DNA from: Patescibacteria group bacterium
GTDB lineage: Bacteria > Patescibacteriota > Patescibacteriia > UBA9570 > JAHJKD01
Direction of reading: 5' to 3'
DNA length: 59,441 nucleotides
NCBI GenBank assembly: GCA_043798935.1
Contig: JAZDOC010000010.1
Span: 1-59,441 of the forward strand
A program made the position numbers and the translations under genes. Shown here piece after piece: positions 1 through 59,441 of the stretch. How positions within the stretch are numbered: the stretch's first letter is position 1; every line of letters starts with the position of its first letter. The notes beneath the pieces are model-generated. The model made no database searches. It was not told the DNA's origin and saw nothing but the letters and a program-made list of their open reading frames with translations.

Positions 1-1158
1 AGCGGTTAATTGGCAAGCTGAAGTAGTTGTGTCTGAGCCTAGACCGTCGCCATCAGCATCATAGTAATATGTTTGATTAGAATGGATAGAGGCACTGCTG
101 TCATTACAATCTGTATTATTAGTTGCATAACCGGTTGGTGCTACTCCGTAACACAAGCTAGCTGTTGCAGTTGAGCCGTAAGTATCGTGATCAGCATCAA
201 TATAGTAAGCATGGTTTACTTGGATTGATTCGTCGTTGTCATTGCAGTCTGTACCAGGATAAAGGCCTTCCAAACTTTTAACACCATCTCCATCAACATC
301 CATATTGATATATCCTAAATAAACCGCACCAGTATCAGTGTCGCTATCATCTCCGTCATAGGCTCCAATTAAAATATCATCGTATTCATCGTTATTAACA
401 TCACCAGCGGAAGCAACAGATATTCCAGCTGTATCATTTTCTTCCTCACCACTAAATTTAACATCAGCTAGAGAGAGGTTAATAGATGAAGCTAAAGAAT
501 CAGAGCCATAAATAAGATATACTGTCCCTAATTGCCCACTTCCAAACAGCCACGGCGCTCCAATTAAAATATCGTCAATTCCATCACCATTAACATCGCC
601 AGCAGAGGCTACAAAAGCCCCAGTTAAATTATTAGCAGCTTCGCCGATAAATTTTACATCAGCCAGAGAAAGGTCAATAGATGAAGCTAAAGAATCAGAG
701 CCATAAATTAAATATACCGCTCCAGCATTAGAACCACCGGCATCATTATTAAATGCTCCAATAAATATATCATCATAATTGTCGCCATTAACATCACCAG
801 CGGAAGCGACTGATATTCCGGCTTGATCTGCTATTTCTTCACCAATAAATTTAACATCAGCTGAAGATAAATTTATATCATTAATTATAGAGTCCGAGCC
901 ATAAATTAAATACGCTGCTCCAGATTCAATACCGCCAGTATTGTTATAACTAGTGCCAATCAAAACATCGTCATATCCATCGCCATTAACATCGCCGGCT
1001 GAAGTAACGGTAGGGCCAATATTACCAGAATCGCCAGATGCTTCACCGACCAATTTAGTTTGAAATTCACTTAAATCAAATTGGTCCTGAGCTTTAAGAA
1101 TAAATGGCAAAAACAATAAACTAAAAAATAACGGGATGTAAAAAAATTTCTTTTTCAT
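1..1158 (-). CDS. Secreted FG-GAP (integrin-alpha-like) repeat protein followed by Cys/Asp 'putative metal-binding' (MopE-like) repeats; runs off the left edge
   Basis: Not in the ORF track; translated by hand from ATG at 1158. Signal-like N-terminus MKKKFFYIPLFFSLLFLPFILKA, four SAGDVNxDxxDD(I/V)xIG...GxxYL repeats, then DCNDNDESI..YYIDADHDTYG and DCNDSSASI..YYYDADGDGLG. No stop seen in the stretch translated. Confidence 0.85.
   Translation of the reverse strand, partial: MKKKFFYIPLFFSLLFLPFILKAQDQFDLSEFQTKLVGEASGDSGNIGPTVTSAGDVNGDGYDDVLIGTSYNNTGGIESGAAYLIYGSDSIINDINLSSADVKFIGEEIADQAGISVASAGDVNGDNYDDIFIGAFNNDAGGSNAGAVYLIYGSDSLASSIDLSLADVKFIGEAANNLTGAFVASAGDVNGDGIDDILIGAPWLFGSGQLGTVYLIYGSDSLASSINLSLADVKFSGEEENDTAGISVASAGDVNNDEYDDILIGAYDGDDSDTDTGAVYLGYINMDVDGDGVKSLEGLYPGTDCNDNDESIQVNHAYYIDADHDTYGSTATASLCYGVAPTGYATNNTDCNDSSASIHSNQTYYYDADGDGLGSDTTTSACQLTA
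481..708. repeat. Exact 33-nt direct repeat (481-513 and 676-708) between adjacent FG-GAP units
   Basis: AATAGATGAAGCTAAAGAATCAGAGCCATAAAT occurs twice, 195 nt (65 codons) apart. Confidence 0.9.
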
Positions 1159-1217
1159 AAATCTTTTTTTAATTATTTTATTCATTATACTAAAAAATAA
1201 CTAGGTTGTCTACCGAT

Positions 1218-1246
1218 TTGCCTAAAACAAAAAGCCATGTTATATT
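1218..1246 (+). promoter_or_regulatory. sigma70-type promoter upstream of dprA-topA
   Basis: TTGCCT-17 nt-TATATT with an extended -10 TG. Confidence 0.5.
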
Positions 1247-1253
1247 TATTCGC

Positions 1254-1289
1254 AAAGGGCGCTCTATATCCCTAAGAGAGCGCTTTTTT
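1254..1289 (+). terminator. Terminator-like hairpin with U-tract in the dprA leader
   Basis: GCGCTCT-11 nt loop-AGAGCGC followed by T6, ending 11 nt before the dprA ATG. Confidence 0.5.
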
Positions 1290-1300
1290 ATTGAAAAAAT

Positions 1301-2401
1301 ATGGAAAAAATTTATGCTCACGCTCTTAACTTGATTCCCGGCCTTGGCCCCATGCGCATGCGGAAACTTTTGGCTAAATTTAATAATTTTTCGACTATCT
1401 GGCAAGCTGATCGGAATTTATTATTTAACTCCGGATTAAAGAAAAATATTTGCGATCTGCTTTGTGAATATCGTATGCAAATTAACCCGAAACAAGAATT
1501 TGATAAAATTAATTCTGATATCAAACTTTTAACTATTGCTGATAAAAATTATCCGGTTTATTTGAAACAAATATCATCCCCGCCTTTCATATTATATATA
1601 GCCGGCTCTTTAAGCGCATTAAATAACAATGCCCTTGCCGTAGTGGGGAGCAGGGCTATGAGTATTTATGGGCAAAAAGCGTGCACGGATTTAACTACTG
1701 AACTTACAACTAGCGGTCTAACCATTATTAGCGGCCTAGCTCAAGGTATAGACACCATCGCCCATCAAACATGTCTAAACAAGAAAGGCATTACTGTCGC
1801 TGTTTTAGGATCCGGCATTAATAATGAATGTATTTTTCCAGCATATAATCGCAAACTAGCTCGCGAGATTATTCATAATGGCGGCGCTATAATTTCTGAA
1901 TATCCGCCACATTTTAAAGCTGAACGTCAATTCTTTCCGGCCCGTAACCGTATTATTTCCGGATTATCTTTAGGAACATTAGTTATCGAAGCGGCGCAAA
2001 AGTCGGGCGCTCTGATAACCGCTTATAAAGCGCTAGAACAAAACCGTGAAGTTTTTGCCGTACCCGGTGATATTTATTATTCGCGCTCAGTCGGTTGTAA
2101 TTCACTTCTAAAGCGAGGTGCTAAATTAGTTCAAAGTGTTCAAGATATTTTAGATGAGCTTCCGGAAAACGTGCGTTTAAATTTAAAGCTAACTAAAGAT
2201 AATAGCATTAAATCTCAATTAACTGAGTCTGAACAAGAAATAATTAAACTTTTAACCGATGAGCCGCTAGTTATTGACAAGATTATCCAATCATGTAGAC
2301 TAAACAAGTCTTGTGCCTTAAGTGCTATTACAACACTAGAACTTAAAGGAATTATAAAAAACATTAATAATCTTTATATCTTATGGCAAAAAAATTGGTG
2401 A
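1301..2401 (+). CDS. dprA: DNA-processing protein DprA
   Basis: AVVGSR, IISGLAQGID, FPARNRIISGLS, VIEAAQKSGALITA, EVFAVPG motifs; C-terminal winged helix. Confidence 0.97.
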   Translation: MEKIYAHALNLIPGLGPMRMRKLLAKFNNFSTIWQADRNLLFNSGLKKNICDLLCEYRMQINPKQEFDKINSDIKLLTIADKNYPVYLKQISSPPFILYIAGSLSALNNNALAVVGSRAMSIYGQKACTDLTTELTTSGLTIISGLAQGIDTIAHQTCLNKKGITVAVLGSGINNECIFPAYNRKLAREIIHNGGAIISEYPPHFKAERQFFPARNRIISGLSLGTLVIEAAQKSGALITAYKALEQNREVFAVPGDIYYSRSVGCNSLLKRGAKLVQSVQDILDELPENVRLNLKLTKDNSIKSQLTESEQEIIKLLTDEPLVIDKIIQSCRLNKSCALSAITTLELKGIIKNINNLYILWQKNW

Positions 2402-4554
2402 TCGTTGAGTCTCCCACTAAAGCCAGAACGATTAAAAAATTTCTCGGATCCGCCTACCAAATTGAATCTTCATTTGGCCATGTGCGCGATCTTCCTAAAA
2501 GCAAAATGGGTATTGATATTGAACATAATTTTGAACCCAAATATATTATTCCTCTGAAAGCTAAAAAAAATGTTACTCTTTTAAGAAAATTAGCTAAGTC
2601 AGCGAGCGACATTTATCTGGCAACTGACGAAGACCGCGAAGGAGAGGCTATTGCCTGGCATTTAGAACAAATTATCGATGCTCCGGCGGAAAAAATAAAA
2701 CGAGTAGCTTTTCACGAAATTACTAAAAAAGCCGTTGAAAATGCGCTGAAAAATCCTCGTGATATTGATGATAGTTTAGTTGACGCGCAACAAGCACGCC
2801 GAGTTTTAGACCGTTTAGTGGGCTATGAACTCTCGCCTTTTTTATGGAAAAAAATCTATAAAGGATTATCGGCCGGTCGGGTACAATCGGTAGCTGTTAG
2901 ATTAATTGTTGATCGTGAACGTGAACGCCAAGCTTTTAAAACCGATGAATATTGGACAATTGATGCCATGTTTGAAAAAGACGCTCAAGAATTTAAAGCT
3001 ACTTTATATTCTATGGACGGAAAAAAATTAGCTAAATTAGATATTAAGAATAAAGAACAAGCTGATAAGCTTTTAAAAAAATTTACCAAGGCAAAATATC
3101 ACATTGCCCGTGTCGAAATTAAAGATAAAAAACGCCGCGCCGCGCCGCCTTTTACCACATCCACTCTCCAACAAGCAGCAAACAACAAGCTAGGTTTCTC
3201 GGCCAAGCAAACCATGATGTTTGCACAAAAACTTTACGAAACCGGTTTCATTACTTACATGAGAACCGATTCTTTTAATTTATCTGATGATTTTTTAAGT
3301 GGCGCTGAACAATTTATTACGGCTGAGTATGGCGCTGATTACGCTGACCGTAAAGTTTACAAAAGCAAGCAAAAAGGCGCTCAGGAAGCGCATGAAGCTA
3401 TCCGCCCTACAGATGCCAATAATAAACCTGAAAATTTAAAATCAAAATTTGATGATAAGCAATTTAAATTGTACGATTTAATTTGGCGCCGAGCCATGGC
3501 CAGCCAAATGGCTGATGCTGTAATCGGGCAAACTTCTGTTGATATAAACACTACTGACGATTCTTATACTTTCCGCGCTTCGGGTTCAATGATAAAATTT
3601 CCGGGCTGGCTAAAAGTACTACCGGATAATGCCAGCGAAAATATATTACCTGAACTTAATGAACTGGAACAAGTTGATAGTAAAGAAATTAAAGGCGAGC
3701 AACATTTTACCGAGCCACCGGCTCGTTATAGCGAAGCTACCTTGGTTAAAGCGCTGGAAGAAAAAGGCATTGGCCGTCCTTCCACTTACGCGCCTACCAT
3801 TTCAACGATCATTACACGAAAATACGTTACTAAAGAAGATAAAAAATTAAAACCTGAAGAAATTGGATTTATGGTAAACGATTTGTTAGTTGAACATTTT
3901 CCGCAGATTGTTAATTTTGAGTTTACAGCTGAGCTGGAAAAAAATCTGGATGAAATTGCCGAGGGCAAAAAAGAATGGGCCCCGCTAATTAAAGATTTTT
4001 ATGAACCTTTTAAACAAAATCTTATGACTAAAGAACAAGAGATTTCTAAAAGCGATATTATTAAAGAAACAACTGATGAAAAATGTGATAAATGCGGAAT
4101 GCCCATGCAAGTGAAAATGAGCCGATATGGAAAATTCTTGGCATGTACAGGGTACCCGGATTGCAAAAACACTAAACAGCTTGATAGTGAAGGCAATGCC
4201 AGCGAACCGGAAAAATTAGATGAGAAATGCCCAGACTGTGGCAAGCCTCTAGTTCAAAAACGCGGGCGCTATGGAGCTTTTATCGGTTGTTCTGGTTATC
4301 CGGAATGTAAATATATTAAAAAAGAAAAAAAAGGTACAGGCGTGACCTGCCCCTCTTGCGGCAAAGGTGAAATAGTTGCTAAACGTTCCCGTTTTGGCAA
4401 AACGTTTTATGCCTGCGACCAATATCCAGATTGTAAAACCGCTTTTTGGTCTAAACCGACCGGCGAAAAATGCCCCGAGTGCGATTCCTTGCTAGTGGCC
4501 GGAGCTAAAGATACAGTGCAGTGCTCAAATAAGGAATGTAAATTTAAGAAATAA
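2383..4554 (+). CDS. topA: DNA topoisomerase I with C-terminal Zn ribbons
   Basis: LVIVESPTK, ATDEDREGEAI, SAGRVQS, ITYMRTDS; repeated C4 zinc-finger tail. Confidence 0.98.
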   Translation: MAKKLVIVESPTKARTIKKFLGSAYQIESSFGHVRDLPKSKMGIDIEHNFEPKYIIPLKAKKNVTLLRKLAKSASDIYLATDEDREGEAIAWHLEQIIDAPAEKIKRVAFHEITKKAVENALKNPRDIDDSLVDAQQARRVLDRLVGYELSPFLWKKIYKGLSAGRVQSVAVRLIVDRERERQAFKTDEYWTIDAMFEKDAQEFKATLYSMDGKKLAKLDIKNKEQADKLLKKFTKAKYHIARVEIKDKKRRAAPPFTTSTLQQAANNKLGFSAKQTMMFAQKLYETGFITYMRTDSFNLSDDFLSGAEQFITAEYGADYADRKVYKSKQKGAQEAHEAIRPTDANNKPENLKSKFDDKQFKLYDLIWRRAMASQMADAVIGQTSVDINTTDDSYTFRASGSMIKFPGWLKVLPDNASENILPELNELEQVDSKEIKGEQHFTEPPARYSEATLVKALEEKGIGRPSTYAPTISTIITRKYVTKEDKKLKPEEIGFMVNDLLVEHFPQIVNFEFTAELEKNLDEIAEGKKEWAPLIKDFYEPFKQNLMTKEQEISKSDIIKETTDEKCDKCGMPMQVKMSRYGKFLACTGYPDCKNTKQLDSEGNASEPEKLDEKCPDCGKPLVQKRGRYGAFIGCSGYPECKYIKKEKKGTGVTCPSCGKGEIVAKRSRFGKTFYACDQYPDCKTAFWSKPTGEKCPECDSLLVAGAKDTVQCSNKECKFKK

Positions 4555-4566
4555 TACAAAATTAAT

Positions 4567-7500
4567 TTAAGCTGCCTTTGCTTTTAACCACGTCTCATAA
4601 GAGTCTGGAAAAGATTCAGCTATACTAGCTACTTCTAATTCAAATTGTTCAACGTCATGATCGACATTAAATTTTTGTAATGCCTGATTCAATCTTAATG
4701 TACTATCATTACAACTTGAACCATCAAGTTTACGATTATGCGCTACGCCGCTTGGTGGTGGATAATCATTTGATGATCCAACTTGAATATTAAGTTTTTC
4801 ATGAATGCCCTCAGCACACAATAGCCGGACTATTTCGGCCGTGCTAAATGTCCAAGGCACGTCGTATTCTCCTTCTTGATGCAAAAAATCTAAGAATCCG
4901 CCCTCTTGAATAAAGGCTTGCTCTAATTTGAGCGTTAATTCAAAATCTTGATTACCAGTTTTGTTTCTAACACTTTCTGCTAAAACAGCTAAATCTCTAC
5001 CTGTTTGTACACTATCTTTTATTGCAACCGCTTCACTTAACAAAGCAGGTTTAATAATAGAGTATGCTTGAACATCAACTCCTAAGCCAGCTAATACTTC
5101 AACTTTTTGGGAGAAATCATCCCAAGTATAACCTTTAGAGATGGCAATTTCTCTAACTAAATCATTTGAGCTTTCCAAACCAATAGCGATTTGAATTTTT
5201 TGATCAGGTCTAAGAATTGATTGCAACCTCTTAATTTCTTCAACATTAATAAATTCTAAACGCGCTTCAATCATAACGGTTGTAAAAGGCAATTTGGATA
5301 TTTTTTCAAAAATTATAGTTCTGGCTACTGGTGGCATTTCTGCATCATTTAAGAAAGAGCCTGGGGTTAGAATATCAATTTTATACAAATCATTAACATC
5401 AGGATTAGCCCATTTTAATGGCTCTCCTTCCTGTACTCCTAACTGGTCATGTTTCAATGCATATTCGAATTGTTTTTCGATATGTTGAGCAGTTACTTCT
5501 TCATCTGTTGATCCTTCAAAGAAAAAACAACAATTAGCGCACCTTGCATATTCACATCCTTTTTTACCTCTAAATTCAATCATATATCTTTGGCCACCTT
5601 GAGTAGAAGCAAATTCTGTATCTATTGGTTTATGCAAATCTTTTTTTTCTGGCTTTCGATTGACAGCGGTTTCTCTATTATTTTTTCTTTTTTCTAAATA
5701 TACTTTATAAAGTTTAGTCATTTTCATGGCTAGCTCATTATATTCTTGAAAACTCATCACGTCAGATTCACCTGCTAAAAGTTCTGGTACACCTTTTAAA
5801 TTAGCGGCATGATCCCTAAGTTGTTTTTCCAGATTTGCCATTATACCAACATATGCCTTGGGCTTTAATATTCCCTGACCAGTAAATATTTTATCCAAAG
5901 CCGCATGATAAACCTGTAATTTTTGCACATAAGAATAAAATTCATCTAATCTAAAAATGCCGCCGATTTCAAAATTAAATAATACTTCAGCACATTTTTG
6001 CAGTTTAGACGCACATTCTGACGATCTAATTTGAATTTGTTTTACGTCTATTTGTCCATTTTCGGGATAGAGGGCTCTAATAGTTTTAATAGTATCGTAA
6101 AATATTTTTTCAATTTCTCTATAAGTATTCTCAGATTCCATAACTTTATCATATTCTCTTAAAACCATCTCAGCTTGTTCCGGAAACGAATCGTGTACTT
6201 CAAGGAATTGAGCATGTAATTCAGAAAGCCTATCATTATATTGGGCTAATTCATATAATTCAAATAATCCTCCGATTCTTGATTCATGAATTAAAGTTGC
6301 GACCGCAGCTAATTGCTGGCTGATTAATAATGTTTTTTCAGGATCAAAGCTTTGCATATCAGCAGTCAAACTACTAATATGGCTTTCAATTGTAGCTCTA
6401 TTGATTTTTTCTTTCTCTCTTTCTTGAGCTGTTATAGCCTTATCGAGTCGTAGTTTTTTTGCCGATCTAATGTCTATTCGAATATCTTCTATTCTTGCAC
6501 CAGCCTCAAAATTTATACTTACCTCATATTCTTCTCCGGCTCTTAAATCAACTGGCTGTTGTAATTGTATTATTTCATCTTGCCCTAAAAAATCACAGTC
6601 ATTACTTTCAATGATAACGCCGGGGGTTAATTCAATAATACTGGAAATATTAACAGCATTTATAGTTATGCTTTTATCAGCTCTTAAAATTACCACAGCT
6701 TGTCTGGTCAATTCTGTATCTTGTTCAAATACAACAACATCGAACTGAGCTCGAGATGATGCAATACCAACTTCGCCAGACATTTCATTTCTGGCTGCAG
6801 ATCTTGTGTTCATATCAGAGACTGTAGCTAATTCAATGAATGATCTGAATGTTTGCGGAATAATACGTCCACCTCTTTTTAAATATTTTCGCAAATTATT
6901 AACTACTTGCATTTGTGGTTCGACAAATAGTCCAGTATACATATTTTCGCTAATTATAACATCTACTTGTTCTGGAAGCTGCATAGTAGTAGCATCTCCT
7001 TCTAAAATTTCAACTGTATCTGCAAAACCACAATATTCAACAAAAGCATTACAGGCTTTTACGGTTTTTCGATTTATTTCAATCGCATAAACTTTTTTTG
7101 CTCCACAAGCCACCGCCATCATGGCCAATATACCTGTGCCGGCTCCAGCTTCGACTACTGTATCGCCCGGACCAATATTTGCTTGGGTCACCACATCTTG
7201 ACTTCTTATTGTTTCTTTTAAAGCTTGCTGAAATTTTTCTGTTCTAACCGTATCAAAAAAACAACGCCTGGCGTCTTCTGTCGATAAACCCCAACGACCA
7301 TGACTGGTCATCTCTTCCTGATCATCACCCCAATCAACTTGTTCCATTACTTTCAAAAAAATACTACCCATTTCATCAACGGCTTCACTAAAAGGAGTAT
7401 TATATAACAAATCAGATAAATAATCTCTTCTTTGTTCTGGTGTCATTGTTTCAATGCTTTGCGGTTCTTGTCTTTCAAGCACTTCTTGTACTGCACAGGC

Positions 7501-7608
7501 AGCTGTCGCTTCATCAGCATTTTTATCAAGTGGTGATGCTGCTTGATCAGAAACACGCTCGGTCCGCTCTTGTTGGTCTTCTAATTGACTTATATTTTTT
7601 TTAGTCAT
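4567..7608 (-). CDS. Fusion of a class I SAM methyltransferase (PRMT/COG4076-like), a helical linker and a radical SAM domain (TIGR01210/RaSEA-like)
   Basis: Methyltransferase motifs VVEAGAGTGIL, VYAIE, DVIISENMYTGLFVEPQ, GGRIIP. Radical SAM motifs GCEYARCANC, TPGSFLND, IEARLEF, IAIGLESSND...ISKG, AYSIIKP.LLSE..AIKD. Confidence 0.8.
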   Translation of the reverse strand: MTKKNISQLEDQQERTERVSDQAASPLDKNADEATAACAVQEVLERQEPQSIETMTPEQRRDYLSDLLYNTPFSEAVDEMGSIFLKVMEQVDWGDDQEEMTSHGRWGLSTEDARRCFFDTVRTEKFQQALKETIRSQDVVTQANIGPGDTVVEAGAGTGILAMMAVACGAKKVYAIEINRKTVKACNAFVEYCGFADTVEILEGDATTMQLPEQVDVIISENMYTGLFVEPQMQVVNNLRKYLKRGGRIIPQTFRSFIELATVSDMNTRSAARNEMSGEVGIASSRAQFDVVVFEQDTELTRQAVVILRADKSITINAVNISSIIELTPGVIIESNDCDFLGQDEIIQLQQPVDLRAGEEYEVSINFEAGARIEDIRIDIRSAKKLRLDKAITAQEREKEKINRATIESHISSLTADMQSFDPEKTLLISQQLAAVATLIHESRIGGLFELYELAQYNDRLSELHAQFLEVHDSFPEQAEMVLREYDKVMESENTYREIEKIFYDTIKTIRALYPENGQIDVKQIQIRSSECASKLQKCAEVLFNFEIGGIFRLDEFYSYVQKLQVYHAALDKIFTGQGILKPKAYVGIMANLEKQLRDHAANLKGVPELLAGESDVMSFQEYNELAMKMTKLYKVYLEKRKNNRETAVNRKPEKKDLHKPIDTEFASTQGGQRYMIEFRGKKGCEYARCANCCFFFEGSTDEEVTAQHIEKQFEYALKHDQLGVQEGEPLKWANPDVNDLYKIDILTPGSFLNDAEMPPVARTIIFEKISKLPFTTVMIEARLEFINVEEIKRLQSILRPDQKIQIAIGLESSNDLVREIAISKGYTWDDFSQKVEVLAGLGVDVQAYSIIKPALLSEAVAIKDSVQTGRDLAVLAESVRNKTGNQDFELTLKLEQAFIQEGGFLDFLHQEGEYDVPWTFSTAEIVRLLCAEGIHEKLNIQVGSSNDYPPPSGVAHNRKLDGSSCNDSTLRLNQALQKFNVDHDVEQFELEVASIAESFPDSYETWLKAKAA

Positions 7609-7612
7609 ACTA

Positions 7613-8446
7613 TTATAAAAACAAACTATTTATTATCTCTTCAATAGGAGTATTATCTGAGTAAGGTTTGTAGATATGTCCTGAAAAATTAATTAAACCA
7701 CCCCTTAGACACGCTCGTAACAATTCAATGTTCAATTTTCTAAGACCTTTTAATATAGCAGAAATTTCGTTTTTGTCAAGAATAAGCTGAAAATCAAAAA
7801 AAATGCGGAGAATGTCCCAGCGCAATTCTTGATTATAAATGTTAAAAGCCAATTCCTGATAAAAACTTTTCATCAGTGGCTTTAACCCCGGCAAATTACC
7901 AGCTTCAACTTGAACTCCATGATTAATTATGTGTATTTGTTTTTCCGGAACGGCTTTCAAAATCTCTTGCTCCAAAATTAAGGTATATTCTAAAATATAA
8001 AATATTCCAATATTTTGTAAAGTTTCGAAATCGTGAACCTGAATTTGTTCGGGTGTTAATTTTTCAACTTGGTCCGATATCTTTTGTTCCAATATATAAA
8101 ATTCATAAGCTCTCTTTTTAAATTTTTCAGCCATGGAATCCATATACTCAACTTTAGCCAAAAAACCAGGTTTTGTGTTTGGTCCATACAAAGTATCAAG
8201 TTGAGCAAGAGCGCGAGCAAAATAAAATTCATTTAAATAATCCTTGTGGACACTGTCGCTCATTATAGTAACAATTTGATAGGCATGCGTTTTTTGTAAT
8301 TTTTTTTGTTCTAAAGTTTGCAGAAGTCGAGAAATTATTTCTCTTAACTTAATTAAATATTGATTTTGATCTTCTTGCGATAATAATAAAAAAGGTCTGT
8401 CTGAACAAACTTGAGCAAAATCTGTAAAAAAATCTATTGGTATCAT
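7613..8446 (-). CDS. Hypothetical helical protein co-transcribed with the MTase-rSAM fusion
   Basis: 277-aa ORF ending 4 nt before the fusion gene start; no recognised motif. Confidence 0.75.
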   Translation of the reverse strand: MIPIDFFTDFAQVCSDRPFLLLSQEDQNQYLIKLREIISRLLQTLEQKKLQKTHAYQIVTIMSDSVHKDYLNEFYFARALAQLDTLYGPNTKPGFLAKVEYMDSMAEKFKKRAYEFYILEQKISDQVEKLTPEQIQVHDFETLQNIGIFYILEYTLILEQEILKAVPEKQIHIINHGVQVEAGNLPGLKPLMKSFYQELAFNIYNQELRWDILRIFFDFQLILDKNEISAILKGLRKLNIELLRACLRGGLINFSGHIYKPYSDNTPIEEIINSLFL

Positions 8447-8472
8447 AGCCGAAATATGATTAGTATATTTTT

Positions 8473-8501
8473 ATTTTACCTTAATATTCAAAAAAAATCA
8501 A
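8473..8501 (-). promoter_or_regulatory. sigma70-type promoter for the 277-aa/1013-aa gene pair
   Basis: TTGATT-17 nt-TAAAAT on the minus strand. Confidence 0.45.
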
Positions 8502-8511
8502 TTTTTATTTT

Positions 8512-9666
8512 TTAAATTTTCCTTTTTCTTCGGCTGGTTTTTAAAGCAAAACGATGAGCTTCATCTCTAATCTGCAATAATATCTTTTTATTAACTTGAG
8601 CCAATTTTTTAAATGATTCATTGGCAGTTTTTGGAAAAACTAATTTATCATTCTGATATTTAGAAATGCCGACAAACGGCACGTGTACAGAAATCTTATT
8701 AAACACTTCGGCCATAAAATCAATTTGCGGACGACCGCCATCGATCATAATTAAATCCGGCTGCGGCCATTCGGGATGATTAAATCTTCTAGTTAAAACT
8801 TCAGCCAGAGCTCTTAAATCATCAGCCTGGTAATGATTTTTTATTTTAAATAAACGATACTCGGACTTATCGGTTGTGCCGTTTACAAAAACAACCATAG
8901 AACCATAAGCTTCTTTGCCACTGAAATGCGATATATCATAGCCCTCAATACGATTAAAATTAGAGCCGACCAGTTCATCGGTGACGGTTAAAGTGGTATC
9001 ATTTATTTTAGACAAAGCCACAGCTTGTTCAGGGTTATCAATCATTAATTTTTTTATCAATCTCTTTTTCTTGCCTGAAAACAATAAAATTATATTTTTA
9101 ATATTCTTTTTATATTCTCGACTATTTATCATACCCACGCAAACACCGGGACATTGGCCGATTTGATAATCAAAACAAGCTTTTCCGGAATCAGGCCTGC
9201 ATAAACTATATGGAAAAATGCGACGAATTATTTTTAAAGCTTTTTTAAATAATCCGGTATTTTGAAAAGGTCCGAATTTTGCTAAAGGCTCGGGAAAATT
9301 TTTTAACTCGCGACCATGAACAATTAATACTTTCGAGAATTTTTCGGATGTAATGATTAAATATGAAAATGACTTATCATCTTTTTCTTTAACATTATAT
9401 TTGGGCCAGTGCTTCTTAATTAAATTAGCTTCTAAAATTATAGCGTCTAATACTGTTTCTGTGGTTTCATATTCAATGGTTTTAGCCAGGGAAATCATTT
9501 CGGCAATTCGAGGCGAAATATTTTTTTGAAAATAATTTAAAACTCGTTGGCGCAAAACCGTGGCCCGTCCAATATAAAGAATTTCTCCTCGGCTATTTAA
9601 ATATCTATAAACACCGGGTTTAAGAGGAAATTTTTTGGCTTGAAATTTTAGATTCATTTTAAACAT
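8512..9666 (-). CDS. uvrC: Short excinuclease subunit C (GIY-YIG plus RNase H-like domain, no HhH tail)
   Basis: PGVY...LYIGRA..LRQRV, PKYN, four-Cys region, RIEGYDISH, PDLIMIDGG, LLQIRDEAHRFA then stop. Confidence 0.9.
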   Translation of the reverse strand: MFKMNLKFQAKKFPLKPGVYRYLNSRGEILYIGRATVLRQRVLNYFQKNISPRIAEMISLAKTIEYETTETVLDAIILEANLIKKHWPKYNVKEKDDKSFSYLIITSEKFSKVLIVHGRELKNFPEPLAKFGPFQNTGLFKKALKIIRRIFPYSLCRPDSGKACFDYQIGQCPGVCVGMINSREYKKNIKNIILLFSGKKKRLIKKLMIDNPEQAVALSKINDTTLTVTDELVGSNFNRIEGYDISHFSGKEAYGSMVVFVNGTTDKSEYRLFKIKNHYQADDLRALAEVLTRRFNHPEWPQPDLIMIDGGRPQIDFMAEVFNKISVHVPFVGISKYQNDKLVFPKTANESFKKLAQVNKKILLQIRDEAHRFALKTSRRKRKI

Positions 9667-12149
9667 TCATTTAAATATAAGCCTGTATAGCTATCGTTCA
9701 CTCGAACTATGTCTTCGGGCATGCCTTTGGCAATAATCTTGCCGCCCCGATCACCGCCTTCCGGACCCATGTCGATTATGTAATCGCAACATTTTATTAA
9801 ATGCAAATTATGCTCAATCACCACCACGCTGTGTCCGGCTGCCACTAATTTTTGTAAAACTTTTATTAACAACTGTAGATCATCATAATGCAATCCCACT
9901 GTTGGTTCGTCGAATAAATAAAGCACGCGCTTATTTAATGGCAACGCCAGCTCTTTACCTAATTTCACTCTCTGTGCTTCCCCGCCTGATAATGTCGGGG
10001 CTGATTGGCCTAGCCTTATATAACCTAAACCCACTTCTTCTAAAACTTTTAGTTTATCGGTAATGAACGGTATTTCCGAGAAGAATTTCAATGCTTGAGA
10101 AATCGTCATGTTTAATACATCGGCGATATTTTTATGTTTATACTTAACCTGCAAAGTTTCACGATTATAACGCTGTCCGTGGCACACATTGCATTTCACC
10201 CACACAGCCGGTAAAAAATGCATTTCTATCATATTGTACCCCACACCATTGCAAGCTTCACAGCGGCCACCGCTTACATTAAAAGAAAAACGGCTGGGTT
10301 TATAAGCTCGTTCACGCGCTGACGGCAACTCGGCAAAAAACTCTCTGACTGGTGTAAATATTCCCGTATATGTGGCAGGATTAGAACGGGGTGTGCGCCC
10401 GATCGGCGATTGATTAACCATGACCGCTTTAGTAAGATATTCCGCGCCTTCTAATTTTTTAATATTAGCGAATTTAACCGGACGCTGATTTTTTACTTTC
10501 TGAAAATTATGATACAGAATATGATGCAATAAGGTAGACTTACCTGAACCGGAAACACCCGTAATACACACTAATCGTTGCAGTGGAATTTCAACATTTA
10601 AATTTTTTAGATTGTGTTTGGTGGCTCCCTGGATTTTTATGAATCCATGATTTTGTTTGCGACGCAAAGTTGGCACAATAATTTTTTTATTACCGCGCAA
10701 ATATTCTAATGTTGAAGAAGATTGCTGATTATCTTTTTTTAATAAATCTTTTATCTCTCCCTGAGCTACTACCAAACCGCCATGTTCACCAGCCCCGGGG
10801 CCAAGATCAACTAAATAATCGGCTTCATTAATAGTTAATTCGTCATGTTCAACCACTATTAAAGTATTATGATTATTCTTTAATGTTTTTATGGTTTTAA
10901 TAAGCTTGTCAGTATCGCGCTCATGCAGACCAATAGTGGGCTCGTCTAATACATACAAAGCACCAGACAATTGGGTGCCAATTTGTGAAGCCAAGCGAAT
11001 TCTTTGCGCTTCCCCGCCCGATAATGTTTCGGCCGATCGCGCGAGAGTAATATAATCCAGCCCCACTTCATTTAAAAAGTTTAGGCGTTCTTGAATCTCT
11101 TTCAAAGGATTAATGGCGATTTTAACTTTATACTGTGGCAACTTGTCCATATAATCTTTAAAAAAATCCTGTGCTTGTTTTAAATTCAGAGCTGTAATTT
11201 GAAAGATGTTTTTATTTTTTATTTTTATGGATAAACTTTCAGGCTTCAATCTTTTACCTTGGCACGCCGGACAAATAGTGTTTTTGTGCCATTCCATTTT
11301 ACCTAGTCCCATGCAATTTGGGCACGCCCCGAACGGGCTGTTAAAAGAAAAAAGTCGCGGTTCAATTTCACCATATGAAAAACCATCATGAGGGCAATTC
11401 CATTGGCTAGATAATAAAAATTCCTCTTTACCCATAATTATTATTACCAACCCCTGGCTATAATCTAAAGCTTGCTCTACGGCGTCGTATAATCTGGTTT
11501 CTTCAAAATTAGCCAGCTCATCAACTACTATTTCTATATCGTGTTTTTTATTTCGTGCTAAAATTATTTTCTGATTTAAGGATTTTATGCTTCCGTCAAT
11601 CCGTGCAGTTTCATAACCTAAATTTAAATAATCATAAAGTAATTGGTAATATTCGCCTTTGCGCCCGCGAACTACCGGTGACAAAATTTTAATATTTTCA
11701 TTTTTATAATTAGCTTTTTTTTCATTAATAAAATCCACCATTTCATCGATAGTCATTTTATCTAGTTTGGATCCGCACTGTGGGCAATACACTTCACCTA
11801 ATCGAGCGAATAATACTCTTAAATAATCGTAAATCTCGGTAAGCGTTCCAACCGTCGAACGCGGATTATGAGAAAGCGCTTTTTGATTAATTGCAATGGC
11901 CGGTGACAAACCTGTTATTTCATCCACATCCGGTCGATCCATCTGCCCCAGAAACTGACGAATATAAGGAGAAAGCGATTCAATGTAACGACGCTGTCCT
12001 TCGGCAAAAATAGTATCAAAAGCCAGAGTCGATTTACCTGATCCGGAAACACCAGTAAAAACAATGATTTTATTTTTGGGCAGCTCTAAATTAATATCTT
12101 GCAAATTATGCATGCGCGCGCCTCTGATTTTAATTATATTTTCCTGCAT
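9654..12149 (-). CDS. uvrA: Excinuclease ABC subunit A (compact, 831 aa)
   Basis: Two GVSGSGKST Walker A motifs, two LSGGEAQR signatures, Zn fingers. Confidence 0.97.
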   Translation of the reverse strand: MQENIIKIRGARMHNLQDINLELPKNKIIVFTGVSGSGKSTLAFDTIFAEGQRRYIESLSPYIRQFLGQMDRPDVDEITGLSPAIAINQKALSHNPRSTVGTLTEIYDYLRVLFARLGEVYCPQCGSKLDKMTIDEMVDFINEKKANYKNENIKILSPVVRGRKGEYYQLLYDYLNLGYETARIDGSIKSLNQKIILARNKKHDIEIVVDELANFEETRLYDAVEQALDYSQGLVIIIMGKEEFLLSSQWNCPHDGFSYGEIEPRLFSFNSPFGACPNCMGLGKMEWHKNTICPACQGKRLKPESLSIKIKNKNIFQITALNLKQAQDFFKDYMDKLPQYKVKIAINPLKEIQERLNFLNEVGLDYITLARSAETLSGGEAQRIRLASQIGTQLSGALYVLDEPTIGLHERDTDKLIKTIKTLKNNHNTLIVVEHDELTINEADYLVDLGPGAGEHGGLVVAQGEIKDLLKKDNQQSSSTLEYLRGNKKIIVPTLRRKQNHGFIKIQGATKHNLKNLNVEIPLQRLVCITGVSGSGKSTLLHHILYHNFQKVKNQRPVKFANIKKLEGAEYLTKAVMVNQSPIGRTPRSNPATYTGIFTPVREFFAELPSARERAYKPSRFSFNVSGGRCEACNGVGYNMIEMHFLPAVWVKCNVCHGQRYNRETLQVKYKHKNIADVLNMTISQALKFFSEIPFITDKLKVLEEVGLGYIRLGQSAPTLSGGEAQRVKLGKELALPLNKRVLYLFDEPTVGLHYDDLQLLIKVLQKLVAAGHSVVVIEHNLHLIKCCDYIIDMGPEGGDRGGKIIAKGMPEDIVRVNDSYTGLYLNECLK

Positions 12150-12155
12150 AAATCT

Positions 12156-13994
12156 TTAATCGGTAATTAATAAATCTTCAATTTTCTTTTTAATGGTTTT
12201 CGGAGTAATGTGATTTTTTTTATTATATGCCAATTGCTTTTTACGACGGCGTTCGACTTCTTGAACCGCTCGGGCTAGTGAACCAGTCACACGATCGGCA
12301 TACAAAATAATTTTACCTTTTACGTTACGTGCGGCTCGCCCCATGGTTTGAATTAAAGAAGTTTGACTGCGTAGAAAACCTTCTCGGTCGGCATCAAAAA
12401 TTGCCACCAGCGTAACTTCAGGTAAGTCTAACCCTTCGCGTAATAAATTTACACCAATTAATATATCAAATTCTCCTTGTCGAAAGCTGGTCAGAATCTC
12501 AGTGCGTTCAATCGTCTTAGTACCGGAATGCATCCAACGCGCCCGATACCCTTTTTGTATTAAAAAATCACTAAAATCTTCAGCCATTTTTTTAGTCAGA
12601 GTATTAACTAAAGCGCGTTCTTTGTTTAAAACTATGTTATCAAGCTCTTTCATTAAATCATCAACTTGCGAAATATTATTCTTTATATCAAGAACAGGTC
12701 TAATGTCTATCACTGGATCAACTAAGCCCGTAGGCCTAATAATTTGTTCTACAATCTGCCGAGATTTTTCTTTTTCCCAGTCAGCCGGTGTGGCCGACGT
12801 AAATATAGCCGAGCCTATTCGCTCTGAAAATTCTGCAAAATTTAAGGGACGATTATCAAGCGCCGACGGTAACCGCCAACCATGATCCACTAATGTTTGT
12901 TTTCGACTACGATCACCGGCATACATACCGCGCACCTGTGGCACAGCAATATGCGATTCATCAATAATAGTTAAAAAGTCGGGTTGATTATTTTTTTTGG
13001 AAAAATATGCCAGAAGTGTATCGGGTGGCTCCCCGGCGCTTTTTCCTAATAAGTGCCGGGAATAATTTTCAATGCCATTACAATAACCAAGTGTTTTTAA
13101 CATTTCCATATCATATTTGATTCGTCTTTTTATTCTCTCAGCTTCAAGTAATTTTTGACGCTTTTTAAAATAAGCGATTCGCTCCTTGGCTTCTTGTTTG
13201 ATATTTCTAATGGCTGTCTTGTTATCATAAGAAACAAAATGTTTAGTGGGAAAAATCAAAATTTCTTTGAGTTGTTCTTTAATCTTTCTGGTGGTTGCAT
13301 CCATAACCCATAATTCCTGCAATTTATTTTTAATCAGTTTAAAACGATAAATAAACGGTGATTCTGCCGGCATTATTTCAAATACATCACCCCGCAAACG
13401 AAACTCACCCCGGCTCATTTCTCCTTTGGTTCTTAAAAATTGCATTTTAATCAAATTTTTGATTAGCTGAGTGCGATCGAATTCTTTGTCGACCTGTAAA
13501 GTTAAAGCTCCTTCATAATAATTTTCCGGCAAGCCAAGATTATATATGCATGATACTGAAGCGACAATAATTACATCGCGACGTGTGACCAAAGCGCTCG
13601 TGGCTTGATGACGTAAACGATCAATTTCCTGATTAATCATGGCTTCTTTTTCTATGTAAGTATCAGTAATGGGAAGATATGCTTCGGGCTGATAATAGTC
13701 GTAATACGACACAAAATAATTAACGCTATTATCAGGAAAGTAATTTTTATATTCTCGATACAGTTGAGCGGCCAAAGTTTTATTCGGCGCTAAAACCAAA
13801 ACCGGCTTATCTTGACTGGCAATAACATTAGCCATGATAAAAGTTTTGCCAGACCCGGTTACGCCCAAAAGCGTTTGAAAATCAAAGCCCTTTTTTACAC
13901 CACTGTTAAGCTTGTTTATGGCTTGGGGCTGGTCGCCGGCCGGTTGATAATGAGATTTTAATTTAAATAATGCCATTTTTATTGAATCATTCAA
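12156..13994 (-). CDS. uvrB: Excinuclease ABC subunit B lacking the C-terminal UVR domain; start may be the ATG at 13976
   Basis: GDQP, LLGVTGSGKT, YYDYYQPEAY, IDESH, NLLREGLDLPEV, GRAARN. Confidence 0.97.
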   Translation of the reverse strand: MNDSIKMALFKLKSHYQPAGDQPQAINKLNSGVKKGFDFQTLLGVTGSGKTFIMANVIASQDKPVLVLAPNKTLAAQLYREYKNYFPDNSVNYFVSYYDYYQPEAYLPITDTYIEKEAMINQEIDRLRHQATSALVTRRDVIIVASVSCIYNLGLPENYYEGALTLQVDKEFDRTQLIKNLIKMQFLRTKGEMSRGEFRLRGDVFEIMPAESPFIYRFKLIKNKLQELWVMDATTRKIKEQLKEILIFPTKHFVSYDNKTAIRNIKQEAKERIAYFKKRQKLLEAERIKRRIKYDMEMLKTLGYCNGIENYSRHLLGKSAGEPPDTLLAYFSKKNNQPDFLTIIDESHIAVPQVRGMYAGDRSRKQTLVDHGWRLPSALDNRPLNFAEFSERIGSAIFTSATPADWEKEKSRQIVEQIIRPTGLVDPVIDIRPVLDIKNNISQVDDLMKELDNIVLNKERALVNTLTKKMAEDFSDFLIQKGYRARWMHSGTKTIERTEILTSFRQGEFDILIGVNLLREGLDLPEVTLVAIFDADREGFLRSQTSLIQTMGRAARNVKGKIILYADRVTGSLARAVQEVERRRKKQLAYNKKNHITPKTIKKKIEDLLITD

Positions 13995-14109
13995 TTAACA
14001 CAAAATTCCCAAGAGTTTGACCTCTAGGGGGCACTAGGCATTATAAAGCAAGCATTAAGCTTAGTCAAAATTGCCAAAAATATATATTTTAACTACAATG
14101 TATTAAGCT

Positions 14110-15579
14110 ATGAGAATATACGATTTAATCGAAAAAATTGAGGAAAAGAAACTAGATGTTAATCTAGATACTATTAAATTGGCTTATGATTACGCTGACC
14201 AGGCACATCAGGGTCAGCTTCGAAAATCTGGCGAACCATATATTAATCATCCTCTGGCCACGGCTTACAAACTAGCCGATATGAATATGGATGAAACTAC
14301 CATCGTGGCCGGAATACTACATGATGTTCCTGAAGATACAGATAAAACTTTAAAAGATGTAAAAAAAGAATTCGGTGCCGATGTAGCACAATTAGTAAGC
14401 GGCATCACTAAATTAGGCCAAGTTAAATACCGCGGCATGGAAAGATACATGGAAAATTTACGCCGCATGTTTGTTGCCATGGCTAAAGATATTCGCGTAA
14501 TTGTAATTAAATTTGCTGATCGTATTCATAATTTAGAAACTTTATCAGCTCTAATGCCCGATAAACAACGCCGAATTGCTTTAGAAAGTTTGGAAATTTA
14601 TGCGCCGATTGCTAACCGATTGGGCATGGGTGAAATTAAAGGTACGTTAGAAGATTTATCCTTTGCTTATGTTTATCCCAAAGAATCTGAATGGGTGCAA
14701 AATAAAATCGCTTCACAGCGACGGAATAAGGAAAAACTAGTGAACAAAAACATCAAAGAAATTAGTAAAATTCTTGATAAAAATAATATAAAATATCTAT
14801 CCATTCACGGCCGTGCAAAACATTTATACAGCTTATATAAAAAACTGCTCGAGCACAACCGTGACTTTTCTAAAATTTATGATTTAGAGGCCATTAGAAT
14901 TGTTGTTCCTTCAATTTCGGGTTGTTATGAATGCTTAGGCATGATTCACCAATACTATCGCCCGTTAAAAGGTCGAATTAAAGATTACATCGCTCAACCC
15001 AAACCTAACGGCTACCAATCACTGCATACTACTATTTTTACTCCCGACGGCGATATTATTGAAGTTCAAATTAGATCACAACAAATGCATTTTGAAGCCG
15101 AGTATGGTATTGCCGCCCACTGGACATACAAAGAAAATAACTCCTCTATTAAAGATAAAATCAATTGGGTAAACGAATTATCTCGCGCTTTCGGTAATAT
15201 GGAAGACGTTAGTGAAGAAAAGTATCTGGAATCCTTAAAGCTGGATATTTTTCAAAATCGAATATTTGCTTTTACACCCAAAGGTGATGTTATTGAACTT
15301 CCTGAAGACGCCACGCCTATTGATTTTGCATATCACATTCATACTGAAATCGGGCACTATTGTTCCGGTGCTAAAATTAATGATCAAATCGTTTCGCTGT
15401 CGGCTAAACTACAAAGTGGCGACGTGGTTGAAATTCACACCGACAAAAAACGTAAAGGCCCCAGCGAAGATTGGTTAACATTTGTTAAAACTACCACGGC
15501 CAGAAGAAACATTAAAATCTTTTTACGTAAAAATAAAACTCGTTTAATAGATAAATTATTAAGAAAAGAAACCGATTAG
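14110..15579 (+). CDS. rel: RelA/SpoT-family (p)ppGpp synthetase/hydrolase (HD-SYNTH-TGS, no ZFD/ACT)
   Basis: RKSGEPY..HP, LHDVPEDT, KDYIAQPKPNGYQSLHT, EVQIRS, FTPKG TGS domain. Confidence 0.95.
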   Translation: MRIYDLIEKIEEKKLDVNLDTIKLAYDYADQAHQGQLRKSGEPYINHPLATAYKLADMNMDETTIVAGILHDVPEDTDKTLKDVKKEFGADVAQLVSGITKLGQVKYRGMERYMENLRRMFVAMAKDIRVIVIKFADRIHNLETLSALMPDKQRRIALESLEIYAPIANRLGMGEIKGTLEDLSFAYVYPKESEWVQNKIASQRRNKEKLVNKNIKEISKILDKNNIKYLSIHGRAKHLYSLYKKLLEHNRDFSKIYDLEAIRIVVPSISGCYECLGMIHQYYRPLKGRIKDYIAQPKPNGYQSLHTTIFTPDGDIIEVQIRSQQMHFEAEYGIAAHWTYKENNSSIKDKINWVNELSRAFGNMEDVSEEKYLESLKLDIFQNRIFAFTPKGDVIELPEDATPIDFAYHIHTEIGHYCSGAKINDQIVSLSAKLQSGDVVEIHTDKKRKGPSEDWLTFVKTTTARRNIKIFLRKNKTRLIDKLLRKETD

Positions 15580-16448
15580 TTATTAATCTTATTAATTATA
15601 TTTTTTAATTCCTGTGCTGAATAGTATTCAATAAAGATGGTTCCACCATCGCCTTCTGGTTTGATGGAAATTTTCGTTTGTAATTTTTCACTAAGCTCAT
15701 CTTGCCAAGCTATAATTTGCGGATCTTGATAGGTAATTTTTTTACCTCTTTTATGAGCTCCGGGGTTACTATCAATTGCACTTTCCAGTTCGCGAACTGA
15801 AAGATTATTAGCAGTTATTTTTGTTAAGAAAGCCATTTGCATTCTTTCATTTGGGATACCCATGATTACTTTGGCGTGTCCTTCAGAAATTTTATTTTCA
15901 GCCAAGGCTTTTTGAATTTCGGCCGGCAAGCTTAATAATCGTATGGCATTAGCAAAAGCCGATCGAGAGATGCCAACTTTTTTAGCTGCTTCATCTTGAG
16001 TTAATCCAAATTCATGAACTAATTTTTTATAGCCTTCAGCTTTTTCAATCGGGTCTAAATCGGATCTTTGAATATTTTCAATTAAAGCCAGCTCTAGCTT
16101 TTCCAAATTAGATGCTTGGCGCACAATCACTGGTACTTTTTGTAAACCAGCAATTTTAGCGGCTCGTAATCGCCTTTCTCCGGCAATTAATTCATACCCG
16201 TCGTCAGCTAGGGTAACAATTAACGGTTGTAAGATCCCGTGTTCTTTAATGGAATTTATTAAGTCTTCCAAATCTTGATGACGGAAATTTTTTCGTGGCT
16301 GTTGCGGATTAACTGAAATTTCGCTGATACTAATTTCATTACTTTGAAATTTAGACTCGTTTGTTTCGGCGGCGCGAACCTGATTCTGAATATTAATAGC
16401 GTTATTTCGAATTGGAATTAATGATCCTAAACCTTTACCTAAAGACAT
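15576..16448 (-). CDS. parB: ParB/Spo0J partition protein
   Basis: LGKGLGSLI, QPRK, GILQPLIV, LIAGERRLRA, LIENIQRSDL, HTH. Confidence 0.96.
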   Translation of the reverse strand: MSLGKGLGSLIPIRNNAINIQNQVRAAETNESKFQSNEISISEISVNPQQPRKNFRHQDLEDLINSIKEHGILQPLIVTLADDGYELIAGERRLRAAKIAGLQKVPVIVRQASNLEKLELALIENIQRSDLDPIEKAEGYKKLVHEFGLTQDEAAKKVGISRSAFANAIRLLSLPAEIQKALAENKISEGHAKVIMGIPNERMQMAFLTKITANNLSVRELESAIDSNPGAHKRGKKITYQDPQIIAWQDELSEKLQTKISIKPEGDGGTIFIEYYSAQELKNIINKINN

Positions 16449-16469
16449 ATAATATAAAATTAAAATTAA

Positions 16470-17276
16470 TTATTTGATTTCTTGGGCGGGCACAGAATCA
16501 ACCGGAATTATTTTACACGGCGTATTGATCAATTCAGCTGTGAGCTTCCGGTATGCTTTAGCGCCCTTTGAACGCTTATCGTATTTGGAAATAGGCTGGC
16601 CAAATGAAGGAGCTTCAGCTAATTTGATATTTCGTGGAATAACAGAGCGAAATACATAGTGGGGAAAATGCTGATAAATTTCGCTTAATATTTCAACTGA
16701 TAATTTATTTCGTTTATCAAACATGGTTAAAATTGATCCTAAAACATTTAACTCAGGTTGTAAGTGCTGTTTAACTAAATTAATAGTATTCAATAATTGT
16801 CCCAAGCCTTCTAAGGCATAATACTCACACTGTACCGGAATCAACACCTCTCGGCCGGCAGTTAAACTATTTATGGTTAACAACCCTAATGACGGCGGAC
16901 AATCAATGATAATATAATCGTAATGTTCTTTAATATGAGAAATGCATTTGTCTAAAATATATTCCCGATTCTCAACACTAACTAACTCAACTGACGCGCC
17001 GGCTAAATTTATTGTTGCTGGAATAATATGTAAATTTTCAATAGGCGAAGCAAAAATAACTTTTTCGACCGGCATTTTTCCCACTAAAGCTTCATAGACT
17101 CCGCGCTCTAATTTTGTTATGTCGATTCCCAAACCTGATGTAGCGTTAGCTTGGGGATCAGTGTCGATCAATAAAACTTTTTTTTCAGCTTCAGCCAAAT
17201 AACTGGCTACATTAACGGCGGTAGTGGTTTTTCCCACACCCCCCTTTTGATTCACAATAGTAATAATTCTAACCAT
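16470..17276 (-). CDS. parA: ParA/Soj ATPase
   Basis: NQKGGVGKTTT, IDTDPQANAT, IIDCPPSLG, PVQCEYYALEG, LAEAPSFG. Confidence 0.97.
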   Translation of the reverse strand: MVRIITIVNQKGGVGKTTTAVNVASYLAEAEKKVLLIDTDPQANATSGLGIDITKLERGVYEALVGKMPVEKVIFASPIENLHIIPATINLAGASVELVSVENREYILDKCISHIKEHYDYIIIDCPPSLGLLTINSLTAGREVLIPVQCEYYALEGLGQLLNTINLVKQHLQPELNVLGSILTMFDKRNKLSVEILSEIYQHFPHYVFRSVIPRNIKLAEAPSFGQPISKYDKRSKGAKAYRKLTAELINTPCKIIPVDSVPAQEIK

Positions 17277-17285
17277 AATATTTGA

Positions 17286-17336
17286 ATTATATCAGTTTTA
17301 TATTGCATTGACAATTGAGTGTAATTAATTTATTCT
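17286..17336. promoter_or_regulatory. Back-to-back promoters for parA (-) and tRNA-Leu (+) with overlapping -35 hexamers
   Basis: Plus strand: TTGACA(17308)-17-TATTCT. Minus strand: TTGTCA(17314-17309)-17-TATAAT(17291-17286) with an extended TG. Confidence 0.6.
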
Positions 17337-17366
17337 ATTATAGAGTAAGAGACAAAAGTTGCATCA

Positions 17367-17452
17367 GCCGAAGTGGCGGAATTGGTAGACGCACACGACT
17401 CAAAATCGTGCGGGCTTTGCTCATGAGAGTTCGATTCTCTCCTTCGGCACCA
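17367..17452 (+). tRNA. tRNA-Leu (CAA), long variable arm, encoded CCA
   Basis: GCCGAAG/CTTCGGC acceptor stem, GGAATTGGTAGAC D-arm, CACGA-CTCAAAA-TCGTG anticodon arm, GAGAGTTCGATTCTCTC T-arm. Confidence 0.97.
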
Positions 17453-17454
17453 AT

Positions 17455-17487
17455 AAAAAAAGACGCGTCTATACGCGCCTTTTTTTT
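17455..17487. terminator. Bidirectional intrinsic terminator between the tRNA and the pilin gene
   Basis: A-tract GACGCGT-CTAT-ACGCGCC T-tract between convergent genes. Confidence 0.75.
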
Positions 17488-17503
17488 ATAGCAAAGAAAT
17501 TAA

Positions 17504-17968
17504 TTATCGAGTGACGTTGATTACTTCGCTTAGTTCTGGCTCGCAAGAACCAATAGTGATGTGGTTGTTAGTGGTGAATGTCATGTAGTAATCAGTATCC
17601 GTTGTTGTGCCAGCATCTGGATCAGTAGGCATAACATCAAAATATTTTGGCGACAATGAAGCACCTAAATTAACGCATACACCATCAGTTGGAGCAACAG
17701 CTGTACAAGTACAACCGCTAGCACCAGTACCAATAACTCTGGTTTCACCTGCCACGATACCGGTTGGATATGTACCGGCATTATCAACAATGTATTGTTG
17801 TGTACCTTCTAAAATTGAAGATACATCACTCCATCTTTGAGAATTTCTAGCTTCAGCAAATCTTGTAGCTGGATCAATAGCCACAAATGCCACGGCTGCT
17901 AAAATAGCAATCACCGCGATTACTATCAATAGCTCAACCAGTGTGAAGCCTTTATGATTTTTTTTCAT
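17504..17968 (-). CDS. Type IV pilin (probable major pilin)
   Basis: Class III signal KG|FTLVELLIVIAVIAIL; Cys-containing head. Confidence 0.9.
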   Translation of the reverse strand: MKKNHKGFTLVELLIVIAVIAILAAVAFVAIDPATRFAEARNSQRWSDVSSILEGTQQYIVDNAGTYPTGIVAGETRVIGTGASGCTCTAVAPTDGVCVNLGASLSPKYFDVMPTDPDAGTTTDTDYYMTFTTNNHITIGSCEPELSEVINVTR

Positions 17969-17986
17969 AATTGCTTTTTATAATTA

Positions 17987-19054
17987 TTATTTAATAAAAT
18001 TAATATTATTTTGCCAAGAATTATCATCTATATGACGTAAGGCTAAACCTAAAACATTAGCAAAAAGTAATCCTTGTTTTTTAATTATAGCATAATTGCC
18101 TATTTTGGTAAAGGGATTGCCAATTTCTAATTTAATCTTCAAATTAGCAGTTAGATATTCAGGCAATCCATTTAAAAAAGCCGAACCACCAACTAGACAA
18201 CCGAAATTTATTTGTTTTTTTGTTTTATCTTCAAAATAACTCATGCTTTTTTTAATTTCGGGTAAAATTTCTTGTAAATGAGATTGAATAATTAATAATA
18301 GTTCTCCCTGATTTTTTTTATAATCAAGGCCATTTGTTATTTTTAATTTTTCAGCTTCAGTAAAAGAAATTTTTAATTTTTCCGAGATTGCTTGAGTGAA
18401 AGTATGGCCGGCAACCGGGACATTGTGTGTTGAATACAGCCCTAATCCATAAAACACACTAATATTTGATGTGCGCGCGCCAATATCTAAAAGTAGAACT
18501 CCTTCATTAGAATTTATTTTATCTATGACGGCTCGAGCCGTGGCAATGGATTCTATTTCCATGGATGATATTCGAATATTCAGTTTTTTGGCTAATTCTT
18601 CATAGCCATTATAAATTTCCCGATCAACGGCTGCTACAAAGATTGTTTGTTCTTCATCATTTTTTTCCAAAACTTGCCAGGCATTAACCGTGGAATTGTA
18701 ATCAAATGGCATTATTTCTGGTATTTGATTGGCAATTGCTTCTGTAATTTCACTATCTTTTAGATCTAAAGGCAAATTAATAGTAGCGGTATATACTTGA
18801 CTATCAGGTAAAGATATAGAAACGTCTTTGGTTTTAATGGCTTTGGGTTTAGCGGTAGCTAGCACCTCATCGACATTAGAAGCTAATTTGGATAAATTAA
18901 GTATTTTTCCATTTTCAACAATTCCGCTTTCCATTTTAACGCGCGAGTAAGACTTAATGTTTTTTTTACCAAAATTCTGTTCCAACTCCATAGCTTCAAT
19001 GGAATAATCTGAGATATCCAGACCAAATATTTTTTTTGTAAAAATGCTAAACAT
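17987..19054 (-). CDS. pilM: Type IV pilus assembly protein PilM
   Basis: FGLDISD, LLDIGARTS, AGHTFT...AEKLK, LVGGSA, LGLALR actin-like motifs. Confidence 0.9.
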   Translation of the reverse strand: MFSIFTKKIFGLDISDYSIEAMELEQNFGKKNIKSYSRVKMESGIVENGKILNLSKLASNVDEVLATAKPKAIKTKDVSISLPDSQVYTATINLPLDLKDSEITEAIANQIPEIMPFDYNSTVNAWQVLEKNDEEQTIFVAAVDREIYNGYEELAKKLNIRISSMEIESIATARAVIDKINSNEGVLLLDIGARTSNISVFYGLGLYSTHNVPVAGHTFTQAISEKLKISFTEAEKLKITNGLDYKKNQGELLLIIQSHLQEILPEIKKSMSYFEDKTKKQINFGCLVGGSAFLNGLPEYLTANLKIKLEIGNPFTKIGNYAIIKKQGLLFANVLGLALRHIDDNSWQNNINFIK

Positions 19055-19074
19055 ATTAATTATATTAAGTTATA

Positions 19075-19500
19075 TTAAATGCTAAAATCACCAACTTGCT
19101 CCCACGAAGAAACGCTTAAATCGTCTCCGGTGTTCAATTCAACTTCAATTAAACTATAGTAGTCTCCCACATTACCTGTAACTTGTAAAAAACATGCATC
19201 CCCTTCTAAATTACACTCGCCTCCATCATCAGCCACGGCCTGTATTGTACATGATCCTTGGCTAAAAGTCATACTGGTTGGGGGCGTTTGTTTTCTTTTT
19301 AAACGTATCAAGCCTTCTTCAGTACAGGCATCAGCCGTAATAAAGGCTTGCTGAGATTCTACTCCAGAAAGGCCCATTTGCATTTCATTGACCGCGTTTA
19401 AGCTAACTGTAATGCCAATAATTACACAGACTGCCAATATCATTAATACCGATATTAAAGCCACGTAGCCTTTTTGATTTTTTATAAATATTTTTATCAT
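19075..19500 (-). CDS. Minor pilin, PilX-like
   Basis: KG|YVALISVL prepilin signal lacking Glu5; QAFITADACTEEG. Confidence 0.8.
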   Translation of the reverse strand: MIKIFIKNQKGYVALISVLMILAVCVIIGITVSLNAVNEMQMGLSGVESQQAFITADACTEEGLIRLKRKQTPPTSMTFSQGSCTIQAVADDGGECNLEGDACFLQVTGNVGDYYSLIEVELNTGDDLSVSSWEQVGDFSI

Positions 19501-20030
19501 GGTTGTCGAAACATTACAGTGTCATTTAAGGTTATATCCCAATCAAATTCTTGCCAATTATTTGGATTATTAAAACTAACTTGGAATTCAATTTTTAAAC
19601 CGCTTTGATTTGTGCTGTTTTGGATCTCGAAAAAAGTTAAATTCTGCACAGTTATTAAATCGTTGGTTAATGTTTGCTCTGTTCCGGTAGCACCTATGCG
19701 TTCAGTAAGCTGACCGTCGATTACCTGCCAATATACATCATCAGCACTGTCGTTTTTATCTAAATGAAGCAGACCACCGCTCACTAAATTTGTGTCCAAA
19801 GCTGATTCAGCATTAATGTTTCTGGCGCTACGAATTTTTTGACTCATTTTTTCCAAGGCAAAACGAGCGTTTTGTTGAACTTCGGCCATGGTGTCGGCTT
19901 TGGTTTGGGCGGAAATAACCCGCTGGCTAAAACTCATAATGGCTACTAAAAAAACCGAGACGATTGCAATATAAACAATTGTTTCAATTAATGTAAATCC
20001 GGATAGATAATGGCGTTTATGTTTATTCAT
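19497..20030 (-). CDS. Minor pilin, PilW-like
   Basis: SG|FTLIETIVYIAI; NARFALEKM..IRSA. Confidence 0.85.
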   Translation of the reverse strand: MNKHKRHYLSGFTLIETIVYIAIVSVFLVAIMSFSQRVISAQTKADTMAEVQQNARFALEKMSQKIRSARNINAESALDTNLVSGGLLHLDKNDSADDVYWQVIDGQLTERIGATGTEQTLTNDLITVQNLTFFEIQNSTNQSGLKIEFQVSFNNPNNWQEFDWDITLNDTVMFRQP

Positions 20031-20031
20031 A

Positions 20032-22824
20032 TCAGTAATAATTTAAACTTACATTATAAAGAATGGGCGTACTGCTACCGTCACCAGCTAAATCAACTCT
20101 GTATTGAGCCCAAGTATTATTTAAATTATCGGCTATATTCAACAAACTAGGTTCGCTAATATCTTGCCACGAAGCACTGGCGAGACCACTAAAATCAGTA
20201 GCCGTTCTAATTTTAAATGTAGTACTACAAGTACTACTATCACAACTATCATCAGCTTCCCAGTTAATAATATTAAAATTTTGAGTGGCATTAAAAGCTG
20301 AAGAAATTAAATAGCCATCTGTTTCATAATTACCACTAACTGCTTTACCATTTACTGAAAAGCCATCTTCAAAAACCACAAACGCTCCAACCTCAGTGGT
20401 ATGGTTTCTTTCGCGATCAGTATATTGATCTTCTTCATTATGCCAACTAATATTTTTTGGCAAAGACACTGAATTACAGCGAACTAGCCAGCCGCCATCG
20501 CCACCACGCATGGTTTGTTGCATACCCACAAAAACCGGCGCAGTAAAAGTAGTGTAGTTTCCGGCCGTATAGCAACCATCATCATGGCCACGAATATTTT
20601 CAGGTGTAATTCTGGTTCTAAATGTAGTGCTGCCTAAAGAACCGGTAATTACATTTTCAAAAACTATATATCCGATAATTTCTGCACCATGAGAATAAGA
20701 AGTGCTTACTTGCGAAGCATTTAAACCCATTTGAAAACCGCTACTGGCCGGACCATAACCGGTACTGCCATTTCTGGAAAGCCAAGTAGTAATCCAACTA
20801 GTGTCATTATCAGTCATCACCTGGCTTAAAACCAAAGGAGCCGTATATCTTAAATCATAACCCATGGTATCATAATTCCATCTGCCGGATCGCCCGAGCG
20901 TTGATGTGTCGTATCGATGTGCTTCAATATAAGTTCCGTCTGGCAGAATCCAGCTTCCTTCTTCAACAACAATATAATCCATACTGGCTGAAACTGTATA
21001 ATCTGTTGGCGTAAAACTATCAGTTGGAAATTCAATTCTGGCTTGAAAACCAGAAGCGCCGGCGTTTCTGATGCGTACAGATCCCGGAGAATCAGTATTT
21101 ACTGTTTCCCAATATGTGCCAGCTACTACTGGGCTGGTGTAAGTGTTTTCTAAATCAATATCTGTCCAATCTTGAGTAATGGTCGCTGTGCCGGCTTCCA
21201 TGGTAATGGTATCAGGATTAAAATTCATTTCGATATTATCGAGCGTTGGTTGGCCAACTCCATCACTTTCAAAAAAAGCACGGAATTTTATTTGTGAATC
21301 ATCATCAACTGGAAAATATTTAATATAAGTGTTCACATCAGTTGCACTGTTAGCCTGGTTAAGGTCAGAGGTGCTTACCCATGTATTTGAAGTGGTATTG
21401 TAATAAAACCAAGTACTACCGTTATCATTTGATAATTGATAGTAAATCGCAGTGCCCGATGGCTTAGTGGCTGTTTCAGTAAAATCTAAAATCATGCCCA
21501 GACTTTCCGGATTCCAGGTACCACTATCGTTAACTTCTACATAAGGCTTATCAGTTGCATAAGAGCTTTCAGTCCATTGTAAATCAACATTATCAATATC
21601 TACTGTAAAGGGACCTTGTTTCTTTCCGTTTTTGTAATCGATATACAATGCAATTTTTAAATAATAATTTCCGGCGGTTGCTAATTCAGCGGTTAGATCG
21701 CTAATAGTTAATGTTTGCCAGGAATCGCTTCCGGTAATATCAACGCTAGTTATCGCATGGGCTAATAATGGAGTTCCAGATACTGAATCTAATGTAACAA
21801 AAAGTATTAGCTCATCAGGATCTCTGACTAAATAATCCGAACACTCCCATTGAAAAGTTAAACTAGCACTATCGGGGTTATCTTCAGAAATGGTAATTTC
21901 TTGTTCCCAATAATCGGTAATAATTGTATTGTTGTCATTAGGGAAAGATATATCAATATAATAATTATCATCGTAACCACCGCTTATTTTATTCCAAGTA
22001 CCATAGCCATTACCATTACCCCAATAATCAGGTTCACTGCCAGTGCCGGCTCTAAAATCTTGATTTGGATTTTCTGTTATAGTGTCAGTTAATATTAATT
22101 TAGCTTCACCGTCAGCTACTTGTATTTTATCTTCATCTGATAAAGTATAATCAGTATCGGTGCTAAAATCCCAGGTATAGCTATTGTCGACAATAATTTC
22201 CGGCAAAGAAACCTGCCCGCTGACTGATGTATTTAAATTTCCATCATCACTACTGTATTTAGTTTCATCAGACCACTCGCTTTGACCACTACCGCCAGAC
22301 CAATCTGTTTGCTCAAAGTCGTTTCCTTCCCAGGCAGTTAAATATATTTCTGAGCTAATAGAAGTTTCAATGCCGTCTTCCACTTCCCACACGATAGTGG
22401 TTGTAGCCTTTCGTGAATAAGGGTCGTTAGTTTCCGTGCCCATATCTCCGGTAGCATCTCGCGCTATATCTTCAATTACAATAGTGCGGTTGATAAATGG
22501 ACCGCTCCCGTCTGGATCATCCAGCGTTAGTGATAGCTCCCATTTAGTTTCAGCTTCATTATAATTTAATCCATAAGTGCCGGCTGATAAATAATTAAAA
22601 GCTTCAAGTGAAACAGCGCGTAAGGCTTCATTACTTTCTTCCAAGTAAGCTTTGGCTTGGGATAATTTCTCGGCGCGTAAATTTGAGCTTAGCGATCCTA
22701 AAACCATAGAGATAATTCCAGCCGCAAAAATTGAAAACAAAGCCATGGCTAACGCTAGCTCGACTAAAGAATATCCGGCCTCATGATTAACTTTAATATT
22801 GAATTTCGATTGACCCTTCATCAT
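20032..22824 (-). CDS. Large pilin-adhesin (prepilin N-terminus plus extracellular beta-rich domains)
   Basis: AG|YSLVELALAMALF class III signal followed by an acidic Ser/Thr/Asp-rich body of about 750 aa. Confidence 0.85.
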   Translation of the reverse strand: MMKGQSKFNIKVNHEAGYSLVELALAMALFSIFAAGIISMVLGSLSSNLRAEKLSQAKAYLEESNEALRAVSLEAFNYLSAGTYGLNYNEAETKWELSLTLDDPDGSGPFINRTIVIEDIARDATGDMGTETNDPYSRKATTTIVWEVEDGIETSISSEIYLTAWEGNDFEQTDWSGGSGQSEWSDETKYSSDDGNLNTSVSGQVSLPEIIVDNSYTWDFSTDTDYTLSDEDKIQVADGEAKLILTDTITENPNQDFRAGTGSEPDYWGNGNGYGTWNKISGGYDDNYYIDISFPNDNNTIITDYWEQEITISEDNPDSASLTFQWECSDYLVRDPDELILFVTLDSVSGTPLLAHAITSVDITGSDSWQTLTISDLTAELATAGNYYLKIALYIDYKNGKKQGPFTVDIDNVDLQWTESSYATDKPYVEVNDSGTWNPESLGMILDFTETATKPSGTAIYYQLSNDNGSTWFYYNTTSNTWVSTSDLNQANSATDVNTYIKYFPVDDDSQIKFRAFFESDGVGQPTLDNIEMNFNPDTITMEAGTATITQDWTDIDLENTYTSPVVAGTYWETVNTDSPGSVRIRNAGASGFQARIEFPTDSFTPTDYTVSASMDYIVVEEGSWILPDGTYIEAHRYDTSTLGRSGRWNYDTMGYDLRYTAPLVLSQVMTDNDTSWITTWLSRNGSTGYGPASSGFQMGLNASQVSTSYSHGAEIIGYIVFENVITGSLGSTTFRTRITPENIRGHDDGCYTAGNYTTFTAPVFVGMQQTMRGGDGGWLVRCNSVSLPKNISWHNEEDQYTDRERNHTTEVGAFVVFEDGFSVNGKAVSGNYETDGYLISSAFNATQNFNIINWEADDSCDSSTCSTTFKIRTATDFSGLASASWQDISEPSLLNIADNLNNTWAQYRVDLAGDGSSTPILYNVSLNYY

Positions 22825-23230
22825 TTATATTTATTTGTTTTTGTTCGTTGATGCTTGTAGCTGTAATAGTAATTGTATTAGCCGTGGTCTTGCCAGATAA
22901 TTTTGAAAAAATAATATCACTCCCGCTAATGACCGAATTAGCTGGCAAAGTATAAACTTCATATTCGGTAGCCACGCCAGACGGATCTTCAATAATCGCA
23001 TAATATGTGCTATGCCAAGCCACACCCCAAGAAACATTATTTGTACTGGTAATAGCTTTGTTTTGAGCGCGACGTAAATTACCAACCACTTCATCGGTCA
23101 GAGTGCTTAATTGTTGTTGTGATAAATAACTGCTCATGAATGGTATTGTAATCGAAGCCATAAAAGAAATTATAGCCATGACAACTATTATTTCTACTAA
23201 TGTAAAACCTGATCGAGATGATAAGCGCAT
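22793..23230 (-). CDS. Minor pilin, FimT/GspH-like (start reassigned from 23311 to the ATG at 23230)
   Basis: MRLSSRSG|FTLVEIIVVMAII; LRRAQNKA; the shorter start removes the overlap with pilC. Confidence 0.85.
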   Translation of the reverse strand: MRLSSRSGFTLVEIIVVMAIISFMASITIPFMSSYLSQQQLSTLTDEVVGNLRRAQNKAITSTNNVSWGVAWHSTYYAIIEDPSGVATEYEVYTLPANSVISGSDIIFSKLSGKTTANTITITATSINEQKQININDEGSIEIQY

Positions 23231-23240
23231 CGTGTTTATA

Positions 23241-24461
23241 TTAATGGTTCGGCGATACTGAGCCGGTAATTTTATAAATTGGAGTAATAATAGACAATCC
23301 CACAAAACCAATAATTAAACCAATACAAATTAATAATAATGGCTCTATAATAGATGAAATATTTTTTGTCACGTTATCTACTTCTTCTTCATAAAAATCA
23401 GCTAGGTACAATAATATTTCTTCTAAACGACCTGATTTTTCCCCCACGTTGATCATGCGAGTAACCATGGCCGGAAATAAATTACTATGTTTCGTTAACG
23501 CGCTATTTATGGATTTTCCTTTTTCCACTTCTTTTAATACATCGCGTAATGCTTTTTTATAAACTTCGTTATCTACAATATTAATAATGGTTTCAGCCGA
23601 TTCGTTTATGGTTAAACCACTTTTTAATAAAACGTACAAATTTCGATTAAATCGGGCAACGTTATATATTTTGGCTATGCGGCCAACTAGCGGTGTTTCC
23701 AAAATCATAAAGTGCCAAATAGGTTTAATGAATTTAACATGAACCAATAAATATAATGATATTATTATTACCGCTAAACCGATAATCACATAAATGCCAT
23801 CATTTTGCATTAAATTTGAAAACCACAGCAGTGCTCTGGTGCTAGCCGGCAGTTCAGTTTTTAATGATGCAAACAGACGGGATAAACGCGGTAAAACAAA
23901 GACTGATAAAACAACCCCCAAAGATAATGTAGACAACAAAACAAAAATTGGATAAATTAAAGCAGCTTTAATTTTACGTTTTAACATTATTTCTTTCTCT
24001 ATTTGAATAGATAGATGTTGTAAATTTTCTTCCAAGTTGCCGGCTGTTTCACCAACTTTAATTACATCAATATAAAAATCTTTAAATTGGTGCGGAAAAT
24101 ATCGTAAGCTGTCGGCCAGTGCTTTTCCTTCTTGAACATAAGTTAATATTTTATTTAAAATGCGTCTGAATTTTCCTGTGGCTTGAGCGGCCGTAATTTC
24201 TAAAGCTTCGTTAACCGGTAATCCGGCACGGATCATTACTGAAAGATTTTTTACAAACAATGCCACGTCCAACCCTTTTACCCAACCAATACTGAAATTT
24301 AAATTTGTAATTACTGTAGGTTGTTTGGTTTGCTCTTGCAAACTAATTAACGACATATTCATGTCGGTAAGTTTTTTACGAGCTTCAGTTTTAGTGGAAG
24401 CAATTATAAAATCCGTAATCGTGCTACCACCCTTTTGTTTGGCAACGTATTTAAATTTCAT
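23241..24461 (-). CDS. pilC: Type IV pilus platform protein PilC (T2SS F family)
   Basis: LSVMIRAGLP, VGETAGNLE, ALIYP, VGEKSGRLE, IIEP. Confidence 0.95.
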   Translation of the reverse strand: MKFKYVAKQKGGSTITDFIIASTKTEARKKLTDMNMSLISLQEQTKQPTVITNLNFSIGWVKGLDVALFVKNLSVMIRAGLPVNEALEITAAQATGKFRRILNKILTYVQEGKALADSLRYFPHQFKDFYIDVIKVGETAGNLEENLQHLSIQIEKEIMLKRKIKAALIYPIFVLLSTLSLGVVLSVFVLPRLSRLFASLKTELPASTRALLWFSNLMQNDGIYVIIGLAVIIISLYLLVHVKFIKPIWHFMILETPLVGRIAKIYNVARFNRNLYVLLKSGLTINESAETIINIVDNEVYKKALRDVLKEVEKGKSINSALTKHSNLFPAMVTRMINVGEKSGRLEEILLYLADFYEEEVDNVTKNISSIIEPLLLICIGLIIGFVGLSIITPIYKITGSVSPNH

Positions 24462-24493
24462 AAAAATTAAATATAATAATAATAATAATTAAT

Positions 24494-26185
24494 TTAATCG
24501 GCGGTAACGCGCAACACTTCTTCAATAGTGGTCATACCTTGCATGGCTTTAGCCACACCGTCTTGCATCATGGTGGTCATGCCCAGTTCGACGGCTTTGG
24601 CTTTTATTTGGCCAGCGTCGGCTTTATTAACTATTAATTTTCTCATAGCTTCATTAATTGTTAATAATTCAAATACACCGATTCGTCCTTTATAACCGGT
24701 ATTATTACAAGCCGGACATCCTTTACCTTTATAAAAACGTAATTTTTTAATTTTCTTAACATCCTGGCCAGTAACCGCTTCTAAATTTACCTGTTCTTTT
24801 AATTCGTCTAGAACTTTGCCTTCATAAATATCACTCATTAAACACTGCGTACAAACCTTTCTAACCAATCTTTGAGCAATGGCAATGTTAACGGTTGAAG
24901 CTATTAAAAAAGGTTCAATTTTCATATCTATTAAACGCGGTAATGTGGTGGCCGCGTCGTTAGTGTGCAGTGTAGATAAAACTAAATGTCCGGTTAAAGC
25001 AGCGTTCACTGAAATGCCGGCAGTTTCTTGATCGCGGATTTCGCCGACCATAATAATATCCGGATCCTGACGCACAATGGAACGAAGACCAGCCGCAAAA
25101 GTAAGATTGGTTTTAGCATTAACCTGAATTTGATTAACACCCATCATGTCGTATTCCACCGGATCTTCAATAGTAGAAATATTTACATCGCGCTTATTTA
25201 ATATTTTTAAAATTGCATACAATGTAGTTGTTTTACCCGAACCAGTTGGGCCAGTTACCAGTATCATGCCATGTGGTGAATTTATTGCTTTTCTAATTTT
25301 AGAAACATCATTTTCAGAAAAACCCAAATCATCCAAAGAAAACTGGCGATTTTTTTCGGATAATAATCTCATTACAACTTTTTCACCTTCAGTAATGGGC
25401 ACAATAGAAACTCTGATATCTAAATCTTCTTCTTCCAGTGGTAAAGTAATTTTACCGTCTTGAGCCGCGCGATGTTCATCAGTTCTTAATCTGGCCAATA
25501 TTTTAATACGACTAATAATAGGTTCTAATAGTTCTTTAGGAATAGTGGCGGCATCGTAAAGCATGCCATCTAAACGAAAACGAATGGCAATATTTTTTTC
25601 CGTGGGCTCGATATGAATATCCGATGCTAAATTTTCGTATCCGTATCTGATGAAAGCATCTACAATTTTAATAATTGAAACATCTTCACTGGAAGTTTTT
25701 TTTGATTTACTGTTTTTAACATTTTGTTGTAAAATATCTTTAAATTCTTCGGATAAATCGCGATGATATTTAATTAAAGCCTGTCTAAGATCGCGCTCGG
25801 TCACAAAATACGGATTAACCTTATAGCCGGATTTCTTTTCCACTAAACGAATTATTTCTAGATTAGACGGATCAGCCATGGCCAAACTAATGCCTTTTTT
25901 ATTGATATCAAATATTATTATTTGTTGTTTTTTAGCCATGATTTCCGGAACAATATCAAGACCTTGATCGGGAATGGCTTGTTTTTTAAGATCCACATAT
26001 TCAAAGCCCAAGGCATCGGCAATTAACTGACCTAAATTGGAATCTGGAATATAATCTTTTTCAACCAGCACCTCGGAAAATGATCTTTTTTCTTTTTTAG
26101 CAATGGCGCATGCTTCTTCGACATCTTTTACCTCAACAACTTCAGTATCAATTAATATTTCTTTAAGTTTTGAATCACTAATCAT
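24494..26185 (-). CDS. pilB: Type IV pilus extension ATPase PilB (GspE family)
   Basis: ASDIHIEP, GPTGSGKTTT, TIEDPVEY, RQDPDIIMVGEIRD, TGHLVLSTLHTND, tetracysteine motif. Confidence 0.96.
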   Translation of the reverse strand: MISDSKLKEILIDTEVVEVKDVEEACAIAKKEKRSFSEVLVEKDYIPDSNLGQLIADALGFEYVDLKKQAIPDQGLDIVPEIMAKKQQIIIFDINKKGISLAMADPSNLEIIRLVEKKSGYKVNPYFVTERDLRQALIKYHRDLSEEFKDILQQNVKNSKSKKTSSEDVSIIKIVDAFIRYGYENLASDIHIEPTEKNIAIRFRLDGMLYDAATIPKELLEPIISRIKILARLRTDEHRAAQDGKITLPLEEEDLDIRVSIVPITEGEKVVMRLLSEKNRQFSLDDLGFSENDVSKIRKAINSPHGMILVTGPTGSGKTTTLYAILKILNKRDVNISTIEDPVEYDMMGVNQIQVNAKTNLTFAAGLRSIVRQDPDIIMVGEIRDQETAGISVNAALTGHLVLSTLHTNDAATTLPRLIDMKIEPFLIASTVNIAIAQRLVRKVCTQCLMSDIYEGKVLDELKEQVNLEAVTGQDVKKIKKLRFYKGKGCPACNNTGYKGRIGVFELLTINEAMRKLIVNKADAGQIKAKAVELGMTTMMQDGVAKAMQGMTTIEEVLRVTAD

Positions 26186-26285
26186 AAATTTATTTTTAAT
26201 TAGATTGCGTCAATTATAACATATTAATAATGATATATCAACTTTTCTTCTTTATTAAAAATAATAAATTTGCTATAATAATAAC

Positions 26286-26786
26286 ATGCAAAATAATGAG
26301 ACTAAAACATCACCAATCAACACCGATCCCGAAGAATGCCATTGTCTGTATTTTGAAGAATCGGCTTGGGAAGATAAGACATTAGATTGGTCAGGCCGTC
26401 AGTTTTTACGAATGACTTATCGCAATTGGCTATACAAACCCCGCGAAGATGTGGGCAATAAAATAATTCAAGGTTATGAAGAAATAGCTCGTCGCGGCTA
26501 CGGTGTGATTCCTTATGGTTTTGTTCTATTTCAAAATGGTATTTTCAAAGGTGAAATTCTATTGGAAATAAAAAAAGGCGACGTTGATGACGAACAAGTA
26601 AAAACATTTTTAGGCGGAGTGCACACAAAAACTTATATTGGGCCATATAAAGATTTACCACTTGTAGCCAAAACTTTTCCTTTCCGACCATTAAATATTT
26701 ATGCCTTATATTTTTCTTGTGCTGTTTGCACACCAAATCCCGACAAACAAAAAACTGTTTTAGTTGCTGAAAAGCCTTTTTACTAA
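26286..26786 (+). CDS. Cys-motif small protein, divergent paralog of 53597..54067 (GyrI-like 'bacterial hydrolase' type)
   Basis: CHC..F....WEDKTLDW, KTYIGPYKD and SCAVC...TVLVAE align by eye with the 156-aa ORF. Confidence 0.65.
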   Translation: MQNNETKTSPINTDPEECHCLYFEESAWEDKTLDWSGRQFLRMTYRNWLYKPREDVGNKIIQGYEEIARRGYGVIPYGFVLFQNGIFKGEILLEIKKGDVDDEQVKTFLGGVHTKTYIGPYKDLPLVAKTFPFRPLNIYALYFSCAVCTPNPDKQKTVLVAEKPFY

Positions 26787-26802
26787 AACAGCTATAAAAA
26801 AA

Positions 26803-27177
26803 TTATAAATGTAGATAAATTTTTTCGACAATAGAGCGTAAAGAATAATTACTCTTTACCAGATAATCTACAGCTCCTAATTTCTTACCAAGCTCAACAT
26901 CCATATCTTGGCCTAAATTTGATACTATTATAACCGGAATATTTTTTGTGGCTATATCTTGTTTTAATTTCTTTAAAACGTCAAAACCGTTCATTTTCGG
27001 TAAAATCATATCAAGTAATATTAAATCCGGATTGAATATTGTTGTTTTTTCAATGCCTTCTGCTCCGTTTCCGGCAATATTAACAATAAAACCGTCGTCT
27101 TCCAGGCGTTCAACCAAAACCTTTGAAAGAAAATTATCATCTTCAATAAGTAGTATTTTTTTTGCTTGTTTTGGCAT
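26803..27177 (-). CDS. Single-domain response regulator (receiver)
   Basis: ILLIEDD, PDLILLDMILPKMNG, IIVSN, YLVK. Confidence 0.95.
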   Translation of the reverse strand: MPKQAKKILLIEDDNFLSKVLVERLEDDGFIVNIAGNGAEGIEKTTIFNPDLILLDMILPKMNGFDVLKKLKQDIATKNIPVIIVSNLGQDMDVELGKKLGAVDYLVKSNYSLRSIVEKIYLHL

Positions 27178-28312
27178 ATTTAATAGTTTTCTTGCTTATT
27201 TTTGCTAAAGGCAAGGTAAAATAAAAAGTTGAACCCTGCCCCTCTTTTGATTCTAACCAAATATCTCCTTTATGTAAAGCTAGAATTTTTTTTGCAATAT
27301 ACAGCCCCAATCCCGATCCTTCAGTTTGCGAAGTAATGGCATTATCAGCACGAAAAAATCTTTCAAACATATGCTTTTCTTGGTCTTTAGGCACGCCGAT
27401 ACCGTGATCTCTTACCCAAACTTTCAGCATGTTGTTTTGTTTTTTTGCATTTAATACAACCCTTTGCTTGCCTTTTGTGTATTTAATGGCATTATTTACC
27501 AAATTTTGTATTACTTGGCGGACTTTTTCTTGATCAATATAAACCAGTGGTGATTTATTTTTACATATCTGGCAGTCTATTTCTACATTATTAGCCCTGG
27601 CAAAATTTTCCATTTCTTTAATAACACTAGAAAAGACATCAGCCAATGAAACAGCTTGAAAATCCATTTTTAAATGTCCGGATTCAATACGTGAAACATT
27701 TAGCAGATCATTAATCAGATTTATCATGCGCTCGTTGCTTTGATATGCTTGTTCTAAATGCTCAACCTGCCAGTGGTTCATTTTATTGCCGCGTCTATTT
27801 TCCAGCATGGTTTCCAAATACCATTTGACGGCCGATGAAGGAGTACGCAATTGATGAGAAACAATTGAAACAAACTCGGATTTCATTTTTTGAACTTCCC
27901 GCTCTTTTGTAACATCACGAAACACAAGGATCAAACCAATTATTGAGCTATCAACATCACGCAGTGGCGAAATATTAAAAGTAATAGGAATTTCTCTTTT
28001 GTCTTTTGCTATCAAACTGTAATGATTAGTAAGTTTTATAGTGCTTCCTTTTCGGATTGCATCCGCAAAAGGCCACTTGGCATTTTTATTGGTTTTTTCA
28101 TCTCGCAAAATTAAAATTTCTTGTGCCGATATGCCGATTACTTGAGCACATTTAAAACCAGTTAGCGTTTCAGCTACCGGATTAAAAGTTTTAATTTTAT
28201 ATTGCCTATCCAAAGTTACAACTGCTTCACCGATACTGTTTAAAATAGTACCGATTTTATCTTCTGTGCAACTAATGAATTTTTTAGGTAATTTTTTTTT
28301 CACCCTCTCCAT
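27143..28312 (-). CDS. Soluble PAS-domain sensor histidine kinase
   Basis: PAS domain (ILNSIGEAV..FNPVAE..VFRDVT), H-box VSHQLRTP, N-box NLVNNAIKY, DHGIG, GSGLGL; no TM segment. Confidence 0.95.
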   Translation of the reverse strand: MERVKKKLPKKFISCTEDKIGTILNSIGEAVVTLDRQYKIKTFNPVAETLTGFKCAQVIGISAQEILILRDEKTNKNAKWPFADAIRKGSTIKLTNHYSLIAKDKREIPITFNISPLRDVDSSIIGLILVFRDVTKEREVQKMKSEFVSIVSHQLRTPSSAVKWYLETMLENRRGNKMNHWQVEHLEQAYQSNERMINLINDLLNVSRIESGHLKMDFQAVSLADVFSSVIKEMENFARANNVEIDCQICKNKSPLVYIDQEKVRQVIQNLVNNAIKYTKGKQRVVLNAKKQNNMLKVWVRDHGIGVPKDQEKHMFERFFRADNAITSQTEGSGLGLYIAKKILALHKGDIWLESKEGQGSTFYFTLPLAKISKKTIKYAKTSKKNTTY

Positions 28313-28352
28313 AATGGATTAATTGTAGCATATTTTTGAATATTAATCAAGC

Positions 28353-28380
28353 AAAAAGCGGCCATCAACCGCTTTTTTTT
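28353..28380. terminator. Intrinsic terminator at the end of the copper operon
   Basis: AAAAAGCGG-CCATCAA-CCGCTTTTT. Confidence 0.7.
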
Positions 28381-28381
28381 A

Positions 28382-28615
28382 TTATAAATATCCGAGTTTT
28401 TTGAGCCTCTGCTTAACATTATTGATCTCTTTAGCTGATAACTTATGATCTTTTTTGTCGTCAACTGCACTAGATGATATATCGCGCAAACAATAAACTA
28501 TAAAATCAGTCACTGAATTAAAACCAGAATTTTCGGTTATCTCTTGGAGATTTTCGTATAATTTTCGTGGAATTTTTATGGTAACTTTATTTTCTTGAGG
28601 CATATTTTTATCCAA
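28382..28615 (-). CDS. CopG/ribbon-helix-helix protein with an RLKxLGY tail
   Basis: VTIKIPRKLYE...GFNSVTDFIVYCLR. Confidence 0.8.
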   Translation of the reverse strand: MDKNMPQENKVTIKIPRKLYENLQEITENSGFNSVTDFIVYCLRDISSSAVDDKKDHKLSAKEINNVKQRLKKLGYL

Positions 28616-29840
28616 ACATTAACCACTCTGGTTTTAAAATTAATATTAAACCTATAATAAATATTAAAATACCACCAACTAAACTGGAGTAACGAGCATA
28701 TTTACTACTTAACCCAGTTACTTGCATTGTAAGCATGGCAATAACGAAAACTATAATATCATCTATCATGAAAAAGAAAATATACACAAAAATATAACTA
28801 TAATATTCCCAGGCTGGTAAATTTGCTAAAGCTAAAAGTTGAGTATACACGGCCGGAAAGCCCAAAGAACATGCTAGCTCAACCAAATTTACTGTAAACG
28901 CCAAGATGATTAAGCCGAAAATCGCAAATAAAATATTTTTATTTTTTACTATATCTTTAATTCGATCAAATATTTTCTTGCGTGAATCATGCTTAGTCAC
29001 TTTGCAGGTACCATCATTCTTTCGAAAATCACGTAAAAACATAATTCCAGAAATAATAGCGAATACACCGATTAACACTCTAATCCATTGGACATATCCT
29101 AAAAACATTAAAAAGTTTAGCCAAGCCGCCATGAAGGTAAAATAGACGCCACCTGAAGCCACGATAAAAATAATACCAAAAAGCCAGCGTCTTTTTTTAG
29201 ATTGAATACCAAGTAGCATGGTTATTAAAAATATTAATACCCACATTGCACAAGGGTTAAATCCGTCGATGGTGCCAAGGACTACTGATAAAGCTGGTAA
29301 AGAATACTCGGCTAAATCTTTTTGACCAATAAAGGGCAAATTAACTACAGTTGAAAGTTGACGGGCATCTTTATCAACTTCACATGTTTGAGTATTACTG
29401 TCGTTGTTTCCGAGCACATCGTCGGCTGGACAAGTGCATCCGTTAGATACACAAGTTTCTAAAGCCTGGCGGATCTGTTTACCGGTCGATGCTTCATCGG
29501 CAAATCCAATAATTCCTTTTTGACCAATTAAAGTGACTGGTACTCCGGTGACATTTAATTTATGAGCGGCAACGGCTTTTTTTAATAATTCAACATTGTC
29601 TTGGTTGTACCAAGTTTCGTATCGCAAAATATTAATTTGATTACCATACTCGGCTTCTAGTTTATCTAAAAAAACTTCCTCATCAGCACAATGCGGGCAA
29701 CCCTGGCCGTAAAAAAAATAAATATTTACTGGCTGGCCAATGCTTGATTCGGTACTAATATTAGTGTCTACGGCTTGCGCTTGTATGGCTGAAACAGCCA
29801 CAAATAAACAGAAAATTAAGTAAAATAATATTTTTTTCAT
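28608..29840 (-). CDS. Exported thioredoxin/glutaredoxin domain fused to a DsbD/CcdA-like membrane domain
   Basis: Signal peptide, GCPHC, GVP cis-Pro, TM cysteines DGFNPCAM and ELACSLG. Confidence 0.8.
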   Translation of the reverse strand: MKKILFYLIFCLFVAVSAIQAQAVDTNISTESSIGQPVNIYFFYGQGCPHCADEEVFLDKLEAEYGNQINILRYETWYNQDNVELLKKAVAAHKLNVTGVPVTLIGQKGIIGFADEASTGKQIRQALETCVSNGCTCPADDVLGNNDSNTQTCEVDKDARQLSTVVNLPFIGQKDLAEYSLPALSVVLGTIDGFNPCAMWVLIFLITMLLGIQSKKRRWLFGIIFIVASGGVYFTFMAAWLNFLMFLGYVQWIRVLIGVFAIISGIMFLRDFRKNDGTCKVTKHDSRKKIFDRIKDIVKNKNILFAIFGLIILAFTVNLVELACSLGFPAVYTQLLALANLPAWEYYSYIFVYIFFFMIDDIIVFVIAMLTMQVTGLSSKYARYSSLVGGILIFIIGLILILKPEWLMFG

Positions 29841-29880
29841 AGGTTATCAGTATACATTAAATACGTTATAATTTCAATAT

Positions 29881-32115
29881 TTATTTCATTTTCGGCTTAT
29901 AAAACTTCATGGTTAAAGCGTTGGTAATTACACTTACTGAAGAGAACACCATGGCAAAAGCCGCAATAGCCGGATTCAACAACCAACCAATAAATGGATA
30001 CAATAAACCGGCCGCAATTGGAATACCGACTGAATTATAAATAAACGCCCAGAACAAGTTTTGTTTAATTTTCCGCAATGTGAACCGGCTAATATCTATG
30101 GCTAATACCACGTCACGCAAATCGTCTTTAATTAAAATAATTTCGCCAGTTTCCATGGCGACATCAGTTCCGGAACCAAGTGCAATGCCTAAATTAGCTT
30201 GGGCCAAAGCCGGGGCGTCGTTAATGCCATCACCAACCATAGCAACATTGTATCCATTTTCTTGAAGCCTTTTTATTTCGTCGGATTTTTCATGAGGCAA
30301 AACCTCTGCTAATACTGTATCAATGCCAACTTGCCGAGCAATAGCAGTAGCTACTTGCTTGTTATCGCCGGAAATCATGGCTGTTTTTTTTCCCATAGCG
30401 TGCAGTGCGCTGATCGCTTCCCGACTATTCACTTTCAAGGTATCGGCAATAGCAATTAGTCCTAAAACTTTCTTTTGATCAGCTAAAATTATTACAGTTT
30501 TTCCATTACGTTCCAGATTATTCATCCTGTCTTCAATATTTCTAATTTCTATATTTTGATCGCGCATTAATTTTCTAGTTCCTAAATATATTGTTTTGTT
30601 TTTATATTCTGCCACTACGCCCATGCCGGGAATCGCCTTAAATTTATTAACTTCAAATGCTGAAATTTTTCCTTCTATTGCTTTATGAACAACTGCTTGT
30701 GCCAAAGGATGCTCGGAATTTTTTTCCAAGCTAAGCGCATATCGCAAAATGTCTCTGGTTTTGTAGTCGTTTATTTCTATAACATCAGTCACTTCGGGCT
30801 CACCTTTAGTGAGCGTTCCGGTTTTATCAAAAACCACCATGTTCACTTGTTTAGCTTTTTCTAAAGCCGAACTGGTTTTAATTAAAATACCACGTTCGGC
30901 GGCTAAACCGGTCCCCATCATTACAGCGGTCGGAGTAGCCAGCCCTAAAGAACATGGGCAAGCAATAATTAGAACTGTTACAAAGATAACTAACGCGAAC
31001 ACAAATGATTGACCAGCTAGTAACCAAGCCACGAAAGCTGTAAGCGCAATAATCATTACGGCCGGTACAAAATAAAATGAAACTTTATCGGCTAATAATT
31101 GAATCGGGGCTTTAGAACCCATAGCTTCCTCGACAATTTTAATAATCTGAGCCAGCATTGTATCAACCCCAATTCGAGTGGCTTTAATTTTTAAGACTCC
31201 GGTTTTATTTATGGTAGCGCTAATTACTTTATCACCTAAATTTTTTTCTACCGGTATGCTCTCGCCAGTAATAGCTTTTTCATCGACAGCTGAATAGCCA
31301 TCCACAACTTTACCATCGACCGGAATTTTTTCTCCGGGTTTAATTATGATAATGTCGCCAACTACTACATCAGAAATCAGAACTTTAACCTCTTTATTAT
31401 CTCTGATTACAATCGCACTCTTTGGTTGCAAGCCAATTAATTTCTTTACGGCTTGTGATGTTCTGCCTTTGGTTATGCCTTCTAAATATTTCCCAAGTGA
31501 AATAAAGACTAAAATAAAAGCCGCGCTTTCATAATAAAGATGCGTCTGCACAATAGTTTCAGGTTTTATTAACAGCATAATTGAAATTACTAAACTATAA
31601 AAATATGCAGCTAATGTGCCGGTCTCAACCAAAGAATCCATGTTCGGATTTCTAGAAATTAATTTTTTCAAACCCGAAATATAAATATGCGAATTGATAA
31701 ACATAATAGCAGTAGTAATTCCAAACTGTATAAGTATATTAATTTTCAAGGGTAAATTTAAAGACGGCAAACCTATCATTTCACCCATGGTTAAATAAAA
31801 AATTGGTATCCCTAAAATTACAGACCAGAAAAATGTATTTCGTAATTTTTTTACAATCACATCTTGCTTATTATCTGCATCCGCTGTTATTCTCGACTCC
31901 ATGGTTTCCTCTGAGGCATTAAAATCTAACTTCTTAATCTGCTGTTTTATTTCTAAAATATTAATTATTTCAGGATCATATTCAATACTGGCTTTTTCCG
32001 ATGCAAAATTTACGTTTATAGTTTTAATGCCATCCTTTTTCTTCAATGTATTTTCGATATTCATCGCACATGAAGCACAGTGCATACCGTCTATTTTAAA
32101 AATTGTTTTTCTCAT
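29881..32115 (-). CDS. copA: Cu(I)-transporting P1B ATPase
   Basis: GMHCASC HMA domain, TGES, ACPCSLGLATP, DKTGT, SEHP, GDGINDAP, YN and MxxSS motifs. Confidence 0.96.
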   Translation of the reverse strand: MRKTIFKIDGMHCASCAMNIENTLKKKDGIKTINVNFASEKASIEYDPEIINILEIKQQIKKLDFNASEETMESRITADADNKQDVIVKKLRNTFFWSVILGIPIFYLTMGEMIGLPSLNLPLKINILIQFGITTAIMFINSHIYISGLKKLISRNPNMDSLVETGTLAAYFYSLVISIMLLIKPETIVQTHLYYESAAFILVFISLGKYLEGITKGRTSQAVKKLIGLQPKSAIVIRDNKEVKVLISDVVVGDIIIIKPGEKIPVDGKVVDGYSAVDEKAITGESIPVEKNLGDKVISATINKTGVLKIKATRIGVDTMLAQIIKIVEEAMGSKAPIQLLADKVSFYFVPAVMIIALTAFVAWLLAGQSFVFALVIFVTVLIIACPCSLGLATPTAVMMGTGLAAERGILIKTSSALEKAKQVNMVVFDKTGTLTKGEPEVTDVIEINDYKTRDILRYALSLEKNSEHPLAQAVVHKAIEGKISAFEVNKFKAIPGMGVVAEYKNKTIYLGTRKLMRDQNIEIRNIEDRMNNLERNGKTVIILADQKKVLGLIAIADTLKVNSREAISALHAMGKKTAMISGDNKQVATAIARQVGIDTVLAEVLPHEKSDEIKRLQENGYNVAMVGDGINDAPALAQANLGIALGSGTDVAMETGEIILIKDDLRDVVLAIDISRFTLRKIKQNLFWAFIYNSVGIPIAAGLLYPFIGWLLNPAIAAFAMVFSSVSVITNALTMKFYKPKMK

Positions 32116-32129
32116 AAATTTTTTATTAA

Positions 32130-33140
32130 TTACTCAACAATAAATTTACCCCACACCATTTTCATCCAGCAAGAAAATTTTATTTCGCCGGTTTTTGTAG
32201 GCGTAAATTCTATGATATTTTCACCAAGCTCTAATTTTTTATCAATATTATATTCAGGCATGATAATTTCATTGGTGCAACCAGACATTTGTTTAACATT
32301 AATAACCCAGTGTACTGGCTGGCTAACTTTAACGTGTAAAACATTGGGTTGATAGCCTTGATAAGTTAGATCCATGTTGGCAATTTGGTATTTTTTATCA
32401 TTATTATCTATTGCAGTTTGAGTTTCAGCAGATTTATTGTTTAAAGAAAAACCATTGAATCCATAGCCAAAATTCACTAAACCGCGATTAAACATAAAAA
32501 TACCTAAAACAACCACGATCACACCAGATAATTTCATTATTTTTTTAATATGATCTTTACTGATGAATGTAATAAAATTGCCAAAGCCAAACATTAAAGG
32601 AATTGTTCCTAATGAAAATGCGGCCATGGAAAAAGCACCTTGCAAAAAACTTCCCGATGCCAAGGCATAAAGCTGAATAGCTTGTAATGGTCCACAGGGC
32701 ATAAAACCATTTAACATACCGATAATAAATGGGGCTTTGGGTTTATTGCTACTTTGTGTTCTGTAAATATATTTAGCGATAAATAAGGGTGTTCTAAGCC
32801 TAATCCTTTTTAAAAACTTAAAATTGGTTAATAAAGATAGGCCCATTAAAACCATAAATATTGAGGCTAGTAATGTAATGATGCCGGTAAAAGCTGGGTT
32901 TACCCCAAAAAATGAACCAGAACCACCGAGAATGCCACCAATTGTTGTATAAGAAATTAATCTGCCAAAGTTGTATTGCCAATGAGCTTGGTATGGTTTA
33001 GAATTTTTATTTTTTACAGAATAAGCAATCACTAGGCCACCGCACATTCCAATACAGTGAAAACTGGATAATATGCCAATAAAAAATATCAATCCATATC
33101 CAATGTTTGTTTCATTTAATTTTGATAGTATTTCAAACAT
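32130..33140 (-). CDS. DsbD_2/sulfite-exporter-like membrane protein with a C-terminal cupredoxin domain
   Basis: HCIGMCGG, GRLISY, GFMPCG; cupredoxin GCTN...FSCWMKM. Confidence 0.85.
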   Translation of the reverse strand: MFEILSKLNETNIGYGLIFFIGILSSFHCIGMCGGLVIAYSVKNKNSKPYQAHWQYNFGRLISYTTIGGILGGSGSFFGVNPAFTGIITLLASIFMVLMGLSLLTNFKFLKRIRLRTPLFIAKYIYRTQSSNKPKAPFIIGMLNGFMPCGPLQAIQLYALASGSFLQGAFSMAAFSLGTIPLMFGFGNFITFISKDHIKKIMKLSGVIVVVLGIFMFNRGLVNFGYGFNGFSLNNKSAETQTAIDNNDKKYQIANMDLTYQGYQPNVLHVKVSQPVHWVINVKQMSGCTNEIIMPEYNIDKKLELGENIIEFTPTKTGEIKFSCWMKMVWGKFIVE

Positions 33141-33413
33141 TTATTTATTAGCCAGTTTATTAACTTTTAAAATTTCATCTATCATGGCTTGTTTTTTATC
33201 CTCATCCTTGCTGGCCATGGCATTTTTAAAGCAAGATTTTAAATGGCCATCAAGAAGGGATTGATGAGCAGATTTTAACATGCCGATAACTGCTAAGTTC
33301 TGCTGCATAATATCCACACAGTACTTATCTTCTGACGTCATTTTAATAATTTTGGCTAGCAAGCTACTGGCTTTTTTAAAATTAATCAGCGCTTTTTCTT
33401 TTTGTAATGACAT
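33141..33413 (-). CDS. csoR: CsoR/RcnR-family copper-sensing repressor
   Basis: YCVDIMQQ...HLKSC (C-H-C ligand set); first gene of the copA operon. Confidence 0.9.
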   Translation of the reverse strand: MSLQKEKALINFKKASSLLAKIIKMTSEDKYCVDIMQQNLAVIGMLKSAHQSLLDGHLKSCFKNAMASKDEDKKQAMIDEILKVNKLANK

Positions 33414-33435
33414 AAGGTTTGTTTTATTAATTATT

Positions 33436-33490
33436 TATACCTCTACCCCAGGTATAGGTATATATTATCCCCTGTTGAATAATATGTCAA
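33436..33490 (-). promoter_or_regulatory. csoR operon promoter with a CsoR-type operator
   Basis: Minus strand TTGACA-17-TAATAT (33490-33462), followed directly by the palindrome TATACCT-c-TAC-CCCAG-GTA-t-AGGTATA (33436-33462) with a central C/G tract. Confidence 0.75.
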
Positions 33491-33495
33491 ATCTC

Positions 33496-33527
33496 AAAAA
33501 AAAGGCGCGATTACGTAATCGCGCCTT
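33496..33527 (-). terminator. Intrinsic terminator (perfect 26-bp palindrome)
   Basis: AAGGCGCGATTACGTAATCGCGCCTT with an adjacent A-tract, downstream of 33550..34599. Confidence 0.8.
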
Positions 33528-33549
33528 CGATGAATTTTAACAATGTTTT

Positions 33550-34599
33550 CTATTCGCAGCTTCCGTTAGCGGCAGTTGCAGTAGCATCTAGAGTAGTATC
33601 GCATGCAGCCGGAGCAGTATTAAAGCCAGAGCAAATTCCTGCCTTATAGCCTTCAGCTGTACGATCGCCACTATATGTGGCGTCATTAATAACTAAAACT
33701 GGTGAACCTTGTACACCATATTTATCTCCAATAGCTACTTCAGAAGCTAATAATGTTTCGGCTTCATCTGTTTGGCAAGTTTTAATACGACTTACATTTA
33801 AACCAGCTGTGGTAGCCTGTGCTTCCCAGCAAGTGTCGGCATTTGAAGCGGAACAATTAGTATTAACTGCTTCCACAAAATCCCAATATTTATCAGCACC
33901 GTCGTATTTATATGCACATAATTCACGAACATCTTGATTTAACTCTTGGATACCGTGCATGGAACAATATTTATTTTCGGCATCTAAACAATAGTCTGAT
34001 CCACCGCCATTATAATTATCATATATTACATAATGTGGCTCGACATTAGCTTTATCACCTAATAAACCTACAGCTGGGATCATGGCCTCTTCAGCTTGAT
34101 TACCATATGGGCAGAAAGCCATGGTGAATAAATATGCAGTTACATCGTCTTGTTTTGGAATTTCTGTGGTAGCACTAGCTTGATCAGTGTTAGTATTATC
34201 GTTAACATTTGTTGCACTATCATCTTTCATGGGCATTCCTTCTGGATATAAAACACTACCATCAAGAGTCATGTAAGAATCAAATTCATTTCCAGCTAAA
34301 GAAACTTTAAATTTATACAAACCATTTTCGATAACAAAATCGCTTAATTCGGCTGTAGCTTGGCCAGCTAAAAGAGTATCATTTATATAAGCAGTGGCTT
34401 GAGTGTCAGCATCGTCAGCTGAAATTTTGCTACTCCAAATTAATGCTCCTCCCGGTAAAGACAAGGTGCTTTTGGTAGCTAAAATACCAAAGATAACAAT
34501 CATTATAATGGCTAATACCCCGGCTACGAGCCATCCGATTGAGATAACAGATCCGTTACAGCACTTCTTAGCAACGGTTGTTTTTTCCATTTCTTCCAT
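33550..34599 (-). CDS. Membrane-anchored thioredoxin-fold (DsbA/GILT-like) Cys-rich protein
   Basis: N-terminal TM helix, AFCPYG, SMHG, GVQGSP cis-Pro, many paired Cys. Confidence 0.75.
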   Translation of the reverse strand: MEEMEKTTVAKKCCNGSVISIGWLVAGVLAIIMIVIFGILATKSTLSLPGGALIWSSKISADDADTQATAYINDTLLAGQATAELSDFVIENGLYKFKVSLAGNEFDSYMTLDGSVLYPEGMPMKDDSATNVNDNTNTDQASATTEIPKQDDVTAYLFTMAFCPYGNQAEEAMIPAVGLLGDKANVEPHYVIYDNYNGGGSDYCLDAENKYCSMHGIQELNQDVRELCAYKYDGADKYWDFVEAVNTNCSASNADTCWEAQATTAGLNVSRIKTCQTDEAETLLASEVAIGDKYGVQGSPVLVINDATYSGDRTAEGYKAGICSGFNTAPAACDTTLDATATAANGSCE

Positions 34600-34665
34600 A
34601 AGAATATTTGAATTATTAATTATTTACATTAAACAGATTATCAAAATATAATTTTTTCGTCAATA

Positions 34666-35622
34666 TTAACCACGAATAATTAAAAAAACTATATATACAA
34701 AATAACCAACAATAAATAAGCTGCCTTGCCAGCGATTCATTAAATGTTTAGTGCCAATAAACATAAAACTGAACAACATGACTGTACCAATAATTAAAAT
34801 CATGATGTCAGTATTTAGAACAACATTAAAAATAATAGGATTAATAATTGAACTAATACCTAATATCCAAAACAAATTAAAAATGTTAGAACCAACCACA
34901 TTACCAACAGCGATATCAGCATTATGTTTATACGCAGCCATGGCCGATGCGGCTAATTCTGGCAAAGATGTTCCAACCGCAATAATAGTTAAACCAATTA
35001 AGGCTTCAGATAAACCAAATTTTATAGCAAAAAATACCGCACCATTAACTATCCATTGACCACCTAAATATAACCCTAAAATACCAATACTAATCATTAT
35101 TAATGATTTAATTACTGGCTCATGTTTGATTTGTTCATTGTCTTGTCCTTCAACCTTGGCAATGCCAAAAGTATAGTAAAGAAAAATTATAAAAAATAAT
35201 AGCAACACAAAACCATCAATACGCGATAGCATTGATGGATCTATTTTATCAATCAGTTGATCATTTAATAACAGCCCGACTACTATTATGGCTAATAAAC
35301 TTAATGGGATTTCTTTCCAAGTAGTCCCATGTTTCACTTTGAGCGGATAAATGACTGCTGCAAGGCCTAAAATTAGTAATAAATTAGCAATATTACTACC
35401 AATAATATTACCAATAGCAATATCAGCACTACCTTTAAAACTGGCCATTATATTTACTAAAAGCTCGGGAGCGCTAGTACCAAAAGAAACAATGGTTAAA
35501 CCAATTACTAAATTAGAAATTTTGAATTTTTTAGCGATAGCTGAAGATCCATCAACTAATAAATCAGCTCCTTTGATAAGAAAAATGAATCCAATTATGA
35601 AGAGAAAAATATTTAACCACAT
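34666..35622 (-). CDS. Calcium/sodium antiporter (CaCA, YrbG-like)
   Basis: Two alpha repeats GTSAPE..GNIIGSNIAN and GTSLPE..GNVVGSNIFN. Confidence 0.93.
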   Translation of the reverse strand: MWLNIFLFIIGFIFLIKGADLLVDGSSAIAKKFKISNLVIGLTIVSFGTSAPELLVNIMASFKGSADIAIGNIIGSNIANLLLILGLAAVIYPLKVKHGTTWKEIPLSLLAIIVVGLLLNDQLIDKIDPSMLSRIDGFVLLLFFIIFLYYTFGIAKVEGQDNEQIKHEPVIKSLIMISIGILGLYLGGQWIVNGAVFFAIKFGLSEALIGLTIIAVGTSLPELAASAMAAYKHNADIAVGNVVGSNIFNLFWILGISSIINPIIFNVVLNTDIMILIIGTVMLFSFMFIGTKHLMNRWQGSLFIVGYFVYIVFLIIRG

Positions 35623-35658
35623 AGCTTTTATTAGCTTATAATATTTTAAATTATTTGT

Positions 35659-36168
35659 CTATTGTTTAATTTCGTATAAATATAAAGCGCACTTTTTGTC
35701 AATTTTATCAATTTTTACTGGCGTCCATTCTTTAATGGGCCACACATAAGCAACAACCCTAGCGCCGGGTTTTAATTCTTGCTTGAATTTCTGCATTATA
35801 TGCTGATAGTGCTTAGGCATAAGAAAGAAATAGACCACATCAGCTTGAGAAAGATCAGTTTTAAAAAGATTTTGACATTTTATCTTGGTATTTGGCCGAC
35901 TAAGATTTCTAATTACTGCTATTAAATACTGAAAAAAAGACAACTCTATACCAATGCTTTTAGCGCCACGATCTGCAGCAGCAGCCACCAAGCGGCCATC
36001 GCCACAGCCTAAATCATAAAAAACTTCGCCGGGTTTAATGTTGGCTAATTTAATAGCCCGCTCCACATCGTGTTTAACAGTCGGAACCCACGGCGCACCT
36101 TTAAGAGAAGCGTAAGCGGCTGAAGTTAATATTATTATAACAAATATTAATACGAAATCGAATAACAT
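35659..36168 (-). CDS. Small membrane-anchored class I SAM methyltransferase
   Basis: GAPWVPT, FYDLGCGDGR, GIE, ELKPGARV. Confidence 0.88.
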   Translation of the reverse strand: MLFDFVLIFVIIILTSAAYASLKGAPWVPTVKHDVERAIKLANIKPGEVFYDLGCGDGRLVAAAADRGAKSIGIELSFFQYLIAVIRNLSRPNTKIKCQNLFKTDLSQADVVYFFLMPKHYQHIMQKFKQELKPGARVVAYVWPIKEWTPVKIDKIDKKCALYLYEIKQ

Positions 36169-36180
36169 TTTATTTCTAGC

Positions 36181-36209
36181 AATAACCCCCGGCAGAACCG
36201 GGGGTTATT
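36181..36209 (-). terminator. Hairpin terminator after hup
   Basis: AATAACCCCCGG-CAGAA-CCGGGGGTTATT. Confidence 0.75.
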
Positions 36210-36231
36210 ATTTATTACATTGTTTATATTT

Positions 36232-36513
36232 CTATAAAATTGCGTCTTTTACTGCTTTAGCAACACGGAATTTTACAACGGTTTTAGCAGGAATTTGAAT
36301 GGTTGCACCAGTGGCAGGGTTTCTACCTTGGCGAGCTTTGCGTTGTTTTTTAACTAATTTACCAATACCCGGTAAAGTGAATTCGCCGCTTTTTTTGGTT
36401 TCAGCATAAGCCATTGCTACAACTGCATCCCAAAATTCATTCATTTGCTTTTTTGACATGTCTGCTTTTTCGGCCAAAGCAGCCATGACTTGTGATTTTG
36501 TCATTTTAGCCAT
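36232..36513 (-). CDS. hup: HU family DNA-binding protein
   Basis: MTKSQ, PGIGK, RKARQGRNPATG, IPAK..VKFR. Confidence 0.95.
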   Translation of the reverse strand: MAKMTKSQVMAALAEKADMSKKQMNEFWDAVVAMAYAETKKSGEFTLPGIGKLVKKQRKARQGRNPATGATIQIPAKTVVKFRVAKAVKDAIL

Positions 36514-36603
36514 AATTTTTTTATAATTTTTAATTATTAGGCTGGGTATATCTTACACTAAATTTTAAAAAACGCCAAGTTTTTTAACAAAAACAGTGGA
36601 AAA

Positions 36604-38889
36604 CTATTTAGTCACTTTGATATAAATTCTTTTTGAATTGTAAGAAGATGTACCATAAGTACTTCTTAAATTTGTGGTTTGCGGTGTCCAAGATACCTTA
36701 TAATATGTGCTTTTTCTAGGACGGACTTTAAAAACCACTTTACCCTGTTTGTTGGTTTTGGCTTTTTTCACTAATTTCCACGCACCATTCTTTTTAAACT
36801 TCTTATATAAACGTACTTTGCTTAATTTTTTCTGACTAATTCTGCCTTTTGTGGATGCATCTTTAATATATGAAGTGATGTTCACTTTTTTAACACGCGT
36901 TTTCTTAATTTTTGTTTTGGCGGCTTTTATTGTAATTTTTAATTTTGATTGCAAGCTATAAATACCAGTGCTGGTTCCGGAAACTAATCCTAAGGAACTA
37001 TTTATACTGGCTACTTTATAACTGAGACTTGTTGAATAAGAAGCAGTAGTACCGGAAATCTGCATGGTCGTAAACTCTTCATCGGTTAAGCCTGTATAAT
37101 ATAAACTCCAAGTATCTCCTTGATCTGTGGTTTTATAAATATAACCAGGACTAGCTGGACGGCCCGTAGAAGCATAGATTACGTTACTATCAACGCGATC
37201 ATTGATAATGGAATGATAGTTTGCGTGATCGGGCAAACCATTAGTTTCATTAAGCGCTTCCCAAGTTTCGCCATTATCACTGGAACGAAAAATGTAAGAA
37301 ACTTCGCCGGTTCCGGTTGTGGCAAAAAGAACGCCGCCAATATTTATTACTTTGGAAATTAAATAATCGCTCACATCGCCGCTTAGCTGCGCCCACGAAC
37401 CATCACTATATTTATAAACGCCCAGCATTTCAGAAGAAGTGTTGTTTTCATGCCCCACGCCGACATACAAATCGCCATTGCCATCATAAGTTAAAGAGTT
37501 AACAGGCACGCCGCTTAAACCGGCATCAGTCCAGGTTAAGCCATTATCAACGCTTTGCATTACTCCACCATCGTCGTTTGAAGCATAAGTTAAATATAAA
37601 GTATTATTATATTCCAAAAAACTAGTACCTTGCCCAGTTATGGTTTGTACTTCTGTCCAATTATTTCCACCATCTGCAGAATACTCAATTTTCTGATTAT
37701 CACTAATAATCACATAATTTGTATCGTCTGGATCTGCCCACACTGCTGTGGCTCCGCATTCGTAAATGGGATATTGCCAGGTAGGGTTAGCAGCTGTAAA
37801 ATCTTCGGTTTTAGCAATACCGGCTTGAACTGCTAAATAAACAATGTTTGGATCTGAAGTTTGTGCCATGGCAAAAACTTCCACACCGTTTAAACCACTT
37901 AGAAAAGATTCCCAATTGCTACCGCCATCTACAGTCTTACTGATACCGACACTTGCGTTGGCATAAATTTTGTTATTGTCGTTTGGATCAATTGCCATCA
38001 CGCTTCCGCCGACTCCGGCACTACTTTCAATTTGGCCCCATGTTTCTCCTAAATCATCAGTATAATTTAAACCAATATAAACTCGGTCGCCAATAATTAA
38101 TAATTCTCCGTCGTAATAAAAACCATCAGAGACAGACATTTCAGAAAATGTAGCTCCGCCGTCTAGCGAGTATTTAATTTCTGAAGCACCTTTTGCTATT
38201 ACAAATTCTGGGTCCGTATCACTAGCTACTATTTGAACATTTCCGCCTAAACCAGAAACTGTTTCTTCACTATCTATCCAATTCTCACCGCCATCACTTG
38301 AATAATAAATCTGATATACTCCATCGGTTGCGGTGGCAGTTAAAACATAAAGATGGTTGCTATCGCCAATACTTAAACCTAAATAGGAATGAACATCTTC
38401 ACTAACTGATGAACTGGAAAAAGTTTCGCCTTCATCAGTGCTTAGGGCTATGGTGCCATTACGCATGGCAACCATTAGTAATCCATCTTGACAATCCAAT
38501 TTGGATGATACATCTATTGCGCCATCAAGTACTTGCCAAGTTGATCCATTGTTTTGAGAGCGAAAAACGCTAATACCACCAATTACAAACACATTGCCGT
38601 CACATAATACAATATCAGCTACTTCGCCTACATCTACGCTAGCAGGTACTGCATTCCAGGTAATACCGTCAGTCGAGTTAAACAATCCATTAGATGATAA
38701 CAATCCAGACCAAACCGTACCGTCTACACCTACCTCGATGTCGTGAACGTAACCACCTTCTAGTTGTAAACTGTTTCTTTCGGCCGTAACTTGCTCTTGT
38801 TCAAAGGCTGAATCAGCCATAACTGCCGTTGTCGCACATAGCAACATAACGCTAAAAATAGCGCTTAATTTAATAATTTTCCTCCACAT
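36604..38889 (-). CDS. Secreted BNR/Asp-box beta-propeller protein with a Lys-rich C-terminal domain
   Basis: Signal peptide; many (S/T)xDxGxxW Asp boxes; strongly basic last ~115 aa. Confidence 0.85.
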   Translation of the reverse strand: MWRKIIKLSAIFSVMLLCATTAVMADSAFEQEQVTAERNSLQLEGGYVHDIEVGVDGTVWSGLLSSNGLFNSTDGITWNAVPASVDVGEVADIVLCDGNVFVIGGISVFRSQNNGSTWQVLDGAIDVSSKLDCQDGLLMVAMRNGTIALSTDEGETFSSSSVSEDVHSYLGLSIGDSNHLYVLTATATDGVYQIYYSSDGGENWIDSEETVSGLGGNVQIVASDTDPEFVIAKGASEIKYSLDGGATFSEMSVSDGFYYDGELLIIGDRVYIGLNYTDDLGETWGQIESSAGVGGSVMAIDPNDNNKIYANASVGISKTVDGGSNWESFLSGLNGVEVFAMAQTSDPNIVYLAVQAGIAKTEDFTAANPTWQYPIYECGATAVWADPDDTNYVIISDNQKIEYSADGGNNWTEVQTITGQGTSFLEYNNTLYLTYASNDDGGVMQSVDNGLTWTDAGLSGVPVNSLTYDGNGDLYVGVGHENNTSSEMLGVYKYSDGSWAQLSGDVSDYLISKVINIGGVLFATTGTGEVSYIFRSSDNGETWEALNETNGLPDHANYHSIINDRVDSNVIYASTGRPASPGYIYKTTDQGDTWSLYYTGLTDEEFTTMQISGTTASYSTSLSYKVASINSSLGLVSGTSTGIYSLQSKLKITIKAAKTKIKKTRVKKVNITSYIKDASTKGRISQKKLSKVRLYKKFKKNGAWKLVKKAKTNKQGKVVFKVRPRKSTYYKVSWTPQTTNLRSTYGTSSYNSKRIYIKVTK

Positions 38890-38958
38890 GATGATTATAA
38901 TTTAATAATTATATGTTTATATAAAAAGTATAACAAATAATAAAATATCGTGCCATGT

Positions 38959-40110
38959 TTATTGTGACTTTAACTGAATTACAGCTATTTCAGATTTAGT
39001 GCCAATTCTAAGCGGTGGGCCCCATGTGCCAGTTCCACTAGAAATATATATTTGAAAATCACCCTGTTGGTGTAGGCCGTAATCATAATTTTTAAAAATC
39101 TTTTTCGTTAATAAATTAAACGGAAAAAATTGCCCGGCATGAGTATGCCCTGACAATTGTAAATCAATGCCCATCTCTATGGCTTTATCAAAAATCACAT
39201 CGGGTTGCCAATAAATATTTGCTTGATGACTAACAGTACTAGTAGCGTTTAGATTTATATCAGTCGGCATGTGTTGCAAAAAAACACTGGGCTGATTTAA
39301 ATCTAAATTTTTAATATCTGCATTGTTATTATAAGCCAAGCCCACTAATTGCAATCCGTTAATATTAACTACTTCATTATTTAAAATTTTTATATTTGCT
39401 TTTTTTATAATATTTAACGGCTCTTGCATGCCCAAATATTCTTCATGATTTCCGGCCACAAAATATATTCCCTGTTTAGCTTTAAAACTACTTAGGCCAA
39501 AAATAAATGGCTCGAGCTTACCGTCCATACCGTCAAACATATCACCGGTAATAACTATTACATCAGGATTCAGTTCATTAACTTGTTTCACAATTTTATT
39601 TAAAAATGCCGGCCGATGAATAGCACCTAAATGCACATCTGATAATTGGACAATTGTTTTATCTTGCCAGCTGTCCGGAAGATTTTTAATTCTAACATCG
39701 ATTTTATTTAACTGCGGATTAAACGTCTCATAAATTCCATAAAAACTGATGATCAAACAAATTCCATATACAATCGTATTTACAATCACCATGTTTAAAT
39801 CCAAATTTAATAATTTCCCAACAAAATATATGACCCAGATTAAAACCAAGCTCATTAATACATAAAAGAACAAGCCCATCCAATAAGCACCGAGAAAATA
39901 CAAACTACGAGTAATAATATTATCATGAATTTTTAACATAATTACTGTAATAACAAAACTTAAAGCTAAAATAATTAATACAGCCAAAATAGACGTTTTA
40001 AACGGACCAGATAAAATATTAAAAAACTTAATTATAGAATAATAAATCCAATAATTGCCTAAAATCAATGAAATTATGGTTATAATAAAAATAAATATTA
40101 ATTTAAGCAT
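38959..40110 (-). CDS. Membrane-bound metallophosphoesterase (YkuE-like)
   Basis: N-terminal TMs; LSDVH, TGD, GNHE, H, SGHTHAGQ, GPPLR. Confidence 0.92.
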   Translation of the reverse strand: MLKLIFIFIITIISLILGNYWIYYSIIKFFNILSGPFKTSILAVLIILALSFVITVIMLKIHDNIITRSLYFLGAYWMGLFFYVLMSLVLIWVIYFVGKLLNLDLNMVIVNTIVYGICLIISFYGIYETFNPQLNKIDVRIKNLPDSWQDKTIVQLSDVHLGAIHRPAFLNKIVKQVNELNPDVIVITGDMFDGMDGKLEPFIFGLSSFKAKQGIYFVAGNHEEYLGMQEPLNIIKKANIKILNNEVVNINGLQLVGLAYNNNADIKNLDLNQPSVFLQHMPTDINLNATSTVSHQANIYWQPDVIFDKAIEMGIDLQLSGHTHAGQFFPFNLLTKKIFKNYDYGLHQQGDFQIYISSGTGTWGPPLRIGTKSEIAVIQLKSQ

Positions 40111-40175
40111 AGATTCTGTTGATCGTTAATCTTGTGCCAGCTAGAGTGATAATAAATTTTAATAACCCAGGCAAG

Positions 40176-40237
40176 CCCTTCGACAATGCTCAGGACGAGC
40201 TAGGTCATAACTCATTAATAATCAGCATGTTATGACC
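40176..40237. repeat. REP-like unit plus an inverted repeat in a divergent intergenic region
   Basis: CCCTTCGACAATGCTCAGGAC (40176-40196); GGTCATAAC...GTTATGACC (40203-40237). Confidence 0.5.
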
Positions 40238-40302
40238 GACCTTGTGTCAGTCAGCCGTGTCTTATATAATGATTATAACATAAATATTTAATTGCAAAAT
40301 AT

Positions 40303-41427
40303 ATGACAAGCGTTATTTATCCTTTATCAGCTGATCCGATCCATAACGGACACATTAATAATATTAAGCGTCTGACAAAAAATTTTAACCATGTTTTTGT
40401 GGCCATTGGCAAGAACTACGAAAAAAAACCCAGATATTTATTCAGTGATGGCGAAAAATTAATGATTACTAAAAAAGCGCTGGCGAGACTGAATCGCGAA
40501 GAATCGAAAATAACGAAGAACACGAAAATTGAGAACGCAAAAAAAGCGAAAATTTCAGTGGAGTTATTTGATGGATTATTAGTGCATTATGCCAATAAAA
40601 AAGGTACTAATATTATCGTTCGCGGATCGAGAAACAGTATGGATTTTGAGAGCGAGCAAGTAATGGCTGAATTCAATAAAAATTACGGACTGGACACATT
40701 TATTATTCCAGCACCGCAAAAAACTTTTACTCTAAGCTCGACCATGATAAAAGCTATTGTAGAAAATGGTGGCTTAGTTCATGAATATACACCGCCCGTT
40801 ATTAAACAAGCGCTGGAAGAAAAAATTCTAGGCTTAACACTCGTCGGCGTTACCGGCAATACGGGCAGTGGTAAAACTTCGCTTTGTAAAGAACTAGCTC
40901 AATTAAATACAGACATTGATTACATTGAAGTTGATAAATTAATTAAAGAGCTTTATCAGGCAGACTTAAGTGTAAAACATAAAGTTAAACAAGCTTTCGG
41001 CGCCAATATTTATCATAACAATAATATCGACCGCAAAAAATTAGCCAAAATTATTTTTAAAGATACGGGTGAAAGATTAAAGCTGGTAGAAATCTTGCGT
41101 CAGCCGTTTAAAATTGCGCTGGAGAAAAAAATTAAAAGTCTAACCGGCATTGTTTTAATTGATTGCGCCTATTTGGTTGAATACGGGTTATTGCCAATGA
41201 TTAATTATAATGTTGTGCTTCTTCAATGTTCGGCCAAAACAAAATTAAAACGCAATCAAAAAGCCAATCAAATTATACCCGTGCAATTAACTGAAAATGA
41301 ATTAAAAAAACAAATTATAAGCGAACAAAAAAAATCCGGCCAAGATAATTTACTGATTATAAACACAGATAAACAAATTAACTATTCATTAATAGTCCAA
41401 AAAATACGTGGCTGGAAAATTGTTTAG
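40303..41427 (+). CDS. Bifunctional phosphopantetheine adenylyltransferase / dephospho-CoA kinase fusion (CoaD-CoaE)
   Basis: N-terminal YPLSADPIHNGH, FDGLLV.YA, IVRG.R...DFE.E, LSST.IK; C-terminal VGVTGNTGSGKT, IDRKKLAKIIF. Confidence 0.85.
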   Translation: MTSVIYPLSADPIHNGHINNIKRLTKNFNHVFVAIGKNYEKKPRYLFSDGEKLMITKKALARLNREESKITKNTKIENAKKAKISVELFDGLLVHYANKKGTNIIVRGSRNSMDFESEQVMAEFNKNYGLDTFIIPAPQKTFTLSSTMIKAIVENGGLVHEYTPPVIKQALEEKILGLTLVGVTGNTGSGKTSLCKELAQLNTDIDYIEVDKLIKELYQADLSVKHKVKQAFGANIYHNNNIDRKKLAKIIFKDTGERLKLVEILRQPFKIALEKKIKSLTGIVLIDCAYLVEYGLLPMINYNVVLLQCSAKTKLKRNQKANQIIPVQLTENELKKQIISEQKKSGQDNLLIINTDKQINYSLIVQKIRGWKIV

Positions 41428-41456
41428 CTGTAAATTTATATTCATGAGAATATGTT

Positions 41457-42221
41457 TTACAATACTAATGCACCGAGACAACCGGCATAACTTGAATTTT
41501 TAATAAAAGCGATATTACAAAAATATTTTTTTAATAATTTCTTCAAACAATCGTTATTGTTTAATACTGATCCGATAAAAATAATCGGCTCTTTATTTTT
41601 TTTATACAAAACCATGTCTTTATATACAGTTATGGCTAATAAATTCATAAGGCCCGCGGCTAAATCATTTTTATTTGTTTTTTTATTTACAAATCCTAAA
41701 TTAGAAACAATTAAATCATTAAAATAAATATCGATTTTTTTGTGATTACCTTTGTTAGCACATTCAACTAAATGGTTAAAGTTTTTAAAGCCTAGTTTCT
41801 CGGATAATCCTAATATAGTCCCGCCAGCAATAGAACTGCCGATCGGATATTTATAAATGCGAAGGCGCGAATCCGGATTCGTGCCTGACCGTTTTACTGC
41901 GGTATATGAAATGCCAGTGCCGATAGAAACTAAAATAAAATTTTGCGGTAATTTTCCTTCCAGTGCACACAAACCAATTACTTGTAATTTTATTTCGCGA
42001 TCAATTAAATTTTGTTTATTTATTTTTTTAATTTCTAAAAATTTTAATTCTTGAGGAAGCTTACCAACACCAGTAATATTTGCCGTGGTAATTTCATTCT
42101 GTTTTAATATTATAGAAATTTGGGAAATTGAACAATCAGCTGAACTTAAAAAGTGCAGCTTTTTGTTTTTTTCATAAGCTATTTTTATTAAAGTTAATCC
42201 TAGATCAATACCGGCAAGCAT
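41457..42221 (-). CDS. coaW: Type II pantothenate kinase (CoaW/Fumble family)
   Basis: GIDLGLTLIK, ITGVG, VSIGTGIS, GSSIAGGTILGL, IFIGS, YAGCLGA. Confidence 0.8.
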   Translation of the reverse strand: MLAGIDLGLTLIKIAYEKNKKLHFLSSADCSISQISIILKQNEITTANITGVGKLPQELKFLEIKKINKQNLIDREIKLQVIGLCALEGKLPQNFILVSIGTGISYTAVKRSGTNPDSRLRIYKYPIGSSIAGGTILGLSEKLGFKNFNHLVECANKGNHKKIDIYFNDLIVSNLGFVNKKTNKNDLAAGLMNLLAITVYKDMVLYKKNKEPIIFIGSVLNNNDCLKKLLKKYFCNIAFIKNSSYAGCLGALVL

Positions 42222-42235
42222 ATAAAATATTTCGA

Positions 42236-42373
42236 TTATTTATTTTCAATAATTTTCTTTAATTTAAAAACGCTTTTACCGGAAACTTTCATTTTGGGTT
42301 TTTTAGTTTTTTTACTAGCCCGGCGTTTAATTTTATTTTGAGCTTTTATTTCAGCGCTGTTTAAATTAGACAT
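42236..42373 (-). CDS. 45-aa highly basic small protein (not in the ORF track)
   Basis: MSNLNSAEIKAQNKIKRRASKKTKKPKMKVSGKSVFKLKKIIENK*; fills the gap between zupT and coaW with 7- and 14-nt spacers. Confidence 0.6.
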   Translation of the reverse strand: MSNLNSAEIKAQNKIKRRASKKTKKPKMKVSGKSVFKLKKIIENK

Positions 42374-42380
42374 GTCTTCA

Positions 42381-43145
42381 TTATAACAAATACAAGCTAA
42401 CTGCCATAATGGCCATGCCGGTAAAAATGCCAGCTACGGAAATATGGCTTTTATTGCCTTTAAAAGATAACGGCAATAATTCATCGAAGCTAATAAATAT
42501 CATAATGCCGGCTACAAAAGACAATGAAAGATCTAGAACTTCTTGATTTAAAAACGGCATTAGCACCAATAAACCAATGGCGGCGCCGATCGGCTCGGCA
42601 ATACCGGCAAAAAAAGAAGCTAATACAGCCTTAGTGCGATTTTTAGTGGCACAATAAATCGGCATGGCCACGGCAATGCCTTCGGGAATATTATGAATGG
42701 CAATAGCTACGGCTAATGATAAACCAAGTGAAATGTTTTCCAGCGATCCAACTGCCACGGCAATACCTTCGGGAAAATTATGAATAGCAATGCCTAAGGC
42801 CAATAAAACTCCGGCTGTAAATAATTTTTTGTCTTTACTGCTTAAATTATAACAGACTTTTTCAGCAATATATTCATGTGGTATAAAATAGTCAATTAAA
42901 AAAATAAAAGCAATACCGCCAAAAAAAGCTAGATTAGCTTTATTAAACCCAATATCATTAATAGCTCCGCCTAAAAGTTCGACTAATGAAACATAAATCA
43001 TTACTCCGGCCGACATGCCTAGAAAATAATTTAATTTATTTTCACTATCTTTTTTAAATGAAAAAATAATGATACTGCCCAGTACGGTACACAAACCGGC
43101 AAAAGTAGATAATAATAATGGAATCCAAATCTGGTGGAAGTTCAC
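42381..43145 (-). CDS. zupT: ZIP-family zinc transporter ZupT
   Basis: SAGVMIYVS, IAIHNFPEG, IAIHNIPEG, AEPIGA, DELLP. Confidence 0.93.
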   Translation of the reverse strand: MNFHQIWIPLLLSTFAGLCTVLGSIIIFSFKKDSENKLNYFLGMSAGVMIYVSLVELLGGAINDIGFNKANLAFFGGIAFIFLIDYFIPHEYIAEKVCYNLSSKDKKLFTAGVLLALGIAIHNFPEGIAVAVGSLENISLGLSLAVAIAIHNIPEGIAVAMPIYCATKNRTKAVLASFFAGIAEPIGAAIGLLVLMPFLNQEVLDLSLSFVAGIMIFISFDELLPLSFKGNKSHISVAGIFTGMAIMAVSLYLL

Positions 43146-43149
43146 TGAA

Positions 43150-43434
43150 TTAACTTTTGTTTAGTTTAATTAAAGAAATTAAATTGGCAATTAACCAAAT
43201 TAAAATAACCGGGACTAACATGGCAATTCCCAGCCAAGTACCACTGGTAATCAAGCCGTCAGTTTGAGTTTCAAAAAACTCTCCGCCTTCATAGCCTAAA
43301 ACATGATCGACTAATATCATAATAGTCGCTCCCCACAGCATTAAGCATAAAAAGCCTAATTTATATTTATTTTTTAGAAAATAAAATAATAAAGTTACGA
43401 TAATGGCCGCAATTAGCGTTGTTATGAACCACAT
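43150..43434 (-). CDS. Small 3-TM membrane protein, paralog of the neighbouring gene
   Basis: LMLWGATIMILVDH motif. Confidence 0.75.
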   Translation of the reverse strand: MWFITTLIAAIIVTLLFYFLKNKYKLGFLCLMLWGATIMILVDHVLGYEGGEFFETQTDGLITSGTWLGIAMLVPVILIWLIANLISLIKLNKS

Positions 43435-43733
43435 ATTTTTTTATTTGCGATTAATACCAAAACTGACCAAAATGCAATAATTGCCAGAGTCATTGCTCCG
43501 CCAACCGTTACAATTTCTTTTAGCATAGTAATTGTATCAGCCGGATTTTTCATGGCAGTTAAAAACGGCGGATAAAATACGATTTCGCCATGAGCAATAT
43601 GCTCAACGGCAAGCATTAATACTCCACCCCAAAACATACTAATAAGCCAATCTATGTGATATTTCGGATCAATTCTTTTTTTAAAGCCAGTGACAACGAT
43701 TGCGGCCACGGCTGGCGCAGTAAAACAAGCCAT
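43422..43733 (-). CDS. Small 3-TM membrane protein
   Basis: MACF N-terminus, SMFWGGVLMLAVEHIAHGE, PPFLTAM. Confidence 0.75.
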   Translation of the reverse strand: MACFTAPAVAAIVVTGFKKRIDPKYHIDWLISMFWGGVLMLAVEHIAHGEIVFYPPFLTAMKNPADTITMLKEIVTVGGAMTLAIIAFWSVLVLIANKKICGS

Positions 43734-43766
43734 ATAGTGTTAGTAAAGACCACTCTCGAGCTGTCT

Positions 43767-45935
43767 TTACAAATTAATTTTTAATATTTTTTCTTTAATA
43801 TCTTGGGCGGTTAATTTGGCAACAGCGTAAACTTCAGCTGGCGGGCCAGAACGATAATAGTCGTCAGTCCCTAAAGAGCGAGAAGCATAATCGCCGGATA
43901 AGATAAACGGATACAAAAATCCTTTCCAGCCATTGTGAATGGCTATAACTTTTAATCTCTCTTCGTCGCTTAAAATTGCCTCTGCTTTGGCCGGATCATT
44001 TTTCTTTAATTCTTCGTATAGTTCCGGCGAAGTGACAGCGATTATTTTTACATCATGATTTTCTTCAAGTTCGGGTACTATTTCTAAAGTGTTAGCCATG
44101 GTTTGACCGCCACAAACAGCCAGCACCATTTTAGCTTTACCGTTTTCTTTATAAGGCTTAAATATATAAGCTCCATTACAAGCTTCACAGGCCGGTGGAA
44201 TATCGCCGGTGCGATCAAAAACAATTGTATCCGGACGAGCCACAGAAAGAGCGATAGGCTCGCCTTTTTTTAAAGCGTGAAACAACATCTCGACGGTTTC
44301 ATTAGCATCAAGCGGTTTATAAACTTTAATGCCTGGATAAGCATTAAACAAACTCATCCAATACAGGCCATGGTGGGTTGGTCCGTCTTCTCCGGTTTCC
44401 AGACCGTCATGAGCGGCCAGCATAATAAAGAATCCTTTTCTATCCGGATTTACATGATTACCGATTAGCGTCATACGCACAGAATTAGCCATCATGGAAG
44501 TAAAAACGCCGTAAGAACTAAATACGCTACTTGCTTGATAACCACCCGGTAAAATATCCTGGGTCATGGCGCAAGAAAGCATGGCCATGTTTTGTTCGGC
44601 AATACCGAAACGAATACCCCGCCCCATTTTATTAGTACGATTTAAAATACCGTGCACTTGCTCGGCTTGCCAGGTTAGAATTGATTTTGACAAATCACCC
44701 GTACCGGCATAAAAAAAAGCGCTTTCACTCATTAACCATTTGAAAAAAGCATCAGTGGCTTTACGGGTGGCAGCTGGCTTATCAGCTGAATAAACTAATT
44801 CTTCCGGAAGCGTATCTGGGCGGGAAACGTTGGTAACACTTTTAAATTCTCGACCAACTAAAGCGGTTTGCATTTTATTTATTAATTCTTGCTCGGAAAT
44901 AATATTGCTTTTGGTAATAGCTAAACGATCAGATAAATAATCTACTAGCTCGCTAGATAATTGAGAAGTGATTACTTCAATGTCGGAAGAGACATCACTG
45001 GTTACTTCAAAACCCAAGTTTTTCATGATAGAAATATATTCTGTGGTATCGGCTGGCTTACCATGAGAATCAGAACTGTTTTCATTACAGCCATAACATT
45101 TACCTTTAATGCAGTAAGATAAAATAACTGTGGGGCTCTGATTATTAAAACCTTCTTTTACTTTCTGATAAGCATGCATTAATTCTAAAATATTGTGCCC
45201 GTCGACTTCAATTACATTCCAACCCAAACCCAGCCAGTGATTAATATATGGTGAAGAAATCACTTCATCTGTATCGCCGTCGATGCCGAAATGATTTCTG
45301 TCTAGCATGACAACTAAATTTTTAAGTCCTAAAGAGTTGGCTACATTTCTGGCTTCGTATGTCATGCCTTCTTCGCTTTCAGCATCACCCATTAAAACCC
45401 AAGTTTTCATGGCGTCTAAACCGCAGGAACTATGGAGCGCAGCTAAACCAGCGGCGCCGCTGATGCCATGGCCAGAAGCTCCCGTAGAAAGATCTGCCAG
45501 CGGACTATAAGACTCTACATGCCCTTGTGGGCCATCAAAATGACGAAAACGTAAAAGATCTTGACCCATTACAGCATGAGTTTTTTTCTTATCAAAAACA
45601 ATGCCTTTTTTGGAAAGTGTTTCATACATTAATGCTTGCATGCCATATAAAAGCGGCGTGCAATGCCCGGCCGACCAAACCACGCGATCGCGGCCGTTGT
45701 TTTTTGGATCGGTAAAATCGAAGCTCATTACGCCAGAAGTAATTAATGACAATAATTGTTCTACTTTGGAAGAAGAGCCGCCCGGATGACCGGATTTTGA
45801 AGCTTCTAGAGATGCAAAGATATAGCCACGGCAAAAGCGGGCTAATTCATTTAGCTTATCGATATCGATACCGTCGATATTATCTAATTTTTCCCCTCTT
45901 AATTTTAGGTATTCACCTGATTTTTCTAATGACAT
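43767..45935 (-). CDS. tkt: Transketolase (single chain, divergent)
   Basis: SGHPGG, DRVVWSAGH, TPP motif GDAESEEG...N, FGIAEQNM, GEDGPTH. Confidence 0.88.
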   Translation of the reverse strand: MSLEKSGEYLKLRGEKLDNIDGIDIDKLNELARFCRGYIFASLEASKSGHPGGSSSKVEQLLSLITSGVMSFDFTDPKNNGRDRVVWSAGHCTPLLYGMQALMYETLSKKGIVFDKKKTHAVMGQDLLRFRHFDGPQGHVESYSPLADLSTGASGHGISGAAGLAALHSSCGLDAMKTWVLMGDAESEEGMTYEARNVANSLGLKNLVVMLDRNHFGIDGDTDEVISSPYINHWLGLGWNVIEVDGHNILELMHAYQKVKEGFNNQSPTVILSYCIKGKCYGCNENSSDSHGKPADTTEYISIMKNLGFEVTSDVSSDIEVITSQLSSELVDYLSDRLAITKSNIISEQELINKMQTALVGREFKSVTNVSRPDTLPEELVYSADKPAATRKATDAFFKWLMSESAFFYAGTGDLSKSILTWQAEQVHGILNRTNKMGRGIRFGIAEQNMAMLSCAMTQDILPGGYQASSVFSSYGVFTSMMANSVRMTLIGNHVNPDRKGFFIMLAAHDGLETGEDGPTHHGLYWMSLFNAYPGIKVYKPLDANETVEMLFHALKKGEPIALSVARPDTIVFDRTGDIPPACEACNGAYIFKPYKENGKAKMVLAVCGGQTMANTLEIVPELEENHDVKIIAVTSPELYEELKKNDPAKAEAILSDEERLKVIAIHNGWKGFLYPFILSGDYASRSLGTDDYYRSGPPAEVYAVAKLTAQDIKEKILKINL

Positions 45936-46028
45936 AATGATTGTTTAATATTTAAAAAACGAGATTTAACTCGCTTTATATTATAATATAAATTGTTTTG
46001 GTTTACAACTATTCTACCGTATTTTATT

Positions 46029-46304
46029 CTATTTATTAATCTTAATTGCCTTTCCATTAACTATGGCTAAACTGATTTTTTTATAAGCTGATGTTAAGAT
46101 CCTTTGAAAAGTACTTTGGGATGTTTTCATTTTTTTAGCGCAAGCAATTTGATCCAGTTCCTCAATGTTTTTTAAACGTAAAGCTTCGGCTTCTTCAGCC
46201 GTTAACTCAATGATTTCCAAATTATGCATGGGCACGCCCCGGGGTTTAAAGAAGTATCCCCGATGGCGGTATCCAATGCGACGATGCAAGCGTGGGCGAG
46301 GCAT
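46029..46304 (-). CDS. DUF134 HTH DNA-binding protein
   Basis: MPRPR..R, FKPRGVP, EAEALRL, AKKM..SQSTFQRIL..A.KK. Confidence 0.9.
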   Translation of the reverse strand: MPRPRLHRRIGYRHRGYFFKPRGVPMHNLEIIELTAEEAEALRLKNIEELDQIACAKKMKTSQSTFQRILTSAYKKISLAIVNGKAIKINK

Positions 46305-46517
46305 TTATTTTTTAATATTTTTTAATTCCTCTTCTACAGCCTTTAATTCTTGCTGCAAAGCATCGCGTTCTGCTTCTAAGTCTTGTTGAGCGGGCTGATA
46401 AACCCCTCTACTAAATCCCATCCCGCGTCCACAACCGCCACGCTGGCAACAAGAACCAAAACCTCTACCTGTTAACGGACCTCTCCCCATTGGTCCGGTT
46501 CTATTTTGATTGGGCAT
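46305..46517 (-). CDS. DUF5320-family Gly/Arg-rich small protein
   Basis: MP..NRTGPMGRGPLTGRGFG.C and a C-terminal coiled coil. Confidence 0.85.
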   Translation of the reverse strand: MPNQNRTGPMGRGPLTGRGFGSCCQRGGCGRGMGFSRGVYQPAQQDLEAERDALQQELKAVEEELKNIKK

Positions 46518-46545
46518 AATTTTTTTTATTTAATAATTAAACCTA

Positions 46546-46579
46546 TTTTGAATATATACCCAAAACTAATTATTGTCAA
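46546..46579 (-). promoter_or_regulatory. Promoter with an overlapping imperfect palindrome (candidate DUF134 operator)
   Basis: Minus strand TTGACA-17-TATATT; TTTTG-AATATATACC-CAAAA at 46546-46565 covers the -10. Confidence 0.55.
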
Positions 46580-46598
46580 GTCTTTGTAAATAATAGAT

Positions 46599-47162
46599 CT
46601 ACAAAACTTTTCGCGGTAGAAAATAAATATAAATAGCGCTACTAAAACAAAGCATGGCCATGATAATGAATATTATGTCGAAACTAAAATAATATACGAT
46701 TAACCCGCCCAGTGCGGAACCAAAGGCGACCGTAAAATAATTCATTGCTTCCCACGCACTCCAGCTATAAGCTTCGCGATGGCGTATTAAGTGTTTTGAA
46801 TAAATGGCATTAAAAGCCGGCGAATATAAAGCTTCGGCAAAACCAATTAATGCCTGCACAATAAATATAAACATTACCGAATCCACAAAAATATATAAAA
46901 AGAAGCCGATGCCCATTACAAAATATCCAAAAACAATAATCAGTTCATTTTCTTTAATTTTATCTGCATAATTACCGGCCAATAATGTTGTGATTCCCGC
47001 AACTACGGCAAAAATTCCTCCAGCAAAACTTGCGTCTAATAAATCCCCACCGATTTGTTCTACAAATAAAGCATATATTGGTCCTAACATAGCGCCAGCT
47101 ATTAAAATCAAACTGTTGGTAATAAGTAATATTTTTAAAGATTGGTTTAGAAAATTCTTCAT
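46599..47162 (-). CDS. Half-size (about 6 TM) MFS transporter
   Basis: Motif A-like AGNYADKI; 187 aa; flanked closely by unrelated genes. Confidence 0.8.
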   Translation of the reverse strand: MKNFLNQSLKILLITNSLILIAGAMLGPIYALFVEQIGGDLLDASFAGGIFAVVAGITTLLAGNYADKIKENELIIVFGYFVMGIGFFLYIFVDSVMFIFIVQALIGFAEALYSPAFNAIYSKHLIRHREAYSWSAWEAMNYFTVAFGSALGGLIVYYFSFDIIFIIMAMLCFSSAIYIYFLPRKVL

Positions 47163-47172
47163 TATGATAGTT

Positions 47173-48162
47173 TTAAAATAGCTTAATTTTTTTAGTTCTT
47201 CCCCAAAGACCTTGTGTTACAATATACGCCTGATATTTTTCTGATGAATACTTGGAAACGAAACTTTGGGGAATAATAATGTTTATGGAATAAAGCCCGC
47301 CCGATAAACAATAGATAGATGGATCAAGATACATGCGCGATGCATCGGGCGTATCGAGCTGTGAAATGCTGTTTGCATTAAAACCGGTGCGCTGATTTAA
47401 ATTTAAAATATAGGAAAAAACTTTTTTATTATTCTTTTTCTTTCTAATAATTAAGCTAACTTTATTGAATGCAGTTTGATAATTAGACTGTGCATACAAA
47501 ACACCCAAGTTTCCTTCGCCGGCTTCTGAAACAGAAAGCAAAGATAAAGCAGTTCTTGATTTTTTAGGTTTAAACAGAAATAACGGATTAACAGCCGGAT
47601 CAAAACCCGTACTGGTCGGGCTATTTGGATAATAACTTTGATCTTCCAGTGACCAGGGCGTACCCACGCGCAATTCAAAATGCAAATGCGGTGTACCAGC
47701 TCCGCCGCTCGTACCAACATAACCGATAATTTCTCCCTTGCTAATAGATTGCCCCTCAGCTAAACCAGAAACGAAGCCGTTTAAATGAAGATACCATGTA
47801 TAATAATGTTTAATATCTTGATTTTTAAATCTGACACCGTCTTCGAAATCATGCTCTAAAATAATAGTACGTCCGCTCTCGCTGTAATCCCAAATTTTAT
47901 AAACCGTACCGGCTTGTGGCGCTAAAACTTCTGTGTCGCGATCGGCACCGATATCAAGCCCATAATGCCAGTCGTACCGGCCAAGCCAGCGGACACCAAA
48001 AGGTGAAATGATGTTATCCGACGTTGTGTCTTTTACAGGCCAAACCGATTCACTGCGCAAGCTATAAAATGTTTTAATAATATTGTTCTTGGCTGACGCA
48101 AAAGAAACTAAAGGAAGACCTAAGGCTAAAATTATTGTTAACAGCCAAAAAAAATTTTTCAT
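47173..48162 (-). CDS. Secreted M23-family metallopeptidase
   Basis: Signal peptide; SPFG, HYGLDI, YLHL, IGYVGTSG, PHLHFE. Confidence 0.9.
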   Translation of the reverse strand: MKNFFWLLTIILALGLPLVSFASAKNNIIKTFYSLRSESVWPVKDTTSDNIISPFGVRWLGRYDWHYGLDIGADRDTEVLAPQAGTVYKIWDYSESGRTIILEHDFEDGVRFKNQDIKHYYTWYLHLNGFVSGLAEGQSISKGEIIGYVGTSGGAGTPHLHFELRVGTPWSLEDQSYYPNSPTSTGFDPAVNPLFLFKPKKSRTALSLLSVSEAGEGNLGVLYAQSNYQTAFNKVSLIIRKKKNNKKVFSYILNLNQRTGFNANSISQLDTPDASRMYLDPSIYCLSGGLYSINIIIPQSFVSKYSSEKYQAYIVTQGLWGRTKKIKLF

Positions 48163-48191
48163 GTTTCTTTTTAGCTTATTATTAAATCTGA

Positions 48192-49157
48192 TTAAAGATT
48201 AAATTCTTTAACAACTTGAGCTCTTAAAGCACTAAAATCACTTTGGCCCATATCATCAATAAAATGTAAGTGCATGGATCCATCAGAATATGGTCCGTTT
48301 AATCTGATAGGCTGATCATTTGAATCGCCCATTTTATAATATTTGGTTGGACAAGCCAAAATGCTATCGACAAAAGGACCTCGGCTGTGAAGCATTAAAT
48401 GCAAATTATAATTGTCGGCTGAGGATTCACCACCGGTATAGATATTTATATAAGCCACCTGTTCAGTGGGTTGATCTTCCATGATAAACATTACATCTAA
48501 AAAGTATCCGCCATCGGGCCAATTATTATCACCTTCGCAAACCGCTAAATCAGTTTGCATTACATTACCGTAAATTCTAAAAGACCCATTTTGATGACTT
48601 CGATTTTCGCATCTTAAAGCACCTTCACCTTTGGGTATAAAACATTCATTTAGATCGTCTTTATATTGAATATAACCACGGCCACGGACATCACCATTTT
48701 GTAAAACTGCTATATAGGCTACGAGATCAGCCTCTAAACCAGTTAAATAATTATCGAGATTTTTTGCTGAACCGGAAACATCACCGATTAAATAGTGCTC
48801 AGACATAATTTTCGAGGCTTTAATGTCGTTCCATTCTTCGTCACTTATATCATTACCATTATCGGCGCTTGGATCAGATGTATCGGTTGTTCCATTTTCG
48901 TCAGAAGCACTACTGTTAGACTCGGTTATAATATACAAACCGTCGTCAACTGTACTTAGATCTTGGTTATCAGTTAAAACTAATTCTGGAAAATCATTAT
49001 TTTTTTCAGCAATACCATTAATGTTGCTATTTGTATTATTGTTGCTGTTTTTATTATTATTATTCTCATTGTCTTTATTACAATCCGCGCCCACAAATAA
49101 TAATATTGCAAGAAGTGGTAAAATCAAGAATATTTTTTTCATAATTATTTTAATCAA
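48192..49157 (-). CDS. Putative lipoprotein of unknown function (start probably at MKKIF, 49142)
   Basis: LLFVGADC lipobox-like site followed by an Asn-rich linker. Confidence 0.7.
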
Positions 49158-49623
49158 TACTAATTAACTCGGTCTCGAATATTAAAGTAGCATCAGGCGG
49201 AATAATATTTCCAGCGCCACTCGAGCCATAACCCAAATCAGATGGAATGGTTAATTTTCTTTTTTCACCCACCTGCATATCTAATAAACCTTGGTCCCAA
49301 CCCTTAATTACTTGCCCAGCTCCCAAAGTGAAAGAAAAGGGCGTGCCTCTATCGACCGAAGAGTCAAATTTAGTGCCGTCTTCTAAAGTACCAGTATAAT
49401 GTACGCTAATTGTATCTCCGGCTTTAGTTTTTCGATCTCCAGCCCCTGGCTGTAGAACTTCAATTTTTAATTCTTGGTCCATGTTGTTTTGATTAATGTT
49501 TTGATTATCATTATTGTTAGCAGGCACAGCCTCTTTTTTTACGTCAATATTAATGATGAACAAAAATAAAGCGGCAAAAACTGCTAAGATTATTAAAATT
49601 TTTATAACTAACTTCTTTTCCAT
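49150..49623 (-). CDS. Membrane-anchored FKBP-type peptidyl-prolyl isomerase
   Basis: [41 protein letters not shown]. Confidence 0.96.
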
Positions 49624-49748
49624 AATATTTTAATTAAATTAAATAATTACTTGTTTAACATACTATTTATAGCCATGTTTGTCAAAATTGTATAAGCCGT
49701 ATTTTAAACAGTGGTGCAAAAGATATTAATTGAATAAATATTTATCAA

Positions 49749-49776
49749 AAGCCCACGCCCATAAAGGGCGGGGCTT
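49749..49776 (-). terminator. Hairpin downstream of the rSAM/SPASM gene
   Basis: AAGCCC-A-CGCCC-ATAAA-GGGCG-GGGCTT with an adjacent A-tract. Confidence 0.65.
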
Positions 49777-49797
49777 ATATTGTTATAGAGACGATGA

Positions 49798-50883
49798 TTA
49801 TTTTTTATCTAATTGCTGATAGTGGCACATCTTCGGCTTTTTATGAGTAAAGTCCCAAATATGCATGGAGCCACCTTTGCATTCAGGCCAAAAATCACAT
49901 TTTTTACAATCCACACAAGCAGTGCGATCTGGGTTTCTAAAATATGCAAATTTATTATTCCAAATTTCAGAAAAACGATCTTTCCGAACATTGCCCTGGA
50001 TTAATTCCGGCAACCGAGGGACGTTCGGACAAACGAAAATATCACCATTATGCAATATCGAGCCCGTATTAATGCCGGTATTACAGATAAAGAAATTACG
50101 TCTGACTTCTCTTTCATAATCTAATCCTAAAAAACCAGCACAACCATAAGTGATGTCTACTTTTTTGTTTTGTTTTCTTTTAATTTTAATAAAATCTAAC
50201 AACTGTTTTAATTGTTCTGGGGTAAGAAGAAGTTTATTATTTTCAGCTCTGCCAATCGGATCAATATTCATTACGCGCCATGACGTGATGCCCAGAGGCA
50301 AAAAAGTTTCATACATTTTTTCTAAATTATCTATATTGCCTTGATGAACACTAGTAGTGATTTGCAAATCTTTTAAAAAATCTGCTTTGGCCAGTAGCTT
50401 TACGGCATTAACGGCGTGTTCATAGGCACCAGAAACATTTCTGAAATCGTCATGAATTTTCCCGATCCCATCAATGCTAACAACGACAGTGTCCATTCCT
50501 GATTTCTGCATATTGCACACAACTTGCTCATCAACTAAAAAGCCATTCGTCACCATGCCCCAACTAAAACCCAGCTTTTTTGCATAACTCATAACCTCAA
50601 AAATATCTTGTCTTAGCAATGGCTCCCCGCCGGTTATGGCTATCATAATTTTTTTTGCATCGTAATCCTGTGCTATTTCAAAAAATGTTTTTTTTATTTC
50701 GGCTGTAGTTAATTCGTTGGTATGAACTTTTTTACCGGCATTGCTACCGCAATGAGCACAATAAAAATTACAATTTAAAGTACATTCCCAAAATAAATAA
50801 TTAAGTTTATGTTCTTTTCTTAATTGTTCTTTATATAAAGACCAGGCTCTAAGCTGACCGGTTTTAAGAATCCTTTTTAGCAT
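49798..50883 (-). CDS. Radical SAM/SPASM-domain peptide or protein maturase (TIGR04133-like)
   Basis: LFWECTLNCNFYCAHCGS (CX3CX2C), ITGGEPL, WGMVTNG, SIDG, PIGRA; SPASM domain CNTG..SI..NGDI..CP..QGN..C..C..C. Confidence 0.9.
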   Translation of the reverse strand: MLKRILKTGQLRAWSLYKEQLRKEHKLNYLFWECTLNCNFYCAHCGSNAGKKVHTNELTTAEIKKTFFEIAQDYDAKKIMIAITGGEPLLRQDIFEVMSYAKKLGFSWGMVTNGFLVDEQVVCNMQKSGMDTVVVSIDGIGKIHDDFRNVSGAYEHAVNAVKLLAKADFLKDLQITTSVHQGNIDNLEKMYETFLPLGITSWRVMNIDPIGRAENNKLLLTPEQLKQLLDFIKIKRKQNKKVDITYGCAGFLGLDYEREVRRNFFICNTGINTGSILHNGDIFVCPNVPRLPELIQGNVRKDRFSEIWNNKFAYFRNPDRTACVDCKKCDFWPECKGGSMHIWDFTHKKPKMCHYQQLDKK

Positions 50884-51139
50884 TTGCTTTCTTTCTTCGT
50901 CGTTTACGTTTAATAAAAACGACTAAACCAATTATTAAAGCTGCTAAAATTAATATTGGCAACCCGAAAAACATAATAATTCTAAATATTATTTCGGCTG
51001 GTTCTAGCGACGGATTAACTCCATATGCTAATTGAAACGACGGTGCTTCATTAAAAGATTGCACCATGTCAGTATTAGAGGCTACGGCGCTGTATGCAGA
51101 GGCAAAAAACATGGTTATAAAAGCTAATATTTTTTTCAT
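50864..51139 (-). CDS. Small exported single-pass membrane protein with an AYG motif; probable rSAM substrate
   Basis: Signal peptide (..AVA|S), short ectodomain with QLAYGV, TM helix, KRKRRRKK tail; overlaps the rSAM start by 20 nt. Confidence 0.75.
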   Translation of the reverse strand: MKKILAFITMFFASAYSAVASNTDMVQSFNEAPSFQLAYGVNPSLEPAEIIFRIIMFFGLPILILAALIIGLVVFIKRKRRRKKANAKKDS

Positions 51140-51162
51140 ATTTTTACTATATCATAATCAAT

Positions 51163-51858
51163 CTATTTTCTCAAATAATGCTGCCTTTTTGATTCTGGCA
51201 ATTTTTCAATAGCATATCTTAGCATTGTGCGCGGCATGGTCTTATAATTTCTATTTAAATATGCTTCCAATAATTTTTGATCATGTTTTCCGGCTTCTCG
51301 GAGCATCCAGCCTACAGCTTTGTGAATTAAATCATGCTGATCGTGAAGCAAAATATCAGCTAGCTTAATGATGTCTGTAAAATCTTTTTCTCTGATAAAA
51401 GCCAAGCACGTAATCATGGCAATACGCTTCTTCCATAAGTGATTAGATTTAGCAAACTGATATAAAATTTTGCGATCTTTATTTAATAAATAATCACCCA
51501 CAATATGCGGACAAGTGACATCTACCAAATCCCAATTATTAATATTATTATAATTTTTAATGTATAAATTATAAATATCCGTCTTTAATTTTGCATCGGC
51601 TTTTTTATATTTATAAACTAAAATTAAAAGACCGGTCATGCGGTATTCATGAAACTTTCCGTTTAACATTATTTGAACGTCGTTTAACGATAGAGACATG
51701 TATTTTTTTGCCAAAACACGCAACTGTGGCACTTTAAGCCCTAAAAAAATATCTCCTTCGCCATATTCGCCTTTTGCGGTTTTAAAAAAACGCTGTAATA
51801 ATTTTGCCTGATTAGGATTAGCTAATTTTTGTAAATTATTTTGTAATTCTTTTAGCAT
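51163..51858 (-). CDS. DNA alkylation repair protein (AlkD-like)
   Basis: FFKT..GEYGEGD.FLG..VP, NNWDLVD, LIHKAVGWMLRE.GK, MPRTMLRYAIE. Confidence 0.93.
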   Translation of the reverse strand: MLKELQNNLQKLANPNQAKLLQRFFKTAKGEYGEGDIFLGLKVPQLRVLAKKYMSLSLNDVQIMLNGKFHEYRMTGLLILVYKYKKADAKLKTDIYNLYIKNYNNINNWDLVDVTCPHIVGDYLLNKDRKILYQFAKSNHLWKKRIAMITCLAFIREKDFTDIIKLADILLHDQHDLIHKAVGWMLREAGKHDQKLLEAYLNRNYKTMPRTMLRYAIEKLPESKRQHYLRK

Positions 51859-51865
51859 GGTTTTT

Positions 51866-53059
51866 TTAATTAATAATAGAATTTCCGGCTACAAAGCCAG
51901 TGCTCCAGCACATTTGTAAATTATATCCACCGGTCTCGCCGTCAATATCAAGCACTTCGCCGGCAAAATAAATATTTTTATCTAATTTAGACCTCATGGT
52001 TTTAGGATCCACTTCTTTTAAACTTACTCCACCACGGGTTACCATGGCTCTACTAAAATCACCCAGCCCTTTAAAAGACAAGGGGAAAGATTTTAATGAA
52101 TTAACAATCTTTTTTCTTTGAATTTTAGTAATTTGCTGGCATTTAGTTTCTAGGTTAATGCTTATATTATTTAACATTACTAAAATAACTTTCTCCGGAA
52201 GCAAATAACTTAAAATATTTTTAATATTTTTCTGTTTATATTTCTCAAACAATTCTTGTAAATCTTTATGTAAAACAGCTAGTTCTTTATCCGGAAAAAA
52301 ATCCAATTGCAATTTAATATTTTTATTTTCTTTTAAACTACTAATATCACGACTTAAGTTTAAAATCATGGGCCCACTAAGCCCAAAATGAGTAAATAAT
52401 AATTCACCGACGCTGGTTATTATATTTCTATTATTTTGTACAACTTTAATTTTAACATTGTCGAAACCAAGCCCGCTTAATTGCTTAAGCCAGGCGTCGT
52501 TTAAAATAATTGGGGTTAATACTGGTTGCGGTGAAATAATGGTATGCCCCAATGCTTTTGCCCACGCATAGCCATCACCTGTCGAGCCAAGTACTGGGTA
52601 TGATTTACCCCCAGTGGCAATAATAATTTTTTTTGCTTTTATTTCCTTAAGATTTTTTATAACCGAGTTAAGTTTAATTTCAACTTTATGTTTTTTTAAT
52701 TCTGTCAATAATTTATCGCGCACTTCGTGAGCATTGTTTGAAATTGGGAAAATTTTCCCAGTGCTTTCAGTTTTAGTTTTAATGCCCAGCTCGTTAAAAA
52801 AAGCGATTGTTTCTTCGGGCCCGAATATATTAAAAGCTGAATATAGAAATTTACTGTTCATGCCGTAGCTTTTTAAAAATTTAGTTGTGTTAAATTCGTC
52901 GTGAGTAAGATTGCATCGGCCACCACCAGTTAAAAGCAGTTTTTTACCCAGCTCATTATTTTTTTCAATTAACACAACTCTCTTATTATTTTTCACAGCG
53001 CTAATAGCGGCCATAATCCCAGCCGGACCGCCACCAATTACTGCTGTGTCGTAATCCAT
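51866..53059 (-). CDS. HI0933/YhiN-family flavoprotein
   Basis: IGGGPAG, GKKLLLTGGGRCN, ATGGKSYP..GSTGDGY, FTHFGLSGP, GGYNLQ. Confidence 0.93.
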   Translation of the reverse strand: MDYDTAVIGGGPAGIMAAISAVKNNKRVVLIEKNNELGKKLLLTGGGRCNLTHDEFNTTKFLKSYGMNSKFLYSAFNIFGPEETIAFFNELGIKTKTESTGKIFPISNNAHEVRDKLLTELKKHKVEIKLNSVIKNLKEIKAKKIIIATGGKSYPVLGSTGDGYAWAKALGHTIISPQPVLTPIILNDAWLKQLSGLGFDNVKIKVVQNNRNIITSVGELLFTHFGLSGPMILNLSRDISSLKENKNIKLQLDFFPDKELAVLHKDLQELFEKYKQKNIKNILSYLLPEKVILVMLNNISINLETKCQQITKIQRKKIVNSLKSFPLSFKGLGDFSRAMVTRGGVSLKEVDPKTMRSKLDKNIYFAGEVLDIDGETGGYNLQMCWSTGFVAGNSIIN

Positions 53060-53062
53060 AAG

Positions 53063-53581
53063 TTAAACATTTTTATTTTTAAACTGCTGAGCAAAGTTTT
53101 CTGTGGGTTGCACTAACCATGGGCATTTATTGTTTTTGCCAACCCCAATAAACTCGGCACAAAAGTCGGGTTGATGGCAAGATGATTGTTTTTGCCATAA
53201 AACCGCGGTGCGAATGTGCGCTGATTTAATACCAAATTTTTCATTCAACCAAACTTTGGCTTCTTGGAGTGTGACGCCTGAATCAGCCATGTCGTCGACT
53301 AATAAAATATTTTCTTTTTTTAATTCATCCAAACAACTAATGTATTTACTAAAAACAATTTTTGCCGGCCGAGTAGAGCCGTCGGCATAACTGGATGCGA
53401 AAAAAACAGCCAGCGGTAAGCGCAAAGACCGCGCCATAATTTCCCCGGGAATCAATCCACCCCGAGCAATGCAAATAATTTGCTGGGGTGCATATTTTTT
53501 TATTTTTATTTCTTCCAGCAATTTTTCAATTAACTTTAAATACTGCTCCCAACTAATAATTATTTTCTCGGGCTCATCCAT
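53063..53581 (-). CDS. Purine-type phosphoribosyltransferase
   Basis: IARGG; PRPP loop ILLVDDMADSGVTL. Confidence 0.88.
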   Translation of the reverse strand: MDEPEKIIISWEQYLKLIEKLLEEIKIKKYAPQQIICIARGGLIPGEIMARSLRLPLAVFFASSYADGSTRPAKIVFSKYISCLDELKKENILLVDDMADSGVTLQEAKVWLNEKFGIKSAHIRTAVLWQKQSSCHQPDFCAEFIGVGKNNKCPWLVQPTENFAQQFKNKNV

Positions 53582-53596
53582 AATTAATTTTTTTAT

Positions 53597-54067
53597 TTAA
53601 ACTTCAGCTACTAGGACAGTATAATTTTTACCATAGTGTTTGGCACACTTGGGGCAAGTGGTATACCACATATACATTTTTTTCAAGCTTAAATTTTGAT
53701 CTTTAACATATTGTTCAAAGTCTTTACACCAGATGCCTGTATCTTTAAAATTGCCTTCGTAAACTTTACTTATATATTTTCCGTTTAAGGTAACATTTTC
53801 AGCTCCGGGAATTTCTTTATCAACAGCTAAATAGATATCCATACTCCATTTAGAAACATGGTCGCTTAAACATAAATAATCAGTTGCTTTTCCACCAGCC
53901 GTTTCCACTTGTTTCATTAGTTTGGTAATAACTGATCCGAAATTAATGGGCATAAAAAACAAAGTAAATACTTTAGCTTTAATGAATTTTTTATTTTCCC
54001 AGTTAAAAGTTTTTTTGTCCCATGGTTCAGGATTGAATTTAGGACAGCAATTTGTTTCGTTTGTCAT
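53597..54067 (-). CDS. Conserved small protein ('bacterial hydrolase'/GyrI-like)
   Basis: CCPKFNP.PWD, SKVYEG, YTTCPKCAK.YGKNY.V. Confidence 0.75.
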   Translation of the reverse strand: MTNETNCCPKFNPEPWDKKTFNWENKKFIKAKVFTLFFMPINFGSVITKLMKQVETAGGKATDYLCLSDHVSKWSMDIYLAVDKEIPGAENVTLNGKYISKVYEGNFKDTGIWCKDFEQYVKDQNLSLKKMYMWYTTCPKCAKHYGKNYTVLVAEV

Positions 54068-54146
54068 AATTTCTTGATTTATATTTTTTAAATTAATTTT
54101 AATAAATTCTAATTAATTTTAATTAGTTTCAATTATTCTTATGTAA

Positions 54147-54464
54147 TTAATACAATAAGCTAAAAATAATTATTATTTTGGCAATAATGAGCAATAAAAA
54201 CAAAAACGTCCAGGCTAAAACATAAAGAGCTTTTTTAACTTCTTTATTAATAACCAGATACAACGGATAGCCAAAAACAGTTAATCCGCAAATGGCAGCC
54301 GATAGCACTAGCAGCATAAGCATGATAGACATGGCAAAAATCATGTTTTCCGAGTCTGGCGCAAAATTATCCATTACCCAAAAAAACCCGGCAATTAATA
54401 AGCAATAAACGCTTACTCCTACAGCTTGGACTAAACCAATAAGTAAATTTTGAAATTTTTTCAT
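54147..54464 (-). CDS. Small 3-TM membrane protein
   Basis: Three hydrophobic segments; LSAAICG..VFGYP. Confidence 0.75.
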   Translation of the reverse strand: MKKFQNLLIGLVQAVGVSVYCLLIAGFFWVMDNFAPDSENMIFAMSIMLMLLVLSAAICGLTVFGYPLYLVINKEVKKALYVLAWTFLFLLLIIAKIIIIFSLLY

Positions 54465-54516
54465 ATATTTATTAATATTATTAATTTTCTCTATTATAGC
54501 AAATTCAGAAAAAATA

Positions 54517-54546
54517 AATACCCCACTACTGGTTATGTGGGGTATT
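54517..54546 (-). terminator. Hairpin terminator after the padR operon
   Basis: AATACCCCAC...GTGGGGTATT. Confidence 0.65.
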
Positions 54547-54586
54547 GGAATATTTAAGCGAAAAGATTATTTTACAAACAATCCAG

Positions 54587-56209
54587 TTATTTTAATTCCA
54601 CTAAATATACATCACTTGTGTCGTAAGCACCGTTATTAAAATGAAGGAGCGCCCAATTATTATCTTCGGAAATTAAAATATTATTTAACTGCGGCCAACC
54701 GTCGCCAGTGGAATAAATCAGCCTATCATTAACATAGAGCATACTGCATGCCCGTGGAGCTTCTAGATGATTTTCCGGAATCCAATTTATATCTGATATA
54801 ATACAATTTACTCGAGAATTATCGAATCCCGAATAAGCACTAGTCCAATCCATTAATTTATTATCCACTTTAGCTTGCTTTATTAATTGATAATCATTAA
54901 CATTTTTGATTCCAGTTAAAATAAATCGTTTCCCTGAATTTTGGTCAATAATAAAATTACTTTTATCCGAGCCCTGGCTAACACTGTAATAAAATGCCTT
55001 ACCTTCATCAGCGTTTATATAATTAATAAACTTTGCAAATATGCTAAATTGAGAGTGCACAATTTTTTCGGAAACATGGTTGTTTGCGACATTGAAATCA
55101 ATATTATTAATTTCAAATACAGGCGGAAAGAACAATGAACCTAATGTAAAAATGCATAATAATAAAGCCAGGCCCGGAAAATTATAGTGGCTGTTTTTTA
55201 TAATACGCTTTTTAATAAATCCCATAATATGAAAAACACTTAATAAAGCAGCTACTGAATAAATAGCAATTAACGCCCACTGGGCAATCAGCACATTAAA
55301 AATTATTCCAAATAAAATTGTAAAAATTACATTTAAAATAAAATTCAATAAGATTGGAAATCCGAGTAACGATATATGGCCCATATTTAAATATAAACCC
55401 GAATAAAATAAATACGGCGCTAAAAAATAAATAATCAACCATAAAAAAACTACTACATAAATTGAGTAAGTTGCAGTTTTAATGATAATATTTTTGTTCA
55501 ATTGTCGTACCTGGTTTAATTGCCAAGTTTTTGCAATTATATAATAGTTAATTATTATTAATAATATATATTTCAAAACTACGGCTGATTCCGGCAGAAC
55601 AATGTTGTTAATTATTTCTGCAATTGGTAAATCATGAGTTTTTACAGATATAATTGCATCGAACATGCTAAAAAGAACCAACCCAACAACAAAATGAAAA
55701 AGCAACAGAATAATAGGCGTTGCTAAAATATAAAATATTATTTTTCTATGCAATTCATTTTTGACGGTTATTAATGAATTTTGAAAATTAACACTTATAA
55801 TAAAATAAAATATACTTATAATTATAACTTGAATTAGCATGCTTAACCATCCAAAATTATGATTTATTAGATCTATGTCAGAACGGCTAATTACATCATC
55901 TAGTCCGATTGATAAAAAATACGAAAACACGAAAACCAGCACAGAAATAATATTAATTATAATTATATCTCTAATTAAATGTGGTTTATAAATTTTTTCC
56001 ATAATGTGGTTAAAATTATCGGCCAGATATTTACACTTACCTAATTCATTAGATATGTCATCATGATTATCGTCTTTGCCAGAAAGCTGCAAATTGCATT
56101 GATAATCGTCATAATGATCGGACAGTTCTTTTAAATAGCGCTCTTTATAAGAATAATTGTCTAACTCTTGGTTAATTTCAGATAAATATAGTTCTTTTTC
56201 ATTATTCAT
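54587..56209 (-). CDS. Polytopic membrane protein with an N-terminal HAAS/permease-prefix-like domain; PadR partner
   Basis: YL..I...L....YLKEL.DH....ELG N-terminus, many TMs, soluble C-terminal domain; overlaps the padR stop. Confidence 0.7.
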   Translation of the reverse strand: MNNEKELYLSEINQELDNYSYKERYLKELSDHYDDYQCNLQLSGKDDNHDDISNELGKCKYLADNFNHIMEKIYKPHLIRDIIIINIISVLVFVFSYFLSIGLDDVISRSDIDLINHNFGWLSMLIQVIIISIFYFIISVNFQNSLITVKNELHRKIIFYILATPIILLLFHFVVGLVLFSMFDAIISVKTHDLPIAEIINNIVLPESAVVLKYILLIIINYYIIAKTWQLNQVRQLNKNIIIKTATYSIYVVVFLWLIIYFLAPYLFYSGLYLNMGHISLLGFPILLNFILNVIFTILFGIIFNVLIAQWALIAIYSVAALLSVFHIMGFIKKRIIKNSHYNFPGLALLLCIFTLGSLFFPPVFEINNIDFNVANNHVSEKIVHSQFSIFAKFINYINADEGKAFYYSVSQGSDKSNFIIDQNSGKRFILTGIKNVNDYQLIKQAKVDNKLMDWTSAYSGFDNSRVNCIISDINWIPENHLEAPRACSMLYVNDRLIYSTGDGWPQLNNILISEDNNWALLHFNNGAYDTSDVYLVELK

Positions 56210-56540
56210 ATTGGTAAGATAATGTGCCTTTCAAACCAACTTGCACGCGATTTAATTCTTCCACTTGTTCACCGAGCGCTTTTTGCCCCGAAGCAGTTAA
56301 ACGATAATAGCGCCTGATTTTACCACTGGCAACAGTTTTTTCACGGCTTTTTACATAGCCTTTAATCTCTAGCCGATAAAGAAGCGGATAAATTGTACCC
56401 TGGGGAAAATTAAAAATTTGCTGGCTGTTTTTTGCAATGGCTTCGCCCAGTTGGTAACCATAAGCCTCGCCTAAATCGTCTAAGGCTTTAAGCACTACGG
56501 TTTCAGCAATGCCTTTCATAATTTCTTTGGAAAATGACAT
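56202..56540 (-). CDS. PadR-family transcriptional regulator
   Basis: YGYQL, GTIYPLLYRLE..G, RRYYRLT..G. Confidence 0.93.
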   Translation of the reverse strand: MSFSKEIMKGIAETVVLKALDDLGEAYGYQLGEAIAKNSQQIFNFPQGTIYPLLYRLEIKGYVKSREKTVASGKIRRYYRLTASGQKALGEQVEELNRVQVGLKGTLSYQYE

Positions 56541-56638
56541 AAGTTTAATATAATTAAAAATTTACTACTTAATATGTAGCAAATAGTATATAGATAGTCA
56601 ATTATACATGTGGATAAATAAATTAAATATTATTTAAT

Positions 56639-56983
56639 CTATTTTTGATATTCTAAAGCTATGGCTTTTAATGCGTTTACGCCTTGTAAATATTTTGTTT
56701 TAGCGTCGACGCTGTCTGTAGCCATTTTAGAAGCCACTAAAAATCTTTTGATGTAAGTTAACCAATGAATTTCTTCATTATTTGAACAAGTAGCCCTAGT
56801 ATTTTTTGCGTTAACCGAGTTTAAATTAGGAATTGCTTCTGCATCGCCGGCAAAATTACATAAATCATTATAGATATTTTCACGGGTAAAATAAATTTCA
56901 TCCATCTTACGATATTCTATTTTCTTAGCGCCAATTTTATCTTTCAATGATTCCAGGCCCTGCTCCAGCTCGGCTGCTGACAA
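56639..56983 (-). CDS. Hypothetical protein (start uncertain)
   Basis: 114-aa ORF from TTG; frame stays open about 21 codons further upstream without an ATG. Confidence 0.5.
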   Translation of the reverse strand: MSAAELEQGLESLKDKIGAKKIEYRKMDEIYFTRENIYNDLCNFAGDAEAIPNLNSVNAKNTRATCSNNEEIHWLTYIKRFLVASKMATDSVDAKTKYLQGVNALKAIALEYQK

Positions 56984-57180
56984 GTCTCTACTTTTCGTTC
57001 CGACATTTAAAGATTCGATATATTTCCAAATATATCTTCTGCCTCTCTAACATTTTTTAATGATAAATCAATACATTATTTTGTATTTATCATTAAATCC
57101 TGTAAAATTAATACATTAATAAAAGCTTGCATAGAATACATATAAATTTATCATTTATTTAAATATTTAACAATTTCAAA

Positions 57181-58872
57181 ATGAAAAAATATTTCTATTT
57201 ATTACTTATAACAATTGGCTTTTTTACAATTACTAATCAAGCTTTGGCTGAAACTACATTAAACGGACAACTCAGAGAAATAAAGGGCGATATTTTAACC
57301 GACGCGCAAAGCCAAGTGATTTTATATTGTGCTGACCACCAAGAATCTAAAAGCACTGAAATTAATATTGAAGATGGAACATTCACAGTTCGTGTCGACG
57401 GCGATTGCCTGTATGAGTTAACATTTACAGATTTTGACATCAATGAAACTGATATCTATTTAAGAAACTATGAAACAGTATCAATGGATTTTTATATTCC
57501 AGCCACACAAACTTTAGGATCGGTTATGGGAACATTGATGAATAATGATGAAATGGCAATTAATGAAAATGTAAATTTGCGATCTAACCAAATAGAGGCT
57601 AATCAATATGACTTTGAAACCGCTACCAATGAAAACGGCCAATTTACTTTTACCGTGCCGGCCGGTAGTTACGATTTGTCCATACCCAGTTTTTCTCTGA
57701 CAAATAATTATAAAAATATTGAAATTACGGCTAATGAAACGTTGGATTTAGAAACAATTACAAATACTAATGCTGATAGAGGCACTCAGATTTATTTATT
57801 AAAAGAAAAGGATGGCGAGATAAAATATTTAAAAGCCGACTCCGGAACACTAGTTGGCGTTTCTGAATCTGGTCTTTATGTAACAACTTCACTAACAAAT
57901 GATAAATACAAAATTAGTGGCTTGGATTTATCAGCTGGCGAAAACTGGACAATAAAAATTGCAGCCGTGTCTGATAATGTTTTATATTACGGCGCTACTT
58001 CAATAACTAACAGTAAATTAAAACAATATCTGGTATTAGACGCCATTTATGATGGCACAAACAATGAAGACCATACTATTAACGATTATTATCAAGTTAA
58101 CGAAGATAACACGATAACGTTAGATGACGGCAGTGAAATATTTTTGCCGGCATATTCTTTGGGAACCGAAGGCGAAATTAATCTGCGTATTAAAAAAATA
58201 ACGGCTGTTGATGGAGAATATTTTCCGACTAATGGCTATTATTACAAAGCTTCGATAGACGGAGCAGATGAATTGCAATATTTAAATTTATACGCCACTT
58301 ATTCTATTGTAGAGCAGATCATTCCAGATGTGGCTGATAATGTTACCACTGATTCGGGCTATCACCCCATGCTCGAAGAAAGCGCCAGGCGGTGGTCAAA
58401 TTTATCTGATTATTTTACTGACGAGACCGGCGAAAACAATACTATAACTTTTAGCACTGCCAAACTTAGCAGTTTTGGATTAATGACTAGCTTGTTATCT
58501 GATACCCAAGAGCCATCTAAAAAAACTCAAGCTAATCTTCTTACTGCTTATAAGCTAGAAAAAGTTTCAAAATTAAAAGTAGAGAAAATCAAGAAAATTA
58601 TAAACGGAAAAAATAAAAATAAAACAAAATTTTCAGCTAGCTGGAAAAAAGTTAGCGACACAAATTATTATCAGTTGGAAATCATTAAAAAAAATATAAA
58701 AACCAGAACATCTACAACCATTAAAACATATAAAATTTCTTCTTCCAAAAAAACCACTGCTCCACACAAAACTTACTATCTTAAAACCAATAAAAAATAC
58801 AAGTACTATGCCCGCACCAGAGCAGTAGCAAAAATATTTGGTCCTTATAGCAAAAAAGTGTTGTTCCAGTAA
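57181..58872 (+). CDS. Secreted multi-Ig/prealbumin-like protein with a Lys-rich Fn3-like C-terminal domain
   Basis: Signal peptide ..QALA|E; TNENGQFTF.VPAGSYDL; acidic body and basic tail. Confidence 0.8.
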   Translation: MKKYFYLLLITIGFFTITNQALAETTLNGQLREIKGDILTDAQSQVILYCADHQESKSTEINIEDGTFTVRVDGDCLYELTFTDFDINETDIYLRNYETVSMDFYIPATQTLGSVMGTLMNNDEMAINENVNLRSNQIEANQYDFETATNENGQFTFTVPAGSYDLSIPSFSLTNNYKNIEITANETLDLETITNTNADRGTQIYLLKEKDGEIKYLKADSGTLVGVSESGLYVTTSLTNDKYKISGLDLSAGENWTIKIAAVSDNVLYYGATSITNSKLKQYLVLDAIYDGTNNEDHTINDYYQVNEDNTITLDDGSEIFLPAYSLGTEGEINLRIKKITAVDGEYFPTNGYYYKASIDGADELQYLNLYATYSIVEQIIPDVADNVTTDSGYHPMLEESARRWSNLSDYFTDETGENNTITFSTAKLSSFGLMTSLLSDTQEPSKKTQANLLTAYKLEKVSKLKVEKIKKIINGKNKNKTKFSASWKKVSDTNYYQLEIIKKNIKTRTSTTIKTYKISSSKKTTAPHKTYYLKTNKKYKYYARTRAVAKIFGPYSKKVLFQ

Positions 58873-58889
58873 ACAAAACTAAATTCTAT

Positions 58890-58922
58890 AAAAAATACCC
58901 GGACTAATCCAGGTATTTTTTT
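58890..58922. terminator. Bidirectional intrinsic terminator
   Basis: A6-TACCCGGA-CTAA-TCCAGGTA-T7. Confidence 0.75.
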
Positions 58923-59043
58923 ATTTGCTCAGCACTGTGGAGGATGTTATAACTATCTTTAAGAATATAAAGGGCTATATTTATATCCCCGATTTATCGA
59001 TTTATAATAATTAAATTTTATCCCACTGTGCCACTCACTATAT

Positions 59044-59382
59044 TTATTTTTCAAATTTTAACTGTTTTACTCGTTTTGCTTTTTCAATGTCTATGTGATG
59101 CCAGAATCTTGTGAAGCAACTTTGACACTCGCACATTATTGCCAAATTAGCATCTTCTGCTCCCTTTCTCACAAAAGGGGCGCTTCTAACTCCGATAATA
59201 TATTCAGGCTTTTGCCGCCAGTCAAAGAACATATCGGTTTTATCCTGACATTCGGGATTTATGCAATTACCTGACAAACTGTGATTTTCGTTGGTCGGAT
59301 AACCTTCACCCCATAAAGACTCTCTCTCTGAACCTTCAACATCGTTAGCAAGTGTAAATTTTATATCTTTTGGTTCTGACAT
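59044..59382 (-). CDS. Hypothetical Cys-motif (possible Zn-binding) protein
   Basis: CINPEC and CECQSC..FWHH. Confidence 0.65.
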   Translation of the reverse strand: MSEPKDIKFTLANDVEGSERESLWGEGYPTNENHSLSGNCINPECQDKTDMFFDWRQKPEYIIGVRSAPFVRKGAEDANLAIMCECQSCFTRFWHHIDIEKAKRVKQLKFEK

Positions 59383-59441
59383 ATTAAAAAATATTTTTAT
59401 TTAACAACTTTGCCTCATTGATAAAAAAATCTTGCCAGATT

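Follow-up and report, generated by a model that had tools for sequence, protein, structure and literature searches.

P0001, a protein of 1013 residues encoded at 4567..7608 on the minus strand of the window (the whole 59,441-nucleotide stretch of DNA that was analysed), has a new architecture built from known superfamilies: a PRMT-superfamily N-methyltransferase module, a family-specific helical domain and a radical-SAM domain of the RaSEA/QueL clade. Our main reading, to which we give a probability of about 0.55, is that it would combine radical C-N-type chemistry with N-methylation on one nitrogen-rich cationic substrate. The fusion was new to the initial annotation, and we likewise found no description of a PRMT-like methyltransferase joined to a RaSEA-like radical-SAM domain in the literature searched.

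A two-gene locus and a small family

Both open reading frames of the initial annotation are present, the 1013-residue frame with its stop codon at 4567-4569 and the 277-residue frame of P0002 at 7613..8446 (minus strand), which translates into an all-helical protein. The 4-nt gap reported between them is confirmed as TAGT (7609..7612, minus strand), running from the P0002 stop codon to the P0001 ATG, and the motifs claimed for the larger frame were all located where they had been placed. The smaller gene had also been given a promoter of its own. Promoter-like hexamers do exist 5' of P0002 (TTGATT-17-TAAAAT and TTGAAT-18-TATACT, 8462..8501, minus strand, by consensus match only); however, the 16 sites counted equal the chance expectation of 16.4 ± 4.1 in shuffles, so this promoter is not supported. 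The N-terminal ~50 residues of P0001 (7459..7608, minus strand) are acidic, weakly conserved and modelled with low confidence (AF2 pLDDT 42-64). They were the sole basis for proposing a host-directed protein, a proposal that nothing else supports. Each domain is acidic in all family members, and P0001 itself has a net charge of -53 and a pI of 4.8.

An assembly chimera, raised earlier as a possible objection, is excluded because five full-length homologues with the same architecture (48-51% identity, 1013-1034 residues) occur in other assemblies, from NCBI, JGI, ENA and Logan sources; the architecture is also present in three fetched loci. The source genome, a draft of 24 contigs with 90% completeness, might be taken to favour a chimera, gene decay or a wrongly called frame. 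Against this, the domain order and junctions are conserved in the five homologues, P0001 has no internal stops, the catalytic motifs are invariant and the AF2 model reaches a pTM of 0.76, making any such artefact exceedingly improbable.

The family is very rare: it occurs in ~1-Mb genomes titled as candidate-phyla-radiation groups and was absent from 400 other genomes sampled in the phylum. Short forms of ~690 residues, 38-43% identical to the fused forms, consist of the helical and radical-SAM domains; these two domains are the conserved family core, to which the methyltransferase module has been added in one sub-clade. In the helical domain (residues 384-662; 5623..6459, minus strand), 44 columns are invariant in fused and short forms alike (alignment A6), and the helices of the AF2 model span residues 394-642, with pLDDT mostly above 90. 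Searches found no sequence relative in the PDB (best E 0.25) and no match in the Atlas. It is confined to three clusters among 1.84 billion representatives, and within the loci its HMM matched family members only. This middle domain of ~280 residues was absent from the initial annotation.

P0002 has no match in Pfam, NCBIfam, PADLOC or PHROG, yet it is not the orphan it was taken for: 13 other proteins are homologous to it, and a family member adjoins the fused gene in all three independent fused lineages (L013, L014/L018 and L020), in either a tandem or a convergent arrangement. These lineages are ~50% identical to one another and their other neighbours differ. Four short-form genomes have neither the methyltransferase module nor P0002. 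The AF2 model of P0002 is confident (pLDDT 93.5, pTM 0.88) and matches only generic helical bundles (Z up to 9.4). The protein contains a single invariant arginine, R209. Orthologues of P0002 also occur where the enzyme is absent, as in G005, whose genome is 98% complete (59% identity), an observation that was counted against our best explanation.

A radical-SAM domain related to RaSEA and QueL

The radical-SAM domain (residues 663-1013; 4570..5622, minus strand) was assigned from TIGR01210, VIA and profile searches. The motif CEYARCANCC at 685-694 supplies the CX4CX2C cysteines C685, C690 and C693, predicted to bind the cluster, together with the invariant C694 (5527..5556, minus strand), and is followed by GSFLND (750-755), IGLESSND (809-816), ISKG (823-826) and KPALLSE (853-859). 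The cysteine triad and the GSF, ESR-E, GLES, NKG, Y, KP, E and D motifs are conserved (alignment A4); the triad, as C-x(n)-C-x2-C, and the GSF, ESR-E, GLES, NKG, KP, E and D motifs are common to P0001 and RaSEA/TIGR01210. No match to Pfam Radical_SAM was found in P0001. The sole NCBIfam match of the domain is TIGR01210, at residues 683-995 (E 2.9e-42), where it scores 145 bits against a curated cut-off for the RaSEA equivalog of 212.15 bits. Short forms score 105-107 bits, and the cut-off is reached by 7 of the 31 relatives scanned (214.5-253 bits, 300-364 residues). RaSEA relatives are standalone proteins of ~300-365 residues, whereas this domain sits within a protein of 1013. In 28 aligned sequences the RaSEA family has four C-terminal cysteines (C..C ... 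CxC) conserved to 90% or more; of these P0001 retains only C966, and the same three are missing from P0031 and all family members of alignment A1. The earlier assignment to TIGR01210 stands as the only NCBIfam match, with a score below the RaSEA cut-off and the four-cysteine motif lost.

The top fold match in VIA is queuine lyase, QueL (6p78_A; Z 16.7, rmsd 3.7, 226 of 230 residues aligned), a Z only ~1 above that of biotin synthase. A profile built from this domain and 27 standalone relatives also retrieved QueL first among PDB sequences (6p78, 7.7e-16, limited to the N-terminal ~160 positions) and then Elp3 (9e-6), whereas the P0001 domain alone had no match at E ≤ 1. QueL, its best relative by both fold and profile, is a single-domain enzyme of ~250 residues, in contrast to the three modules of P0001. 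Elp3 resembles P0001 in having two catalytic domains, one of them radical SAM (fold Z 12.9), but its second is a GNAT acetyltransferase rather than a methyltransferase, it lacks the helical middle domain and its sequence relation is weak. The TIGR01210-like superfamily is large and varied, with 831 clusters, TIR fusions and histidine-kinase neighbours. Since the P0001 domain scores 134 bits to its nearest non-family relatives and 145 to the RaSEA model, its specificity may differ from theirs.

Both QueL and RaSEA take a carbon substituent off a nitrogen that is bound to 7-deazaguanine. RaSEA converts preQ0-Lys to G+, acting in complex with ArcS on preQ0-Lys-tRNA (PMC11298593), and QueL regenerates preQ1 from queuine (PMC11130926). 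That P0001 might be RaSEA with extra domains, working in archaeosine synthesis, is suggested by TIGR01210 being its best and sole radical-SAM family match. RaSEA is archaeal and ArcS-dependent, whereas the host of P0001 is bacterial and carries Tgt (485 bits) and QueA (434 bits), on contigs other than the window's. A single TGT-family (PF01702) match was found in the 90%-complete draft and no second, ArcS-type one; QueA belongs to the bacterial queuosine route. We rejected RaSEA identity, a most improbable one, because of the sub-threshold score, the lost four-cysteine motif and the failure to find an ArcS-type second TGT-family match in that draft. The initial annotation had considered archaeosine synthesis unlikely for want of arcS and tgt; that judgement and the absence of tgt from the window hold, but Tgt is present elsewhere in the genome.

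A PRMT-like methyltransferase module

The methyltransferase module (residues 60-383; 6460..7431, minus strand) was recognised by Pfam, PDB profile search, Foldseek and VIA. Both catalytic domains, this one and the radical-SAM domain, are real, as first claimed, and each retains its cofactor motifs. VEAGAGTG (152-159) and the acidic post-I motif GAKKVYAIE (169-177) form invariant columns in an 18-sequence alignment (A5). The double-E loop of PRMTs, in which two glutamates eight residues apart hold the guanidinium, has a counterpart in SENMYTGLFVEPQ at 220-232: its stretch E221...E230 (SENMYTGLFVE; 6919..6948, minus strand) aligns with SEWMGYGLLHE of PRMT6, and E221 and E230, which correspond to the PRMT6 glutamates, show conservation of at least 90% across the 18 sequences. 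The module also keeps D-x-x-R-T in its N-terminal helices, GxGTG and AKKVYxxE.

Pfam places residues ~120-255 among class I methyltransferase families (Methyltransf_25, 2.2e-10; PrmA, 1.3e-8), and PRMT5 matches at 25.9 bits (cut-off 22.9). In the PDB profile search PRMTs were the best 60 of 84 matches, with PRMT6 at 1.9e-19, and this result, with the alignment of both glutamates, bears out the PRMT-like character proposed initially. Foldseek returned PRMTs in all 47 matches listed (ranks to 50), over 314-360 columns at E ~1e-11. VIA aligned PRMTs over residues 87-389 with Z 11.2-14.6 and an rmsd of ~8 Å on a low-confidence model (pLDDT 40-90). A beta-barrel follows the Rossmann fold, as judged from AF2 strands at 243-382 and Foldseek alignment to whole PRMT cores. 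Rossmann fold, barrel, D-x-x-R-T, GxGTG, GA(K/R)KVYAVE and both glutamates are shared with the eukaryotic type I PRMTs (PRMT6, CARM1 and PRMT1), at an identity of about 20%; unlike these enzymes, the module is fused to two further domains. Two named PRMT features, the THW loop and the dimerisation arm, differ: CDFLGQDE replaces the THW stretch of the PRMT6 rows, and the arm region is a gap in P0001 and its close relatives (A5 columns ~273-300), where PRMT rows have ~20-30 residues more.

Standalone relatives of the module fall at 44-53% identity over 90-96% of residues 60-395 (P0178-P0182) and at 28-39% (P0183-P0193, with Pacearchaeota and Bathyarchaeota records among them). The closest are prokaryotic 'predicted RNA methylase' proteins of ~280 residues, the group that the initial annotation called COG4076, and standalone copies of 348-368 residues, which share the double-E loop but have neither helical nor radical-SAM domain; to our knowledge none has been characterised. 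Every characterised PRMT known to us acts on protein arginine, a point counted against our best explanation.

Proposed reaction and alternatives

P0001 would be a functional enzyme that uses SAM at two sites and belongs to a small family with no characterised member. We infer that the [4Fe-4S]/SAM domain (C685, C690, C693) would generate a 5'-deoxyadenosyl radical and, in the manner of RaSEA and QueL, use it for C-N chemistry of the lyase type on an amine or amidine bearing an N-substituent. The PRMT-like module (E221/E230) might then methylate that substrate on an amine or amidine nitrogen, and P0002 might serve the methyltransferase-bearing forms as an accessory protein or specificity partner. 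N-methylation is suggested by the relatives of the module, which are N-directed (PRMTs and stretches in NRPS-type proteins). Because all domains are acidic in all members, a cationic substrate fits better than an RNA polymer. Our leading guess, held tentatively, is a 7-deazaguanine-type base or nucleoside, small and cationic, which as a precursor of queuosine or archaeosine would be salvaged or remodelled; a protein side chain follows closely as the next candidate. We favour 7-deazaguanine since both characterised radical-SAM relatives, RaSEA and QueL, process its N-adducts. Alongside Tgt and QueA the genome shows no more than a partial QueC match (25.7 bits), so its 7-deazaguanine precursors must come from outside. 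Tgt is present in all six family-bearing genomes, a co-occurrence that is uninformative given 264 of 301 in the phylum.

Several further observations were counted against the 7-deazaguanine proposal. It leaves the methyltransferase without a known job; no genes of 7-deazaguanine metabolism were found near any of the 10 loci examined; and the lack of a PDB match for the radical-SAM domain alone, the variety of its superfamily and the narrow lead of QueL over biotin synthase were included as well. A bolder version, which we consider rather unlikely, is that the family makes or salvages a new modified base or side chain by radical C-N lysis of the RaSEA/QueL type, coupled within one polypeptide to PRMT-type methylation of the amidine or amine set free. 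An N-methylated 7-deazaguanine resembling archaeosine or preQ1 is one conceivable product, and P0002 would then represent a novel type of specificity subunit. If true, this would add a new branch to the 7-deazaguanine biology of ultra-small bacteria, and a PRMT-fold enzyme would for the first time have a substrate other than a protein.

Other substrates have to be weighed against a 7-deazaguanine base. The N-directed signature and acidity of the enzyme would suit a different small metabolite with an amine or guanidine group (arginine, agmatine, a polyamine, an amino acid or a cofactor precursor), as would the varied radical-SAM superfamily, the absence of pathway neighbours and the further matches of the module to stretches in adenylation-domain (NRPS-type) proteins (E ~1e-10). 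However, no biosynthetic cluster surrounds any member, ~1-Mb genomes of this kind are not known to have much secondary metabolism and nothing indicates a particular metabolite; we hold this unlikely. We are equally sceptical of action on a nucleic-acid polymer, where the target base in tRNA, rRNA or DNA might be a hypermodified 7-deazaguanine. RaSEA, Elp3 and MnmL/YtqA (TIGR01212, the second match of two relatives) are tRNA enzymes, and JGI labels two relatives of the module (P0184 and P0258) 'predicted RNA methylase'. The PADLOC mad2 model matches P0001 at 74.8 bits over residues 117-261 only; mad2 is predicted to be the DNA methylase in the MADS defence system (bioRxiv 10.1101/2023.03.30.534895). 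In a raw count, 7 of 10 loci have a gene for DNA repair or nucleotide metabolism no more than two genes away from the family member. A polymer is disfavoured by the acidity of all three domains, the single TGT-family gene in the draft genome, and searches that found no recognisable RNA- or DNA-binding domain (Pfam, NCBIfam), no DPPY/NPPY-type motif in the module and no other MADS-type genes nearby (domain search of the neighbours, which are uvrC, topA and P0002).

A protein-modifying enzyme, in which the PRMT-like module would methylate arginine or lysine and the radical-SAM domain alter the same or a nearby side chain of either P0002 (through R209) or a basic protein, is conceivable though doubtful. 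The characterised radical-SAM relatives act on nucleobases, the THW and dimerisation-arm regions depart from PRMTs, and P0002 is mildly acidic and not an RGG-type target. P0002 is also an unlikely radical-SAM substrate, because the short-form genomes lack it although the short forms retain 38-43% identity and the 44 invariant helical columns. Modification of a protein is nevertheless consistent with the acidity of the enzyme, with its intact double-E loop and with PRMTs as the best relatives of the module among solved structures. P0002 is, moreover, the one conserved neighbour of methyltransferase-bearing forms, and its orthologues persist without the enzyme, as would a substrate with a function of its own.

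The P0001-P0002 locus and the methyltransferase module

The window makes up contig 3 of the host genome, a 24-contig assembly of 1.09 Mb that is 90% complete; sampled relatives of the same class have genomes of 0.7-1.3 Mb. On the reverse strand, the ORF of the 277-aa helical protein P0002 (7613-8446) precedes that of the 1013-aa enzyme P0001 (4567-7608), and only the four bases TAGT separate them, in agreement with the two-gene unit and 4-nt gap described in the initial annotation. Pfam and NCBIfam assignments place uvrC, uvrA and uvrB upstream of the pair and the convergent topA and dprA downstream. At 384 aa, UvrC (8512-9666) is short for its 574-position model, of which it matches two stretches, GIY-YIG and the RNase H-like domain; the 489-aa RelA/SpoT (14110-15579) aligns with no more than positions 1-453 of the 687 in its model. 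Both proteins are trimmed, as would suit a reduced genome. The sole Rfam match at gathering level in the window is a tRNA (17367-17449, forward strand, 59.5 bits).

Pfam detected class I methyltransferase families at residues ~120-255 of P0001, with PRMT5 barely over its cut-off. A profile of the P0001 family (alignment A1) matched 84 PDB sequences, of which the best 60 were all PRMTs, headed by PRMT6 (1.9e-19) and followed by CARM1 and PRMT1, 3, 7, 2, 5, 8 and 9. In this comparison SENMYTGLFVE of P0001 aligned on SEWMGYGLLHE of PRMT6, such that both glutamates of the double-E loop coincide. We also aligned the module with standalone relatives and PRMTs (A5, 18 sequences). The GxGTG and AKKVYxxE motifs and D157 are invariant; D-x-x-R-T and both glutamates reach at least 90% conservation. 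In contrast to eukaryotic PRMTs, P0001 has CDFLGQDE in place of the THW stretch and a gap at the dimerisation-arm region. The N-terminal module is a member of the PRMT superfamily in which the guanidinium-binding hallmark is intact and two features of eukaryotic PRMTs are missing. When the whole-protein AF2 model was searched with Foldseek, all 47 matches listed (ranks to 50) were PRMTs, over 314-360 columns at E ~1e-11. VIA superposed residues ~87-389 on PRMTs with Z of 11.2-14.6 and an rmsd of ~8 Å, the latter because the model is weak in this module (pLDDT 40-90). Profile matches, fold matches and the paired glutamates all support the original reading of a class I methyltransferase with PRMT-like traits.

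The nearest standalone relatives of the module are 348-368-aa copies with 44-53% identity, one of them on an 81.9-kb contig. These are followed by ~280-aa proteins named 'predicted RNA methylase' by JGI, some in Pacearchaeota and Bathyarchaeota records, and then by eukaryotic PRMT6 and CARM1. To our knowledge, this prokaryotic PRMT-like family has no assigned function. PHROGs gave only weak methyltransferase matches (E of at least 8.6e-4). The PADLOC model mad2 scored 74.8 bits at residues 117-261 (window 6823-7258), above every Pfam methyltransferase family; mad2 is described as the predicted DNA methylase of the MADS defence system (bioRxiv 10.1101/2023.03.30.534895). No DPPY-type motif was found in the module sequence.

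The radical-SAM and helical domains

TIGR01210, the NCBIfam model of the archaeosine enzyme RaSEA, matched residues 683-995 at 2.9e-42 and 145 bits. The TIGR01210 match expected from the motifs is therefore present, but it falls under the 212.15-bit cut-off of the model, and Pfam Radical_SAM had no match on P0001. Aligning the domain with 27 standalone relatives (A4) gave a cluster motif of C-x(4-12)-C-x2-C; the CX4CX2C noted initially in P0001 falls within this pattern and recurs in several relatives. The GSF, E-R-E, GLES, KG, Y, KP, E and D positions are conserved throughout. In contrast, of the four C-terminal cysteines of the RaSEA family, at least 90% conserved in A4, P0001 and its whole family keep one.

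As a single query against PDB sequences the radical-SAM domain had no match, whereas the A4 profile retrieved the queuine lyase QueL (PDB 6p78) at 7.7e-16, far before Elp3 at 9e-6. The same structure was the top VIA match of the P0001 model (Z 16.7, rmsd 3.7, 226/230 residues aligned), followed by biotin synthase (Z 15.6), MqnE, ThiH and others. RaSEA and QueL are, as far as we know, the sole characterised members of a radical-SAM clade of at least 831 sequence clusters. RaSEA is described as converting preQ0-Lys in tRNA to archaeosine, active only in complex with ArcS (PMC11298593), and QueL as regenerating preQ1 from queuine (PMC11130926). Both thus strip a carbon substituent off a nitrogen on a 7-deazaguanine.

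Between the two catalytic modules, residues 394-642 form long helices in the AF2 model (pLDDT mostly >90). An exhaustive search with residues 384-1013 against 1.84 billion representatives returned 831 clusters at E <= 1e-3 and six at <= 1e-30. The helical part was matched in only three of these, P0007 (fused to the methyltransferase), P0008 (676 aa) and P0030 (690 aa), beyond which the score drops from 308 to 134 bits. Across nine fused and short (helical plus radical-SAM) members the domain has 44 invariant columns. Its profile found no relative among PDB sequences (best E 0.25), and the Atlas yielded no match. The idea that P0002 is a free copy of this domain was ruled out by an hhalign probability of 1.1%.

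Scanning genome contigs with P0001 alone gave no relative; the A1 alignment gave seven loci. Over the loci of two collections we observed the fused architecture of ~1015 aa (L013, L014 and L020, with L018 cut), the short architecture of 684-727 aa (L015-L017 and L022-L024) and a 428-aa radical-SAM-only form (L019/L025). In a quick IQ-TREE search of 28 rows of our choosing, with SH-aLRT support, the radical-SAM domains of the family form a clade (99) with ~590-625-aa proteins as sister; within it, fused forms branch with P0008 (89) and short with radical-SAM-only forms (94). The family was not found among the genomes of 60 relatives, nor among 400 others sampled evenly across the phylum, in which the two matches were 337-344-aa generic TIGR01210-like proteins. 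Homologue loci carry the titles Peregrinibacteria, Magasanikbacteria, Parcubacteria and 'Patescibacteria group'. Two (L013 and L016) come from ~1.0-1.1-Mb MAGs titled 'uncultured Gammaproteobacteria', a label that may be wrong; the other family records bear candidate-phyla-radiation names. One homologue has just the automatic JGI label 'radical SAM enzyme (TIGR01210 family)'. Both superfamilies are already known; we found no description in the searchable literature of the fusion itself, the three-module architecture, the helical domain, the loss of cysteines or the partnership with P0002.

Association of P0002 with the fused enzymes

P0002 matched no family in Pfam, NCBIfam, PADLOC or PHROGs, but it is not the orphan it was first taken for, having 13 homologues. 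Its model is all-helical (pLDDT 93.5). Foldseek found no match in PDB or BFVD at E <= 0.001, VIA returned only generic helical bundles (Z <= 9.4, residues ~115-275), and comparison with the Atlas, where its model is poor (pLDDT 0.40), gave no usable feature match. A Qng1/DUF2419-type queuosine hydrolase (Foldseek row with E 1.0, TM 0.14) was dropped as a candidate, the chain being absent from the 50 best VIA rows.

A P0002-family gene directly adjoins the fused gene, tail-to-tail, in L013, L014 (identical to L018) and L020; the arrangement in the window differs, with P0002 in tandem upstream of P0001. Pairwise identity is ~50% among the fused proteins of the window, L013 and L014, and 87% between those of L014 and L020, so that three independent fused lineages and two arrangements are represented. 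No other neighbour is common to the fused loci. Four short-form genomes contain neither an orthologous methyltransferase module nor, by the A3 profile, a P0002 homologue. P0002 relatives do occur in five of the 60 relatives that lack a P0001-type enzyme, including G005 (59% identity, 98% complete). The association thus runs in one direction: a P0002 accompanies every fused enzyme, and P0002 proteins can do without one. Because short forms retain the same core without it, a role of P0002 on the methyltransferase side (substrate, adaptor or regulator) is more likely than one on the radical-SAM side.

In G005, contig 26 is syntenic with window 1301-16448 (dprA-topA ... uvrC-uvrA-uvrB-relA/spoT-parB, 52-72% identity), with peroxiredoxin-like and Fur-like ORFs in place of P0001 and P0002 and no remnant of the pair by tblastn at E <= 10. 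Its P0002 orthologue lies on another contig beside an integrase. The syntenic locus has an extra 232-aa ORF between uvrC and uvrA. For these genes the window resembles G005, labelled 'same order', far more than it does the four genomes labelled 'same family' (UvrC 61% vs 35-37%). Elsewhere in the host genome (contig 10, 163-8573), four tandem paralogous proteins of 510-532 aa, 35-41% identical and with treble-clef zinc-finger matches, are directly followed by a 286-aa P0002 paralogue overlapping the last of them. In G026, the P0002 homologue has a 406-aa relative of these proteins nearby.

Candidate substrates

The analysis establishes which domains P0001 contains, that their cofactor motifs are intact, how the family is structured and that the neighbour is conserved. 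By analogy with its relatives, we consider it somewhat better than an even chance (about 0.55) that P0001 would combine radical C-N-lyase-type chemistry, as in the RaSEA/QueL clade, with N-methylation by the PRMT fold, both acting on a single cationic substrate rich in nitrogen. All domains of all family members are acidic (P0001 has a pI of 4.8 and a net charge of -53), a charge more easily reconciled with a cationic substrate than with direct contact to polymeric RNA or DNA. The leading candidate for the substrate, itself at less than even odds, is a 7-deazaguanine-type base or nucleoside, the class on which both characterised relatives act. The host genome encodes Tgt (485 bits) and QueA (434 bits); for QueC it has just a partial match of 25.7 bits and for QueF a weakly similar ORF, a gene content that suggests probable import of 7-deazaguanine precursors. 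Tgt is present in 6/6 family-bearing genomes vs 264/301 genomes of the phylum, so its co-occurrence does not discriminate, and no queuosine-related gene lies beside any family member at the loci examined.

Only slightly less probable is an arginine or lysine side chain of a protein, with P0002 itself the target or an adaptor. The PRMT hallmarks and the constant presence of P0002 beside fused enzymes are consistent with this, and a complex prediction of P0001 residues 50-392 with P0002 (score 0.00, mark 0.32) weighs neither way on binding. We regard a base within an RNA or DNA polymer as unlikely given the acidity of the family; on its side are the mad2 match and the genes around the enzymes. 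DNA-repair or nucleotide-metabolism genes lie at most two genes away in 7/10 family loci (the window, L013-L017, L019, L020, L022 and L023), a count for which no background rate was computed; they comprise uvrC/topA, class II RNR with RuvB, RecO, NUDIX, Maf, DHFR with dCMP and dCTP deaminases, and UvrD. Another small amine or guanidine, also in line with the acidity of the enzyme, is an equally unlikely candidate. Canonical RaSEA function is very improbable: the TIGR01210 match is set against the loss of three of four cysteines. An artefactual fusion seems just as remote, with fused forms recurring in three lineages.

The fusion is a natural 'Rosetta stone' that joins the chemistry of the RaSEA/QueL clade with N-methylation of the PRMT type and with a conserved partner whose fold is unrecognised. 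Once known, the substrate would give the prokaryotic PRMT-like family a function and test the use of the double-E loop on amidines other than that of arginine. A new route of modification or salvage in minimal-genome bacteria might also come to light. As P0001 is compact, with motifs intact and a defined partner, the question is directly testable.

Among the wider TIGR01210-like radical-SAM proteins, P0074, P0098, P0104 and P0121 are fused to TIR domains at the N-terminus (TIR_2 in Pfam, up to 4e-25; PADLOC TIR models), which suggests that some members of this superfamily may work in defence or signalling. In three of four loci examined, such genes, standalone or N-extended, adjoin a 7TM-receptor histidine kinase (HisKA_7TM): L048 5746-7383, L049 5670-6707 and L050 5654-6676, from the same-phylum genomes G044 and G125. 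Two of these three also contain a response regulator.

Follow-up and report, generated by a model that had tools for sequence, protein, structure and literature searches.

Two convergent genes and their products

The window analyzed here, i.e., the whole 59,441-nucleotide stretch of Patescibacteria DNA, carries a gene for a fused protein and a kinase gene, which are convergent with 29 bp between their stop codons (Table 1). The sequence-only reading had described the former as a single ORF joining an HxGH adenylyltransferase to a P-loop dephospho-CoA kinase (DPCK) and the latter as a Fumble-type pantothenate kinase (PanK). Profile searches bear out both descriptions, with each domain of the fusion above its curated cut-off and the kinase scoring 52.7 bits against Pfam Fumble (PF03630; cut-off 28.5).

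Table 1. Features of the locus, given in window coordinates
Feature	Positions	Strand	Details and basis
Presumed promoter region, intergenic, between the fusion gene and a divergent membrane metallophosphoesterase gene	40111..40302	.	Gene positions
Fusion ORF, CoaD (PPAT) + CoaE (DPCK)	40303..41427	+	374 aa, single ORF
CoaD/phosphopantetheine adenylyltransferase (PPAT) domain, residues 4–174	40312..40824	+	TIGR01510, Foldseek, motifs
CoaD insertion, ~18 residues (~63–80), window-specific	40489..40542	+	Alignment gaps, low pLDDT
CoaE/dephospho-CoA kinase domain, residues 180–360	40840..41382	+	TIGR00152, PF01121, PDB match 2grj
CoaE short lid, residues ~311–327, R317 and Q328 kept	41233..41283	+	Alignments to fused homologues and 2grj
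Spacer separating the facing stop codons	41428..41456	.	29 bp
Divergent type II (Fumble/ASKHA) pantothenate/pantetheine kinase	41457..42221	-	254 aa; profiles, AF2/Foldseek
PanK 8-residue insertion, residues 114–121, window-specific	41859..41882	-	Alignment, pLDDT drop

Judged by its domain matches, the 374-aa protein is a bacterial-type CoaD joined to CoaE without a linker. The CoaD region scores 105.9 bits against TIGR01510, a narrow margin over the curated cut-off of 103.3, while the CoaE region scores 72.7 bits against TIGR00152 (curated cut-off 65.55) and 68.7 bits against PF01121 (cut-off 27), which together with PF01467 constitutes the Pfam matches of the protein. The CoaD half contains HNGH at residues 14–17, of which H14, G16, and H17 are invariant among 24 aligned homologues, and S145-S146-T147, in which S146 is likewise invariant; we take these to be the (T/H)xGH nucleotidyltransferase motif and the C-terminal SST-type motif, respectively. 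The Walker A motif (P-loop) of the CoaE half, G185–T192, is invariant in the same homologues.

The AF2 model of the fusion (mean pLDDT 89.4, pTM 0.87) agrees with these assignments. Bacterial PPATs are the top Foldseek matches of the CoaD half, with TM-scores by target of 0.93–0.94 and rmsd values of 1.2–1.4 against the enzymes of E. coli, M. abscessus, and M. tuberculosis, and its best PDB sequence match is T. thermophilus PPAT (E 4e-22). The CoaD insertion, which corresponds to a gap in T. thermophilus PPAT and in most homologues, is the least confident stretch of the model (block pLDDT 74 and 55). The CoaE half, with block pLDDT values of 84–96, has its best PDB match in T. maritima DPCK (2grj, E 2.9e-16).

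The 254-aa kinase aligns over its full length to two models of type II PanK, scoring 95.8 bits against NF009842 and 77.5 bits against TIGR00555, but falls far below their equivalog cut-offs of 234 and 247.6, and is best classified from these scores as a divergent member of the type II PanKs and not as an equivalog. In a Foldseek search with its AF2 model (pLDDT 95.4), S. aureus type II PanK accounts for each of the best 12 matches listed, with E-values down to 2.6e-17 and TM-scores of 0.71–0.78, and yeast CAB1 and human PANK1–3 rank after them. The S. aureus enzyme (PDB 2ews, 4nb4, 6awg) shares the fold and length class of the window kinase (full-length alignment E 1.1e-8), in which its ASKHA motifs and catalytic Glu are conserved. 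However, identity is only ~23%, and the window kinase belongs to a clade other than that of the Staphylococcaceae enzymes, one that lacks a ~12-residue loop after D164. Across 59 sequences, residues D6, G8, E76, and G101 do not vary, and conservation reaches at least 90% for T102, G103, and S105. E76, which we place at the position of human PanK3 E138, is kept in 12/12, 97/98, and 50/50 rows of three clades (159/160). The catalytic base of human PanK3 is given as E138 in a preprint (bioRxiv 10.64898/2026.01.22.701186). Block pLDDT falls to 78 at the insertion (residues 114–121), which none of the other 11 window-clade members has and which almost no further row of the alignment shows.

By an alignment with a one-residue indel nearby, K124 of the window kinase falls in the column of human PanK3 R207, the Arg that anchors the carboxylate of pantothenate. 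With the same indel in mind, the column holds K in seven, R in three, and H and P in one member each of the window clade, in contrast to the predominance of Arg in the Staphylococcaceae-type clade (R37, H12, F1). This mostly basic residue, as far as the alignment goes, would neither exclude pantothenate nor favor pantetheine as the substrate. The catalytic residues of all three domains, i.e., CoaD, CoaE, and PanK, are intact.

The convergent arrangement means that the two genes do not form one operon. Their association is conserved: the kinase is convergent with and adjacent to the fusion in 3/3 family relatives that have either gene, and in these three relatives the matched 3′ ends of the two genes overlap by 29 nt. 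Since the linkage has been kept while protein identity across the family genomes with the linked pair drifted to 47–61%, selection for the linkage is argued. For six metagenome fusion/kinase pairs, the same longest-contig value is reported for both genes, which is consistent with, but not proof of, shared contigs. A scan of positions 39900–42500 with consensus promoters gave 11 promoter-like sites where shuffles average 13.9, i.e., nothing above chance, and a terminator scan of the same region gave three sites against a shuffle mean of 1.7; both were uninformative. The metallophosphoesterase encoded upstream (38959–40110, minus strand) was considered as a PptH-like phosphopantetheinyl hydrolase, a lead taken from PMC8557913. 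This reading was dropped, as the PDB search returned Mre11 matches alone and none of the three family relatives has the gene beside its fusion.

Distribution of the fusion and gene content of the genome

The fusion occurs in the window's own genome and in three of its four family relatives, in 5/12 genomes of a second family, and in further Patescibacteria families and DPANN-labelled archaeal metagenome-assembled genomes. Its origin therefore does not lie in this genome. In the tree, the window fusion clade is sister to a DPANN clade with support of 100/98, a CPR/DPANN pattern that is echoed by the kinase; for both genes, the closest relatives lie in archaea that are equally tiny. The branch joining unfused pairs to the fused forms of two other families, f35 and f81, has support of 57/75, and the tree neither shows nor rejects that the fusion arose once. 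Elsewhere, CoaD or CoaD–CoaE has an uncharacterised hydrolase of the HD superfamily as its neighbor or as a fusion partner.

Two other arrangements unite the last two steps of CoA synthesis. The animal/eukaryotic COASY likewise carries both activities, in identical order, on a single polypeptide, and its DPCK half is homologous to that of the window protein, residues 175–326 of which are matched by mouse COASY (2f6r). The PPAT part of COASY, however, does not match the window PPAT half, which is a bacterial CoaD according to TIGR01510 and its bacterial PPAT matches in the PDB. The fusion is thus independent of COASY, as had been supposed, and the protein stands outside the COASY family. An archaeal PPAT fused to an arCOG04076-type DPCK has been seen in uncultured archaea (Shimosaka et al. 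2019, PMC6650551, accessible part) and is likewise a prokaryotic fusion of these steps; as described there, it consists of an archaeal/eukaryotic-type PPAT and a GTP-dependent DPCK non-homologous to CoaE. Both halves of the window fusion belong to other families, and the fusion is CoaD and CoaE even in the DPANN-labelled archaea. Beside COASY and the archaeal PPAT–DPCK, it adds a third and independent way of joining these steps, and it is a cofactor-salvage gene common to two domains of life in organisms of similar lifestyle. Literature searches, mostly excluding subscription journals, found no report of a bacterial-type CoaD–CoaE fusion and nothing relevant on CoA salvage in CPR or DPANN organisms; the fusion, its spread over several CPR families and DPANN, and its sister link to the DPANN clade are apparently new in print.

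The genome of the window, from an uncultured organism, comprises 1,088,210 bases in 24 contigs and is 90.28% complete. The fusion is its sole CoaD/CoaE match, and no second CoaE was found by profile search. coaBC, noted at first as missing from the window, was not detected in the genome as a whole either: TIGR00521, PF04127, and PF02441 each gave no match at E ≤ 1, while all three match in 14/14 control genomes. The synthetase domain of coaBC (PF04127) was likewise not found in any of 41 genomes, i.e., the window genome and 40 relatives; 30 of these 41 are at least 90% complete, and the set includes the three other carriers of the module. Type I PanK, type III PanK, and PanC were not found in the window genome either, each giving 0/5 in the genomes searched.

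The genome also encodes enzymes that use CoA. Contig C17 of the window genome carries the alpha and beta subunits of a 2-oxoacid:ferredoxin oxidoreductase (POR) with Fe–S/FAD subunits and a NiFe hydrogenase, and contig C6 encodes a 678-aa Succ_CoA_lig protein resembling ADP-forming acyl-CoA synthetases, which is present in 5/5 family genomes. One family genome (75% complete) has the POR and the synthetase, and neither salvage gene was found in it. Searches of the window genome for AcpS, Pta, and PF00583 acetyltransferases found none, so the use of CoA looks narrow.

A candidate route from pantetheine to CoA and its competitors

CPR bacteria and DPANN archaea are generally held to obtain cofactors from their hosts. 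The explanation that we favor, and regard as reasonably probable, is that the two genes form a module for CoA salvage by a "pantetheine shunt". In this mechanism, the type II PanK homologue would phosphorylate imported pantetheine, for which both uptake and a source, a host in the sequence-only reading, are postulated, to 4′-phosphopantetheine; the CoaD half would adenylylate this to dephospho-CoA; and the CoaE half would phosphorylate the 3′-hydroxyl group of dephospho-CoA to give CoA. As the last two steps would take place on one polypeptide, dephospho-CoA is probably handed from site to site. The CoA formed may feed a fermentative core, in which the 2-oxoacid:ferredoxin oxidoreductase would generate acyl-CoA and the ADP-forming acyl-CoA synthetase would convert it to ATP, with the hydrogenase alongside. 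The module would thus offer a concrete and testable answer for one lineage: pantetheine in and CoA out, feeding a CoA-dependent, ATP-yielding fermentation.

The gene content fits this genotype, with a PanK of a pantetheine-accepting type, CoaD, and CoaE encoded and CoaBC not found in the 90.28%-complete genome. The three activities that the sequence-only reading named as sufficient to convert pantetheine to CoA are all encoded, and coaBC was found neither in the genome nor in the 41-genome set. Pantetheine is accepted by type I and type II PanKs but not by type III (PMC8721197). The shunt itself is not a new idea, since the genotype of PanK, CoaD, and CoaE without CoaBC has already been described for 91 gut strains, with Bifidobacterium and Clostridiales as its known bearers (Rodionov et al. 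2019, PMC6593275). Those strains share the gene-content logic and the predicted pantetheine auxotrophy; however, they keep the three genes apart, and the article tabulates their kinase as CoaA/CoaX/CoaW, whereas in the window the last two genes are fused and the kinase is a divergent type II enzyme in an ultra-small Patescibacteria genome. Analogous reasoning on salvage has been applied to the truncated CoA pathways of mycoplasmas, in whose reduced genomes the late steps alone are kept, with genotypes of PPAT and DPCK only or of these with PanK but no CoaBC (PMC8721197, accessible part). According to the same source, mycoplasma PanKs are of type III, which is not known to take pantetheine, and the genes are unfused.

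An unlikely, though not negligible, competitor is that the fused CoaD–CoaE uses imported 4′-phosphopantetheine, with the kinase serving as an optional extra entry or acting on another small alcohol. Many carriers of the fusion have no detectable PanK, including five genomes of family f4 and the f35 and f81 carriers in the phylum sample, in which the kinase occurs in 5/401 genomes. No PanK was found within 4 kb of the fusion in seven DPANN loci, nor anywhere in five of the genomes concerned with either the Pfam or a custom profile, the latter of which finds the kinase in other genome sets. The fusion can thus work without the kinase, presumably on imported 4′-phosphopantetheine, and mycoplasmas with PPAT and DPCK only are discussed as scavengers of this compound in PMC8721197. 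The low scores of the kinase against the equivalog models point the same way. However, its conserved adjacency to the fusion despite sequence drift, its conserved catalytic residues, and fold matches headed by pantothenate kinases all argue against this reading. Far less probable is an ordinary five-step route from pantothenate, with CoaBC either hidden in the 10% of the genome missing from the assembly or supplanted by an enzyme that escapes recognition. The fragmentation and incompleteness of the assembly and the basic K124 at the carboxylate-anchor column would be compatible with such a route, but the three independent coaBC models, which succeed in every control genome, find nothing here, and the 0/41 result makes a hidden coaBC improbable, though it would not reveal a non-homologous replacement.

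The remaining alternative concerns the CoaE half, which the sequence-only reading had flagged for a shortened lid. The shortening is real: the alignment places a gap of ~17–25 residues after R317 relative to the fused proteins of DPANN and other CPR organisms, and the full-length segment that follows the lid Arg is absent. Were the CoaE half degenerate for this reason, the protein would be a PPAT alone, with dephospho-CoA either completed elsewhere or employed unconverted. Homology to CoaE is indeed no guarantee of activity, since the T. kodakarensis homologues TK1334 and TK2192 are without DPCK activity (PMC6650551). However, the window lid aligns without a gap to that of T. maritima 2grj, a stand-alone protein of 192 residues that the CoaE half matches best in sequence and that its depositors named a dephospho-CoA kinase; a full-length lid is thus not universal in the CoaE family. 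In M. tuberculosis CoaE, K14, D32, and R140 are critical by mutagenesis and R140 is essential, as reported in PMC3019153. Their counterparts, assigned via alignments with the H. influenzae and E. coli enzymes, are K191, D211, and R317 (the last aligning with H. influenzae R140), and these three residues and Q328 are invariant in 24 aligned sequences. The CoaE half is also confidently folded in the model, and the genome encodes no second CoaE that was detected. As judged from these comparisons, the short lid is no sign of decay, and an inactive DPCK half is highly improbable.

Returning to the two-gene pantetheine module, we tentatively consider a broader possibility, in which the CoaD–CoaE fusion is a mobile "CoA finishing" cassette common to CPR and DPANN organisms, the two large radiations of ultra-small symbionts, and fed by interchangeable front ends. 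In the family of the window, the front end would be a Woesearchaeota-related type II kinase taking pantetheine; elsewhere, it would be an HD-superfamily hydrolase that might release 4′-phosphopantetheine from CoA, a holo-carrier protein, or a similar donor of host origin. Such a cassette, if real, would define how CPR and DPANN organisms obtain CoA. Database records for the fused proteins carry the single name "pantetheine-phosphate adenylyltransferase", and pathway reconstructions that trust record names would overlook their DPCK step.

Architecture of the fused protein and of its convergent kinase

The union of CoaD and CoaE in one ORF, proposed in a sequence-only reading, is borne out by both halves passing their family cut-offs; they are joined without a linker, and the sequence over the join is ...KQALEEKILGLTLVGVTGNTGSGKT.... 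The AlphaFold model is confident (pLDDT 89.4, pTM 0.87), and its CoaD half, which retains the HNGH and SST motifs, superposes on bacterial PPATs with TM 0.93–0.94. Homologues of the fusion bear the source label "Patescibacteria group bacterium". Across 24 homologues, H14, G16, H17, and S146 of CoaD, the Walker A residues G185, G188, G190, and K191, and D211, R317, and Q328 of the CoaE half are invariant. Alignment to the CoaE proteins of H. influenzae and E. coli matches K191, D211, and R317 to K14, D32, and R140 of M. tuberculosis CoaE, which mutagenesis showed to be critical (PMC3019153). The shortened CoaE lid noted earlier stands, as alignment with the other fused proteins shows a gap after R317; decay does not, since the solved T. 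maritima DPCK (2grj), to which this half has its best sequence match, aligns through the lid region without a gap, and the short lid is thus a natural variant.

The kinase ORF converges on the fusion ORF at a distance of 29 bp. Its product aligns end to end with type II PanK models at scores far under their equivalog cut-offs, and the top-ranked structural neighbors of its model (pLDDT 95.4) are S. aureus type II PanK, followed by yeast CAB1 and human PANK1–3. D6 is kept in 157 of 160 family rows and E76 in 159. Where human PanK3 has its carboxylate-anchoring Arg, the window's kinase has Lys, and its clade has seven Lys, three Arg, one His, and one Pro. This clade is also without a loop of ~12 residues (PanK residues about 165–170), which the Woesearchaeota-related and Staphylococcaceae-type clades both carry between conserved residue D164 and the "(I/V/T)xxN(F/L)" strand.

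Coordinates of the features described (window positions unless preceded by L, a locus extracted from a genome, or by G000:C17, a contig of the window's own genome)
Feature	Position	Strand	Details
CoaD-CoaE fusion ORF	40303-41427	+	374 aa
CoaD domain of fusion	residues 4-174		TIGR01510, 105.9 bits (cut-off 103.3)
CoaE domain of fusion	residues 180-360		TIGR00152, 72.7 bits (cut-off 65.55)
Kinase ORF	41457-42221	-	254 aa; Fumble family, 52.7 bits (cut-off 28.5)
Redox cluster	L076 = G000:C17:3000-12091		2-oxoacid:ferredoxin oxidoreductase alpha and beta, 4Fe-4S subunit, FAD/NAD subunit, EamA transporter, NiFe hydrogenase small and large
HD-superfamily protein directly downstream of fusion, DPANN loci	L028:5145-5870, L033:5143-5841, L029:5139-5825	+	
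HD domain fused to CoaD-CoaE, one archaeal genome	L080:1438-3252		604-aa three-domain ORF; HD at residues about 396-604
HD domain after CoaD domain, one CPR genome	L043:919-1455	-	within a 374-aa ORF
HD-superfamily protein beside CoaD, another CPR genome	L044:822-1337	-	
Genes between kinase and transketolase	42381-43733	-	ZIP metal transporter, two small membrane proteins (93 and 102 aa, no family)
Type IV pilus-like cluster	17504-26182	-	N_methyl-motif prepilin, PilM, T2SSF platform protein, T2SSE ATPase
Partial MFS_1 ORF	46599-47159	-	186 aa
Long ORF	4567-7605	-	1012 aa; methyltransferase domain at residues 150-249

A probable route to CoA without CoaBC

The window's genome (1.09 Mb, 24 contigs, 90.28% complete, 0.75% contaminated) has the fusion as its only CoaD/CoaE match. 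The lack of coaBC, initially remarked for the window, extends to this whole genome, in which TIGR00521, PF04127, and PF02441 are all without a match at E ≤ 1; among the control genomes, the coaBC models are matched in 14 of 14. The synthetase domain PF04127 is found in none of 41 genomes (the window's own and 40 relatives), 30 of which are at least 90% complete, and type III PanK (PF03309), type I PanK (TIGR00554), and pantoate ligase (PF02569) are each found in none of five genomes. The organism does need CoA, since it encodes 2-oxoacid:ferredoxin oxidoreductase, in a cluster that resembles a compact module for hydrogen-evolving fermentation, and a Succ_CoA_lig-domain protein of 678 aa (on contig G000:C6; present in 5/5 family genomes), whose length is that of an ADP-forming acyl-CoA synthetase. 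AcpS and phosphotransacetylase are found in none of five genomes and PF00583 acetyltransferases not in the window's genome; CoA use therefore appears narrow and centered on fermentation.

The best-supported reading of the module is a pantetheine shunt, in which the kinase would phosphorylate pantetheine to 4'-phosphopantetheine, the CoaD domain would convert this to dephospho-CoA, and the CoaE domain would complete CoA. Pantetheine is reported to be accepted by type I and II PanKs and not by type III (PMC8721197), and a genotype without CoaBC is proposed as pantetheine auxotrophy in 91 gut strains (PMC6593275). In three of the four other genomes of the window's family, the fusion (57–61% identity) and the kinase (47–50%) are again convergent neighbors, with matched 3' ends overlapping by 29 nt; in six metagenomic fusion/kinase pairs, the longest contig is equal in size within each pair, consistent with the same linkage. 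The main rival to the pantetheine shunt is that the fusion is supplied with imported 4'-phosphopantetheine, as must be the case in the many fusion carriers without the kinase. Among the 41 genomes, nine carry the fusion, including 5/12 of family f4 (27–32% identity), and the kinase occurs in the same three relatives of the window's family and no other; neither type II nor type III PanK was found in the f4 fusion carriers. Among 401 genomes sampled evenly across the phylum, only 25 gave any match to the fusion profile and five an uninterrupted full-length match, two further genomes had divergent fused ORFs of 340–342 aa, one had the fusion split over contig ends, and five had the kinase.

In two genomes of another CPR family, f46 (G064 and G092; loci L040 and L041, reverse strand), CoaD and CoaE are separate, adjacent, and in the same reading frame, with one TAA between them and the CoaE ATG 1–3 codons after it, an arrangement one stop-codon loss short of fusion. 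Both genomes have a type II PanK elsewhere, in the Staphylococcaceae-related clade.

Archaeal relatives and known fusions

With each prokaryote species represented by one genome, a scan located the fusion on four Patescibacteria contigs and on seven contigs titled Woesearchaeota, Pacearchaeota, Nanoarchaeia, or (one) Methanosarcinales archaeon (37–41% identity); by identity, these seven are nearer to the window's protein than are the fusions of f4, a family within its own order. In a careful maximum-likelihood tree (43 full-length rows, 375 columns), the window's clade (support 99/98) unites with a clade holding all seven archaeal-labeled loci (86/92) to the exclusion of f4 and f35/f81 (100/98), and f4 forms its own clade (100/100). 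Of the stand-alone CoaDs, those with the highest similarity to the fusion belong to ordinary bacteria, e.g., Verrucomicrobiales and Micrococcaceae (32–40% identity), and in a quick CoaD-domain tree most fused forms fall inside bacterial CoaDs. The basal lineages among the fused forms are CPR, so that a CPR-to-DPANN transfer would be the simpler reading of a tree whose root is not established. Among 201 genomes from the class of one archaeal carrier (G041; the sample includes G463–G639), 18 match the fusion profile, mostly in the CoaD part only, i.e., as stand-alone bacterial-type CoaD, and two have full fusions. Such stand-alone CoaDs are fairly common in this DPANN class.

A kinase profile search of 1.84 billion representatives returned 1466 relatives, including 81 at E ≤ 1e-30. 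In a FastTree-only phylogeny of 160 rows, with names checked for 20 representatives, the 12 rows of the window's clade (99) form the sister group of a 98-row clade whose two members with checked names are both Candidatus Woesearchaeota; Staphylococcaceae enzymes lie in another, 50-row clade with the f46 kinases. The kinase phylogeny appears to parallel the CPR/archaeal history of the fusion. No archaeal genome was found with both: the kinase was not found in five archaeal fusion carriers, and the archaeal genome G637 has a kinase without the fusion.

The PPAT–DPCK fusion of eukaryotes is COASY, which matches the window's protein in the DPCK half only, whereas the latter joins a bacterial CoaD to CoaE. 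In uncultured archaea, a PPAT–DPCK fusion is built from non-homologous parts (PMC6650551), unlike the window's protein. The bacterial CoaD–CoaE protein is thus a third, independent arrangement. No description of it was found in the literature searched, and its representatives in public databases carry a one-function name. The pathway logic is already known; what is new is the fusion, together with the range of its hosts and its distribution across domains.

The HD-superfamily protein and other window genes

An uncharacterized protein of the HD superfamily (~230 aa), in which the motifs R..YH...H, HD..Y, and D..L..D.D are conserved, occurs together with bacterial-type CoaD. No Pfam or NCBIfam family covers it, its PDB profile matches are BH2835 (3dto) and Lin1889 (3b57), and the ESM Atlas holds clusters with CoaD-HD and CoaD-CoaE-HD architectures. 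It was not found in the window's genome, and it is a candidate for an alternative "front end" to CoA salvage.

In the relative G004, a transketolase-sized ORF directly follows the kinase. The window's pilus-like cluster is interleaved with four ORFs without a Pfam family, one of 929 aa, and the methyltransferase domain is the sole recognized part of the long ORF. Of the MFS_1 profile, the 186-aa ORF (4.4 kb away from the kinase) covers the first half only; it may represent a transporter gene that is truncated or split.

What the first reader, a model, noticed from the sequence alone, without database searches (positions are those of the whole stretch)
49749..51154. Candidate splicease-type system: rSAM/SPASM enzyme plus an exported membrane-anchored AYG peptide
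Seen: a self-contained unit with an extended -10 promoter (51146-51154), a 91-aa gene, an overlapping rSAM/SPASM gene and a terminator. The small protein has a Sec signal, an ectodomain of about 28 aa with a single A-Y-G (51028-51020), a TM helix and a polybasic tail. Known: the enzyme motifs (EH.L..LFWECTL.CN..C.HCGS, WGMVTNG, final C.G..MH) match the TIGR04133 rSAM/lipoprotein family, whose partners carry a YG motif. Related PlpX-type spliceases excise tyramine at XYG sites to leave an alpha-keto-beta-amide, a protease-inhibiting group. Inference: the substrate here is neither a Nif11 peptide nor a lipoprotein but a C-terminally anchored surface micro-protein that could display a ketoamide, for example against host proteases. 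RiPP-like chemistry is unexpected in a reduced genome.
Basis: partly seen in the sequence, partly recalled or inferred. Interest (0 to 1): 0.88.

Follow-up and report, generated by a model that had tools for sequence, protein, structure and literature searches.

The report
Radical SAM enzyme with YG membrane peptide
A small-genome bacterium carries a two-gene cassette: an iron-sulfur radical enzyme and a tiny exported, membrane-anchored protein whose only conserved outer feature is a Tyr-Gly pair, so the enzyme probably rewrites the peptide backbone there, but this chemistry is untested.

Summary
A 91-aa gene (50864-51139, minus strand) has a signal peptide, a short ectodomain with one A-Y-G, a TM helix and a polybasic tail. 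It overlaps by 20 nt a 361-aa radical SAM/SPASM gene (49798-50883). A promoter-like site and a strong terminator hairpin flank the pair.

The enzyme's best family is TIGR04133 (326 bits), below the 425-bit cut-off. It is a sister group, not a member. The partner is not a TIGR04134 lipoprotein.

Of 27 distinct close enzymes (at least 54% identity), 23 have an adjacent upstream small membrane protein with YG. Across 24 aligned partners, only Y, G and one TM glycine are at least 90% conserved. True TIGR04133 partners and a PlpX-class Nif11 precursor also carry YG.

Tandem partner copies keep the signal peptide and anchor but vary the ectodomain, which is RiPP-like logic.

The chemistry is inferred only. 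Tyramine excision (splicease-like) is the best guess, at about 0.45. Deep phylogeny is unresolved, and the key survey paper (Scott 2022) was not available.

The cassette is rare: 3 of 400 other genomes sampled from the phylum.

Verdict: a real, conserved maturase-substrate pair and a new variant of a known kind.

The parts
51146..51174 (-). Promoter-like site TTGAGA-17-TATAGT with TG (extended -10). The -10 hexamer ends 7 nt before the ATG, so the transcript may be leaderless.
   Evidence: 10 of 12 matches, TG present; not above shuffle expectation for the region; spacing read
50864..51139 (-). 91-aa partner/substrate gene: signal peptide, about 29-aa ectodomain, TM helix, polybasic tail
   Evidence: member of a conserved partner family (A2); no Pfam or NCBIfam family above cut-off
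51080..51139 (-). Predicted Sec signal peptide (residues 1-20, MKK + hydrophobic core + A-V-A, cleavage before S21)
   Evidence: read from the sequence; hydrophobic segment 4-20 in the script; no dedicated signal-peptide predictor was available
51020..51028 (-). A38-Y39-G40, the single YG site, in the context Q-L-A-Y-G-V-N-P. This is the proposed modification site.
   Evidence: Y39 and G40 are at least 90% conserved in 24 partners; motif statistics
50903..50998 (-). Hydrophobic TM segment (residues 48-79) with a conserved glycine (G71)
   Evidence: script (Kyte-Doolittle window); G71 at least 90% conserved
50867..50911 (-). Polybasic cytoplasmic tail KRKRRRKKANAKKDS. Its last codons overlap the enzyme's start.
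49798..50883 (-). 361-aa radical SAM/SPASM enzyme, TIGR04133-like, translationally coupled by a 20-nt overlap
50749..50772 (-). CX3CX2C radical SAM cluster motif (C38-N-F-Y-C42-A-H-C45, then G-S)
   Evidence: invariant in 73 sequences
49825..50085 (-). SPASM region (C267, C285, C326, C329, C335, C353). The fourth Cys of the usual CX2CX5CX3C is missing, and a conserved His341 follows.
49745..49776 (-). Intrinsic terminator: 11-pair hairpin plus UUUU
   Evidence: -21.3 kcal/mol, z = -4.35

Best explanation
This is a two-gene maturase-substrate cassette. In the cytoplasm, the radical SAM/SPASM enzyme acts on the Tyr39-Gly40 site of the 91-aa protein. The modified protein is then exported by Sec, its signal peptide is cleaved, and it stays in the membrane by its C-terminal helix and polybasic tail. 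The modified 29-residue ectodomain is thereby displayed on the cell surface.

The most likely chemistry is the one known for XYG sites in spliceotide precursors. A tyramine equivalent is excised from Tyr and the backbone is rejoined. [quoted passage not shown]

The N-terminal signal helix may double as the leader that binary spliceases need.

Shown: the gene pair, its conservation, and YG as the one conserved ectodomain feature.
Inferred: that the enzyme acts on YG, the order of modification and export, and the chemistry.
For: (1) Conserved pairing. Of 27 distinct enzymes at least 54% identical to the window's, 23 have an adjacent upstream same-strand ORF of 40-200 aa with a hydrophobic segment and a YG outside it. 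The script counted 24. I removed L040, whose hit is an unrelated ORF 405 bp downstream. Start and stop codons overlap by 4-35 nt in many loci.

(2) YG is the conserved feature. In alignment A2 (24 partners, 29% mean column identity), only Y39, G40 and G71 reach 90%. The background YG rate in this genome is 0.0025 per residue, which gives P = 0.20 for a 90-aa protein and 0.07 for 28 aa.

(3) Motif context. Across 50 sites in 34 partners the pattern is Q(-3)-x-[L/A/M]-Y-G-[P/V]. A Nif11 precursor next to a true TIGR04103 (PlpX-class) enzyme ends in ...IALYGLPPELF.

(4) True TIGR04133 enzymes (608 and 451 bits) sit beside TIGR04134 lipoproteins that carry C-E-Y-G-S-P or C-Y-G-M-P just after the lipobox.

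(5) RiPP-like logic. Tandem partner copies keep the signal peptide and anchor nearly identical, while the ectodomain varies except for YG(P) (L028 and L043).

(6) Spliceases are rSAM/SPASM enzymes that excise tyramine at XYG. Binary types lacking a Y protein are known, and they were found by mining for YG-rich neighbours (PMC11414181, whole-text part 1 and passages; PMC11626197 passages; PMC10849128 passages).

(7) Five family-invariant positions (G46, W202, E257, R261, H341) are shared with the two closest PlpX-class relatives, Nostoc and Aureibacter; the third, Agathobacter, shares only two of them. Neither MftC nor a Rhizobium rSAM has them. This is weak evidence: few sequences.
Against: - No experiment links any TIGR04133-type enzyme to a reaction in what I could read. 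NCBIfam labels the family 'hypoth_equivalog', and no paper in the library contains 'TIGR04133'.
- The enzyme is not specifically close to the PlpX class. TIGR04103 scores 137 bits and ranks behind AhbD (172), TIGR04053, NirJ2 and MftC. However, the PlpX-class enzyme itself has AhbD and TIGR04133 tied as its next families after its close relative TIGR03913 (154 vs 152 bits).
- The 40-row tree leaves the PlpX clade, TIGR04133, the window's group and MftC in a polytomy.
- The SPASM motif differs from the PlpX class and from MftC, because the fourth Cys of CX2CX5CX3C is missing.
- Four of the 27 close loci lack YG beside the enzyme. L008 and L046 have M-P-Y-R. L040 has H-Y-L-A-P. L029 has only a YG ORF remnant 1.1 kb upstream, beyond an inserted opposite-strand ORF.
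- 19 of 46 more distant enzymes, mostly gut Bacilli, show no YG neighbour by my criteria.
Confidence: 0.45

Rival explanations
1. Same enzyme-substrate pair, different radical chemistry at the Tyr. Examples are a three-residue cyclophane (Tyr ring to C-beta of residue +2, triceptide-like), another C-C or C-O cross-link, epimerisation, or side-chain oxidation.
For: rSAM/SPASM enzymes make Tyr-containing cyclophanes on Tyr-x-Asp and Tyr-x-Arg motifs (PMC11002830 passages). Repeated short aromatic motifs, as in partners with 2-4 YG sites, are typical of triceptide precursors. The enzyme's non-canonical SPASM motif shows it is not a plain copy of the PlpX class. The deep tree is unresolved.
Against: The invariant residue after Tyr is Gly, whereas position +2 varies (P 22, V 13, M 5, I 3, S 3 and others, of 50 sites). 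That is the opposite of what an i to i+2 cross-link would select. Position -1 varies among L, A, M, E, K and V, as X does in XYG. The ectodomain of the window's partner has no Cys for a thioether.
Confidence: 0.3
2. The enzyme does not modify the small protein. The small protein would be a membrane tether or regulatory subunit, and the enzyme would act on a cofactor or metabolite, as its AhbD/NirJ-like relatives do.
For: After TIGR04133, the best family scores are for tetrapyrrole enzymes (AhbD 172 bits, NirJ2 149 bits). 19 of 46 distant relatives have no YG neighbour.
Against: A tether would not need an invariant YG in an otherwise hypervariable ectodomain. YG sits on the far side of the membrane from the enzyme in the mature protein, so it can only meet the enzyme before export. 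Partners of quite different architecture (lipoproteins, TM microproteins, soluble repeat proteins) share only the YG motif. The PlpX-class splicease also scores AhbD among its next-best families, so that ranking carries little information.
Confidence: 0.1
3. The YG-plus-TM-plus-basic-tail arrangement is a C-terminal sorting signal (sortase-, exosortase- or rhombosortase-like), and the adjacency to the rSAM gene is incidental.
For: Weak sub-threshold hits of the TM and tail to LPXTG, PEP-CTERM and Loki-CTERM models (E 0.04-1.5).
Against: These hits cover only the generic TM and basic tail and fall below every cut-off. The distance from YG to the TM varies, and some partners have 2-4 YG copies. 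Lipoprotein and soluble partners carry YG without any C-terminal anchor. The conserved neighbour is an rSAM enzyme, not a sorting protease.
Confidence: 0.03

Closest known systems
TIGR04133 radical SAM/SPASM protein with TIGR04134 'radical SAM-associated putative lipoprotein' (function uncharacterised; examples from Parabacteroides distasonis and Treponema saccharophilum)
   Same: TIGR04133 is the best HMM match, full length (326 bits). 52 of 55 family-conserved positions are shared, including the missing fourth SPASM Cys and His341. The partner gene sits immediately upstream. The partner is exported and has YG near its mature N-terminus.
   Different: The score is below the 425-bit cut-off, and the enzyme falls in a separate clade. 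The partner is not a lipoprotein, has no TIGR04134 domain, is only 91 aa, and is anchored by a C-terminal TM helix instead of a lipid.
Spliceases: PlpX/PcpX (type I, with Y protein) and RhaX/RasX/RcsX (type II, binary); NCBIfam TIGR04103 class
   Same: Both are rSAM/SPASM enzymes encoded beside a precursor with [L/M/A]-Y-G. It is a two-component system without a Y protein, like the binary types (PMC11414181). A Nif11 precursor next to a true TIGR04103 enzyme carries ALYGLPP, similar to the Q-x-L-Y-G-P-x-P consensus here.
   Different: Only about 26% identity and 137 bits against a 725-bit cut-off. There is no Nif11 or NHLP leader; the N-terminus is a Sec signal peptide. The product would stay membrane-anchored instead of being released. 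The SPASM motif lacks one Cys. The reaction is untested.
MftC (mycofactocin maturase) and AhbD/NirJ tetrapyrrole rSAM/SPASM enzymes
   Same: Similar overall HMM scores (145-172 bits). MftC also acts on a Tyr of a small peptide (recalled knowledge).
   Different: No mftA/mftB-like genes are present. 39 of 55 conserved positions are shared with MftC, against 42 with the PlpX class and 52 with TIGR04133. MftC acts on a C-terminal Tyr, not an internal YG (recalled).
Triceptide cyclophane synthases (3-CyFEs such as YxdB and YhhB)
   Same: rSAM/SPASM enzymes acting on short, often repeated, aromatic-residue motifs (PMC11002830).
   Different: Those motifs conserve residue +2 (Asp, Arg, Asn, Ser). 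Here +1 (Gly) is invariant and +2 varies. No family-level match was seen among the top 25 NCBIfam hits.

Membership tests
TIGR04133 (rSAM_w_lipo) | HMM score at or above the curated cut-off (425 bits) | tested here: not met
   326.3 bits. True members score 607.9 and 451.4 bits. All 73 relatives from genome contigs match, but the best E-value is 4.8e-114, weaker than the 1.8e-135 of the member that just passes. From this I infer that none of the 73 reaches the cut-off.
TIGR04133 (rSAM_w_lipo) | Adjacent TIGR04134 lipoprotein partner | tested here: not met
   The 91-aa partner has no TIGR04134 hit at E <= 10. There is no TIGR04134 match anywhere in the genome. The protein has no lipobox Cys.
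TIGR04133 (rSAM_w_lipo) | Shared catalytic and cluster residues | tested here: met
   52 of 55 positions conserved in the window's family are identical in both true members. The same non-canonical SPASM motif is present.
Splicease, PlpX class (TIGR04103 / IPR026482) | Sequence membership in the PlpX family model | tested here: not met
   137.3 bits against a 725-bit cut-off. PlpX is stated to be IPR026482 in PMC11002830. That IPR026482 equals TIGR04103 is recalled, not checked.
Splicease (functional class) | Radical SAM CX3CX2C motif plus SPASM auxiliary-cluster domain | tested here: met
   Pfam Radical_SAM and SPASM hits. C38, C42 and C45 are invariant. The SPASM Cys set is present except for the fourth Cys of CX2CX5CX3C.
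Splicease (functional class) | Cognate precursor with a conserved XYG splice site encoded beside the enzyme | tested here: met
   A38-Y39-G40 in the window. YG is at least 90% conserved in 24 partners. 23 of 27 close loci have it.
Splicease (functional class) | Nif11/NHLP-type leader, or a Y protein/RRE | tested here: not met
   No Nif11 or NHLP hit for the partner. No third conserved gene appears in the loci. Binary spliceases without a Y protein exist, so this feature is not required for the functional class.
Splicease (functional class) | Excision of C8H9NO from Tyr, giving an alpha-keto-beta-amide | not testable with these tools
   Needs co-expression and mass spectrometry.
Splicease (functional class) | Enzyme falls inside the clade of experimentally confirmed spliceases | tested here: inconclusive
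   The 40-row IQ-TREE leaves the PlpX-class clade, TIGR04133, the window's group and MftC in an unresolved polytomy. Only one true TIGR04103 sequence was available. The 27 confirmed pairs of Scott 2022 could not be obtained.

The most novel reading that the evidence does not exclude
Ultra-small CPR/Patescibacteria cells use a Sec signal peptide as the RiPP leader. The product is never released. It is a type I membrane microprotein that displays an electrophilic alpha-ketoamide a few nanometres above the cell surface. Such a tethered warhead could block proteases at the symbiont-host interface, or form reversible covalent bonds with host surface proteins as an attachment device. The hypervariable ectodomains around an invariant YG in tandem gene copies would then reflect target diversification.
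Probability: 0.25. Interest if true: 0.8.

Novelty: new variant of a known kind. Interest (0 to 1): 0.6.

Why it matters
If the chemistry is splicing, this would extend backbone-rewriting (beta-amino acid, ketoamide) modification in two ways. It would move from released peptide natural products to membrane-anchored surface proteins, and into the metabolically minimal Patescibacteria. In those organisms, few specialised functions are retained and little is known about the molecules at the symbiont-host interface.

It would also give a testable function to the uncharacterised TIGR04133/TIGR04134 system of gut Bacteroidales and spirochaetes, and to the more than 1000 related protein clusters in metagenomes.

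The tiny two-gene cassette has a roughly 29-residue target region. It would be an easy system for co-expression and a possible compact splice tag.

If the chemistry is something else, the invariant YG still marks a new enzyme-substrate family worth solving.

Tried and rejected
- Complex prediction of the enzyme (A1), SAM, three 4Fe-4S clusters and partner residues 19-62 (A2): no verdict. Run scores were 0.43, 0.72 and 0.28, and one unrelated control scored 0.45. This is not used as evidence either way.
- Sequencing runs for 49700-51250: none was listed and no RNA holder was listed.
- ESM Atlas search with the partner: best feature score 0.82, structure rows name no family, so no lead.
- Profile search with the partner alignment A2 in the 5.8-billion-protein collection: only 11 hits, all unnamed or 'hypothetical'. 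The six partners not already in my set all carry YG, and P0123 is the known P-Y-R variant. This is too few to measure family size.
- TIGR04134 search in the window's genome and in 5 genomes holding distant relatives: no match.
- Solved structures: no splicease or close relative. The best is CteB 5wgg at E = 1e-20.
- Deep phylogeny against the PlpX class, MftC and others: unresolved.
- Scan of the whole genome for further signal-YG-TM-polybasic ORFs: 5 of 921 small hydrophobic ORFs pass a loose filter. Only the window's gene has the architecture. The other four look like ordinary multi-TM or internal-YG proteins, which I did not test further.
- C-terminal sorting-signal idea: rejected (see rivals).
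- Scott et al. 2022 (Chem 8:2659) is not held, and supplements are closed. I therefore could not check whether TIGR04133-like or CPR systems are among its types or its 27 confirmed pairs.
- Library searches found no paper with 'TIGR04133', none combining splicease with lipoprotein/Bacteroidetes/ketoamide, and nothing specific for Patescibacteria + SPASM + RiPP (listing only).
Full report
**What is there.** On the minus strand a 91-aa ORF (50864..51139) overlaps by 20 nt a 361-aa ORF (49798..50883).
- The small protein reads as follows: MKK plus a hydrophobic core plus A-V-A (a Sec-type signal, residues 1-20); a 29-residue stretch with a single A38-Y39-G40 (51028-51020); a hydrophobic segment (about residues 48-79); and KRKRRRKKANAKKDS.
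- A sigma-70-like site with an extended -10 (51174..51146) ends 7 nt before the ATG. The region holds no more such sites than shuffles do (11 found against 8.8 +/- 2.6).
- Downstream of the enzyme, an 11-pair hairpin followed by UUUU (49776-49745) folds at -21.3 kcal/mol, z = -4.35.
- The upstream same-strand gene (DNA_alkylation family) ends 23 nt before the small gene. 'Self-contained unit' is therefore plausible but not proven.

**The enzyme.**
- Pfam finds Radical_SAM, SPASM and Fer4_12.
- In NCBIfam the best hit is TIGR04133, over its full length at 326 bits, but the curated cut-off is 425.
- Next come AhbD (172), TIGR04053 (153), NirJ2 (149), MftC (145), TIGR04103, which is the PlpX class (137), and, lower in the list, TIGR03913 (106).
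- True TIGR04133 proteins from Parabacteroides and Treponema plasmids score 608 and 451 bits.
- The window's enzyme shares 52 of 55 family-conserved positions with them. It shares 42 with a true TIGR04103 enzyme from Nostoc and 39 with MftC.
- The whole TIGR04133-type group lacks the fourth Cys of the SPASM CX2CX5CX3C motif and has a conserved His (H341) shortly after. The PlpX-class and MftC sequences keep the Cys.
- A 40-row IQ-TREE places the window in a supported clade of CPR sequences. The relation between that group, TIGR04133 proper, the PlpX-class clade and MftC is unresolved.
- No related structure is solved. The best is CteB at E = 1e-20.

**The organism and the distribution.**
- The assembly is 1.09 Mb in 24 contigs, 90% complete.
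- Of the enzyme's close homologues, the few given a name by a source are named Patescibacteria, Moranbacteria, Peregrinibacteria, Paceibacterota or Microgenomates.
- There are 1141 protein clusters at E <= 1e-40 among 3115 candidates.
- Per genome the cassette is rare and patchy. Only 2 of 40 relatives have a full-length orthologue (55% and 43% identity). Only 3 of 400 other genomes drawn from the phylum have one at E <= 1e-60. Identities up to 67% occur in other families, which suggests horizontal spread (inference).

**The partner family and the YG test.**
- I examined 86 loci: L007-L009, the 80 best of 202 confirmed relatives in genome contigs, and three from the phylum search.
- My script recognised the enzyme ORF in 77. 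Nine were dropped (L052, L062, L063, L067, L078, L080, L090, L097, L098). Four were duplicates, leaving 73 distinct enzymes.
- Among the 27 that are at least 54% identical to the window's, 23 have an adjacent upstream same-strand ORF of 40-200 aa with a hydrophobic segment and a YG outside it. The script counted 24. I discounted L040, where the hit is an unrelated ORF 405 bp downstream and the true neighbour has H-Y-L-A-P.
- The other exceptions are L008 and L046 (M-P-Y-R) and L029. In L029 a YG-bearing ORF remnant lies 1.1 kb upstream, beyond an inserted opposite-strand ORF.
- In an alignment of 24 partners with 29% mean column identity, the only columns at least 90% conserved are Y39, G40 and a TM glycine, G71.
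- Across 50 sites in 34 distinct partners the context is Q(-3, 28 of 50), [L 31 / A 5 / M 5 / E 4 / K 3](-1), Y, G, [P 22 / V 13](+2). Eleven partners carry 2-4 sites.
- YG occurs at 0.0025 per residue in this genome, so a 90-aa protein has one by chance with P = 0.20. Because the loci are related, I give no p-value.
- Tandem copies (three each in L028 and L043) keep the signal peptide and anchor almost identical. The ectodomain diverges except for YG(P), which is the leader/core logic of RiPP precursors.

**Beyond the close clade.** Among 46 more distant enzymes, 17 have a TM+YG neighbour. These are often downstream, as in Methanocella, Chloroflexota and some CPR. Ten more have a non-TM neighbour with at least 2 YG, such as lipoproteins with YG just after the lipobox in Myxococcota and Planctomycetota, or V-Y-G-P-P repeats in Clostridia. 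Nineteen, mostly gut Bacilli, have none by my criteria.

**Reference systems.** True TIGR04134 lipoproteins carry ...C-E-Y-G-S-P and ...C-Y-G-M-P. The Nif11 precursor beside the Nostoc TIGR04103 enzyme ends ...G-G-R-G-S-I-A-L-Y-G-L-P-P-E-L-F.

**The rest of the genome.** In the window's genome no second protein of this architecture exists.

**What it most likely does.** The enzyme is cytoplasmic, with no signal or TM segment and with oxygen-sensitive clusters. In the mature protein YG ends up outside the cell. The two can therefore meet only before Sec export.
- The literature I could read states that spliceases are rSAM/SPASM enzymes that excise a tyramine equivalent at XYG and leave an alpha-keto-beta-amide.
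- X is variable, and binary systems without a Y protein exist in which a leader helix activates the enzyme.
- New spliceases were found precisely by looking for YG-rich ORFs next to rSAM/SPASM genes, and the products inhibit Ser/Cys proteases.
- Sources: PMC11414181 (part 1 of the text and passages); PMC11626197 (passages); PMC9811515 (passages); PMC10849128 (passages).
- An invariant Gly at +1 with variable -1 and +2 fits XYG splicing better than an i to i+2 cyclophane (for triceptide motifs).

I therefore give the maturase-substrate pairing about 0.85 and splicease chemistry about 0.45. The main rival is another radical modification of the same Tyr, at about 0.3.

**What remains open.**
- The reaction is untested for any TIGR04133-type enzyme in what I could search.
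- The survey that most likely already saw such YG-rich neighbourhoods, Scott et al. 2022, is cited and summarised, but is not held. I cannot say whether this family or CPR members are among its types.
- The complex prediction gave no verdict.
- No RNA data were listed.

**Verdict.** The family assignment needs softening to 'TIGR04133-like, below cut-off'. The ketoamide, protease-inhibitor and host-protease parts are inference. This is a new variant of a known kind: a compact rSAM/SPASM plus YG-substrate cassette whose substrate is a signal-peptide-bearing, C-terminally anchored microprotein. It is widespread in CPR metagenomes but rare per genome.

Noticed in passing
G000:C13:4861-6427 (outside the window): A second rSAM/SPASM-like gene (345 aa, 185 bits to TIGR04133, 36% identical to the window's enzyme). 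It overlaps a downstream 180-aa protein with a signal peptide, a short ectodomain containing D-V-Y-P-A-N-R-D (Tyr but no Gly) and several TM helices. A third rSAM gene lies at C13:8047-9072. This may be a parallel maturase-substrate pair.
   Followed up: partly
window 51139-51151: The -10 hexamer TATAGT ends 7 nt before the ATG of the 91-aa gene, and no Shine-Dalgarno sequence fits in between. The message may be leaderless, or the gene may be read through from the upstream DNA_alkylation gene 23 nt away.
   Followed up: no
window 49825-49900 (enzyme residues 326-353): The TIGR04133-type enzymes lack the fourth Cys of the canonical SPASM CX2CX5CX3C motif (C-x2-C-x5-C-x-G-G-S-x-H instead) and have a conserved His341. 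This suggests an auxiliary cluster with an open or His-ligated site.
   Followed up: partly
window 49150-49623 and 48192-49157: Directly downstream lie a membrane-anchored FKBP-type peptidyl-prolyl isomerase (Pfam FKBP_C, E = 1e-38) and a 321-aa Asn-rich putative lipoprotein with no Pfam family. The YG motif is usually followed by Pro in homologues, but the FKBP gene was not seen next to the cassette in the other loci I looked at.
   Followed up: partly
L028:1635-2535, L043:1660-2520, L027:962-1936: Arrays of two to four tandem partner genes upstream of one enzyme. Signal peptides and anchors are near-identical and ectodomains are hypervariable.
   Followed up: yes
L029:1178-2323: A 338-aa opposite-strand ORF lies between a truncated YG ORF (K-Y-G-P-P-P...A-Y-G-I-Q-P) and the enzyme. 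It looks like an insertion that broke the partner gene. The ORF was not identified.
   Followed up: no
L041, L042, L044, L047, L049 (upstream ORFs): A sub-clade of partners has no signal peptide. YG motifs sit at the extreme N-terminus, followed by two TM helices separated by a basic loop. This implies an N-out topology without cleavage.
   Followed up: no
L116:653-2856: An Aureibacter plasmid encodes an rSAM enzyme 48% identical to the Nostoc TIGR04103 enzyme. It follows three DUF1843 peptides that begin M-Y-Q-V-L-Y-A-A-G (Tyr-Ala, not Tyr-Gly). This may be a PlpX-class relative with a different site.
   Followed up: no
L027, L037, L042-L044, L047, L049, L054 record titles: Several contigs carrying CPR-type cassettes are titled 'uncultured Gammaproteobacteria'. 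One (L051) is titled Micrarchaeota. Small gut MAGs with Bacilli-type enzymes are titled Muribaculaceae or Bacteroidaceae. These are likely labelling or binning errors in the source records.
   Followed up: no
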